Assembly: GCA_030704615.1 (NCBI GenBank)
Contig: CM060733.1
Span: 73,036,001-73,100,000, forward strand
DNA from: Takakia lepidozioides
Taxonomy: Eukaryota; Plantae; Bryophyta
Reading direction: 5' to 3'
DNA length: 64,000 bases
This document shows positions 1-64,000 of this stretch, one piece after another. The notes beneath the pieces are model-generated. The model was not told the origin of the DNA. It searched no databases and was given only the letters and a program-made list of their open reading frames with translations. Numbering within the stretch: position 1 is the stretch's first letter; each line of letters begins with the position of its first letter. The position numbers and the translations under genes are program-made.

Positions 1-300
1 TATTCCCGCAGACTTTCTACCGTGCCCCTATTCTTGCGGGTATTTGCCCCCAGACCTCTCGGCCCAATGTCTGTAATTGGCAACGACTACATAGGTTCGG
101 CAACTACCGAACCTAATTTTGAGTAACCGAACCTACGGAATGTTGCACTTACTGATGGTGCACCTGCCCTTTTTCAACTTCAAATGCTGTCGGAATTGCG
201 GTTGGAAATCCAAATATGGAGGAATATTCCTTGGATATTTGGCTGCTCATGCCTAATTCTGCTCATGCTCATGCTCACCCCTCATGCAAAGTACACACCC
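1..300. mobile_element. Right end of a MULE-derived element (same family as 46591-47409), abutting the family C LTR
   Basis: Ends GCTCATGCTCATGCTCACCCCTCATGCAAAGTACACACCC. 85-140 (GACTAC..AGGTTCGG..CCGAACCTA) matches 47183-47237. Confidence 0.7.
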
Positions 301-857
301 GTGGTGGGGGCTCCACGAGGGGTGGTGGTAGCGTAGGGAGTCGTAATGGGGGTGACATAGGACTCATCATGAGGCTGAGGCCCTGTGGTGGGAGTCGTGG
401 GGAGTCTTGGGACTCCCACGGTCCATTGGGGCCGTGGTGGGTGGGCCAAGACTCACTGCGGCTCACCACAGGGACGATCGAGGGTCTAAGTGGTGGTGCA
501 CCAGATTTGGACTTGGCTACTTGTGGAACCCCCGTGGACACCTATAGAAGTATATATAGGGAGTAGTAACCCCGAGAACGGTGCAAGCCCGTTGGTGACC
601 AAAAACTAGTGAGTAAGCGTGCGAGCCGGAAAGCGACCAAGGTGTGGGGAGCTGTTCCGGACTGCCATCTACCAAAGGGAATTTCCATTGAGCCCAACAG
701 GTCGAGGGGTCGAGTGGGAGTGTGAGGGGGACCGTTATGCCCCGGTAAGCAGCCGAAACTCCGAGTTGGCCCGGCGGCCAGTTTGGGAGTTAGGCGTGCG
801 CATCAAAGCGAATAACTATGACTTGAAGGGGAGCTTACCAAAGTGAGGTGCGCGACA
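301..857 (+). repeat. Partial 5' LTR of gypsy family C
   Basis: Ends ...GCGCGACA, followed by CT and the PBS. Its left part is cut by the MULE end. Confidence 0.75.
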
Positions 858-859
858 CT

Positions 860-871
860 TGGTATCAGAGC
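860..871 (+). promoter_or_regulatory. Primer-binding site, tRNA-iMet (TGGTATCAGAGC)
   Basis: Canonical plant Met PBS 2 nt after the LTR CA. Confidence 0.92.
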
Positions 872-912
872 TTAGAGTTCAGTACGCAATCGTCCTTAAG
901 ATTGACCTCACC

Positions 913-3223
913 ATGGGGTCGGGCAAGAAAGAGATGATCCAGGTGAGCCCGATGGGGGCGACGTGTCTCCGAAGCGGCAAATGGAAGAGGCGATTTATGC
1001 TTCTGAAAGCGAGGCCGTTCAAGAACGGGAGAAATTTGGGGAGTCGGAGCCCGAGGACTTCCCAGAGGCTCCGCCAGACCAACAGATGCCTCCCATGCCA
1101 GTAGCCTTTTGGGAAGGGTTGTTGGCGCAGTTTGGCGGGACGTTGAAAGACTTGATGAGGGCGGCTAATGCCACTTCCACTAAGGCGAAGTTCAAGGTGA
1201 AGCCTAAGGAACCAGGCACCTTTGAGGGCGTCCAAAATCGGAAGACACTCAACACCTGGCTCTTGGAGCTGGAGCAGTACTTCCGGGCGGCCAAGTTGAG
1301 TGACGAGGATCGGGTGGAAGTGGCTCCCACCTATTTGAGGGGCTATGCTCAACAATGGTGGCAGAAGCGCCTTCATGACCAAGGGCCAAACCCAGAAACC
1401 TTGAGCTGGAGTGGGTTCAAGGAACTTATGAAAAGACAGTTTGTGCCCCTCAACGCGTCCTAGCTTGTCCGGGACAAGATGAGGAACTTGAAGCAAACAG
1501 ATGACATTCGGGGATATGTTCAGGCTTTCAATATGTTGTTGCTCGAAGTTGCAGATATGGCGGAACCAGAAATGGTCTTCAACTTTGTGGCGGGACTGGC
1601 CCCATGGGCCAGGCGGAAGTTGGAGGAGAGGCCACCAAAGACTTTGAACGAGGCAATTGAAAGGGCTGAATGTTTCTCGGATGTCCCTACGGGCGACAGA
1701 CAAGGCCGTACGGAGCTGAATCACAAGAAGGTCCGGCGGGAGGGTGACTCCTTCCAACCGGAAAAGAAATGGGATAGGCCACGCGGCGACAATGGCACAT
1801 GGAAATCAAAGGGAGGGCCTTTGCACGTCAAGGCGGCGCCCGGTGCTCCGAAAGGAAAATCAGATGCAGCGGCTTATGGTGGACAAAAGGCGACCTTTGA
1901 TGGGGTGTGCTTTAATTGCAGGGAGCCCGGGCACATGGCCAAGAAGTACACAAAACCTCGACAATTGAACATGACTCGGGCGACCATGGAGCTGTCCGAA
2001 GACTCCATCAGCCGCTTGGTGGAGGCGGTGGTCGCCAAGACTGGCAAGGTAGGCAACTACTCTTGTGAGTTGTATCAGGAGACGGGAGCCTTGTGTAAAG
2101 GGAGTCAGTTAATGTTTATGAGCGGGATAATTTCCGGAACTAACGTGTCATTGTTGGTGGACACAGGAGCGTCGCACTCCTTCATGACACCGGCAACAGC
2201 ACGGAAGCTGGGGCTCCCGACAAGTGATGTGGGGGCCTCTATTGAAGTGCGTTCTCCCAAAGAACCACAACTGGCGACGAGGGTGGCATTCGATGTTCCT
2301 CTTCAGTTGGGGAGTTAGGAGGGACGTGACAACTTCACCATTTGCGAGATCAAATGAGTGGATCTCATTTTGGGGATGACCTTTATGGGAAAATCCGGAG
2401 CGGTCATAGATGGCCGCAAGAGAATAGTCACGCTACCGTGTGGGAATGGTGGCAAAGTTTTACGGGTGTCGGAAATGCCCAACCGAGTGGGAGGGCAAAT
2501 AAACCTACTGACAGCAAAGGAGTGGGCCGTGGAGGAGCCACACGAGCCCCAGTTTTTGCTTTACGTGAGACAAGTGGAAGGAGAAGTCGAAAGAGAGCCG
2601 AGCCAAGATTGGATCAAGGGGATCCTGGAGAAATACCAGGATGTGATGCCGGAGGATTTACCAAGCGGCTTGCCACCGTGAAGAGGAGTTGACCACAAGA
2701 TAGAGGTGATGTCGGGATTGGAGCCGCCTGCCAAGGCGCCCTACCGGTTGAGCCACAGAGAGTTGGTCGAGCTGAAGGCCCAGCTCAAGGATCTAATGGC
2801 AGGGGTACATCCGGCCAAGTAAGTCACCTTATGGAGCCCCGGTACTATTCGCAGATAAGAAGGATGGGACGCTGCGGATGTGTGTCGAATACAGGGCTCT
2901 GAAGGTGACTATCAAAAGCCGGTACCCTTTGCCAAGAATCGACGACCTCTTCGATCGGTTGGCAGGAACAAAGTATTTCAGCCAGATCGATTTATGCTCG
3001 GGTTACCACCAGATCCAGATAGCGGAAGGAAATGAGGAAAGACAGCTTACAAGACAAGGTAATCGTACGAATTTTTAGTGATGCCTTTTGGGCTCACCAA
3101 TGCGCCAACAACCTTTAGCACCTTGATGAACTGCCTCTTTCAGGAGTGGTTGGATGACTTTGTGATCGTGTACATCGACGACATCTTGGTGTACTCGAAA
3201 ACGAAGGAAGAGCACCTGGAGCA
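913..3223 (+). pseudogene. gag-pol: Family C gag-protease-RT (chromovirus-like Ty3/gypsy), truncated by the B1 insertion
   Basis: Gag WL.ELEQYF..A..WW, degenerate knuckle CFNCREPGH, protease [34 protein letters not shown] and YIDD. Contains stops and frameshifts. Confidence 0.9.
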
Positions 3224-4836
3224 TGTTAACCGCGGGTTTATGACTTAGACAAAACAGGCTATCAGCACTACTGCCCATTTCCTAAGACATGCAACAGAGG
3301 TTGTCCGACGGTATGCTTTCAGAAACGATTACGAAGTAATTGTTTTAAGGATAGCTAAACCATGCACATCGTATGAATTCATCTCCCTGGAGGCTGCTTA
3401 ATCCTATTGATTAAGCTCAACTTACAGTCTCTTTGGCATGAAAGATCTTAATCGAAAAGACTAAAGTCGTTTCGTTCATATAAACAATTGATAATCAAGG
3501 CAAAACAAGAATTATACTGAGAGGATACACATTCTCACCATCTCACGTTCTCTCATAATGCACACTCTCTCCATCTCACGTTCACTCTACACAGAGATAC
3601 CTCGAATAGCATGTCTTTACTTCAGAGTTCGTCATATCATCACAGAAGTACACATTGAATCACTCTGAGTCCCTGAATACACACTGATCACTGATACTCA
3701 TATTGCTCTCCCTCTAAGTTGCGTGCAGCCTTTTTATACTATGCTCGAAAGAGCCGTTACAGTCTGCGGTCGTTAATGATCGTTTGCCTAACTGCCTATG
3801 CAACCTAAAAGGTTTGCTAAAAAAGTGGCTCATTGCAGTGGTCGTGAGCCATAGTCGTGAGCCATAGTTAAAGGTCTAACGTGCCGATGCTAACGTGTGT
3901 GTGATATCACGGCCCACGGTCACTACACTACCCACTACTGCTCCCGTGGTAATGTACCCTTGTTCCGCCATTTGCTAAGTACCGCGTACTTAGCCGTTTC
4001 TGCCCGTGACCAGGTAGTGTTCATTCATCACTACCCGGTATGTCCCGTTGTGACCCTCGCTGTCTGGCCCTCGTAGCATAGCCGTTATTATTTATTCCCC
4101 CCCTCTTTTGAAATTGTGTCCGCACAATTTTGTCAGTTCCTGTGCTTGCTGTATCTCTTGGGGATGTAGGGTGGTGGCATGCCCGTTTGCGGGGAAGGAA
4201 GTATGTCCCAAGATTGTCGTGGTGGCAGCTTCTTGTTCCTGTTGTCGTCACTATCTGGTTGCTCCTGTGGTTCATGAGTACGCCAGCTTTCGTCATCAGG
4301 GTGTTCTGCTATTCCATCCCCTCGTATCATGTCGATTTTGGTGGTCAAGGTTTCTCGGTAGGTTTGGAGCTCCTCCTTGGTCCAGGGTATAATGTGTTTA
4401 GTCGCCTTGCTGCCCATTAATCAGTTAACAGCTTGGATCCCTGTTTCTCTGAAAGGGTGGTCTCTCTCCTCTTATTCTGGAATTGGTGGCAGGAACTCCT
4501 CATGAATGTCTGTCACCAACTTCGCCAATTGACATTTCATCTGCCTCACCATTGCCCTGTTGAGTTTCTTCATCTCCAGTTCACTCCCTTCATTCAACCA
4601 GGCTATGGCTAAGGCTGCATCTGCTGCATCCAACCCTGCTTGCAATGTCAGCTTCTCCAGCTGCTGCTTCCATTCCTGTTCATTGCCCATGGCAATGTCT
4701 CTTTCTGTGGTGGCTGTAAACAGCCTGCTCTCAGCATTCTCCCTTTCCCTCAGCAGTGTAGTGTTGTTGTTGAGCCAGCAGTGTAGTGTTGTTGTTGAGC
4801 CACTTGGTTCCCTGATCTCTGACAGTCCTCAGCTGC
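3224..4836 (-). mobile_element. Family B copy B1, 3' part: 3' LTR (~3224-4090), PPT (~4094-4110) and internally deleted ORF3 remnant (4133-4836)
   Basis: TGTTAACC terminus at 3224 interrupts the C RT. LTR matches 48550-49178 and 60659-61024. 4472-4836 matches ORF 47638-48126. Confidence 0.85.
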
Positions 4837-5905
4837 TGTCGCGCGGCTTTTACTCACCCATCCCTTCGCTATCCGAGGCGGAAACTCCAAGATAGAAGAG
4901 TTGGAAATCTCTAAGTACTCAGCCCGCGCAGAACAATCAGTCATGACCTACAGCTAGTGTATCATGGGGGTGTTTCCTATTTGTTTCCTTTTCCGCATTC
5001 ATCTTAGCTACCTTACCATTGATAATTAAGTATCAGTTTGCTTCATCAATTTATCGGTTTCCTTCACTCCTCCATTCAATCCACAGCTTCACTCAGATCT
5101 CTCTACACAGTGTGATTGTATCGTATAAGTATCAGATTATGATTTATCAGGTATCAGGCCGAAGCCATTGTGTCTCTATTCTCCTCTACAATATCCCTAC
5201 AGCTTTGCATATAACAAGCATCTACTAATCCTCTTTCCTCCTTCATCGTGCTCACCGACTTCCGCTCCCGTATGACTCCGAAATCCTCCTTCCCGAATAA
5301 TAATCCTCCTCTTCATTCCCCGTTCTCCCTTTATCCTCCTATCCGCGGTTCTAACCGTTTCCCTCTCTAACCGTCGTATGTGAACTAACATGTTCCCTTC
5401 ACAGGTGTTGTTCCCCACAGTCGTTCCCTGTCCTACTCTTCGTTCCCTATTATCGTGACAGCTGTGTCAAGCGGTGACTGGCTGTGTTTGGCTGTGTCGG
5501 GCTGTGACTGGCTGTGTGGCTGTGCCGGGCTGTGACTGGCTGTGTGGGCTGTGTGGGCTGTGACGACTGTGACGGGCTATGTGGGCTGTGACGCTGTGTG
5601 GGCTGTGTGGGCTGTGTGTGTCGACTGTGTTTGGCTGTGTCAGGCTGTGACGGGCTGGTCGGCTGTGTCGGGCTGTGATGAGCTGTGTGGGCTGTGATGT
5701 GTGTGGGCTGTGTGGGCTGTGTCGACTGTGACGACTGTGACGGGCTGTGTTGGCTGTGTCGGCTTGACGACGTGACGGGTGTGTAACCCCCCTCTACATG
5801 CGCTGCTGTCACCCCTAAGGCTCCTGTTGGTCTCAGTCTGTGCAAAAATTAAGGGTACCCTACAGATCCCATATAAGTGTCTAAGTCCCCTACAGTCCTC
5901 TAACA
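4837..5905 (-). repeat. A1 3' LTR with internal ACACAGCC-type array (~5455-5780)
   Basis: TGTTAGAGG...CGCGACA in element sense, preceded by PPT GAGGGAGGAAGGGG (~5910-5923). Confidence 0.9.
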
Positions 5906-5944
5906 TTTACCCCTTCCTCCCTCAAAAAGCCGTGTCCTCACGGT

Positions 5945-8900
5945 TTACTGTTTCCGAGTAGCAACCCTTTGTGAGTGAGCTCCTTGTTGACGTTGAGAGT
6001 TTCGTGGCGGGCTGTGTGTACGAGCCCGAGGTCTGTCTCTGGTTGACGGAGATGGTTGATCATTACCTGGATAAGTGAGGCCTTCTGGAGGCTGATATCG
6101 AGGTAATCTTTCCGGCATAGGAGATCCCCTTTGTTTCTTCTCTTCCATCTGAATTGCATAGTCTTCTCCCATGTCAAAAGAATTCTGTGAAGAAACAGTT
6201 GTATCAGAATCCTCATCGCCCTCTCAGGTGTTTTAATTTTGAACTTTTTGTGGAATCATCTTGGGCATACAATGCTGTCCTACCATGTCTGGAAGTTTGC
6301 ATTTTACAACCTGGTGTAACCGTTGAACAGCAAAATTGGTGTAGACACTGAGCTCCTTGTCTGTCCAAATGAGTGGTGGTACCAATTACTGGTGCAGCGT
6401 GCAAGTATTTCCATGCGATATGTCCCTTATAGAAAATGTCATCAAGTCCGAATTTCTGTGTTGACAAATGTTGCAGGCTGCTTGAAACCATGAACGAATT
6501 TGAGAATCCTTCTGTATCATAACTTTTGGGTCATATAGGTACATATGAGGTGGCACCGAAGGTAATACCCAATGATCTCCACTGGAGTAACTTTGAAAGC
6601 GTGCTTGCATCTTTTGTTGCTCAATGTGGTAACGTATCAGAAAACAAGCAGCGTAGTATAGCCCGCACCCCATGACAATACTTGCTATTCCTTGGTCTTG
6701 GTATAAATGAGTCCATGTACAACCTGGAAAGCAACCAATTCCCTCAACATGGTACCTGCCTCGTGCCAGTATTGTGCAAAGTGATGATCTTCAATATGTC
6801 GATTGTTTGGAAGAACTTTAGTCCTGGTTGCCACTGGCAGCCAAATACGCATGATTTGGTAGTAATGTGCGAATGACTGCGGAGGACTAAATTCTTTCCA
6901 AGCCAAATCCAACATGATGGGAATTTGGTTGAAGGGCATAATCATAGCCCTACTGTACTCCCTGGCAGCTGGAGTTTTAGGTGGGTTAAAAGCTGCATTG
7001 CCCCATACCTCCGGCTGTGGTGGCTGTGGTGTGGTTGTAGTAACCACAGGTTCAGCTACTGGTACACTGACCTGTTGTGGTGGTGGTGGTACTGGTTCCT
7101 GTACCATTGGCATCTCCTGCACCTCCTGTGAAGACTGAAAAGCCAGAGTTCTGGCTTGCAAATAAGAAGCCATTAGCTGTTCCTGAGGGATATAGACTCT
7201 TTGGTCGATGTTTGAAGTGAGGTCTTCCACTTGAGTCTGGAGTCCGTCTACATCCTCTTGTAACTCTGCTATCCTACTATAGACATTGTCTATAGTAGTT
7301 GTGGCAATGTTCTGCACCTGCAGTCTGAGCTCATTCATCTCGCTTTGGGTGAGCTTCCGTGGGGCTTTGCCTTCTACTGGCCCTTGTGCTAACCAGACCT
7401 GCATAAGGCTGTTATCCACCAAGCTGCTTGTGGTTCCCCTGAGAGTTTGCTCCTCTCTTAGCTTATACAATTCCAACTGCTGTTGTAAAGCCTTCATGCG
7501 CTTCGCCTGTGGCTCAACCAATTGCGCATAGGCAGCAAGTAGATTATTGGCTTCCTTCGAAGCCTTGTTACTGACCGCGATTTCATTTCTATTGGCCACG
7601 ATGGTTTGTTGCAACTCCACGATGTATTTCTCTTGCTCAGCTTCCATCTGCCTGTATTGCTTGAAAGTATCTTCATTGCGACAGATTGTATTCTTCATAT
7701 CGACAATGAGCTTCATGTGCTCCACATTCTCTTCTTCTGCCTTCGTACATTTTTCCGCTTGACTGTTTATTTCTTTTGTGATTGGTCAAGCATAGTTGTA
7801 AATGTAGCGCATTGTATCGCCATCCTGTTATGCACTGTCTGCAACTCCGTATGTAGTGCATTCAGTTCTTGCAACTTGCTTTCATGCTGCACCTGCATTT
7901 GGTATAGCTGTTGCTTATGTGCTTCGTGCAACTGGTCTTGCGCGAGGCCTGCCTCAATCAATTGTTGCTTGGCCAATTGCAAAGCCATTTCTGTATTGGC
8001 CAAGTCCTGCTTCATCTTGAGAGTGACCTCTTCATCGACCTTGTTTGCACACTCAGTGGCAAGTCGAGCCTCAAACTCCTTCCTGAGTTCTTCTTTCAAG
8101 GCTGTCAATTGGGTAATTGGAACATGGGTTTTGACATAAGTCCCCAACAAATTAAGTGTCCTGCCTATGGAACTCATCAGCATTGCCTGTTGAGGGTCAT
8201 CATGGTGAGGTTGCTGCTGTTCCTCCTGATCTTCAACAGAGTATGATGTCTCACTAACCATTCAGACCATTGTCCCACCGGATTTTCTTCCTGAACTACT
8301 TCATTTATGACCGGTGCTACAGTGTCATGGCCTTCCGCCTGTGGTACCTCCGACACAGGTGTGTGCATTATATGTACCTCAGGATTTCTCTTGGGCAACT
8401 GTTGCACCTCTGGGATTTCTGTCTCCTTGACCAGACCAGAATATTCATAGAGAAGGTCCCCTTTCTCTATTTCTGCCACTATCTGTTCTGTAGTTGGAAT
8501 ATCTATCCCTTCACTTTCCAAATCAATTATTTCGGGTTGAGCTGCATGGATAACTTGTGACCTTGTGACAAGTCGTTCAAGTGGCTGTGTTGGTTGTGAT
8601 GCAGAAGTAACTTCTTCCTCCCTCTCTGAAGGTCCTGCTTCCAGTAATAACATTCTTTTGTGCTGCTGTGCCCCTTCCTGGTCATGAGCTTGGGAAACAT
8701 TATCATGCGGAATCCGTGAAGCCAGTGGATCCGCCACTACAGTCTTTCCCCTTCTCTGCCTCTTAGTCTCGGGTTGTGCTGCTAGTCCACCCTCACTGTG
8801 TGAAGAGCCTTGCTCTTCCATTGCAGTTGTTTCTGGCTCAAACACTCCCATTTCCTTCCTTTCTTGTGCATTAAGTATGCCAGAATCAAGGATTATTTGA

Positions 8901-9494
8901 GCAATGATTGGGCCAGACACTATGATAGGAGATTTTGCGGTAGTACCTTGTAATCTTTTCATCTCCTCTACCAGTGCGTTGTACATTATGTCCGCCCATG
9001 TACCTCTTGTCCCTTCAAGCCTTTGAGGATTTCCTCTGTGAAGGATCTGCTCAAATATTGTTGGTTCTGTTTCAGGGCAATCAGAACGTTCAATACTTGG
9101 CCTATGTCTTTTAACCCTGGGTACACAGCTTTGGTACAAGCATAACCCTGAGTTTTAAAGAAACTCCCTTCTTGGAATAAATCCCCTATTTGCAGTCTTT
9201 CCCTGTGTTCCTCCACATACACATGACCTGCTGGCAATCGAAACAATTGCTGGAGGTATAGGGGAGTAATCATTAATTCAACTCCCTTCACCGTTGTTGT
9301 TCCTGTCTTTGGCTCAAAGTTCTGCAAAAATTGTAACATGTACTGTCTATGGTGTAGTGTCCAATCCATGCTTTGCAATCCTTCCAATCTCAGCTCCTTC
9401 AGTATCTTTATCGCCTGTGGGGTAGCCATCGTTTTTTCTGCAGAATTGTGGTGCTCTTCACCCTGATTTCCTCCATTCCTCTCACTCTCTTCAT
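5945..9494 (-). CDS. A1 ORF3, large accessory protein (split by 1-bp frameshifts)
   Basis: ORF pieces 8986-9429, 8177-9139, 7767-8261, 6685-7725, 6386-6673 and 5945-6172 are colinear with A3 30043-33595. Confidence 0.8.
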
Positions 9495-10179
9495 CTTAGA
9501 CTCACAGAACTGCTTTGGCTGTAACAACTGCAGGAATGCCTGTAGTGCACAAAGCATAAACGTATGGTTGCCGCAGAAAGCTATGGGTAATCTCTTGTAA
9601 GCCTGCGGGGCTTGCAAGCATTGTTCAAGAGAAAAGCTCTGCTCTGTCGTTTCGTGTCTATGCCACTGCGTAAGTAATATTGCGAGCGTATAGTCTGTTA
9701 GTTCCTCCATAGTTTCCAAGTTATAGCATTTATGGCCTGTCCTGTCGAGACGCCCGTTACTCAGAACGACGCCGCCTCTTGCGCTCAATTTCCCTCCATT
9801 TTCTTGATCATTTTTCTGGTTTCTATTGGCTGTATCCGCTGTGACTGGATTTTAACTTTTATCTTCTTTAGTGGACTTTCCCTGTTGGATAGTCCACTAG
9901 GATCACACATGCGACATGAATTCGGCTTTTCTGTACTTGCCGTTCGTTCTGTTTCCCTTTTTCCGTATTCATTAATGGGCCCGCCTTTCATCCCTTTTGA
10001 CGGCCGTTCTTGTCTCTCTTTCTTTTTGACACCTGTCCTTGCACTTCATTCTCTGCTGTGTGTCGCACCCTGACCTCCACGTGTCTATTTTTAAATAATT
10101 TCCGTTTCTTCTTCCTTCAGCCATTTTCCTGAAGTTTTATGTGTCCACTTGTCACTGATTCTATGGATCGTGTAACTTT

Positions 10180-10480
10180 AGTAGGCTGTGTTGAGCTGTG
10201 ACAGGCTGTGTTGTGTTGTGTTTGTGTCATATGTGTTACGCTGTGTGTATGTGATAGGCTGTGTGCACTGTGGTAAGTGTGATAGGCTGTGACACGCTGC
10301 GGTAGGGTGTGATAGGCTGTGTCACGTCGTGACGGGCTGTGATGTGATGGCTGTGTCACGCCGTGATGGGCTGTGATAGGCTGTGTCACGCCGTGATGGG
10401 CTGTGATAGGCTGTGTCACGCCGTGATGGGCTGTGATAGGCTGTGTTGCGCCTTGCTGGGCTGTGATAGGCTGTGTCACG
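10180..10480 (-). repeat. 30-bp tandem array between pol and ORF3 (A1)
   Basis: Unit CTGTGTCACGCCGTGATGGGCTGTGATAGG with 10-bp sub-periodicity. Confidence 0.9.
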
Positions 10481-13400
10481 TTTGTTTTGCCCACCTCGGT
10501 CATATATACTGGGCCTAGCGACAAGTGTTCCATACTCCGTTCGTAACACTGGTGCAGCCCGTGACTGCTCTTGCGGTTCAACATGCAAATCATGCTGCAG
10601 GGGTTTGTCATGGATACCACTGTACCCCTTCAACTTATTTGCATTGACTCTTCCCAGCATTTCTTTGTTAATGGTTTGTAACATGGCTGTGTTGTTATCA
10701 TACATCTTTTGTATGACATAAGGTCCTTTCCATGGTGATTTAAGCTTAGAAGCTTGAATCTTTCCTTTCTTCTGCAACCATAGAACCAAATCCCCCGTCT
10801 TAAAAGTCTTTAACTTGCCTTCATCAAACTGTTCCTTTCGCTTCATCTGAATTCTGGTCATATTATCAGCTGCATCAGCACGTACTTCTTCCACATGGTA
10901 TAATTCATGTTTCCTGACCTTGATGGAGTCTTGCAATTCCATTCTTTTTCCCCACTCCGTTCTCATGGTAGGTAACAGGAATTCCACTGGAAGTAAGGCT
11001 TCCATACCATAAACTAATTGGAATGGTGTATACTTTGTGGTGACTTTATACGAAGTCCTGTATGACCATAAAGCTGTCAGCAGCTTTGTATCCCAATCCG
11101 TTCTGTTTGCATTGACTATCTTAGCCAAGATAGTACATAGTATTTTGTTGGTAGCCTCTGCCTGTCCATTACCCTGTGGGTAATATGTTGTACTCTTTCT
11201 ATGCACAATCATAAACTCTTTAGTCAATAACTCAATGGTCTCATTCATGAAGTGACTTCCTTGATCACTGATAAATTCTAAGGGACATCCAAATCGTGTA
11301 AGTATGTTCTCGTACAGGAACCTTGCTGTGGACTTGGCTGTGTTGTCCCTCAAAGCTTTAGCTTCCACCCACTTTGTAGTATAATCAGTGGCTGTAATTA
11401 TGTACCTGTTTTGTGTATTCTTGGATGGTGGATTAATTGGTCCAACAAAGTCTAGTCCCCATTTCTGAAATGGTTCCGTAGGCATTGTAGGATGCAAGGC
11501 CATTCTTCCAGATCTCTGCAAAGGTCCTAGCCTCTGACATTCATCACACTTCTGACAATACTCATGTACATCTTTGAACAAAGTAGGCCACCAGTATCCT
11601 GCGAGTAGTATCTTTCTACTGGTAGTCTCTTCTCCAAAATGACCTCCAGCCACTCCTTTATGAACTTCCTCCAAGACTTTATTTACTTCATGGTGGTACA
11701 AGCATCGTTTTAGTACCCCATCAGGTCCTAACTTATACATTCTGCTTCCTACCATAGTATAAGGTAAAGCTTTGATAGCGATTCTCTTCCTCTGCCTTAC
11801 CATAACTAGGTGGGCACTGACCATGAGCAAGGTAGTATCTGATTGGCCACTGCCAATCTAACCATTCATCTGCACTCCTTGCACCTCCATTACAAATAAA
11901 CTCGCATCAGGTAACTGATCGTCCACTCCTGTGGCGGCCTCTCCTGTTGTTAGTCGTGACAAATGATCTGCCACAAGATGCAAACGGCCAGGCTTGTAAA
12001 TAACCTCGAACTCAAACTCATGCAAAAGATTATTAACCACCTCGCTATCCTTCCACTTATCAAAGGTTGTTCACCAGATATATCAGAGCCTGGTGATCCA
12101 CATAAAACATAAACTTTCTTCCCAATAGGTAATGCCTGAATTTCTTCACTGCATAGATCATTGCCAATGCTTCTCTTTCCGTTGTGCTATAGTTCCTCTC
12201 AGCACTGTTCATCAACCGGCTAGCATAGTACACAGGTGAATCTATATTCCCTGTAACATTCTGGGCTAACACCGCTCCCAACGCTTCTCCTGATGCATCG
12301 CAGTGAACATGAAATACTACATGCCAGTGAGGGTTAATCAGCACAGGTGTAGTTGTTACTGACAGTGTAAGTTCCTCAAACGCCTGTTGACATTCAGCTG
12401 TCCATGCAAACACTGCATCTTTCTTCAGAAGCTTGCTCAATGGTGCTGCTATTTGTGCATACCTTTTGACAAATCTTCTGTAATAACTGGTTTGCCCAAG
12501 GAATCTCCTTAAACTCTTAACATTCACTGGTGGTGGAGAGGCTTTAATGGACTCTGTCTTCCTGGGATCCACAAGGAGTCCCTTCTTACACACAATGTGT
12601 CCCAGAAGCACCCCTGAGTTCACACAGAAAGTACACTTCTCTGGGTTCAAGCCCAGACCTCTCATCCTGCATCTGGCCAGGCATAACTCCAATTTATGCA
12701 AGTGCTCATTCTTAGAGCTGTACACACTGAAATCATCCAAAAACACCTGCATGAAATCATCCAGATACTCTTGAAAAGATTCACTTATCACTCTCTGAAA
12801 GGTCGCTGGTGCATTACAAAGTCCAAAGGGCATGACTTTGTATGCATAAGCCCCCCAGTCTGTGATGAAAGCTGTTTTCCCTTGGTCTTCTTCTGCCACT
12901 TGCACTTGATTATAACCACTGAAGCCATCCATGAATGAGTACATCTCATGGCCTGCCACAGTGTCTAATACTGCTTCTGTGAATGGCAAAGGGAAGGATC
13001 TTTCTTCGTACAAGCATTCAGCTTCTTATAGTTCACACATACTCTTAGTTTGCCATTCTTCTTTGGAACTATAACAATGGGTGACAACCAAGTTGTATTA
13101 CTCTATTGGGTATATAAACTTAGCCTCAGCCAACTTCTTTATCTCTTCTCCAACCTTCTGTGCGTAGTTGGGATTCATTCTATACCTCGCCTGCTTGATT
13201 GGTACTGACCCTGGTTCCAGTTCAATCTTATGCTGACAGACTTCAGGTGGTATCCCTTTTAGATCCTCATAGCTCCAAGCAAATACATCTCTGTATTTGA
13301 TGAACAAGCTTTTAGCTTCTTCGAAGAACTCCGGCTCCAAATCAGCTCCTACTTTCACCATCTCGGTTCCTCCTGAGTTCCCACATTTACTTCTCTCACC

Positions 13401-14397
13401 TGCTCATCAGCTGTGATTGTCCAACCAGTCACCACTTCATCCTTTAAGCTCACAGTGGCTGGTTCTTCTAGGATTTCTATTCTCCCTCCTTTTCTTCATA
13501 GAAATGTGGTGGGTAACAGTTGGTTTCCTCTTCAATTGGTGTTGCTGTCACTACACCACAGCAGATACCTCTTCAAACAACTTAGGCTTTCCAGCCGCAT
13601 CTCCGCAACCTGCTCCCATCTGGGTGTGCAGCAAATAGGGTAGCTTCCTGCTCCTCATCCAGTCCTCCCCTCCAGTCATACTCTCTGACTCCTCGAGGTC
13701 TTCTTGTAGCAGGTAATCTACTAGATTTCTTTGTGGTAATTTGTATCTCGTGCATCCCATTATGCACAGTTAGTAACTGAGAATTCCAGTCATGGAATAC
13801 CCTGGCCTGTTTCAGCCACGGACGTCCCAATAATAAGGAGTAAGCCTCCATGACTTCATCCATTTTTAATACAGTTACTGTGATCATAAAGATCATTTTC
13901 TGTATCTGTATCTTAACTCCTCTTATTAATCCCAATGGCTGCACACTTCTTTGATCTGCCATTGTTACTGTAAATGGGGCTGGTTTCATGTTACTTAGAC
14001 CAAGCTTCTTCCTTAATTGGTCTGTCATGATATTTACTCCAGAACCACCATCTATCAGTACATCAGTTAGTTCTGTGCTTCCAATTCTCAATTGGATTAC
14101 TGGCATAGAATCATCAAAGTCCATGACTGGTTCTCGCCCTTCCGGCTTCACATATAACTGGTCACCTTGCTGTTCAGGTCTGTGTTTCGTCTCTTGGGCA
14201 ATTCGATTGATTGCCTGATACAGCCTGTGCCTACAATAAGGTGCCACAGCTAATAGCTGTCCAATGGTAATTTCTGCTTTGGTCTGACATATTACTTCAG
14301 CCAAAGTCTCTTCATTACTTTGCATGTCTGCATCTTCTTTTTTCCTTTCTTCCTCACTCCCCTCTTTTTCTCCATCCGAATCAGAGGAATCTGCCAC
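10322..14397 (-). CDS. pol: A1 pol: protease, RT, RNase H, integrase (frameshifted)
   Basis: [71 protein letters not shown]. No chromodomain. Confidence 0.93.
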
Positions 14398-14410
14398 AGG
14401 AATATCAGTA

Positions 14411-16603
14411 CTACTCTTTGCATTTCCTTATAGTATCTGCCACTTCCTTGTGCAGTTCCTTCTCATCCTTCCAAGTCTCTTCATCTTCAGGCATATCATT
14501 GCCACTTCCAGTCTCATCTTCTTCCTCTTCTACTGGAGGTATTAGTTTGGCTTTACTTCTTGTTACTATCATTGTACTTACTTCTGGTACAACACATGGC
14601 CTAACCATGTGAGCTGCCACCACTGGGCCCTCATTCACAGGAGCTCTCATCTCATTCTGGTGTCTTATCCAGAATGAACAGGCTGCCTTGCGATGTCCTG
14701 GCTGATTACAATAGTAACATAGCTCTTCACCATTGGGTCCTCGCCCTTGGTCTGGTCTTGGATTATTTCTATAATCCTGATTCCCGGGCTGGTAATTCCC
14801 CCTTGGATTACCCTGATAGTTGCCTCTGGAATTTCCTTGGTAATTCCCTCTTGAATTACCTCTCCCTTCCATGCCATTGTTATAACCACCAGACCTACCA
14901 TAGTGGTCCTGATCATTGCTTCTTCTTGGCTGGGGCTGCACCTGATGCACCCTCACTTGCCTAGGTTCTCTTGCAGCTGTCCTTCTGTTGTAGTAACAAT
15001 TCTCAGTAGAATGGTTATCCATTTACAGATAGTACAGTGTTTCTCCTTCATGTGGCATTCTGTAGTGGTATGGCCTTCATTCTGGCACTTTGCACACCAT
15101 ACACCCTTCCTCCAATGTTTGCAGCCTCTGTGGCATACTTCTTCAAGATTTCTTCCAATCTTTTCTCATAGTTATCCCTCTTCAACTTTTCCTTTCTCTT
15201 ACTCTTTCTTTTAGTTCTTGCTCTTCTTCTTCATCTGACTCATCTTCAGAGTCCTCATCTTCCTTTTTCTCTCTCCTGAGCATTCCAATTGCTCAATTCT
15301 GTTTGCAGTTTCAAATGCCTCCTCCACTGTATTATGGGGTAACATATCCACTTTCTTCTGCAACTCTGGTCTTAGTCCACTCACAAACCAAGTCTTCTGT
15401 AAACGGGTGCTGGTACTGCAGCCAGCTTTTTCATCATCAATTCCATCTTCTCCATATACTCTTCAACAGTTTCATGCTTCTTCTGCTTCAGCTGTTGTAA
15501 ACTTCCATACACTTCATCCTCAGTTTTACTTGTCCTGAACCTATTTCGAATGCTGTATTCAAGCCATTCCAGGTTAGGAAATGATTATCAGGGAATCTTG
15601 CATACCATTCACTTGCTTTCTTGATAAGTGAACAAGGAAACAGTCTCATCTTGGCATCATCGCCATTCTCATTGTTCACTATACACATGTGCTCAAATTG
15701 GCTAATGTGTACATCGGGATCCCCTTTTCTGAATATATTGGAAAGGGTGGTTTTGCCCGTGTGGTTGTAACGCCATCTGTGGCCCTACCTTCTGCCCACT
15801 GACAGGTGCTGGCACCTTGCTGGTGCTGGTCCTTCTGGACCTGTTGTTTTGTGGTGGATCTTCCACCAAGTGGTGGCCCTTGAGCACTCCCTGCTTCTGG
15901 CCCCACGATATTCACAGTATTCCCAGCTTCAGTTGCACTACTTCCCACACTCCTGTCCCCCCAGAGCCAGATCCAGGCAGCCCGCCTGATCCCCCTGAGC
16001 CGACACCTTCGTTGGCCTGTGATCCAAGTGCTCCACTTGATCCAGGTCCAACGGGTTGGGATGTCCTGGTTGTAGTCTCAACCTCAGCTGTTGGGTCTAC
16101 TTCTTCATATTCTTCCTCTTCCAATTTCTCTCTCTGTTTTCATCCTCCAAGTTCTGCCCTTGGGTTTCTTCTTCACTCATGTAACTCAACTGTAATGGTG
16201 TTGGAGAGTCTGAACTCTCCGTTGGCTCTGCCACATCCTCATCTCCTTCTTCATCTTCTGCTTCAGAAACTGGGAGTTCCTGCTTTTGGTGTTCCATGCC
16301 AACTCTTATCAAAGATTTCTGTCAAGTCTTTTATCCAAGGATGTACCTCAGATCTTTCACCTCGGATTGATCTTCTTCCTGTACCAATTCCCTTAATCTT
16401 TCTTGCAAAGAAACAGAAGGAGTGGCATCCAACTCTAGTTCTTCCGGTATAGGTGATGCACTTTTTGATCTTGATGGTGTGAGAGGTCCAGATGATTCCC
16501 CTATGTCTATTCCTCTCTCCAAAGATATGGATAATTAGCTTTCAGATAGCTTTCTCTTTTGATGAATATCTTGTCGTCGTCTAGCTTCTCTTTCATCACT
16601 CAT
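14411..16603 (-). CDS. gag: A1 gag with three CCHC zinc knuckles (frameshifted)
   Basis: KMRLFPCSL..ASEWY gag core; knuckles CAKCQNEGHTTTEC, CTIC..DNHSTENC (frameshifted) and CYYCNQPGHRKAAC. Confidence 0.85.
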
Positions 16604-16693
16604 GTCCCATGTCTTTCATTTCTTTTAATGTGGCAATAACCAAAAACTCTCTTCTGTAATATCTCTCGTATATGCCTGGATTTCTTTCAAGCT

Positions 16694-17181
16694 TCAATGC
16701 ACCTTGGCTATACTTGAAGTCTCCGTTACCATATAACCATATGGCAAACAAGTCTGAAAAGCTGTTCTTGGTGTGAGTTTGATCCACAAAATATCCTTTG
16801 GAATCCAATTCTTTACCAGTACAAGCTCTTCATGCATATGAGTATAAACATTCACCTTTCTTTCTTCCCAGCCTTCAAACTCTACTCGTTTAATGGATAG
16901 CAACGCTATCACATAAACTATGTTGGTAACCAACGTGCTCTTCCTCTACAGGCTACCTGATAAATCTTATCACTCCTTTCTCCAGACCCCATTCTGGATC
17001 AGCATCATGCACTCGTTTAAGAATATTTTCTTTACATCCGTCTGGCAATTCCAAGAACCTTTGAAAGAATTGTTTGGACAATCTTTCTTCCTTCGTTCCA
17101 CAGGGAATTTGATTCACTTCAAATTCTTTAATGGTCCAACCACCATGATCCCCCAGATGCCTGTCACATCTGGTTGTTCAT
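16694..17181 (-). CDS. A1 ORF0, ~160-aa accessory protein between PBS and gag with an F-box-like motif (frameshifted)
   Basis: Manual translation GWTIKEFEV..KQFFQRFLELPDGCKENILKRVHDADPEWGLEKGVIRFIR / VIALLSIKRV..WIPKDILW aligns with B ORF0 at 60201-60630. Confidence 0.65.
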
Positions 17182-17190
17182 GTCCCAGGT

Positions 17191-17207
17191 CCCCAGTATG
17201 GTCGCCA
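17191..17207 (-). promoter_or_regulatory. PBS, tRNA-Arg-like (TGGCGACCATACTGGGG)
   Basis: 2 nt after the LTR CA. Resembles the complement of plant tRNA-Arg 3' ends (...GTCGCCA). Confidence 0.75.
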
Positions 17208-17209
17208 AA

Positions 17210-18445
17210 TGTCGCGGGCTTTTACTCACCCATCCTTCGCTATCCGAGGCGGAAACTCCAAGATAGAAGAGTTGGAAATCTCTAAGTACTCAGCCCGCGC
17301 AGAACAATCAGTCATGACCTACAGCTAGTGTATCATGGGGGTGTTTCCTAGGTTTACTCACCCATCCTTCGCTATCCGAGGCGGAAACCCAGATAGAAGA
17401 GTTGGAAATCTCTAAGACTCAGCGCGCAGAACAATCATCATTGACCTACAGCTAAGTGTATCATGGGGGTGTTTCCTATTTGTTCTTTTCGCATTCATCT
17501 AGCTACCTTACCATTGATAATAATATCAGTTTGCTTATCAATTTATCGGTTTCCTTAACTCCTCCATTCAATCCACAGCTTCACTCAGATCTCTCTACAC
17601 AGTGTGATTGTATCGTATAAGTATCAGATTATGATTTATCAGGTATCAGGCCGAAGCCATTATGTCTCTAATCTGCCTCTACAATATCACTCTAGCTTTG
17701 CATATGAAAAGCATCTACTAATCCCTTTTTCCTTCATCGTGCTCTCCGATCTCCGCTCCGTCTGTCTCCGAAGTCCTCCCGAATAATGATCCCCTTCATA
17801 TCCCCGTTCTTCCCTTTATCCTCCTATCCGCGGTTCTAACCGTTTCCCTCTCTAACCGTCGTATGTGAACTAACATGTTCCCTTCACTGGTGTTGTTCCC
17901 CACAGTCGTTCCCTGTCCTACTCTTCGTTCCCTATTATCGTGACAGCTGTGTCAAGCGGTGACTGGCTGTGTTTGCGTGGTCGGGCTGTGACTGGCTGTG
18001 TGGCTGTGCCGGGCTGTGACTGGCTGTGTGGGCTGTGTCTGCTGTGTGTGACGACTGTGACGGCTGTGTGGAGGTGTGGGCTGTGACGACTGTGAGGCTG
18101 TGTGGGCTGTGTGTGGCTTGTGACGACTGTGACGGGCTGTGTGTTGGCTGTGTGGGCTGTTTGGTGTGTGACGGCTGTGTCGGCTGCTGTGTGACGGCTG
18201 TGTGTTGTGGTTGTTGTGTGTGGACGACTGTGAGGGCTGTGTTGGCTGTGTGGGTTGTGACGACTGTGACGGGCTGTGTTGGCTGTGTGGCTGTGACTGC
18301 TGTGTCGGCTGTGTGGGCTATGTAACCCCCCTCTACAGTGCGCTGCTGTCACCCCTAAGGTTCCTGTTTGTCTCAGTCTGTGCAAAAATTAAGGGTACCC
18401 TACAGATCCCGTATAAGTGTCTAAGTCCCCTACAGTCCTCTAACA
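17210..18445 (-). repeat. LTR shared by A1 (as 5' LTR) and A2 (as 3' LTR), with a ~130-bp duplication at 17220-17478
   Basis: PBS on one side and PPT (~18449-18460) on the other. Confidence 0.85.
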
Positions 18446-21400
18446 TTACCCCTTCCCCTCAAAAAGCCGTGTCCTCACGGTTTACTGTTTCGAGTAGCAA
18501 CCCTTGTGAGTGAGCACCTTGTTGACGTTGAGAGTTTCGTGGTGGGCTGTGTGTACGAGCCGAGGTCTGTCTCTGGTTGATGGAGATGGTTGATCACTAC
18601 CTGGATAAGTGAGGCCTTCTGGAGGCTGATATCGAGGTAATCTTTCCGGCATAGGAGATCCCCTTGTTTCTTCTCTTCCATCTGAATTGCATATAGTCTT
18701 CTCCCATGTCAAAAGAATTTTGTGAAGAAACAGTTGTATCAGAATCCTCATCGCCTCTCAGGTGTTTTAATTTTCGAACTTTTTGTGGAATCATCTGGGG
18801 CATACAATGCTGTCCTACCATGTCTGGGAAGTTTGCATTTTACACTGGTGTAACCGTTGAACAGCAAAATTGGTGTAGACACTGAGCTCCTTGTCTGTCC
18901 AGATGAGTGGGGTACCAATTACTGTGCAGCGTGCAAGTATTTCCATGCGATATGTCCCTTATAGAAAATGTCATCAAGTCCGAATTTCTGTGTTGACAAA
19001 TTGTTGCAGGCTGCTTGAAACCATGAACGAATTTGAGAATCCTTTTGTATCATAACTTTTGGGTCATATAGGTACATATGAGGTGGCACCGAAGGTAATA
19101 CCCAATGATCTCCACTGGAGTAACTTTGAAAGCGTGCTTGCATCTTTTGTTGCTCAATGTGGTAACGTATCAGAAAACAAGCAGCGTAGTATAGCCCGCA
19201 CCCATGACAATACTTGCTATCTCTTGGTCTTGGTATAAATGAGTCCATGTACAACCTGAAAGCAACCAATTCCCTCAACATTGGTACCTGCTCGTGCCAG
19301 TATTGTGCAAAGTGATGATCTTCAATATGTCGATTGTTTGGAAGAACTTTAGTCCTGGTTGCCACTGGCAGCCAAATACGCATGATTTGGTAGTAATGTG
19401 CGAATGACTGCGGAGGACTAAATTCTTTCCAAGCCAAATCCAACATGATGGGAATTTGGTTGAAGGGCATAATCATAGCCCTACTGTACTCCCTGGCAGC
19501 TGGAGTTTTAGGTGGGTTAAAAGCTGCATTGCCCCATACCTCCGGCTGTGGTGGCTGTGGTGTGGTTGTAGTAACCACAGGTTCAGCTACTGGTACACTG
19601 ACCTGTTGTGGTGGTGGTGGTACTGGTTCCTGTACCATTGGCATCTCCTGCACCTCCTGTGAAGACTGAAAAGCCAGAGTTCTGGCTTGCAAATAAGAAG
19701 CCATTAGCTGTTCCTGAGGGATATAGACTCTTTGGTCGATGTTTGAAGTGAGGTCTTCCACTTGAGTCTGGAGTCCGTCTACATCCTCTTGTAACTCTGC
19801 TATCCTACTATAGACATTGTCTATAGTAGTTGTGGCAATGTTCTGCACCTGCAGTCTGAGCTCATTCATCTCGCTTTGGGTGAGCTTCCGTGGGCTTTGC
19901 CCTCTACTGGCCTTGTGCTAACCAGACCTGCATAAGGCTGTTATCCACCAAGCTGCTTGTGGTTCCCCTGAGAGTTTGCTCCTCTCTTAGCTTATACAAT
20001 TCCAACTGCTGTTGTAAAGCCTTCATGCGCTTCGCCTGTGGCTCAACCAATTGCGCATAGGCAGCAAGTAGATTATTGGCTTCTTTCGAAGCCTTGTTAC
20101 TGACCGCGATTTCATTTCTATTGGCCACGATGGTTTGTTGCAACTCCACGATGTATTTCTCTTCTCAGCTTCCATCTGCCTGTATTGCTTGAAAGTATCT
20201 TCATTGCGACAGATTGTATTCTTCATATCGACAATGAGCTTCATGTGCTCCACATTCTCTTCTTCTGCCTTCGTACATTTTTCCGCTTGACTGTTTATTT
20301 CTTTTGTTGATTGGTCAAGCATAGTTGTAAATGTAGCGCATTGTATCGCCATCCTGTTATGCACTGTCTGCAACTCCGTATGTAGTGCATTCAGTTCTTG
20401 CAACTTGCTTTCATGCTGCACCTGCATTTGGTATAGCTGTTGCTTATGTGCTTCGTGCAACTGGTCTTGCGCAAGGCCTGCCTCAATCAATTGTTGCTTG
20501 GCCAATTGCAAAGCCATTTCTGTATTGGCCAAGTCCTGCTTCATCTTGAGAGTGACCTCTTCATCGACCTTGTTTGAACACTCAGTGGCAAGTCGAGCCT
20601 CAAACTCCTTCCTGAGTTCTTTCTTTCAAGGCTGTCAATTGGGTAATGGAACATGGGTTTTGACATAAGTCCCCAACAAATTAAGTGTCCTGCCTATGGA
20701 ACTCATCAGCATTGCCTGTTGAGGGTCATCATGGTGAGGTTGCTGCTGTTCCTCCGATCTTCAACAGTATGATGTCTCACTAACCATTCAGACCATTGTC
20801 CCACCGGATTTTCTTCCTGAACTACTTCATTTATGACCGGTGCTACAGTGTCATGGCCTTCCGCTGTGGTACCTCCGACACAGGTGTGTGCATTATATGT
20901 ACCTCAGGATTTTCTTGGGCAACTGTTGCACCTCTGGGATTTCTGTCTCTTGACCAGACCAGAATATTCATAGAGAAGGTCCCCTTTCTCTATTTCTGCC
21001 ACTATCTGTTCTGTAGTTGGAATATCTATCCCTTCACTTTCCAAATCTATTATTTCGGGTTGAGCTGCATGGATAACTTGTGACCTTGTGACAAGTCGTT
21101 CAAGTGGCTGTGTTGGTTGTGATGCAGAAGTAACTTCTTCCTCCCTCTCTGAAGGTCCTGCTTCCAGTAATAACATTCTTTGTGCTGCTGTGCCCCTTCC
21201 TGGTCATGAGCTTGGGAAACATTATCATGCGGAATCCGTGAAGCCAGTGGATCCGCCACTACAGTCTTTCCCCTTCTCTGCCTCTTAGTCTCGGGTTGTG
21301 CTGCTAGTCCACCCACTGTGTGAAGAGCCTTGCTCTTCCATTGCAGTGTTTCTGGCTCAAACACTCCATTTCCTTCCTTTCTTGTGCATTAAGTATGCCA

Positions 21401-24400
21401 GAACTAAGGATTATTTGAGCAATGATTGGGCCAGACACTATGATAGGAGATTTTGCGGTAGTACCTTGTAATCTTTTCATCTCCTCTACCAGTGCGTTGT
21501 ACATTATGTCCGCCCATGGTACCTCTTGTCCCTTCAAGCCTTTGAGGATTTCCTCTGTGAAGGATCTGCTCAAATATTGTTGGTTCTGTTTCAGGGCAAT
21601 CAGAACGTTCAATACTTGGCCTATGTCTTTTAACCCTGGGTACACAGCTTTGGTACAAGCATAACCCTGAGTTTTAAAGAAACTCCCTTCTTGGAATAAA
21701 TCCCCTATTTGCAGTCTTTCTCTGTGTTCCTCCACATACACATGACCTTCTGGCAATCGAAACAATTGCTGGAGGTATAGGGGAGTAATCATTAATTCAA
21801 CTCCCTTCACCGTTGTTGTTCCTGTCTTTGGCTCAAAGTTCTGCAAAAATTGTAACATGTACTGTCTATGGTGTAGTGTCCAATCCATGCTTTGCAATCC
21901 TTCCAATCTCAGCTCCTTCAGTATCTTTATCGCCTGTGGGGTAGCCATCGTTTGTTTTCTGCAGAATTGTGGTGCTCTTCACCCTGATTTCCTCCATTCC
22001 TCTCACTCTCTTCATCTTAGACTCACAGAACTGCTTTGGTGCTGTAACACTGCAGGAATGCCTGTAGTGCACAAAGCAGAAACGTATGGTTGCCGCAGAA
22101 AGCTATGGGTAATCTCTTGTAAGCCTGCGGGGCTTGCAAGCATTGTTCAAGAGAAAAGCTCTGCTCTTTCGTTTCGTGTCTCTGCCATTGCGTAAGTAAT
22201 ATTGCGAGCGTATAGTCTGTTAGTTCCTCCATAGTTTCCAAGTTATAGCATTTATGGCCTGTCCTGTCGAGACGCCCGTTACTCAGAACGACGCCGCCTC
22301 TTGCGCTTAATTTCCCTCCATTTTCTTGATCATTTCTCTGGTTTTCTATTGGCTGTATCCGCTGTGACTGGATTTTAACTTTTATCTTCTTTAGTGGACT
22401 TTCCCTGTTGGATAGTCCACTAGGATCACACATGCGACATGAATTCAGTTTTTCTGTACTTGCCGTTCGTTCTGTTTCCCTTTTTCCGTATCATTAATGG
22501 GCCCGCCTTTCATCCCTTTGACGGCCGTTCTTGTCCTCTTTCTTTTTGACACCTGTCCTTGCACTTCATTCTCTGCTGTGTGTCGCACCCTGACCTCCAC
22601 GTGTCTATTTTTAAATTAATTTCCGTTTCTTCTTCCTCAGCCATTTTCCTGAAGTTTTATGTTCCACTTGTCACTGATTCTAGGATCGTGTAACTTTAGT
22701 AGGCTGTGTTGAGCTGTGACAGGATGTGGTGTGTGTAATACTGTGTTACGCTTGGTGATTTCTTGTGTATTTGTGTATGATAGCTGTGTTGCCATGTGGT
22801 AAGCTGTGATAGGCTGTGACACGCTGCGGTAGGTTGTGTTGTGATAGGATGTGTGCACGTCGTGACGGGCTGTGATAGGCTGTGTACGCCGTGATGGGCT
22901 GTGATAGGCTGTGTCACGCCGTGATGGGCTGTGTGTGATAGGCTGTATGACGCCGTGATGGGCTGTGATAGGCGTTGTGTTGCGCCTTGCTGGGCTGTGA
23001 TAGGCTGTGGTCACGCCGTGTTGGGCTGTGATAGGCTGTGTCATGCCGTGATGGGCTTGTGATTGTGGTTGTGATAGGCGTATTGCGCCTTGTTGGGCTG
23101 TGAGAGGCCTGTGTCACGCCGTGTTGGGCTTGTGATAGGCTGTGTCACGCCGTGATGGGCTGTGATAGGCTGTATCACGCCGTGATGGCTGTGATAGGCT
23201 GTGTCACGTTTGTTTTGCCCACCCCGGTCATATATTACGGGCCTAGCGACAAGTGTTCCATACTCTGTTCGTAACACTGGTGCAGCCCGTGACTGCTCTT
23301 TGCGTCAACATGCAAATCATGCTGCAGGGGTTTGTCATGGATACCACTGTACCCCTTCAACTTATTTGCATTGACTCTCCCAGCATTTCTTTGTTAATGG
23401 TTTGTCACATGGCTGTGTTGTTATCATACATCTTTTGGATGACATAAGGTCCTTTCCATGGTGATTTAAGCTTAGAAGCTTGAATCTTTCCTTTCTTCTG
23501 CAACCATAGAACCAAATCCCCCGTCTTAAAAGTCTTTAATTTTGCCTTCATCAAACTGTTCCTTTCGCTTCATCTGAATTCTGGTCATATTATCGCTGCA
23601 TCAGCACGTACTTCTCCACATGGTATAATTCATGTTTCCTGACCTTGATGGAGTCTTGCAATTCCATTCTTTTCCCCACTCGTTCTCATGGTAGGTAACA
23701 GGAATTCCACTGGAAGTAGGCTTCCATACCATAAACTAATGGGAATGGTGGTATACTTTGTGGTGACTTTATACGAAGTCCGTATGACCATAAAGCTTGT
23801 CCAAGCTTTGTATCCCAGCGTTTCTGTTTGCATTGACTATCTTAGCCACAAGATAGTACATAGTATTGTGTTGGTAGCCTCTGCCTGCCATTACCCTGTG
23901 GGTAATATGTTGTACTCTTTCTATGCACAATCATAAACTCTTTAGTCAATAACTCAATGGTTCATTCATGAAGTGACTTCCTTGATCACTGATAAATTCT
24001 AAGGGACATCCAAATCGTGTAAGTGATGTTCTCGTACAGGAACCTTGCTGTGGATGGCTGTGTGTTGTCCCTCAAAGCTTTAGCTTCCACCCACTTTGTA
24101 GTATAATCAGTGGCTTGTAATATGTACCTGTTTTGTGTATTCTTGGATGGTGGATTAATTGGTCCAACAAAGTCTAGTCCCCATTTCTGAAAAGGGTTCC
24201 GTAGGCATTGTAGGATGCAAGGCCATTCTTCCAGATCTCTGCAAAGGTCCTAGCCTCTGACATTCATCCACTTCTGACAATACTCATGTACATCTTTGAA
24301 CAAAGTAGGCCACCAGTATCCTGCGAGTAAGTATCTTTCTACGGGTAGTCTCTTCTCCAAAATGACCCTCCAGCCACTCCTTTATGAACTTCCTCCAGAG

Positions 24401-24997
24401 ACTTTATTTACTTCATGGTGGTAAAAGCAGGTTTTAGTACTAAGTCAGGTCCTAACTTATAACATTCTGCTTCCTACCATAGTATAAGGTAAAGCTTGAT
24501 AGCAATTCTCTTCCTCTGCTCCTTACACAAACTAGGTGGGCACTGACCATGAATACGGTAGTATCTGATTGGCCAAGCCAATCTAACCATTCATCTGCAT
24601 TTCCTTGCACCTCCATTCAAATAAACTCGAATCAGGTAACTGATCGTCCACTTTGTGGCGCCTCTCCTGTTGTTAGCGTGACAAATGATCTGCCAAAGAT
24701 GCAACGGCCAGGCTTGTAAATAACCTCGAAATCAAAACTCATGCAAGATATTAACACCTCGCTATCATTCAACTTATAAAAGGTTTGTTTCACCAGATAT
24801 ATCAGAGCCTGGTGATCCACATAAAACATAAAATTTCTTCCCAATAGGTAATGCTGAATTTCTTCACTGCATGATCATTGCCAATGCTTCTCTTTCCGTT
24901 TTTGCTATCGTTCTCTCAGCATGTTCATCAACCGGCTAGATAGTACAAAGGTGAATCTATATTCCTGTTTGTGTAAATTCTGGGCAAACACGCTACC
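18446..24997 (-). mobile_element. Family A copy A2: ORF3 (~18482-22015), array (~22700-23210), integrase and RNase H, running into the gap
   Basis: Near-identical to A1 5906-12280, with indel density rising toward the gap. Confidence 0.88.
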
Positions 24998-25497
24998 NNN
25001 NNNNNNNNNNNNNNNNNNNNNNNNNNNNNNNNNNNNNNNNNNNNNNNNNNNNNNNNNNNNNNNNNNNNNNNNNNNNNNNNNNNNNNNNNNNNNNNNNNNN
25101 NNNNNNNNNNNNNNNNNNNNNNNNNNNNNNNNNNNNNNNNNNNNNNNNNNNNNNNNNNNNNNNNNNNNNNNNNNNNNNNNNNNNNNNNNNNNNNNNNNNN
25201 NNNNNNNNNNNNNNNNNNNNNNNNNNNNNNNNNNNNNNNNNNNNNNNNNNNNNNNNNNNNNNNNNNNNNNNNNNNNNNNNNNNNNNNNNNNNNNNNNNNN
25301 NNNNNNNNNNNNNNNNNNNNNNNNNNNNNNNNNNNNNNNNNNNNNNNNNNNNNNNNNNNNNNNNNNNNNNNNNNNNNNNNNNNNNNNNNNNNNNNNNNNN
25401 NNNNNNNNNNNNNNNNNNNNNNNNNNNNNNNNNNNNNNNNNNNNNNNNNNNNNNNNNNNNNNNNNNNNNNNNNNNNNNNNNNNNNNNNNNNNNNNNN
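24998..25497. other. Assembly gap (500 N)
   Basis: Run of N. Confidence 1.
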
Positions 25498-28400
25498 TAA
25501 TGGGATGCACGAGATAACAAATTATCACAAAGAAATCTAGTAGATTACCTGCGAACAAGAAGACCTCGAGGGGATCAGAGAGTATGACTGGAAGGAGGAC
25601 TGGATGAGGAGCAGAAGCTACCCTATTTGCTGCACACCCAGAATGGGAGCAGGTTGCAGAGATGCGGCTGGAAAGCCTAAGTTGTTTGAGAGGTATCTGC
25701 TGTGGTGTAGTGACAGCAACACCAATTGAAAAGGAAACCAACTGTTACCCAACCACATTTCTATGAAGAAAAGGAGGGAGAGATAGAAATCCTAGAAGAA
25801 CCAGCCACTGTGAGTTAAAGGATGAAGTGGTGACTGGTTGGACAATCACAGCTGATGAGCAGGTGAGAGAAGTAAATGTGGGAAACTCAGGAGGAACCGA
25901 GAATGGTGGTGAAAGTAGGAGTGATTTGGAGCCAGAGTTTTCGAAGAAGCTAAAAGCTTGTTCATCAAATACAGAGATGTATTTGCTTGGAGCTATGAGG
26001 ATCTAAAAGGGATACCACCTGAAGTCTGTCAGCCTTAAAATTGAACTGGAACCAGGGTCAGTACCAATCAAGCAGGCGAGGTATAGAATGAATCCCAAAC
26101 GCACAGAAGGTTGGAGAAGAGAAGAGATAAAGAAGTTGGCTGAGGTAAGTTTATATACCCAATAGAGTATACAACTTGGTTGTCACCATTGTTATAGTTC
26201 CCAAGAAGAATGGCAAACTAAGAGTATGTGTGAACTATAAGAAGCTGAATGCTTGTACGAAGAAGAAAGATCCTTTCCCTTTTTTCAACATGCACAGAAG
26301 CAGTATTAGACACTGTGGCAGGCCATGAGATGTACTCATTCATGGATGGCTTCAGTGGTTATAATCAAGTGCAAGTGGCAGAAGAAGACCAAGGGAAAAA
26401 GCTTTCATCACAGACTGGGGGGCTTATGCATACAAAGTCATGCCTTTGGCTTTGTAATGCACCAGCGACCTTTCAGAGAGTGATAAGTGAATCTTTTCAA
26501 GAGTATCTGGATGATTTCATGCAGGTGTTTTGGATGATTTCAGTGTGGACAAGCTCTAAGAATGAGCACTTGCATAAATTGGAGTTATGCCTGGCCAGAT
26601 GCAGGATGAGAGGTCTGGGCTTGAACCCAGGAAAGTGTACTTTCTGTGTGAACTCAGGGGTGCTTCTGGGACACATTGTGTGTAAGAAGGGACTCCTTGT
26701 GGATCCCAGGAAGACAGAGTCCATTAAAGTCTCTCCACCACCAGTGAATGTTAAGAGTTTAAGGAGATTCCTTGGGCAAACCAGTTATTACAGAAGATTT
26801 GTCAAAAGGTATGCACAAATAGCAGCACATTGAGCAAGCTTCTGAGAAAGATGCAGTGTTTGCATGGATAGCTGAATGTCAACAGGCGTTTGAGGAACTT
26901 ACACTGTCAGTAACAACTACACCTGTGCTGATTAACCCTCACTGGCAGTTATTTCATGGTTCACTGCGATGCATCAGGAGAAGCGTGGGAGCAGTGTTAG
27001 CCCAGAATGTTACAGGGAATATAGATTCACCTGTGTACTATGCTAGCCGGTTGATGAACAGTGCGTGAGAGGAACTATAGCACAACGGAAAGAGAAGCAT
27101 TGGCAATGATCTATGCAGTGAAGAAATTCAGGCATTACCTATTGGGAAGAAAGTTATGTTTATGTGGATCACCAGGCTCTGATATATCTGGTGAACAAAA
27201 CCTTTGATAAGTGGAAGGATAGCGAGGTGGTTAATAATCTTGCATGAGTTTGAGTTTGAGGTTATTTACAAGCCTGGCCGTTTGCATCTTGTGGCAGATC
27301 ATTTGTCACGACTAACAACAGGAGAGGCCGCCACAGGCGTGGACGATCAGTTACCTGATGCGAGTTTATTTGTAATGGAGGTGCAAGGAAGTGCAGATGA
27401 ATGGTTAGATTGGCAGTGGCCAATCAGATACTACCTTGTTCATGGTCAGTGCCCACCTAGTTATGGTAAGGAGCAGAGGAAGAGAATTGCTATCAGAGCT
27501 TTACCTTATACTATGGTAGGAAGCAGAATGTATAAGTTAGGACCTGACGGAGTACTAAAACGATGCTTGTACCACCATGAAGTAAATAAAGTCTTGGAGG
27601 AAGTCATAAAGGAGTGGCTGGAGGTCATTTTGGAGAAGAGACTACCAGTAGAAAGATACTACTCGCAGGATACTGGTGGCCTACTTTGTTCAAAGATGTA
27701 CATGAGTATTGTCAAAAATGTGATGAATGTCAGAGGCTAGGACCTTTGCAGAGATCGGAAGAATGGCCTTGCATCCTACAATGCCTACGGAACCATTTCA
27801 GAAATGGGGACTAGACTTTGTTGGACCAATTAATCCACCATCCAAGAATACACAAAACAGGTACATAATTACAGCCACTGATTATACTACAAAGTGGGTG
27901 GAAGCTAAAGCTTTGAGGGACAACACAGCCAAGTCCACAGCAAGGTTCCTGTACGAGAACATACTTACACGATTTGGATGTCCCTTAGAATTTATCAGTG
28001 ATCAAGGAAGTCACTTCATGAATGAGACCATTGAGTTATTGACTAAAGAGTTTATGATTGTGCATAGAAAGAGTACAACATATTACCCACAGGGGAATGG
28101 ACAGGCAGAAGAGGCTACCAACAAAATACTATGTACTATCTTGGCTAAGATAGTCAATGCAAACAGAACGGATTGGGATACAAAGCTGCTGACAGCTTTA
28201 TGGTCATACAGGACTTCGTATAAAGTCACCACAAAGTATACACCATTCCAATTAGTTTATGGTATGGAAGCCTTACTTCCAGTGGAATTCCTGTTACCTA
28301 CCATGAGAACGGAGTGGGGAAAAGAATGGAATTGCAAGACTCCATCAAGGTCAGGAAACATGAATTATACCATGTGGAAGAAGTACGTGCTGATGCAGCG

Positions 28401-28990
28401 GATAATATGACCAGAATTCAGATGAAGCGAAAGGAACAGTTTGATGAAGGCAAATTAAAGACTTTTAGACGGGGGATTTGGTTCTATGGTTGCAGAAGAA
28501 AGGAAAGATTCAAGCTTCTAAGCTTAAATCACCATGGAAAGGACCTTATGTCATCCAAAAGATGTATGATAAACAACACAGCCATGTTACAAACATTAAC
28601 AAAGAAATGCTGGGAAGAGTCAATGCAAATAAGTTGAAGGGGTACAGTGGTATCCATGACAAACCCTGCAGCATGATTTGCATGTTGAACCGCAAGAGCA
28701 GTCACGGGCTGCACCAGTGTTACGAACAGAGTATGGAACACTTGTCGCTAGGCCCAGTATATATGACCGGGGTGGGCAAAACAAACGTGACACCATCACA
28801 GATACAGCATGACACAGGCGCACACGCCACAGATCTGACAGCCCACAAGGCGACACACAGCCTATCACAGCCACACGGCATGAACACAGCCTATCACAGC
28901 CCAGCAAGGCGTGACACAGCCTATCACAGCCAGCACGGCGTGACACAAGCCTATCACAGCCCAGACGGCGACACAGCCTATCACAGCCCA
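25498..28990 (+). CDS. pol: A3 pol (RT, RNase H, integrase; frameshifted)
   Basis: ORFs 26249-26833, 27204-27740 and 27727-28410 carry RT, RNase H and integrase motifs. Confidence 0.88.
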
Positions 28991-29350
28991 GCAAGACACA
29001 GCCTATCACAACCCAGCAAGGCGCAACACAGCCTATCACAGCCCAGCACGGCGTGACACAGCCTATCACAGCCCAGCACGGCACACAGCCTATCACAGCC
29101 CAGCACGGCGTGACACAGCCTATCACAGCCCAGCACGGCGTGACACAGCCTATCACAGCCCAGCAAGGCGCAACACAACCTATCACAGTCCGGCACGTGC
29201 GTGACACAGCCTATCACAGCCCGTCACGACGTGACACAGCCTATCACAACCTACCGCAGCGTGTCACAGCCTATCACAGCTTACCACAGTGCAACACAGC
29301 CTATCACAGCGTAACACAGTATGACACAGCCTGTCACAGCTCAACACAGC
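28785..29350 (+). repeat. 30-bp tandem array GCCCAGCACGGCGTGACACAGCCTATCACA (A3)
   Basis: Directly visible and longer than the A1 array. Confidence 0.92.
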
Positions 29351-30042
29351 CTACTAAAGTTACACGATCCATAGAATCAGTGACAAGTGGACACATAAAA
29401 ACTTCAGGAAAATGGCTGAATAAAGAAGAAACGGAAATTAATTTAAAAATAGACACGTGGAGGTCAGGGTGCGTTACACAGCAGAGAATGAAGTGCAAGG
29501 ACAGGTGTCAAAAAGAAAGAGGACTGGAACGGCCGTCAAAAGGGATGAAAGGCGGGCCCATTAATGAATACGGAAAAAGGGAAACAGAACGAACGGCAAG
29601 TACAGAAAAACTGAATTCATGTCGCATGTGTGATCCTAGTGGACTATCCAACAGGGAAAGTCCACTAAAGAAGATAAAAGTTAAAATCCAGTCACAGCTG
29701 ATACAGCCAATAGAAAACCAGAGAAATGATCAAGAAAATGGAGGAAAATTAAGCGCAAGAGACGGCGTCGTTCTGAGTAACGGGCGTCTCGACAGGACAG
29801 GCCATAAATGCTATAACTTGGAAACTATGAAGGAGCTAACAGACTATACGCTCGCAATATTACTTACGCAATGGCGGAGACACGAAACGAAAGAGCAGAG
29901 CTTTTCTCTTGAACAATGCTTGCAAGCCCCGCAGGCTTACAAGAGATTACCCATACCTTTCTGCGGCAACCATACGTTTCTGCTTTGTGCACTACAGGCA
30001 TTCCTGCAGTTGTTACAGCCAAAGCAGTTCTGTGAGTCTAAG

Positions 30043-33000
30043 ATGAAGAGAGTGAGAGGAATGGAGGAAATCAGGGTGAAGAGCACCACAATTCTGCAAA
30101 AACAAACGATGGCTACCCCACAGGCGATAAAGATACTGAAGGAGCTGAGATTGGAAGGATTGCAAAGCATGGATTGGACACTACACCATAGACAGTACAT
30201 GTTACAATTTTTGCAGAACTTTGAGCCAAAGACAGGAACAACAACGGTGAAGGGAGTTGAATTAATGATTACTCCCCTATACCTCCAGCAATTGTTTCAA
30301 TTGCCAGAAGGTCATGTGTATGTGGAGGAACACAGAGAAAGACTGCAAATAGGGGATTTATTCCAAGAAGGGAGTTCTTTAAAACTCAGGGTTATGCTTG
30401 TACCAAAGCTGTGTACCCAGGGTTAAAAGACATAGGCCAAGTATTGAACGTTCTGATTGCCCTGAAACAGAACCAACAATATTTGAGCAGATCCTTCACA
30501 GAGGAAATCCTCAAAGGCTTGAAGGGACAAGAGGTACCATGGGCGGACATAATGTACAACGCACTGGTAGAGGAGATGAAAAGATTACAAGGTACTACCG
30601 CAAAATCTCCTATCATAGTGTCTGGCCCAATCATTGCTCAAATAATCCTTAGTTCTGGCATACTTAATGCACAAGAAAGGAAGGAAATGGGAGTGTTTGA
30701 GCCAGAAACAACTGCAATGGAAGAGCAAGGCTCTTCACACAGTGAGGGTGGACTGGCAGCACAACCCGAGACTAAGAGACAGAGAAGGGGAAAGACTGTA
30801 GTGGCGGATCCACTGGCTTCACGGATTCCGCATGATAATGTTTCCCAAGCTCATGACCAGGGAGGGGCACAACAGCACAAAAGAATGTTATTACTGGAAG
30901 CAGGACCTTCAGAGAGGGAGGAAGAAGTTACTTCTGCATCACAACCAACACAGCCACTTGAACGACTTGTCACAAGGTCACAAGTTATCCATGAAGCTCA
31001 ACCCGAAATAATAGATTTGGAAAGTGAAGGGATAGATATTCCAACTACAGAACAGATAGTGGCGGAAATAGAGAAAGGGGACCTTCTCTATGAATATTCT
31101 GGTCTGGTCAAGCAGACAGAAATCCCAGAGGTGCAACAGTTGCCCAAGAAAAATCCTGAGGTACATATAATGCACACACCTGTGTCGGAGATACCACAGG
31201 CGGAAGGCCATGACACTGTAGCACCGGTCATAAATGAAGTAGTTCAGGAAGAAAATCCGGTGGGACAATGGTCTGAATGGTTAGTGAGACATCATACTGT
31301 TGAAGATCGGGAGGAACAGCAGCAACCTCACCATGATGACCCTCAACAGGCAATGCTGATGAATTCCATAGGCAGGACACTTAATTTGTTGGGGACTTAT
31401 GTCAAAACCCATGTTCCAATTACCCAATTGACAGCCTTGAAAGAAGAACTCAGGAAGGAGTTTGAGGCTCGACTTGCCACTGAGTGTTCAAACAAGGTCG
31501 ATGAAGAGGTCACTCTCAAGATGAAGCAGGACTTGGCCAATACAGAAATGGCTTTGCAATTGGCCAAGCAACAATTGATTGAGGCAGGCCTTGCGCAAGA
31601 CCAGTTGCACGAAGCACATAAGCAACAGCTATACCAAATGCAGGTGCAGCATGAAAGCAAGTTGCAAGAACTGAATGCACTACATACGGAGTTGCAGACA
31701 GTGCATAACAGGATGGAGATACAATGCGCTACATTTACAACTATGCTTGACCAATCAACAAAAGAAATAAACAGTCAAGCGGAAAAATGTACGAAGGCAG
31801 AAGAAGAGAATGTGGAGCACATGAAACTCATTGTCGATATGAAGAATACAATCTGTCGCAATGAAGATACTTTCAAGCAATACAGGCAGATGGAAGCTGA
31901 GAATGAGAAATACATCGTGGAGTTGCAACAAACCATCGTGGCCAATAGAAATGAAATCGCGGTCAGTAACAAGGCTTCGAAAGAAGCCAATAATCTACTT
32001 GCTGCCTATGCGCAATTGGTTGAGCCACAGGCGAAGCGCATGAAGGCTTTACAACAGCAGTTGGAATTGTATAAGCTAAGAGAGGAACAAACTCTCAGGG
32101 GAACCACAAGCAGCTTGGTGGATAACAGCCTTATGCAGGTCTGGTTAGCACAAGGGCCAGTAGAGGGCAAAAGCCCACGGAAGCTCACCCAAAGCGAGAT
32201 GAATGAGCTCAGACTGCAAGTGCAGAACATTGCCACAACTACTATAGACAATGTCTATAGTAGGATAGCAGAGTTACAAGAGGATGTAGACGGACTCCAG
32301 ACTCAAGTGGAAGACCTCACTACAAACATCGACCAAAGAGTCTATATCCCTCAGGAACAGCTAATGGCTTCTTATTTGCAAGCCAGAACTCTGGCTTTTC
32401 AGTCTTCACACAGGAGGTGCAGGAGATGCCAATGGTACAGGAACCAGTACCACCACCACCACAACAGGTCAGTGTACCAGTAGCTGAACCTGTGGTTACT
32501 ACAACCACACCACAGCCACCACAGCCGGAGGTATGGGGCAATGCAGCTTTTAACCCACCTAAAACTCCAGCTGCCAGGGAGTACAGTAGGGCTATGATTA
32601 TGCCCTTCAACCAAATTCCCATCATGTTGGATTTGGCTTGGAAAGAATTTAGTCCTCCGCAGTCATTCGCACATTACTACCAAATCATGCGTATCTGGCT
32701 GCCAGTGGCAACCAGGACTAAAGTTCTTCCAAACAATCGACATATTGAAGATCATCACTTTGCACAATACTGGCACGAGGCAGGTACCATGTTGAGGGAA
32801 TTGGTTGCTTTCCAGGTTGTACATGGACTCATTTATACCAAGACCAAGGAGATAGCAAGTATTGTCATGGGGTGCGGGCTATACTACGCTGCTTGTTTCC
32901 TGATACGTTACCACATAGAGCAACAAAAGATGCAAGCACGATTTCAAAGTTACTCCAGTGGAGATCATTGGGTATTACCTTCGGTGCCACCTCATATGTA

Positions 33001-33595
33001 CCTATATGACCCAAAACTTATGATACAAAAGGATTCTCAAATTCGTTCATGGTTTCAAGCAGCCTGCAACAATTTGTCAACACAGAAATTCGGACTTGAT
33101 GACATTTTCTATAAGGGACATATCGCATGGAAATACTTGCACGCGGCACCAGTAATTGGTACCCCACTCATCTGGACAGACAAGGAGCTCAGTGTCTACA
33201 CCAATTTTGCTGTTCAACGGTTACACCAGGTTGTAAAATGCAAACTTCCAGACATGGTAGGACAGCATTGTATGCCCCAGATGATTCCACAAAAAGTTCG
33301 AAAATTAAAACACCTGAGAGGCGATGAGGATTCTGATACAACTGTTTCTTCACAAAATTCTTTTGACATGGGAGAAGACTATGCAATTCAGATGGAAGAG
33401 AAGAAACAAAGGGGATCTCCTATGCCGGAAAGATTACCTCGATATCAACCTCCAGAAGGCCTCACTTATCCAGGTAGTGATCAACCATCTCCATCAACCA
33501 GAGACAGACCTCGGGCTCGTACACACAGCCCACCACGAAACTCTCAACGTCAACAAGGTGCTCACTCACAAAGGGTTGCTACTCGGAAACAGTAA
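30043..33595 (+). CDS. A3 ORF3, ~1180 aa: N-terminal plant-transposon-protein-like domain, acidic linker, coiled coil, conserved C-terminal domain, RS/P-rich tail
   Basis: ORFs 29053-30426, 30411-32483 and 32417-33595 are joined by two frameshifts that are absent at those positions in A1/A2. Confidence 0.85.
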
Positions 33596-33633
33596 ACCGT
33601 GAGGACACGACTTTTTGAGGGGGGAAGGGGTAA

Positions 33634-34623
33634 TGTTAGAGGACTGTAGGGGACTTAGACACTTATACGGGATCTGTAGGGTACCCTTAAATTTTGCACA
33701 GACTGAGACAAACAGGAACCTTAGGGGTGACAGCAGCGCACTGTAAAAGGGGGTTACATAGCCCACACAGCCGACACAGCAGTCACAGCCCACACAGCCA
33801 ACACAGCCCGTCACAGTCGTCACAGCCCACACAGCCGTCACAGTCGTCACAGCCCACACAGCCACACAGCCCACACAGCCGTCACAGTCGTCACAGCCCA
33901 CACAGCCCACACAGCCCGTCACAGTCGTCACAGCAGACACAGCCCACACAGCCAGTCACAGCCCGACACAGCCAAACACAGCCAGTCACCGCTTGACACA
34001 GCTGTCACGATAATAGGGAACGAAGAGTAGGACAGGGAACGACTGTGGGGAACAACACCAGTGAAGGGAACATGTTAGTTCACATACGACGGTTAGAGAG
34101 GGAAACGGTTAGAACCGCGGATAGGAGGATAAAGGGAAGAACGGGGAATAGGAATGGAATTATTATTCGGGGAGGACTTCGGAGACAGGCGGGAGCGGAG
34201 ATCGGAGAGCACGATGAAGGAGAAAAGAGGATTAGTAGAAGCTTGTCATATGCAAAGCTAGAGTGATATTGTAGAGTAGATTAGAGACATAATGGATTCG
34301 GCCTGATACCTGATAAATCATAATCTGATACTTATACGATACAATCACACTGTGTAGAGAGATCTGAGTGAAGCTGTGGATTGAATGGAGGAGTTAAGGA
34401 AACCGATAAATTGATGAAGCAAACTGATACTTAATTATCAATGGTAAGGTAGCAAAGATGAATGCGGAAAAGGAAACAAATAGGAAACACCCCCATGATA
34501 CACTAGCTGTAGGTCATGACTGATTGTTCTGCGCGGGCTGAGTACTTAGAGATTTCCAACTCTTCTATCTTGGAGTTTCCGCCTCGGATAGCGAAGGGAT
34601 GGGTGAGTAAAAGCCGCGCGACA
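33634..34623 (+). repeat. A3 3' LTR with internal array (~33760-34010)
   Basis: Follows PPT GAGGGGGGAAGGGG; ends CGCGACA. Confidence 0.92.
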
Positions 34624-35285
34624 TCACTGTTGTCTTCATTCTTGCATTCTGATTCAGTGTCATAAACCTGGAACCAATGTAGATCTGGCTTGTTTGTTTG
34701 GAGAGATCAATGATGGTTAGCTGGAGTTGCAAAAAAAAAACATGGAAAGGATAAGGTGATTTCACTATGGGATCAGGATCTGAACAACTGCGTTCCACAG
34801 TTGAAGGGAAAAGAGGGATGTTGGGGTATTTGGGTTGAAGTCTGACAAAAGAGATGAGAGCTGTTTGAGCGATGGGTCATTGGAAAAAGGGACAAGAGAG
34901 AGAGAAAGAGAGAGAGACTGATGGATGGGATGGTTGTGTCTTGAGAGACCGAGGATGACTTCAAGGCTGGCCGCACTGGATGCCTAGCAGCGTGTGCATT
35001 CACATTACATGACAGATCTGCTGCTGTGAAATAGTGGGGAACCTGGGGACATAGACAGAGATAGTGAAACAGACAAAAGGGGAAAAGAAAGAGAGAGAGT
35101 GAAAAATGGGATTTGGGTAAGGAGAGAGCTGCAATTCAAAAGGGCTGTTGGGGGGGGGGGGGGGGGGGGGGGTTGGCCAATTTGGGGAGATGAGATGAAG
35201 AAAACCTGAAACCTGAAAGAAACCAGTGCCCCTGCAGACCATGAAGATCTGAGCTGCCTCCTCCTAAATCTGTGTCACCACTACA

Positions 35286-36579
35286 AAAAGGGGATTTCCG
35301 ACCTGTCACTGCTCAAGTGGGCTTCACATAAAGGATCGTGTTTACCGCTGCCATTGGGCTGATTTGCATCACTGAATACATCGCACCAGCATAGCTGGTG
35401 CTGTACCTGCTGATAGGGGATGTTGTGTAAAAGGTAGAACCAAGAGTGAACAACAAATTGACTCCCCATCCATGTCTTCCCTTCCGCTGCGGCGTGGATG
35501 AGGATTGCTTGAACTCTGATCACGGAGGAGCTGAGGGAAACCCACAGCCAAGTGACGACAGTTGGACAGATTAGAAAGAACGCTTCTTTCCTCCTGCTCC
35601 GCAATCAATGGAGGGGAGCACAATTAGAATTATACAGAAGGGGATTCACGCCCCTTCTTTTGGTATCAGAGCTACGTTGTTAAATCTTGATTTCTACTAG
35701 CTAGGGATCTTGACTGGTATTGGATGGTTTGATGGCAGGAAGAGACCACACACTGATTCCTGATGAACCAAGCATTGGAGATGTGCTGATTTGCTTCAGC
35801 AGACGCACACCAAATGCACACGCAGACCCTTGTTTGTACTTCTTCAACCCTGCTTGGAGAATAGCGAATGGTGATTTATGTCTTAGAGTAATACATACTG
35901 GTGGAAGAACAACCATAGCACTTTGGATAAGAGAGTTAGGAAGGTGGGTGAAGATAAATACCATGGCACGAGAGGTGACATGGGAGGTAGAGTAGAGATG
36001 TTGCGAAATGGACAGTGGGAGTGGTATAGAGGTCAACATTAAGGGAGTTGCGGGAAAATTAGAGTCAGAATTAGGTGTTGAAACAGTTTGAACTTTGACT
36101 AGAGAATAGAAGGATGACCAGTCCAACCAGCATAGATGCGCCTTATCATGGTAGGAATAGTGAGGATGTAAATGACTGGCTGGAGAGGATTCAGATGGAG
36201 GCAGATGTCAGGGATTTGAATGAGGACAAAACTTTCAAGGTAGCAAGGCTCAACCTGAGATCCAAGGCTGATGAATGGTACCGTAAACAAAACCCTAGAC
36301 CAAACAACTGGGTGGACTTTAGGGCAGCAATTTCAGCCAAGTTTGGTATTGTTGACTTGGCAGAAATTAGGCTAAGAATGGATACCATTAAACAGGAGAG
36401 TAGACAAAGGGTTCAAACATACTTCGATAGGTTGAACCGGTTATTTATAAGAAGTGGGGCGTCTGATTTGGAACAGAGGCGTAGATTTGCAGCAGGTTTG
36501 AGACCAGAAATAGCAAGAGTAATGCTGGGAAGGCGCTTCCTTGATGTAGAGGAAGCACTTGACACAGCCATTGAGATTG
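35286..36579 (+). mobile_element. Family E copy E2, 5' part: putative LTR (35286-35658), Met PBS (35661-35672), ORF0 and truncated gag (36114-36579)
   Basis: TGGTATCAGAGC; gag DWLERIQMEA..KADEWY; homologous to 56770-57815 on the minus strand. The LTR start is tentative. Confidence 0.8.
35732..36042 (+). CDS. E2 ORF0, ~103-aa unknown protein (1-bp frameshift near the end)
   Basis: MAGRDHTLIPDEPSIGDVLIC..., colinear with 57307-57618. Confidence 0.7.
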
Positions 36580-37061
36580 CGTGGTCCCGTGATGTTGCCC
36601 AAGGAGGTCTCGTCGAGCACCGCAAGTCCGATGTCTGAAAAAATGGCGCCGAATCTCCAGTTACATGGCCCAAGAACTGCCCAACATCTGTGCAATCCCC
36701 TGCACCATGTACCGAAATTCGGCGCCACATTTCCAAATTTTGGACTTACACACTTGTCATGTTGGGACCTATAGCCGCGAAATTCGGCACCATTTTTCGG
36801 CGCGAAATTCGGTGTCATTTTTGCAGATGTCGCTCGGAATTCGCATGAGCGGAAGACAAAATATCATGAGCACGGCTCTCAAAACTACAATTTTTATTTT
36901 AAACAATGAATATTATATTGGGTTTTCTGACATATTCTATTAAAATAATGTTTTTAATGTTTTTTATTTCCAAAATTTGTACTTCCGCTCATGAAAACCG
37001 ATTGTCTTGCTACTCCGCTCATGCCGCTCATGCCGCTCATGCTCATGAAATAGCTAACCTC
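36580..37061 (+). mobile_element. MULE 3' arm fused to E2 gag
   Basis: Reverse complement of ~61025-61552; ends (CC)GCTCAT repeats then GAAATAGCTAACCTC. Confidence 0.85.
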
Positions 37062-38670
37062 CACTCCTTCACCACCCCCACCTTGGATAATTAAACCCCT
37101 TAATGACACCCTCCATGCAGCTGTGCATCACAATCGCCGCCTACTCTTAAACCGATAACCGCCGTACTTATGGCAAGGCCCCCCATCAGCTCCTATTCTA
37201 GCAAAAGCCACCCCACTTCCATTATCAGAGACTGCTCCTTGACTGCTCACTGCCGCCATCTATTCCACCGGCTAACCCCCTGCCAATACAATCTCACTCA
37301 CACACACATGCCCCCAACACCTCTCTCCCACCCTTTGCACACACCATTCTCTCCCAATCTCCACAACTTCCTCTCTCTTCTCATCCCCCTCACCTCTCAC
37401 ACCCTCCTACATGTCTAGTTCTAAAACAGGTAGTATACAGAAGCGCGCGGGCAACATCTAGAAGCAGCCTCGGTCAAAAGGGAAAGCGCCGCACTGCAAC
37501 AAATCTACCTCCATCTCCCGCTCAGCAAAACAACAATCTGCCAAAAAGAAACATCTGGCCAACAACGCAGCTATGGAGGCCCACTCGGAAAGAGATGCGG
37601 ACGTCAGTGACATGCACCTATCCGACAAACAGATCTTTGCAACAGACCAAGCCTACCAAACTTGCTCTACACAAAATGTGTCAATGGCCAAGGCTGGCCA
37701 CACTCCAGGCATTCCAGCAACACAACCTCCTTCGACGCCCAACCCTCACGTCCACCAGATGACCCTCCGCAACACCACGTCCACCTCACCAGTGAGACCC
37801 CTGGCTGGCACCCCGGGTAACAAGTGTGCCTCTAGCACACTCAATAGTGATGCGGGCAGTACTCACTCTGATCCCAAAAAGTCAAGAGGCCTTGCTGCTC
37901 CAGACCTCCTGCAGCACATGGACACCTCCAGCTCATTTGCTACTCCACAGCTTTGGATAGGCCACCCCACCCTCGGAAAAACATGACTCGAAGCTACCCT
38001 TCATCACCGAAATACGATTGACAGCAAAACTTCAGAAGTTAGTGTAGTGTGAATGCAGGGGAGTGACATTGAAATTTTTGTTGTTACTTGTTCAGATTCT
38101 GCATTTCTACAAGACAGGGGCTCTGATACCAGTGGGAAGGAAGTTGAGCTATCCCTGTGAGTTTATTTCATTCATTGAATGGACTGATTTTCTCCCTGAT
38201 CTATCATCCCAACGATGGCGGAGTACTTCCATACATGCCAGGTTATTTCAAGAGTTGAGAAAAGGATTTTCGCCTGGATGGAAGTAGGTAAGCTATGAAA
38301 CAATGGATTTTTCATCCACCGGATTAATGAAGTTCATCCATGTTCTAGGAACATCATGGGAACATTGGAACGCTCGACCAGGATATAGCCTAAGTACTTG
38401 CAATTTTCATCCATCCATGATTTATCAGCCATGAGAATGAACGTATGGCCAGGTGTGTTTTTCATCCGGGAGATGAATGAACTTCATCTGTGTGCGATGG
38501 CGGGGAATGCCCTACGGGGTGCTATGAGCAGAAGAACGAGCAAGAGTGTGTGTAGCAAGGAGCGTAGGCAGGAAAACACTTAGTGGATTCTGCTGCGGGC
38601 AATGGAATGAGCAGGGAGAGTAGGCAGGAACACAAAGAGCAGATTCAGCTCTGTGTTAATGGTACCACCA

Positions 38671-38757
38671 TCTTGGGAACGCCATGCTTGTAGCACAGCA
38701 GGGCGCGGGATGGAGGCCTTGGAGACCTATGAGCAAATGATGGGGGAAGTGCAATCA
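38671..38757 (+). pseudogene. Degenerate single PPR-motif fragment
   Basis: Across frameshifts reads SW-NAML-VAQQG-RGMEALETYEQMMGE, similar to the plant PPR consensus VSWNAMI.GYAQHG.G.EAL.LF.QM. Confidence 0.45.
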
Positions 38758-38993
38758 CATCGATTTCTGGGAGATTACCTTACGGGGAGAACGTCGTGGC
38801 ATGGGGTGCAGCAGTCAATTAAGGGGCAATGCTTGGTAGGGTGTGCAGCTGTAGGTGGTGCTGCCTCTTTTTTTATGATGATCTGTTTCAGAAAGATCAA
38901 GTTACGGGGGAGACCACGTGGTGTGTTGTGCAAGTATAGGTGAAGGGAAGCGGTGCCGCATGGCTTTATGATTCTTACTTGATAAAGATGACC

Positions 38994-41005
38994 TTAAAGG
39001 AGGAGCGAGGTCAATGCCTCGATTGCCCGAAATAAAGTTTTCTTGCAGTGTGGAGCAATTTTTAATAATCGTCCAATGGTAATTTGGGTCTTGGTCTGGC
39101 AGATTACTTCAACCAATTTTGTTTCCGTGGTTGCATTCGTGGTCTTCATCGTTGGTTTGATTTGATTGTCTGGAGTTGGCTCTCCAGAAGGTATATGGGT
39201 TCCCTCTTGCATTTGAGCTATGGCTTTACTTACCTCCCTGTGTAAGCTCTTTTCTTCCTGCCATGCTGCACTTTCTGGATATTGTTTCCATTCTTCTTCA
39301 ATCTCCTTATGTGGAGGTTTCTGTTTCTTGGTCTGAGTTCGGGTTACCGCAAGGGTATCCACTACAGGGGTTACCACACTCACAGCTACACTCGGTCCGG
39401 CTTCCATATTTCCCACTTCTGCCTCATGCTTGATTCGCAACTGGCATTCATGTTTCCAGTGCCCCTCTTTCTTGCAGTAGTGGCATCTCATTATTTCTTT
39501 GTTTTTGGGTTGATGTTCCCTATCCCTGTGGTGGATAGTCATCTCGTGGCCTCTGATAACGATTACCCATATTGTATCGTCTTGGTCCGTCCGATCCTCC
39601 CCGTCGGATTTGGACTTGGTGTACCCCTACCTCTCGTGTGTACCCACTCTTCTTGGCCCGTTGGTTGTAAATACAATGGCTGGTATTATGATTGTTCATA
39701 TGACAAATATCACAGTATTTGTCTTTCATGTGACATTCCGTTGCCAGGTGTCCTGCAGTCCCGCATTTGTGACACCGTGTTGCCTTTCGTGGCCCTTCAT
39801 CTTTAAAATTCTTGATAGCCTCTGCAATCTTCTGATCCAAAGTGGTTTTGTCAATCATTTCTTTCTTCTTTTGCTTGGGTTTTTCTTCATCATCGGAGTC
39901 ATCTTCTTCCAAGGAATCCTTGGAATCTTTGCTTCTGCTATGATGGAATCCCAATTCCAATTTCTTTGCAGTTCCTACTGCTTCAGCCAAAGTGTTGTTA
40001 GGCATGACTGTAACCATGGTTACATATTCAGGACGAAGTCCGTTGATGAACCATGACTTTTGCAAATCATCCCCCGGTGCTTGAGGTAGCTTCCTGATCA
40101 AAGTCTTCATTCTCTCCAAGTAGTCAACTACTAGTTCTTTCTTTTTCTGTCTCAGGTTCTGTAATCCTGTGAAGATTTCAGACGTGGATATGTTGGATCT
40201 ATATCTTTCTTGAAACGCGGCTCTCATATCCGCCCAATTTGCAAAGTGATTTGTTGGAAAGGTTGCCAACCATTCAATGCCTTTCCTGACCATTGAACAA
40301 GGAAATAATCGGATCTTTTCCTGGTCTGTTGCTTCATTGTAAATGGTGCACATGTTCTCAAATTGATTAAGATGGATATCTGGATCAGATTTCCCATCAT
40401 ATAAAGGGAACGACGGTCTGGTTTTGCTCGCTGCTAAAGCCATTGGTGCAACTGGTGCAACTGGTTGTCCAAACTGGGATGGTCCCGCTGCTTCTGGCTG
40501 TGGTGGTGTTGGTGTTTGTCTTCCAAACAGTGATTCAAAGCTAGGAGGCCCTTGTCGCAATGATAGCCGTATTCCAGCTGATGTCCCTATTAAGCTTAAT
40601 GAATCTTTAAAAGAGTGCAGTCCTGGTTATCCTTTCTGGAGAAGTGGTTTCGCTTCTTTCACCTTCTTCACTCATAATATTTTCAAATCTTTCTTCCAAT
40701 ATTTCAGCAAAGCCTCGATTTTGACTGGTTACTATAGAAGCTCCTTCAGATCTTTCTTGTGGTAACCATTCATCAAGTGCAATACTGGCAACTCCTTCTG
40801 GAGTAGTGTTCCCACTTTCCAACGATCCGATTTCCAGATTTTCTGGTTTATCACTGTCAATTTGTTTTGATGTCTCACCTTGAATAATATTCAAGTTTTG
40901 TAATTCTGGGAACTATTTTCTCAACCGAGCCTCCTTTTCTGCAGTATATTTCTCTATTCGTTCAGCTCTGTCTTGCTTAGCTTTTTCTTTAATTTCCTCA
41001 TTCAT
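38994..41005 (-). pseudogene. gag: Family B gag, inverted relative to the adjacent pol
   Basis: KIRLFPCSM..GIEW core, three CCHC knuckles, and EVICQTKTQITIGRLL matching A. Confidence 0.88.
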
Positions 41006-44000
41006 TAACGGATGTACTCATCGATGGAGGATCCGGAGTGAATACCATGACAGAGAAAATGAAGAAGTCACTAGGATTGGGGCACATGGAACCTGCTCCA
41101 TTCACGGTACGAATGGCTGATCAACGAAAAGTGCAGCCATTGGGTATCATCAGACGACTTGCAATGGAAGTAGCAGGACTGGTATACGAAGTATCAGTAA
41201 CCATTCTTAGAATGGAGGATGTGGCAAAAGGATATTCGCTACTACTTGGCGGACCATGGTTAACACAAGCCCAATCACACCACGATTGGGGAAGTCAGAC
41301 TCTCACGATCAAAAAAAGATCAGAACAAGTCACCATCACTACGAAGCAACGAGGTACCATTCCACGAGAGAAACGACCTTGCATAGTGGAAGAGTATGAT
41401 TGGTCAAGTGGACTGTCGGATGAAGAAGAAGCCACAGTATATGCAGCACATCCACAGTTGGAACCTATTGGGCAATTAGTGGTCAAGCATACCACAACAG
41501 CAGGATGTCACATGGTGAACACCCAAGGAGAACCGAATACTTCGAGAACGGAAGATCCGGAGGAAGAAGCAATGGACACACCTCAATACCTTGCCCGTTT
41601 CTATCAAGAAATGGAAGAGGACATAGTGAAGTACCTGCCATGATTGCAACCATCGGACAAGAGATTGCAGGATGGACAGTAATGGAAGAAACTCAATTGA
41701 TTCAAGTGAATCTGGGAACAGTGGAAGAACCACAGATAATATGAGTAAGTGCAGGTCTTGAAGAATCATTTCTACAAGAAGCCACTGCCTTATTCACTGA
41801 ATACAAGGATGTATTTTCCTGGAACTACAAAGATTTGAAGGGCATACCTTCCATCATCTGTCAACACCGAATTGAATTGGAAGTTGACACAAAACCAATT
41901 TGTCAGAACCGTTACAGAATGAACCCCAACTATGCAGCTAAAGTTTGGGAAGAAATCAAGAAATACTGGATGCAGGATTCATATACCCAGTAGAGACGCC
42001 ACAATGGCTATCGCCCATTGTGATAGTACCCAAGAAAAATGGAAAACTACGAAAGTATGTGTGGACTACCGCAAGTTAAACGCAGGAACCAAGAAAGACC
42101 CCTTTCCACTACCTTTCACCGAAATAGTGTTGGACATAGTGGCCGGACATGAGATGTACTCATTCATGGATGGGTTTAGTGGGTACAATCAGGTGCAGAT
42201 GGCAGAAGAAGACCGAGAAAAGGCCGCATTCATCACTGAATGAGGAGCCTATGCTTACAAAGTCATGCCATTTGGACTTTGCAATGCACCAGCCACATTT
42301 CAACGAGCAGTATCTGAGATATTCAAGAATTATCTCAACGATTTTATGCAGGTATTTTTGGATGATTTCAGTGTCTTCGGACAGAAATCCAAACACTTGG
42401 CACAGTTAAAACTTTGCTTACAAGCCTGCAGAAACAATGGAGTAAGTCTCAATCTGGAAAAATGTACATTTTGTGTGAATTCAGGATTATTGTTGGGACA
42501 CATTGTGTGCCAACAGGGAATTCTGGTGGATCCAAAGAAAGTGGAGGTTATCCAGAAAATACCACCACCAGAAAATCCCAAGAAACTTAAAAGATTTATG
42601 GGACAGACGAGCTATTACAGAAGGTACATGGACAAATATGCTCACAGAGCAGCACTAGTCTATAGACTGCTAAAGCAAGATGCCAAATATCGATGGTCTC
42701 CAGCTTGCTAGGAATCATTCGATTTACTAAAAATGGCACTCACAACAGCACCAATTCTGATAAATCCAAGATGGGATTTATAATTTTAAGTACACAGTGA
42801 TGCATCAGGCATTGCTTTGGGAGCGGTTTTAGCTCAGAATGTGACAGGCACAATAGATTCACCAATCTATTATGCAAGCAGAGTGTTGACAACAGCCGAG
42901 AAGAACTATAGCACCACAGAAAGGGAAGCATTGGCAATGATTTATGTTGTTCAAAAGTTTCGGCATTATTTACTTGGCAATTGCTTTAAGTTTATTGTTG
43001 ATCATCAGGCTCTAGTTCATTTAGCAAATCGACCACTAGCTAGTGGCAGGGTTGCTCGATGTTTATTACTTCTTCATGAGTATGATTTTGAAGTTGTTCA
43101 TAAACCAGGGAGATTACATGCTACAACAGATCATTTGTCAAGGATTACTACAGGAGAACCAGCCACGGGGGTAGAGGATCAACTTCCCGACGCATTTCTG
43201 TTTGTTGTTCAACCAGAAGCACCAGATGAAGAGACAGATCCTATAGACGCTCTGGGAATGTTTCAAGGAGACTATGACCTTTCAGATGCTCTTAAACTCA
43301 TGGATGACACTAATGAAGAAGAGGACTCATCATATGAAGATGAACCTCTTGATGAAGGACCTATTATTGAGGAAGAGCCAGATCCAGAAGAAGAAGATGA
43401 CAAGGAAAACGAAGAAACAAACAATCAAGAATTGGCCAATATCAGTATTGGAGCTTATACAGTTACCAAAGAAGAATCAGAAGACATTCAGGATCAAGAT
43501 CAAGATGATTGGCAATGGCCAATCAAATACTACCTGAACACAGGGAAATTTCCTGAAGACTACACCAACGATGACAGGAGAAAGCTTTCAATGAAAAGCA
43601 AGCCATACACAATAATCAAGGGAATTCTGTACAAAAGAGGAATTGACTCCATAATGAGAAGATGTGTAAACAAAGAACAAGCCAAAACAGTGATGCAAGA
43701 GCTACACGAAGGAATTGCAGGAGGACACTTCAGTTCGGACCTGATAGCAAAGAAAATATTATTAACAGGTTACTGGTGGCCTACTGTATTTGGAGACACT
43801 TATGAACACTGTCAATAGTGTGATGTTTGCTAGAGGATGGGACCAGTAGAACGAAAGGGGAAGGGGACTCTGCACCCAATACTACCAACATAACCATTTC
43901 AGCGCTGGGAGCTAGACTTCGTGGGACCCATTAAACCTCCAGCAAGGTACACACAAAACCAATACATCCTCACAGCCACTGACTACACTACCAAATGGGT

Positions 44001-45029
44001 AGAGGCCAAGGCACTACATCATACAAGGTGACCACGAAACATACACCATTTCAACTGGTGTATGGAGCAGAGGCACTATTACCCATTGAATGTATGATAC
44101 CCACACTACGAACCGGAACTCATGAACGATGGGGTTTAGAGGAATCTCTACGAGTCAGGGAATATGAGTTATTCCATCTGGAAGAAGTTTGGGTAGATGC
44201 CGCAGATAACATGGCACGGATTCAAGAACAACGAAGAAAAAGAATATCTGAAGGGAAAGAGAAATCTTTCCAGGACGGGGACATTGTTTTGTGGTTACCA
44301 AAAATCAAGAAGATCAAACTGGGCGGAAAATTGAAAATGCCATGGATGGGACCATTTCAAATCAAAAAGGTACATGACAATGGAACTGTTGATTTGCAGA
44401 CCTTGGAACAAGAATTCGTGGGACGAATTAATATTAACAAGTTAAAAGGCTACCAAGGAATACATGACAAAGCCCTTATACATGATTTATACACCAACGA
44501 GGAAGATCAAGCTGAAAATGAGGAGCGTGAAACCGTTAGTGCATACTACATTCATCACGACACAGTGAATCGGCATGTACTAAGACAGGTGGCAACACGA
44601 ATTCAGGGCACCACGACGGCTAGACCACCATTCATCTGGAGGACAGCATTACCACCCCGTATACCGTATGGTGAACCGTGGCCAGCACAGATGCCCTCCA
44701 AAACCGTGAACGAATACAAAGCAGCCAACGAGTCATTGCTTGTGTTAAACTCCGAGATGTACGCTCCAGATCACCCCACCGACCGAGGTAATCATACACC
44801 ACTACCCTTCGATCATAACACGGAGGCAGAACGACGGCGCTATCCAACGGATTGCCAAAAGACGGCGGATGATAAGGGCAAAGCCATTAAACCAAGCTGC
44901 AAGTATTGCACCCACGCCGCCCATCTAAAAATAGACCACGTACCAAAGTGGATGAACACATCCAAGATGGATGAACATAAACTGACCGAAACTCAAAACC
45001 GTTACCAGAAGCTAAATGCTTCCTGGTAA
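41006..45029 (+). pseudogene. pol: B2 pol with stops, an acidic RH-INT insert and a deletion in the integrase core
   Basis: TDVLIDGGSGVN, VFLDDF, HSDASG, GGHFS; KWVEAKAL is joined directly to SYKVTT. Confidence 0.9.
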
Positions 45030-45289
45030 GCCTGGGCCCAGCAATTAAAGCTAACTACGCTTTAAACCTAGGCAACCAGCAGGACAAAATTACCTCCACG
45101 AGAACCTCGAGAGAAGTTAGAGGAGAAGCCTACAGAGGAGAACCCCTACTTAAACCCAGAAGCGAACTCCTCACCTTCTCTTCCGCAAACTGGAAATTGC
45201 TGTATACACAACTTCCAGTGTGCTTCATACTGCTTGTGATACAAGAATTGGTGCTCCAATTCCTTACAGCAACCGCAAGACTAAGAGAA

Positions 45290-48200
45290 ATGGCAGGCAT
45301 CAAGCGGAAGGCACCAAGTTCTTATGCGCAAGTGAATTTCAAAATCAGCCCGGCGTTGCGGAAGATTGAGCAGGACACAGAGACACAAGAGACGTTGGAC
45401 AGTCTTGGCCTGCGATACTTCATCACCACGCTGGACTGGAACTTGAAGCACGACGAGTTGTGCAGGGAGTTCTTGGAGAATTACAACACCAGCACTCGGA
45501 GCACAAATGTCCGTGACACATCCTGCTGATGGAGAAGTACTTGGCGGAAGTGTTTCACCTTCCCAGTCTGGACGTACCGACGCACAGCGGCAAACCTCCA
45601 AGGTTTGTACTTGCAGATTTGTTTGAGAATCTCAACCAAACAGATCAAGGCTACACATGCAGTCACAGCAAAAGCCCCGGCTTTAGGAGGATAGCCCCGG
45701 TACTTAGCACGTTGCTTTGCCTCAGGCAAAACCACAGCTACTGTACCACGGAGCTAATCGATCAAGTATTGGTTTGCCTTGGGCAAATCGTGAATTGGGC
45801 AAGCTTCTTATTGAAGAAGTTAACCCAAGAATTGACCCGGTTGAATAAGAAGAAGAAGGAAGCAACTGTCACCATGGCGACTCCCTTGTTACTCCAAATG
45901 ATTCGACACACTGTACACCTAACGCCCGAAGAGCAAGCGACGTTGGGGATTATGCAACGGGTAGATACGATGGAGGAAGAAGGAAGTGAGATGGCAGCAG
46001 GTCAAGAAGAAGAAGAAGACGGACTCGCAAAGAGAGCCCGGATCAACGAAGCAACCACAAATGCAGCAGCAAAGGACATCATCAACTCGACGGCTGATTC
46101 CCCAGTGCAGAGAGAGAGGGAGAATCAACAGCCAGAAGGAGGGAACCAACCACAGACCAACGAAACAACGCCCATGGAAATTAGCCATGGCAACACCGAA
46201 GCCCAGCAAGCAGCACACACAGAGGCCACATAACCAGGAACAGAGGAGAGAGACATATTGGCGCAACAACAGTAGATGGTGCAAGAAGCACCTAGTCAGC
46301 AGCAACAGCAGGTGGTGCAAGAGGCACAGAATCACCAACAGCAAGACAGTAATTCCAATTTGGAATCACTACTAGCACAACAAGTTCTGGATACAACAGC
46401 ATGGGACACAGGGTTGGAAGAAACGCCACAGAATGTAATTCTGCAGGCAATACAAGCATTGGGTCAAGTGACAGCTTGTATGGACAGGGCCAAGGATTAC
46501 ATCAGCCCGGAGAACCTGAGCATGATCTTAGACCACATCAAAGAGAAGCACCAGAGGGAATTGGCAACTACAAGAACAGTATGTAACCATGGGGATTGCA
46601 AATGCATGAGCGGTGAGCGGTGAGCGGATGAGCATGAGCGGACTTTTCCGAACCTCCCCCGAACCTACACCGAACCACCCTGAAAACAAAAAACGGACCT
46701 CCCAGAAGTCCCCTGTGTGAATGTCGATGTACATAAACTGCATTATTTTAAAATTGGTAAGAGGCAACGGAAATAGGGGATAAAATTGTCTATATCTGTG
46801 CCCCAATCTTGGGTGTTATAGTCGCCACAGACTATAATACAGAATACGAAATAGGGGGAAGAACATCTTAGAAAACAACCTTTACAAAATTATCAACTAG
46901 GTAGATGAGCGAAAGTTATGTATAGTCGGCACCGACTATAGTTTTTTAATAGTTTTTTAATAGTTTATTTTTTTTATTTTTTAATTTTTTAATTTTTTCC
47001 GGCACTGACAATAGTCGGCGCCGACTATAGTCTGCCACAAGGTCGGCCAGCTCGGCCGGACCACGGTAATAGAAAACGGGCCTATTTCCGCGGTAGCCGT
47101 TTTCCATCCGTCCAAGCATTATTATGTTATAATCGGCACCGACTACCCAACTCTCATAGCACTGTTGTGCTATAATCGGCACCGACTACTCAGGTTCGGT
47201 AACTGCCGAACCTATATTTTCTGATCCGAACCTAAGGTCGAAGCCAATGATGATGGAGAACTTGGCACTTTTTTACCGGAAAAGCAGTCCAAAACTACCT
47301 CCACAAGAGATAAATTTGGCAAAAAATCCATAAAATATGTTCTGCTCATGCTTATTTCTGCTCATGCTCATGCTTAATCCCGCTCAACGCTCATGCAACA
47401 TCCGCACCCTGTAACCATGAGGTTACAATTGCAGCGTTAGAAGATCAAAAAACGACCTTACTTCGCCAATACAACACTTTGGCACAACGCAGAGATGAGT
47501 GGGAGCAGAAGTGGGAAAGACAAAGAGATGAAACACGCCATGTCCAAGCCGACCTCGATGCAGAGCGAGAGAGATCTCGGAAAACAGAGACGGAGGTGGA
47601 AACATTCACAGGACAGGTGCAGACGCTTAAGCAGTAGGTGAAGACACTCAAGGGGCAGCTGAGGACTACCATAGATCAGGGAACCAAGTGGCTCAACAGC
47701 AACACTACACTGCTGAGGGAAAGGGAGAATGCTGAGAGCGGGCTGTTTACAGCCACCACAGAAAGAGACATTGCCATGGGCAATGAACAGGAATGGAAGC
47801 AGCAGCTGGAGAAGCTGACATTGCAAGCAGGGCTGGATGCAGCAGACGCGGCCTTAGCCAGAGCCTGGTTGAATGAAGGGAGTGAACTGGAGATGAAGAA
47901 ACTCAACAGGGCAATGGTGAGGCAGATGAAATGTCAATTGAAGTTGGTGACAGACATTCATGAGGAATTCCTGCCACCAATTCCAGAACAAGAGGAGCTC
48001 ATGGACGAAGACGATCAAGAGGAGCAAGATCATGAACGAGAAGCACCGATACAATCAACAGCAACAACACCAGCACAAACACCACCAGCAACACAACCAC
48101 CACCAACTCAACAGACACTGGTATAGGCCACAGCAGGGCCATCTACTGAAGAGGTAAACCCCATAACACTACCAAGTGTACTGGTAGCATCAACTTTGGT

Positions 48201-48545
48201 AGCAGTGGATGGTTTCCAAATCATGCCATGCAAGCAGGATGGGTAGTGGCTAAAGTATTCAGATGAATACTTTAAAATGATGGTAGTCCCAGCCCACCAA
48301 ATCCCAGAAATACTGGAGAAGGTCTTCAAGACCTTAACCCCCTGCAGATCATTGGGTCAATTGCATCTGCTCAATCAAACTCTTATCCCTTTGAGATACA
48401 GGATGAGGCCACTGGCTAGGGAAGAGACATGGTCAGGGGCAGAATTGGTTGAATTCTGGCGCCAGGCTCCCCTAGAATACAAGGAGCTGGTAGCTTACAT
48501 GTGGGCAGTGGGGCAAGTGAAGATTAATCCTACTAGAAGGAGTAG
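45290..48545 (+). pseudogene. B2 ORF3, homologue of A ORF3, interrupted by a MULE and 3'-truncated
   Basis: LDWNLKH..EFLENY..YLAEVFHLP..QGYTC..VNWA aligns with A MDWTLHH..QFLQNF..YLQQLFRLP..QGYAC..VPWA. Confidence 0.8.
46591..47409. mobile_element. Non-autonomous MULE-like element, 819 bp, with 9-bp TSD TGTAACCAT
   Basis: TSD at 46582-46590 and 47410-47418; ends GGG..TGCATGAGCG and CGCTCATGCA..CCC. Confidence 0.88.
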
Positions 48546-48549
48546 TGGA

Positions 48550-49178
48550 CCGTTTACCACTATGGCTCACGACCACTGCAACGAGCCATTTTTTAGCAAA
48601 CATTTTAGGTTGCGTAGGCAGTTAGACAAACGGTCATTAACGACCGCAGACTGTAACGGCTCTTTCGAGCATAGTATAAAAAGGTTGCACGCAACTTAGA
48701 AGAGAGAGCAATATGAGTATGAGTATCAGTGATCAGTGTGTTTTCAGTGTGTACTTCTGTGATGATGTGACGAACTCTGAAGTAAAGCCATGCTATTCGA
48801 AGTATCTCTGTGTAGAGTGAATGTGAGATGGAGAGAATGTGCATTATGAGAGAACGTGAGATGGTGAGAATGTGTATCCTCTCAGCATAATTCTTGTTTT
48901 GTCTTGACTACCATCTGCTTATCTGAACAAAGAGGCTTCAGTCCTTTCGACTAAGGTCTGTTATGCCAAAGAGGCTGTAGATTAGGCTTAATCAGTATGA
49001 TTAAGCAGCCTGTAGGGATATGGCTTCATACGACGTTCATAGCTTAGCTATCCTTAAAATGATTACTTCGTAATCGTTCCTGAAAGCATACTGTCGGACA
49101 ACCTCTGTTGCATGTCTTAGGAAATGGGCAGTAGTGTTGTTAGCCTATTTTGCCTAAGTCATAAACCAGTGGTTAACA
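48550..49178 (+). repeat. B2 3' LTR (5' part and PPT deleted)
   Basis: Reverse complement of ~3224-3860; ends GGTTAACA and abuts A4 ORF3. Confidence 0.88.
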
Positions 49179-52100
49179 GTTGTTATTGCTGGAAGCATGG
49201 CCTTTGGAGAGGGAGGAAGAAGTCACCTTAGTACCACAGCCAGTTGACTCAGTTGCCCCAGGGGTAACTCAGATAGTACATACTGTTACACCAGAGCCTA
49301 TTGCTATGGAAGGAGAAGGGTTGGACATCCCCACTACAGAGCAGGTAGTGGCAAAAATTGAGAAGGGTGACCTTCTCTATGAAAACTCTGGCATGGTCGG
49401 AGAACCAGTAGCACCAAAGATGCAGAGTCTGACTAGGGAAATCCCTGCTGTGCAAGTCATGCCCAAATCTGTGACAAAGGTTCAAGGGGTAGAGTGCAAG
49501 GGCACTGCGGCACCTGTGGAAAATCAGGTTGCTCAGGGAGAAGATCTTGTAGGATCATGGCCTGACTGGTTTGTGAAACATCAAACTGTGGAGGATCAGG
49601 GAGAACAGCAGCAAGTTCTTCATGAAGACCCACAACAGGCCATGCTTATGAGTTCCATAAGCAGGACACTAAATTTGTTGGGCACTTATGTGAAATCCCA
49701 TGTTCCTTCCACACAATTGGCAGTATTGAGGGAGGAGCTCAAGCAAGAGTTTGAGGCAAGAATTGCCACTGAGTGTGCAAATAAGGTGGATGTGGAGGCC
49801 AACCATAAGTTGCAGAAAGAGTTGGAGGACGCTCAGTCTGCCCTACAGCTTGCAAAGGGAAATTAACCTGATTGAAACAGGTCTGGAGTAGGAGAAGTTG
49901 CATGAAGTGCACAAGCAGCAGTTATACCAGTTGCAAGTGAAGCATGAGGGCAAACTGCAGGAAGTGAAGTTGTTTCATACAGAGTTGGAGGCAGTTCATC
50001 AGAGAATGACCATCCAATGTGCCTCACTAACAACTACTCTGGAGCAAACTGCATTAGAAGTTAACAAACAAGCAGAGAGATGTATGATGATGGAGGCTGA
50101 GTCAGTCGAGCAGGGAAAACGCATTGCTGACTTGAAGGCTACTATCCGTCGCAATAAGGATACCTTTCCACAGTACAGTCGGGTTGAGGCTGAGCAGGAC
50201 AGGTACATCCTGGAGTTGCAGCAAACACTCACATCACGAAAGAATGAGCTTTCTGTGACTACCAAGGCTTGGAAATAAGCCAATAATCTGACTGCTGCCT
50301 ATGCAGCCCTGGTTGAACCTCATGCAAAATGCATGGAGGCTTTACAGCAGCAGTTGGATATGTATAGACTCAAGGAGGAGCAGGCTCTTTGGGGTGCTAC
50401 ACAGGACTTGGTGGATAATCATCTTTTTCAAGGGTGGTTAACACAAGGGCCGGTGGAAGGGAAGACACCAAGAAAGCTCACCCAGGAGGAGATGAATGAT
50501 CTCAGGCTGTAGGTGCAGAACATTGCCACAACCACTATAGACAATGTCTATAATAAAATAGTTGAGTTGCAGGATGATGTGGAAGGGCTGCAGACTCAAG
50601 TGGATGACTTGAGCTCCAACATTGACAAAAGAGCCTTTGTTCCTGAGGAACAGCTAGTGGCTATTTATTTGCATGCGATGACTCTGATTTTCCAATCTTC
50701 ATCACAAGAGGTGCAGGAATTGCTAACAATAGGAGGGACAGTGGCGGCCATATCACAGCAACCACAGCAGGTCGACACTGTTGATACCATGGCAACAATC
50801 AGAGGTTTGGGAGGATGCTTCTCTTAACCCACCTAGGACTCCTGCTGCACTTGAGTACAATCGGGCTATGATTATGCCCTTCAACCAAATTCCTATTGTG
50901 ATGGATTTGGCTTGGAAGGAATTCAGTCCTCCAGAGTCTTTGGCACACTATTACCAGATCATGCGCATTTGGTTGCCGGTGGCAACTCGGACCAAGGTTC
51001 TTCCGAATAACCGACCCATTGAGGATCACCATTTTGTGAGGCTCTGGTCTGAGGCAGGCACCATGTTGAAGGAATTAATTGTCTTCCAGGTTATTCATGG
51101 GTACATCTACACCAAGACCAAGGAGGTACCTAGTTTGGTCATGGGCTGTGGATTATACTATGCTGCTTGTTTCATTGCACGCTATCACATTGAGCAGCAG
51201 AAGATGCAGTCGAGATTTCAGAGTTATTCCACTGGAGATCATTGGGTCTTACCTTCAGTTCCACCCCATACGTATCTGTATGATGTGAAGGTTATGTTGC
51301 AGAAGGATCCCCAACTTCGTTCTTGGTTCCATTTTGCTTTGGACAATTTGGCCAAAGAAAAATTTGGTTTTGACAATATTTTTTATAAGGGACATGAAGC
51401 CTGGAAATACTTACACTGTTCTAAGGTCATTGGCACACCTCTTACCTATACGGACAAGGAGCTCCGGGAGTATACTAATTTTGCTCGCAAGAGATTGATG
51501 CAAGTTCTAAAGTTTAAGCTTCCAGACATGGTGGGCAAACATTATGTGCCACACAGAATTCCCGAGAAGCCCCATAAGATCAGAGCACCAAAAGGTAACA
51601 GGGGGGACGATGATTCGGATACAACTGGTTTTATGGAGGAATCTCTTGACATGGCGGAGGACTATGCACTACAGATGGCAGAGAAGAAACGACGGGGATC
51701 TCCTATGCCAGAGAAGTTACCTCCTTATCAACCACAGGAAGGTCAGACATTTCCATTTGGTGACCAGTAATCTCCACCAGCCAGTGACAGGGCTCGGGCT
51801 CGCACACAGAGCCCTCCACGGAACTCTCACCGACAGAAGGGTGCTCGTTCACAAAGGTTTGCTGATCCTAAACAGTAAACCGTGAGGACACGGCTTTTTG
51901 AGAGGGGGAGGATAATGTTAGAGGGTTGTCTGGGACTTAGACAGTTTTACGGGTTCTGTGGGGTACCCCTAGTTTTTGCGCAGACTTACAGATGGTAGAC
52001 TTAGACCAACACATGCCTTAGGGGTGGTAGATAGGCTTACACAGTCAGTCATAGTCTTACACAGTTAGACACAGCTTGACACAACTAGTCACAGTCTGAT

Positions 52101-52888
52101 ACAACCTTACACAGCCTATCACAGTCTATCACAGTCTATCACAGCCTGACACAGCCCGACACAGTTAACCAGAGCCCGACACAGCTTGACACAGCTCAAT
52201 ATAGCCAGTCACAGCCCGGCCCAGTCCGACACAACCAGTCTCAGCCAACACAGTTGGGCACAACCCGGGAACGGTTACCATGGCAGGGAACGACTGTGTG
52301 GGAACGACATCGGCAGCAGGAACGTGTATTCTATCTGATGACAGTTAGTTAGTTAGGCAGTAGAATAGCTTGCAGGTAGAAAAGACAGAGTAGCAATGGA
52401 GGGAGGGCACTTCTTGGATCATGACTTGGCCATCAGGAAGGGAAGGACGATCTGGAGTTGAGGAATGGAGAGCGCAGTAAAGGAGGAGTCACGAACTGTT
52501 GATGCTTGATTCATGCAAGCTGTAGAGTTATACTGTAGAGCAGACTAGGGACACCATGCTTCGCCCTGTTAACTGATAGATCATAATCTGATACATATTC
52601 TATACTCACACTGTGTAGAGAAACCTCGTGAAGCTGTGGAATGAAGAGATGAGTGATTGGAACATGATGGATTGCTAAAGCAATCTAGTGCTTGAATATA
52701 AACAGTAAGGTAATTCGCTGACATGAAGACAAGAAAGAATACAAACAAGAAGCACTTCCATGATACACTAGTTGTAGGTCATGACTGATTGTTCTGAGCG
52801 GGCTGAGTGTTTAGAGATATCCAACTCTTCTATCTTGGAGTTTCCACCTCGGATAGCGAAGGGATGGGTGAGTACAAGCCGCTTGACA
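49179..52888 (+). mobile_element. Diverged family A copy A4: ORF3 3' two-thirds (49180-51878, with stops), PPT and 3' LTR (51916-52888)
   Basis: ORFs align with A3 ORF3; LTR TGTTAGAGG...GCTTGACA with an ACACAGC array at ~52040-52260. Confidence 0.9.
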
Positions 52889-54302
52889 GGGCGGACTTTC
52901 TAGCTACATACGGATGCTGGGGATTGGAGCAGTGCTCACACAGGTGGATGATGAGGGAAGAGAGTTTGTAGTGGCATAAGTTAGCCGCTCAAACAATGAT
53001 GTCGAGGCAAAGTATAGTTCCTATGAAGGGGAGTGTCTAGCTGCAGTATGGGCAGTGGCACATTTTAGATGCTACGTCTATGACAATCTCTTCACCCTTG
53101 TCACGGATCACCAACCATTGAAGTGGTTGATGGAGTCAGACAAGCTTACAGGGAAGCTTGCACAATGGGCACTTATGCTTCAAGAGTACGACTTCCAGGT
53201 GGTGCATCGAGCCGGAATAGTCAATCGGGATGCGGAGGGTTGAGTCGCATTCCATGCACAAGTGAGCTTGATGATACAGGAGCTCGTTGGCATGGTGAGA
53301 TGGACGAGGAGATGGTGTCAGGATGGCACGCATCTGCCTTTTTATGCATTCTAGCAATGGGAGCTCAAGCTGGTCCATCCCATGTGATTGGTCATAGAGA
53401 TAGTGTGCATGACGATCCAGAGATCAGTGAGGAGCTTGGTGGTGCTAAGGATATACATGAAGATCCAACAGTGTTGGCCTACCTTCGTACTAGAGAGACA
53501 ACAGCCAGTGTGACTGCTAAGGAGAGAGATCGGATCCTACAACGAGCCAAGAGGTTCAAGTGGGAGGGGACTCACCTACTCCGAGTATGGGAGGATGGAG
53601 AGGGTTGTGCAAACAGTCAAGCGAGGCTTGCGCAAGTATGGCTTGCAAAAGGGACACTTGGGAGATTGGGACCTTCAGCTACCTTGGTTGGCCATGGATT
53701 ACAGGTTTAGCAAGCAAGCATCACTTGCCTCGTTCTCGCCTTATTTCCTTCTCTTTGGCTGAGAGCCGGATTTGCTTGCATCTATTTGCAGGGAGACTGC
53801 AGCAGACCTCAACCTTGATGATCCGGATGTATGGACACAAGCATGTGCCCAACGGGCAGAGTTGTTCAAGAGAGTCATGCCTATGGCTTTTGAGAACCTT
53901 GATATTGCCCAACACTAAGACACATTGAGGTACGTCACTATACATGGAGGGAGATATCAACCAGGTGTTCGGCGTTTCCATCCTGGGGACTATGTGTATC
54001 TGCAGCAGACAGCGCCTACGACCTTGGATGTCTCAGCAGGTCGTGTGATTCTAAGGGTCCGGGAGGTGTTGCCTTCGGACCATGTGCGCAATTGTGCGAT
54101 ATGTCACCTTCCACATGTGAATGGGAGGATAGATCCCAACCTTGCAGTGGTACCTGCAGGATTGCGTTGCATGCTATGTGGGCATGCTGGTGGTGCCGCG
54201 ACCATGTTGGTGTGTGACAAATGCTCAAGGGGGTGGCACATGGGATGCTTGACACCACCACTTGAGGAGGTTCCTGGTGGAGAATGGTTGTGTCCATGAC
54301 GC
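52889..54302 (+). pseudogene. pol: Family D pol remnant: RNase H, partial integrase and C-terminal PHD finger
   Basis: GIGAVLTQ..YSSYEGECLAAVWAV..TDHQPLKWL; RFHPGDYVYL; CMLC..LVCDKCSRGWHMGCLTPPL..GEWLCP. Confidence 0.87.
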
Positions 54303-54574
54303 CTTGGACAGAGGTAGTGGGGCATGATAGTGGCGAGGTTGGCAAGTGATTCAAGGTCTAGCTAACGGGAGTTCAATGCCATGGACACCCAATTGAAGCC
54401 ATGGATTGCAGGAAGGCGAGTAACGATGGGGCTACTTTTGCACCCGGCCTCTTGATCTATTGACTTCAGATAGTGGTACTTGGGCGATTGATGACCAAGC
54501 GATGATCTTATTGGGATGGATACTTGTCAGCTATCTGGTGTTAGAGGGACCTAATCACCGGCTAGGGGGGCGAT

Positions 54575-55090
54575 TGTGGTATAACTTTCTAGGATTGTGT
54601 GCTTAGATTGTGTGGTGGACAGCGATGTATGTTGTGGCACGATGCTTAGGTGCACGACAGCTGTCATGGTTTTAATCATGGTTATCTAGAATTACCTACT
54701 TCTAGTTAACTAGGACATTTTAGATATTTAATATTTATATTTTGTGTGTTGGGACTTCATTGGGTCTCACATGCCAAGTGAGGTGTCGAGCCTCACTTGG
54801 GACATGGGGATAGGCTTTCCCCTTGTGAGGATGGAGGAGGCTCATCTTCTTGTAGTTGAGCCTCCATGAGCTTCTCTCACCTCCATAGCTCTAGGTATTG
54901 AGAAGGAGTGTGTTGAGGGCTTTGTAGGGTCCCTTAGCAAGGGTGCCCTTGGCTTGACTTAGTTTATGTGATAGAGTGGATTTCACTTGGAAGGACTAGG
55001 GCTTGTTCTTAGTGTGATTGATTCATGCTTTGAGAGTTTTCATTGTCTTCCACTTCTCTCATTTCTCATCTCTTATCTATTGTGGTATAG
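54575..55090 (+). repeat. Putative family D 3' LTR (truncated)
   Basis: TGTGGTATAAC follows purine tract AGGGGGG; TGTGGTATAG recurs at 55081 before the junction with E1. Confidence 0.55.
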
Positions 55091-55091
55091 C

Positions 55092-57815
55092 TTGCTTTTG
55101 CTTATGTCTTGGTCATCCATTTTGATCTACCAAAAACCAGATTGCAGATCCAGTGCAGAAAACCATTTGGCTTTCCCCCACTGGTTCAAAACATCCTGAA
55201 TTAATGGCATAGGGTAAGAGTCTCTCCTAGTCAAGCGGTTCACTGGCCTAAAATCACCACAAAAATGCTTGGATCCATCCTTCTTGGGTGGAAGGGTGAC
55301 CGGACAAGACCATTCTGAACTACTTTCCCTCATCTTACCTTGTGTAATTCAAACTCTCAATCTGCCCTTGCACTTCATGTTCCTCCCACTCTGATAGGCG
55401 GCTAGGACGACTTCTGCAAGGTGGAAAGCCTTGTGCATCAATTGTATGTTCCACCTCACTGTAATAGCCCAAGTCAGCCTTGCTAAGAGCAAAACACTCC
55501 TGATTTTCTCTCAGCTCTTGTTCCAATTCCATCCTATGTTCTTGGGCTAGCCCTGGATTGATGTGAAGTCTGGATTTCAGACTTTTCCAACGACTCTCCA
55601 TTTTTTCTTCATGGCTGGGATCCCAACTCTCTCCCTCCACCTTGTGCAAGGAGTTAGCTACCCTCTGCCCTTCTTCTTGTGTCACAATCTGATTCCAATC
55701 ATGGAAATCATCCTCTATTGTAGTCTCCAGAGCACCTGAAGCTACTCTGTAATTTACATCCTTACCAGTAACAACAGATCCCATCAAGTCAAGATCCCTA
55801 ACTGTACTTGCGGATATTATAGAAAGCATGGCACCGGTGTCAATCTGGCCTAAGACTTGGTAATCTCCCATTGTAATCATTACATGAAGTGCTTTGACCT
55901 TACCAGTATAAGCATACGAGATTGTGGGGTCAGCGTTTGCTGAGTACAACGGCCTTGGAACATCCTTCACAGTTGCCACACTATGAGTTGCCTCTTTTTG
56001 TTGTACCATTGCCATTTCTACCACTTTGACCAGACCCTTCAGTTTTTCTAACTCTCCAGGCACAGTCATGATCAGGTCCATGGGAGACAAAGATATTCTC
56101 CCCTTGTAGAAGTGATTCAGGATTTAGGATTTGGTACCTCCTTCTACGGCAGCCTTGAAATTGTTCCTTGGATAAATCTCACTCTTGGTCTTGCTTGGCT
56201 GTTCACTACTCTCACCACTCTTCTCTGGTAACTCTGCAGGTTCAACAATAGGACTCTGGACAGGGATGCGGTTCCTTGGAAGCCTAATCTCGTTAATACT
56301 GTTTTGTGACATCAAATCTGTCATTTCTGTGAGTACATCGTCCTCATCATCATAGAACACGTCTACAAAGTTAGTTCTAGGAGCTCCCATCATAGTCTGG
56401 TCGAGTTTTCTACTGCACTCATTCTCAGTATGCCCTAGTACCTTGCAAAAGTTGCATCTCACACCACACATTTCCGTGGAATGCCCAAACCGGTGACATT
56501 TGTCACACTTAGCTTGGGTTCTTCCTTCAGGACAATATGCAGCTATGTGACCCTCTTTATGACAAGTGTTACAAAGGCGAACACGAGGTGGTGTCCTAGA
56601 TCCCGAGCTTTCTCCTATGACTGGTCCCCTATCAAAGTACTTCTGTAGGGTAGTGTTCAGCTGATCAAGTCTTCTGTCCATAGGGTTGACAAACAGTACA
56701 ACTGACTCATCTGTATCATCTCCTTCCAAGGGCTCTAGAGGTATTTCCCCCAATTTTCCCAGGCCCCTCTCAATCTCAATGGCCATTTCAAGTTCTTCCT
56801 CTACATCAGAGAAGCGTCTGCCCAACATTACTCTTGCTATTTCTGGTCTCAAACCTGTTGTAAATCTACGTCTCTACTCCAAATCAGACGCCTCACTTCT
56901 TATAAACAGCCGGTTCACCCTATCAAAATATGTCTGAACCCTCTGTCTACTTTCCGGTCTGATGGTATCCATCCTCAGCCTGATTTCTGCCAAGTCAATG
57001 ACACCAATTTTGGCTGATATGGCTGCCCTGAAATCCTCCCAGTTGTCTAGTCTAGGGTTTTGTTTATGGTACCATTCATCAGCCTTGCTCTCAGGTTGAG
57101 CCTTGCTACCTTGAAGGTTCTATCCTCATTTAAATCCCTGACATCTGCCTCCATCTGAATCCTCTCCAGCCAGTCATTCACATCTTCACTATTCCTAACA
57201 TGGTAAGTACATCTATGCTAGTTGGACTGGTCATTCTTCTACACTCTAGTTTGAGTTCAAAGCTAGTTTAACATCTAATCTGATCCTAAATTTTTCTGCA
57301 ACAGCCCTAATGCTGACCTCTATACCTCTCCCATTGTCCATTTATCAACATCTCTACTCTACCTCCCCATGTCACCTCTCGAGCCATGGTGTTTATCTTC
57401 TCCCACCTTCCTAATTCTCTTATCCAAACCACAATGGTTGTTCTACCTCCAGCATGTATCACCCTAAGACATAAATCACCATCAGCTACTCTCCAAGCAT
57501 GGTTGAAGAAGTACAAACGAGGCTCTGAATAGACATTCGCTGAGCGTCGGCTCAAGCAAATCAGCACATCTCCAATGCTTGGTTCATCAGGAATCAGTGT
57601 GTGGTCTCTACTTGCCATCAAACCAGCCAATCCCAATAAGAATCCTTAGCTAATAGTTTCAGATTCAGCGCAGCCCTGATACCAAAAGAAGGGGGCATAA
57701 ATCCCCTTCTATGTAATTCTAACTTTACTTCTTCCAGTAAAGAGAACAACCTAGCAATCTACCAACGACACACGGTTATGGATTTCCCTCCTATTGTTCA
57801 TGATCAGAGTTCATC
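55092..57815 (-). mobile_element. Family E copy E1: LTR end, PBS (57673-57684), ORF0, gag (57234-56124, three CCHC), protease and RT N-terminus
   Basis: TGGTATCAGGGC; IDTGAMLSII; FCGDFRPVN..YPMPLIQDVL..ALDLQSGFW. Confidence 0.87.
57307..57618 (-). CDS. E1 ORF0, 103-aa unknown protein, intact
   Basis: MASRDHTLIPDEPSIGDVLICLSRR..WERYRGQH*. Confidence 0.72.
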   Translation of the reverse strand: MASRDHTLIPDEPSIGDVLICLSRRSANVYSEPRLYFFNHAWRVADGDLCLRVIHAGGRTTIVVWIRELGRWEKINTMAREVTWGGRVEMLINGQWERYRGQH

Positions 57816-58005
57816 CAACAATTTTTTTTTTTTTACACCAGCATCATTGGATATTTCCGTAGCATACGATAATCCAAACTAGAGATTAAAACGGCTAAAA
57901 AACATGCAGAATTCTTCCACGTTCGTGCAGAATTCTTCCACATTAGAAGTCCATATCTCATGTTGTTGTTGTTGTTGTTTTTTTTTTTGTTTTTTTTTCC
58001 CCCAA

Positions 58006-58199
58006 CATCCATTTATTTCGTTTTTACCTTTATGTTCTCCTGCTCAGCCTCCACCTTCGGCAGCCAAAGGTGCATGTCAGTACAATGTTGGTTTTATTTT
58101 TATTTTTATTTTTTTTCGACATCCATTTATTTCGTTTTTACCTTTATGTTCTCCCGCTCAGCCTCCACCTTCGGCAGCCAAAGGTGGCATGTCAGTACA
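58006..58199. repeat. Direct duplication of ~80 bp separated by a T-rich tract
   Basis: CATCCATTTATTTCG...GCATGTCAGTACA occurs twice. Confidence 0.85.
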
Positions 58200-60200
58200 G
58201 TCCTGTGTCATTTTTCATTATTGTTTCTCACAAATCCAAGCATACAATTATGGGCAGCCCGAGAAAAAATATTATATTGCCATGTGGCCGCCGTTTGCGC
58301 ATCCACGTCACACTGATGGCTGATGACTGATGGCTGATAGCTGATAGAATAGCAAACCCCCTTCTTGTTCATGATTTGCACAATTTTTATACAATTGCAG
58401 CACCAATGGTGCTGCTGTGATGTTTTAAGTGATACAACCAGCCCTATGACGGAGCTAATGGCAGCCTATGTGGACAACACCCTTGAGCAATACATGTCAA
58501 AACCCCTTTGTAATGAGAATTTCGCAAGCTAAGTCCACTCTGTACCAATTCTAACCTCAACATTAGCAGCTTGCGGGCCCATCCCTCCCTTAGTAATTAA
58601 ACTTGAAATCTAATTGTCTTTCAGTGTGCAAGCATTCTGATTCAATATGCTCTACTCCTTGCATCCAGCCATCCACACCTTCCTCTTTCTGTTTACAAAG
58701 AAATCATAGCTAACCCTCACTAGTGCTCACATCAACTATACTGGATTGCATGTACATCTAATCATCAAAATCCCAGAGCCGCATTGTGTGCAGATTCATA
58801 ATACTGAAGCCAAAGGAACAAAAACAACAAAAACAACAAACATTCTGTCATTGTGGGTGAACTACATCTGCCCTCAATCAGCACTCCCACAGACATATGC
58901 ATCAGATCCATTCATCTCCACAATCTCCTGGTTTGAAGTCCAGAGCCCCCATTCCATTTTTCAAAATCCTTTTCTGTCTCTCTCATTTTCCAGTTTGAGA
59001 GTGTCTCTACCAAAATTTCTTGTATAAGGTACTTTTTGCTTTTTGGAATGTGATCTTTTATTCAATTTCAAACTCTAAAATTTATTTTTTTCCGGGCAGG
59101 TTCATTGGGCAGATTGAAATGTTCTTGTTCACCTTCGTTGACCTTCGTCACTGATGGAATTGCGTTGGTAACTGACAGAAGAGGAGCTCTCAACAAGAAA
59201 GATCCAATCCCCATCCATGTTTTCTCCACAACAACTATTCATAAGTGCCAAAAAAAAGAAGCCCCAAATCATCACACTTAGCTGTTCTTATATCCTCCCT
59301 TAAGCGGTGGATGTCTATCTGTCGGTTCATTCCCCTTCCCCGCTTCTGCTGCCAGCTCGATCTCATCTGCCATTGTCACTGCCATACTGGCGTACCCAGA
59401 AAGACATCATACATTACTCTATGGTGCTAAAATCTTTCACAACCGCCTCAGCAGCCCGTCATAAATTTAACAACTCGACAGGCCCTAATTTCCACGATCA
59501 GCGGCACGGATCACCACACCGCCAGTCCTTTCCTTTCCTTCCTTCATCACTACTACTATTTACATGCCTAAACTAAAATCAAAACCAGGTAGAAACATGT
59601 TACCCGTATCTGATCGTAATAAACAGGTTGGTATCGTTTGGCCGTCATGCCCGCCAGTACTCCATCGTTGCCATAGCCCTTGGCAACACCACATACTTAG
59701 GTTATCGTGCTCCCCTTTCCTTCCTTATCTCCTACTGGTTGCAGCCCGATTTACCAGGTTGCCATTGCCTTCTGCCCTCATCTCCTTCATCACTACCTCT
59801 AATCAGAGGCCTACAACAAGATAAACAAAAAAACACAGAGAACTCGTTCTGTCTTGTCATAAACAGATTGCCTTGCTCTGCATATTCACATGCCTACGAA
59901 CCCTATCTTACAGGTGATCCGATTCATTACCCACTCAAAAAAACCAACACCAGAGGTTTACACGATTAAACCCACAACTATACGACAAACTCCAGACTAC
60001 GACGAAGCAATACCCATAATACAAGTACGTAGTGGACGGAAAATCATATGCAGAATTCATTTTCAGCACCTTTAAACAGTCTTGGTATGTCAGTAAAGAA
60101 AATTTATAGTGGTCTCTACCCTTTCTCCAAGATTTACCCTATCTTGCCAGAATCCGTATTACGACTTAATTTTCCTTTTTACTGATTGATCACCAATCTT

Positions 60201-60630
60201 TTAATGGGCACAATAATACCATCTGTCTTTCTCAGTGTATCTGACTTACAACAAGTCTTTGGGTATCCAGTACTCCACTGCTTCTATGATCATGTGACAA
60301 TATTCATAATTTGAACATCCTTCTCTGAAAATATAACTAGTGTAGTAAACTTTTTTGATTGGGATTAGAGTAATCAATAAAGCTAGACGAGATCGCTTCT
60401 GATTCTACATTCCCAAGGTGCTCGTATAATACTGATCACTCCTCCTTTCAATCCCCATTTGTCATCTTCTTTCGCAATTGAAAGAAAGATCTTATGTTGT
60501 ATTGCTATTGGTAAGCCATGAAATTTTTCCATGAATGTTTTCCATCCTTTGCTTCCGTCGACTCGTTCTTTTGTGATTTCAAGAAATCACTGAGTAGCCA
60601 TCCTTCCTTGAGTACACTTGAACTCAACAT
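60201..60630 (-). pseudogene. B3 ORF0, homologue of A1 ORF0
   Basis: MLSSSVLKEGWLLSDF / ..KTFMEKFHGLPIAIQHKIFLSIAKEDDKWGLKGGVISIIR / LITLIPIKKV..YWIPKDLL. Confidence 0.65.
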
Positions 60631-60640
60631 ACCGTTAGTT

Positions 60641-61024
60641 CCCAGTATGGTCGCCAAATGTTAACCGTTGGTTTATGACTTAGGCAAAACAGGCTAACAA
60701 CACTACTGCCCATTTCCTAAGACATGCAACAGAGGTTGTCCGACGGTATGCTTTCAGGAACGATTACGAAGTAATCGTTTTAAGGATAGCTAAGCTATGA
60801 ACATCGTATGAAGCCATATCCCTACAGGCTGCTTAATCATATTGATTAAGCCTAATCTACAGCCTCTTTGGCATAACAGACCTTAGTCGAAAGGACTGAA
60901 GCCTCTTTGTTCAGATAAGCAGATGGTAGTCAAGACAAAACAAGAATTATGCTGAGATGATACACATTCTCACCATCTCACGTTCTCTCATAATGCACAT
61001 TCTCTCCATCTCACATTCACTCTA
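60641..61024 (-). repeat. B3 PBS (60641-60656, tRNA-Arg-like) and 5' LTR end (60659-61024), cut by the MULE
   Basis: TGGCGACCATACTGGG; LTR nearly identical to the B2 LTR. Confidence 0.88.
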
Positions 61025-61357
61025 GAGGTTAGCTATTTCATGAGCATGAGCGGCATGAGTGTAGCAAGACAATCGGTTTTCATGAGCAGAAGTACAAATT
61101 TTGGAAATAAAAAACATTAAAAACATTAGTTTAATAGAATATGTCAGAAAACCAATATAATATTCATTGTTTGAAGTAAAAATTGTAGTTTTGAGAGCCG
61201 TGCTCATGATATTTTGTCTTCCGTTCATGCGAATTCCGAGCGACATCTGTAAAAATGGCACCGAATTTCGCGGTAATAGGTTCCGAAACCGGAGAAATCT
61301 GCGACGTATTTCGCGGTAATAGGTGTCTCCGGCAAAAAATGGTGCCGAATTTCGCGG

Positions 61358-63700
61358 CTATAGGTCCCAACATGGCAGGTGTGTAAGCCCAAAATTTGGA
61401 AATGTGGCGCCGAATTTCGGTACATGGTGTCGGGGATTGCACAGATGTTGGGCAATTCTTGGGCCATATAACTGGAGATTCGGCGCCATTTTTTCAGACA
61501 TCGGACTTGCGGTGCTCGACGAGACCTCCTCGGGCAACATCACGGGACCACGAGGGAGCGTGCGAATATTCTTGTCAGCTCGCCATGAATCCTCTTCTCC
61601 GCCAGGTGCCTCGTCAAGTCTTCGTCTCACTGGACGGGTGTGAACATCTCCTTCCAAGTGTTGGCCACTTCAAAGCAATGGCGTGTCCCGAAGGCCCTCT
61701 CGCAAGGCTGCCGCCCACTTCCGAGGATTCTGCGATCTGGAGGCAGTCTGCATCAGCATTTCCTGCCTGTCCGGCCCCAAGCCCCACTATTTCCCTTTCA
61801 AGAACTCGTTGTACCTGCATTGCTGCATAATTGACCTCACAATGTCCTCCGTTGTGGCAGTGAGGATGTCCACCAGATGCGCCACATAGGAGGCACGTCA
61901 GGAAGAATGTATTGATTTGGCCATGTTTGTTGTCGGCATGTCGGTGTCAGAGTCGGAGTCGAGACACATTTCCTGCACATGCACATGTTGAGGTTACAAG
62001 CAAATTACAAATAATGAGTAGCTAGCATAATATTCAACGGGACGCAAATTCGTCCAACTCACCTCCCGCATATAATCGCCGAACTGGAGGAAACGATAAT
62101 GTCACCATGCTAGCCAACTGACCATTGCTCCCTCGTCTGATTTCTTTACAGCACCTGACGTTGTCCACCAAGCCCGTATACATGCAAACTGTGTCTCTGC
62201 ATCATCTAAGGTGGGAGCACGTTTCCACGCAAGACACATGGAACGGTGCTCCTCTATGAAATCTGGCGCCACGAGCCTGGTTGTGTACTGCGACAAGCTC
62301 TGCAGAAAATGGAACCTACAAGATCTCTCCTTGCTTTTCATCGGAACACTGGGGTCTTCCCCGTACACCCTTCGGATGGCAGCCCAATTTGCTTGTGCGT
62401 TGTCCGCCATGAAACCACGGAAATTGGGAGGGGGCAATCCTGCCCTGGCCATCTGTTCGTTTATTCCCTGCCAAAGAAGCATCTCCGATTGTGTGTCCTC
62501 TCGTTTCATCTCACAAATAACAATTGTCATTAGTATCCTGCAGTGGGTGTCGTAGACATGTGCACCCATTGTCACCCACTGGTGATTTGTAATTCGCTTG
62601 ATATGGTCGAACATGACCCAACTGTTTGACAAGTCCCCACTCGTCATCCGGTGGACCAGTTCGACGCCGCTGCCAGGCCCTCACGTTGACATTTTGAATA
62701 CGAAACAGCGATCTGCCTCAGTCCCTTGTCCTGGAAACCTACTTCCATGAATGTAGTCATATCCACATCGTCGCTTCACCTCCAGAATGGAGTGCATATC
62801 CGAGCCAGGCCCAATTCTCTGTTTGCAGGAGACAATGTGGTTTCGGACATTCGGTGAACAGACGTGGAACACTGACTCCAGCAATGCCTCCATTTCCTTC
62901 TCATCGAGAGGAACTCCGTCGGAGCCATCTTCCGACATAGTTCTGGCCAATGACATCTTATGGGCGGCCTGCAGCTGTATCTGTTTGGGTTTGGCACCAG
63001 GTCTCAACTTAACCTCCTCCTGCAGGAGCTGCTCTGCCTCGTGGGCAGCCTCCCGCGAGTTCCCCCTCGCCAATTTGTGACAATGGGAACCAACGTGTAT
63101 GCAAGCTCGTGTGAGGTCAGGGAAACGGTGCAACACATAGAACTGCTTGGCATTACAAACAGACATGCAATGTGGTGGTTCTTTGCAATGCGCACACTTA
63201 AATGTGGAGTTTGGAACCTTCTCCTAAGCTCGAAATGGTTGATGAGTTGTGCCTGTCCAATCCGTCTCGTTCCTGTGACCTCTGGATTTAAAGTGGAAGC
63301 AAGTTGGAGAGAAACACCGCAACGCGCCCGCACAAACAACGTAGCGCACCCGCACACCATCGAGCATCTTCATGCTGGTGGTTTTGGTGACGCACCAAGG
63401 ATGACCGTCATGTTTCCTATCCATATCTGTCAACATTCCGGACGCCCTCGAATAGTCCGTTCGAGGAGGGAACTCAAAGAAGATATTACCGTCGACGTCT
63501 GCGGGAAGGCATGTAACGGATTTAATTGCAAACTTGCTGTAGTCCAGGAATGCGGCCCCTGGCCTTTGCGCAATAATTGCCAACGATATGACCAGTGCAG
63601 ATGAGCTGCACAAACCGATAATTGTGGCGTCTGACAAGAAGCATGGGGGGGCGAGTGTGCAAGCACCTTCCCATGGACAGAGGGAACTGACAGAGGTGGC
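61358..63700 (-). pseudogene. MULE transposase with GCM-like Zn domain and DDE core; one intron (61973-62062); in-frame stops; start uncertain
   Basis: CAGALRC..C..CAHC..C..C..CIHVGSHCH; FDH..GFMADNAQANW..SCRFH; PTTNMAKSIH after the GTGAGT...TGCAG intron. Confidence 0.8.
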
Positions 63701-63768
63701 ATTCCAGTGGGTCTGATTGCAAGATTGAGTGCGAGACCCTCGCTGCCAAAAGTCAACACCGACACCTG

Positions 63769-64000
63769 GAGAGGCCGACACCTGGCCGACAGAGAACATC
63801 CCTCGGATGGAAAAAGGGCGCCGAATTTCCATCCGAGGCCGTTCGGGTGAAGTCGTCTCGTGGGGAAAGGCCGACACCTGGCCAACAGAGAACATCCCCC
63901 GGATGGAAAAACGGCGTCGAATTTCCATACGAGGCCCGTCGGATGAAGTCGTCTCGGGGAGAGAGGCCGACACCTGCCCAACAGAGAACATCCCTCGGAT
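63769..64000. repeat. 96-bp tandem repeat inside the MULE (at least 2.4 copies)
   Basis: GA(G/A)AGGCCGACACCTG at 63769, 63865 and 63961. Confidence 0.9.

Follow-up and report, generated by a model that had tools for sequence, protein, structure and literature searches.

A conserved open reading frame in the leader ahead of gag in Ty3/gypsy retrotransposons of Takakia lepidozioides

Does the leader of an abundant plant retrotransposon, between its primer-binding site (PBS) and gag, encode a protein of its own, and what would such a protein do for the element? Plant Ty3/gypsy elements are known to carry extra open reading frames (ORFs) upstream of gag, and to our knowledge no function has been established for any of them. 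The locus that raises this question lies in a window of 64,000 nucleotides of Takakia lepidozioides DNA (the whole stretch analyzed here), in which self-comparison and an ORF listing identified a large Ty3/gypsy LTR retrotransposon, here called family A, that is present in several copies. An initial annotation had placed a hidden ORF, ORF0, in the leader of one copy (element A1) and in that of a second element, B3, and had suggested that its product may be an F-box-like SCF adaptor or silencing suppressor.

Element A1 spans ~4834-17345 (12.5 kb) on the minus strand, as delimited by self-comparison and the ORF listing, and all of its features given below lie on that strand. Pfam placed a CCHC zinc knuckle at 14414-15022, an aspartic protease at 13585-14427, RT and RNase H at 12063-13025 and an integrase at 10325-11857, past which ~5.5 kb of additional ORFs gave no Pfam match. 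The recognizable start of Gag, a capsid-like region at 15491-15784, was found by alignment to the Gag of L002 (40% over 58 amino acids), an apparently intact related element on a JGI metagenome contig of 9859 bp. The integrase of L002 is ~48% identical; in general, relatives of the family A integrase reach 46-59% identity at best, and the named ones come from a fern (Adiantum) and from liverworts (Riccia and Calypogeia), which by itself points to a host that is probably a non-seed land plant with proteins of its own absent from the databases. The ORFs of L002 comprise one for gag-protease of at least 1150 amino acids, one for RT-RNase H-integrase of 853 amino acids and a third, of 963 amino acids and without Pfam match, which parallels the long 3' ORFs of family A. 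The 5' LTR of A1, defined by alignment of LTR copies, lies at 17210-17345 and measures 136 bp, compared to 138 bp for the A-type LTR in other copies; LTRs of just 136-138 bp thus flank an element of 12.5 kb. Directly adjoining it is the 3' LTR of another copy, A2 (17346-17475), which is 93% identical to it with 8 gaps, the two 12.5-kb elements standing head to tail with their junction within 17210-17475. Family A was very abundant, at very high depth, in public runs.

We observed that the leaders of A1 and B3 are alike as protein and not as DNA, as had been claimed. A blastn comparison of the A1 leader (17181-16694) with the B3 leader (60630-60249) gave nothing significant beyond the 24-nt PBS. 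By contrast, when the A1 pieces were searched by tblastn against the whole window, the B3 leader was the sole match, and it was colinear (E values of 1.5e-5 and 1.2e-4). In tblastx between the two leaders, the chain of sense frames ranked top, with a sum E value of 4.6e-12. All peptides quoted in the initial annotation were found on the minus strand of both leaders, and both copies are indeed broken by frame changes. In A1, segment 1 (16956-17177) is open for 74 codons, with an F..LP..I motif (17057-17022) and conserved WGL..GVI..IR, and segment 2 (16697-16945) is open for 83 codons in another frame, with conserved I.L..IK.V and WIPKD. Their counterparts in B3 are 60586-60386 and 60404-60249, respectively.

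The two elements also share their priming signal. The PBS 16-mer of A1, TGGCGACCATACTGGG (17207-17192), has one further exact copy in the window, at 60656-60641 (2 matches in total, with 0.01 expected), and the LTR end plus PBS of A1 at 17189-17212, which would lie inside ORF0, is identical to B3 at 23 of 24 positions. The B3 PBS was thereby located, by blastn and the 16-mer search, at 60661-60638 on the minus strand, next to an LTR-like repeat of 370 bp (60655-61024, minus strand) that is unrelated to the A LTR. The ORF0 homologue of B3 (60249-60660, minus strand) consists of three frame pieces, 60660-60508, 60586-60386 and 60404-60249; its PBS reads in frame with segment 1, and the reading is broken by 2 in-frame stops and a pair of frame changes. 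Apart from the ORF0/PBS match to A, the interior of B3 lacked gag-pol and resembled nothing else in the window, and B3 is therefore a degenerate or nonautonomous element.

Coding potential was assessed from natural variation in family A, using differences carried by at least 10% of the contig depth in public runs. Fifteen such common variants fall inside the two segments, with 12 on codon position 3, 3 on position 1 and none on position 2 (binomial P = 2.9e-4). Thirteen of them are synonymous in the claimed frames, compared to 1-2 in the other frames (P ≤ 2.8e-5 for 13 or more out of 15). The pattern held for both parts: 9 of 11 variants were synonymous in segment 1, and all 4 were synonymous third-position changes in segment 2. 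Over 98.7 synonymous and 372.3 nonsynonymous sites of the two segments, pN/pS was 0.041. The initial annotation had named a dN/dS near 1 as the sign of a noncoding leader, and the family A variants, together with the codon-position pattern between elements, gave the opposite result. Indeed, in 67 aligned codons of A1 and B3, identity at codon positions 1, 2 and 3 was 48%, 72% and 36%, respectively, and the same codon was used for just 10 of 28 identical residues. It is thus strongly supported that the ORF0 leader is protein coding and that both segments are under strong purifying selection, and the idea of a hidden conserved ORF ahead of gag stands. At 17090-17094, three linked variants of equal depth combine adjacent E-to-K and K-to-E swaps with one synonymous change. 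These swaps are the only two replacements among the 15 variants, and they look like a charge-preserving pair inside ORF0.

The extent of ORF0 was then estimated at both ends. There is an ORF at 16694-17181, where it had been annotated, but that interval is too short: the frame appears to run on through the PBS into the LTR and, at the other end, down to ~16625. Downstream of segment 2, in the tail of ORF0 (16591-16696), each of the three frames runs into a stop codon between 16627 and 16591, and the common variants listed affect none of these stops. Since all three frames are closed there, ORF0 is separate from gag. Upstream, a candidate start ATG lies at 17315-17313, at LTR position 31. Its frame remains uninterrupted for 108 nt, ending precisely with the LTR, in the three natural LTR copies compared (the A1 3' LTR, the A3 3' LTR and one B-type fragment, at 4815-4974, 34486-34646 and 52750-52905), and it is cut in the A1 5' LTR, which is two bases short. 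Continuing from the LTR ATG across the PBS gives the only frame in which a variant at 17183 (44% frequency) is synonymous, and another variant, at 16680, is synonymous in the frame expected past the length difference at 16701.

The window copy of ORF0 is interrupted by ~6 single-base length differences. Relative to the copies in public runs, differences are listed at 17233, 16966, 16701 and 16642 and at no fewer than 8 places farther downstream, with a loose end at 17152. The distance from 17315 to 16625 is 691 nt in the window. A net difference of +5 is obtained from the LTR (+2, one of the two missing bases being also the one listed at 17233), 17152, 16966 and 16701 (+1 each), 16642 (-1) and one further base (+1) that we infer. 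The resulting 696 nt correspond to 231 codons plus a stop. The contig of run X7 over 16763-17182 shows 3 gaps with a net gain of 3 bases, which leaves room for exactly one such base, between 16965 and 16920. Most likely, then, working copies carry ORF0 as a single ORF of ~231 codons from 17315 to a stop at 16627-16625, the LTR start and the 696-nt length being deduced from the listed length differences and the one added base. With a start at LTR position 31, U3 could be no longer than 30 nt, and such a length is difficult to reconcile with an LTR promoter.

Twelve length differences are listed in 15700-17345, and in 10 of them the window is one base short within a brief stretch of T or C; two homopolymer bases of this kind also separate the 5' LTR of A1 from its 3' LTR. 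The single-base breaks look like homopolymer assembly errors, or like decay or a shared defective subfamily, and such differences affect every ORF call in the window. In 16680-16110, from the ORF0 tail onward, a single frame has 10 of the 15 common variants on its third position, though that frame has stops here, and the listed indels are apparently paired with unlisted compensating ones (7 gaps with a net of +1 in X7).

Three other readings of the leader bear on its coding status and its boundaries. Were it noncoding, the peptide likeness would be due to chance or to a conserved RNA or DNA signal. Both copies are interrupted, no database homologue was found and none of the public runs holding the stretch was an RNA run, as such a reading would have it. 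It is nevertheless close to refuted by the low pN/pS and the excess of synonymous changes, by an A1-B3 identity at position 2 that is twice that at position 3, and by the top rank of the sense frames in tblastx where blastn yields the PBS only. We regard it as highly improbable that recoding joins the two segments, segment 2 of working copies being read, as in B3, in the -1 frame relative to segment 1. With the listed difference at 16966 alone, segment 2 of family A does fall in the -1 frame; the two frames overlap by 19-25 nt, and TGTAGA occurs where the second frame opens in both families. A slippery site of the form X XXY YYZ, however, is missing from the overlap in both families. Moreover, one of the gaps of the X7 contig in 16763-17182 is a third, unlisted one-base gap that is needed between 16965 and 16920, the other break being in the LTR according to the natural LTR copies, and the count fits a single ORF. 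Decidedly unlikely, too, is that ORF0 is the N-terminal domain of one long Gag, from which it would be separated only by damage in the window copy. The many single-base breaks of this copy, the long N-terminal extension in the gag-protease ORF of L002 and the codon phase favored by the variants in 16680-16110, which suggests coding soon past ORF0, are all compatible with a long Gag. Against it stand the nonpolymorphic stops in all three frames, the length count that closes the ORF exactly at 16627-16625 and the lack of similarity between the L002 extension and ORF0.

We then searched for relatives of the ORF0 protein. An exhaustive profile search with the segment 1 alignment against 1.84 billion representative proteins revealed no relative; its 4 matches were spurious, being repetitive proteins matched in 5-18 stretches. 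ESM Atlas feature searches with both segments gave no usable match. AlphaFold2 models built on two-sequence alignments were of low confidence (pLDDT of 58 for segment 1 and 48 for segment 2) and suggest two helices around an LP loop, followed by strands alternating with helices. Four loci obtained via integrase homologues (L001-L004, including L002) contain no ORF0, and their PBS differs. A metagenome scan for the PBS 16-mer returned 120 stretches, 39 of which resemble an LTR end followed by the PBS; these 39 elements contained no ORF0 homologue detectable by tblastn, hmmsearch or phmmer. No source contig was taken to be human, and the further analysis covered those from outside gut metagenomes. 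Many LTR elements on such contigs (L007, L015, L022-L025, L028 and ~30 more) have the same PBS preceded by the LTR end AACATA[GT], and the metagenomic elements with this PBS carry long ORFs from 100-300 nt downstream, none of them like ORF0. The absence of ORF0 from L001-L004 and from the 39 elements with the same PBS indicates that it is confined to a narrow clade. As no homologue was found beyond the host genome and close relatives, a function cannot be transferred from any known protein.

This leaves the F-box proposal, in which ORF0 would be a minimal adaptor working as polerovirus P0 does, by binding SKP1 of the host and bringing about the destruction of a silencing factor. The pattern F-x-x-LP-x6-I is indeed common to A1 and B3 and lies in the selected region. 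B3 also fits the hydrophobic helix-1 pattern LP-x-x-[ILVM]-x3-[ILVM]-[LFIM]-x-x-[LIVM], and the poor AlphaFold2 model has LP in a loop just ahead of a helix. As in the cellular F-box (PF00646 and PF12937), I-[LF]-x-x-[VI] follows six residues after LP, in a predicted helix. In hmmscan searches with every A1 and B3 piece, however, F-box, F-box-like and Luteo_P0 gave no Pfam-A match at an E value of ≤10, and sub-threshold matches to DUF5342, Ta1207 and UCR_Fe-S_N (searches at E values of ≤0.01 and ≤10) were attributed to chance. Profile searches of all PDB chains with both segments (E value of ≤10) gave no F-box protein either, and no chain at all below an E value of 0.18. Moreover, the motifs are common: LP-x6-I occurs ~30 times per 100,000 residues, the patterns tested overall occur 5-45 times per 100,000, with unrelated integrases included, and the helix-1 pattern occurs 5-14 times per 100,000, integrases again included. 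In 124 fetched proteins, nearly all of them integrase homologues, the helix-1-like pattern was encountered 9 times. A1 itself does not fit the strict helix-1 pattern, having C and K at hydrophobic places, and it lacks the hydrophobic residues at +3/+4. The distal part of an F-box, the lack of which had been conceded from the start, was not found: the sole conserved W lies 18 residues past LP in a W-G-L context, ~8 residues too early for the third-helix V-x-K-x-W expected 26-28 residues past LP. Unlike in cellular F-box proteins, the motif would stand in midprotein, at about residue 91 of 231, and no substrate-binding domain is recognizable.

The resemblance to P0 is likewise partial. P0 proteins carry LPxx(L/I)x10-13P and a C-terminal (K/R)IYGEDGx3FWR (PMC7582759). 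Like P0, ORF0 would be a small accessory protein whose frame comes first in an RNA genome that infects or resides in plants (PMC7582759, PMC6410027 and PMC6593998), and in A1 only, LP, a conserved WG and a C-terminal IY-x7-F follow one another in the order seen in P0 (PMC6410027 and PMC7582759). The IY-x7-F, in the tail of A1 at 16673-16644, has a spacing that recalls the C-terminal motif of P0. Neither P0 consensus is satisfied, however: the regular expression LPxx(L/I)x10-13P fails on A1 (C at the L/I place) and on B3 (distal P missing), GEDG and FWR are missing from A1, and B3 has nothing comparable to IY-x7-F. The common motif, the failed P0 consensus and the lack of a profile match thus leave the F-box reading unsupported; what remains of it is a spacing pattern of four residues, to be expected ~5-30 times in 100,000 residues, and we consider an F-box-like adaptor very unlikely.

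The most fitting category for ORF0 is that of the 5' extra ORFs (eORFs) of plant Ty3/gypsy elements, of which it is a new one akin to Ogre ORF1 and Retrosat2 ORF0. It lies in sense orientation between the PBS (17207-17192) and Gag (~15784), its two segments covering 17177-16697, and it has its own stop codon and shows coding constraint. In rice, an "ORF0" without a known function, evolving more rapidly than pol, is found in Retrosat2, RIRE3 and RIRE8 (PMC3485330). The corresponding frame of Ogre is ORF1, and eORFs of the Tat lineage occur at unconventional places, some with a plant mobile domain (PMD) or Transposase_28 (PMC4408406, citing Steinbauerova et al. 2011). ORF0 resembles the Retrosat2/RIRE3/RIRE8 ORF0 and Ogre ORF1 in being an extra sense ORF between the 5' LTR and gag of a large plant Ty3/gypsy element, in being lineage restricted and fast evolving with some constraint and no assignable function, and in being accompanied by long extra 3' regions. 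Unlike these ORFs, to which it has no detectable similarity, ORF0 gave no Pfam match to PMD or Transposase_28 at an E value of ≤10 and so belongs to none of the named eORF families. It is also much smaller (~231 codons), is found with an LTR of ~136 bp instead of kilobases, and apparently begins in the LTR and takes in the PBS. The REXdb survey scored eORFs only at 250 codons or more (PMC6317226), and an ORF of 231 codons would therefore escape such surveys. The Tat/Ogre clade is marked by an additional archaeal-type RNase H (aRH) in pol (PMC6317226). In the A1 pol, the Pfam matches were RT_RNaseH and RT_RNaseH_2 only (12063-13025), and the integrase ORF comes directly next; a further RNase H of the archaeal type was not seen in that interval, and A1 is at most a candidate member of the Tat clade. 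A more distant parallel is Glyco-Gag, which is encoded in the retroviral leader upstream of the gag AUG as an in-frame N-terminal extension of Gag. ORF0 is similarly a coding sequence in the leader, but it is cut off from gag by closed frames.

We consider it likely that ORF0 is a genuine accessory gene encoded by the element, namely, a 5' extra ORF of ~231 codons that starts at the LTR ATG of a 12.5-kb Ty3/gypsy retrotransposon. Translation would begin 31 nt into the LTR, continue past the LTR end, over the PBS and across both segments, and terminate at 16627-16625, a few tens of bases ahead of the gag region. ORF0 would then be the first cistron and first long ORF of the genomic RNA, translated by ordinary scanning. 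Since gag follows after a short gap in which all frames are closed, its translation would depend on leaky scanning or reinitiation. The maintenance of ORF0 by selection, among lineages that amplify, implies that its protein benefits the element, and a protein without known domain may thus serve the element's own propagation. We can only guess at its role, which most economically could be that of a partner of Gag or of the genomic RNA or that of an antagonist of host defense. More specifically, ORF0 could be a counterdefense or host-adaptor protein of several divergent gypsy families in a single plant lineage, made as the first cistron from the ATG of a minimal 136-bp LTR with the PBS doubling as codons. 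We hold this to be unlikely; if true, it would make ORF0 the counterpart, in a plant LTR retrotransposon, of viral suppressors of silencing like P0, with or without the involvement of SKP1.

The accessory gene reading draws attention to a small leader ORF with unusually clear purifying selection in an extremely abundant family, common at the protein level to a second family with an unrelated LTR. Moreover, ORF0 apparently overlaps the LTR end and the PBS, such that the same bases would act as primer site and as codons. If ORF0 helps to evade silencing or to recruit a host factor, it could help account for the very high copy numbers of such families in large plant genomes; as a partner of Gag, it would be an extra component of the Ty3/gypsy particle.

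With regard to its surroundings, B3 appears as an insertion of ~3.3 kb (57723-61024) in another gypsy-like element, an uninterrupted homologue of which (35624-37061) joins 57722 straight to 61025. The LTR-like repeat of B3 recurs at 3223-3589 and at 48813-49182, and the second of these copies is directly joined to a 3' fragment of an A-like element.
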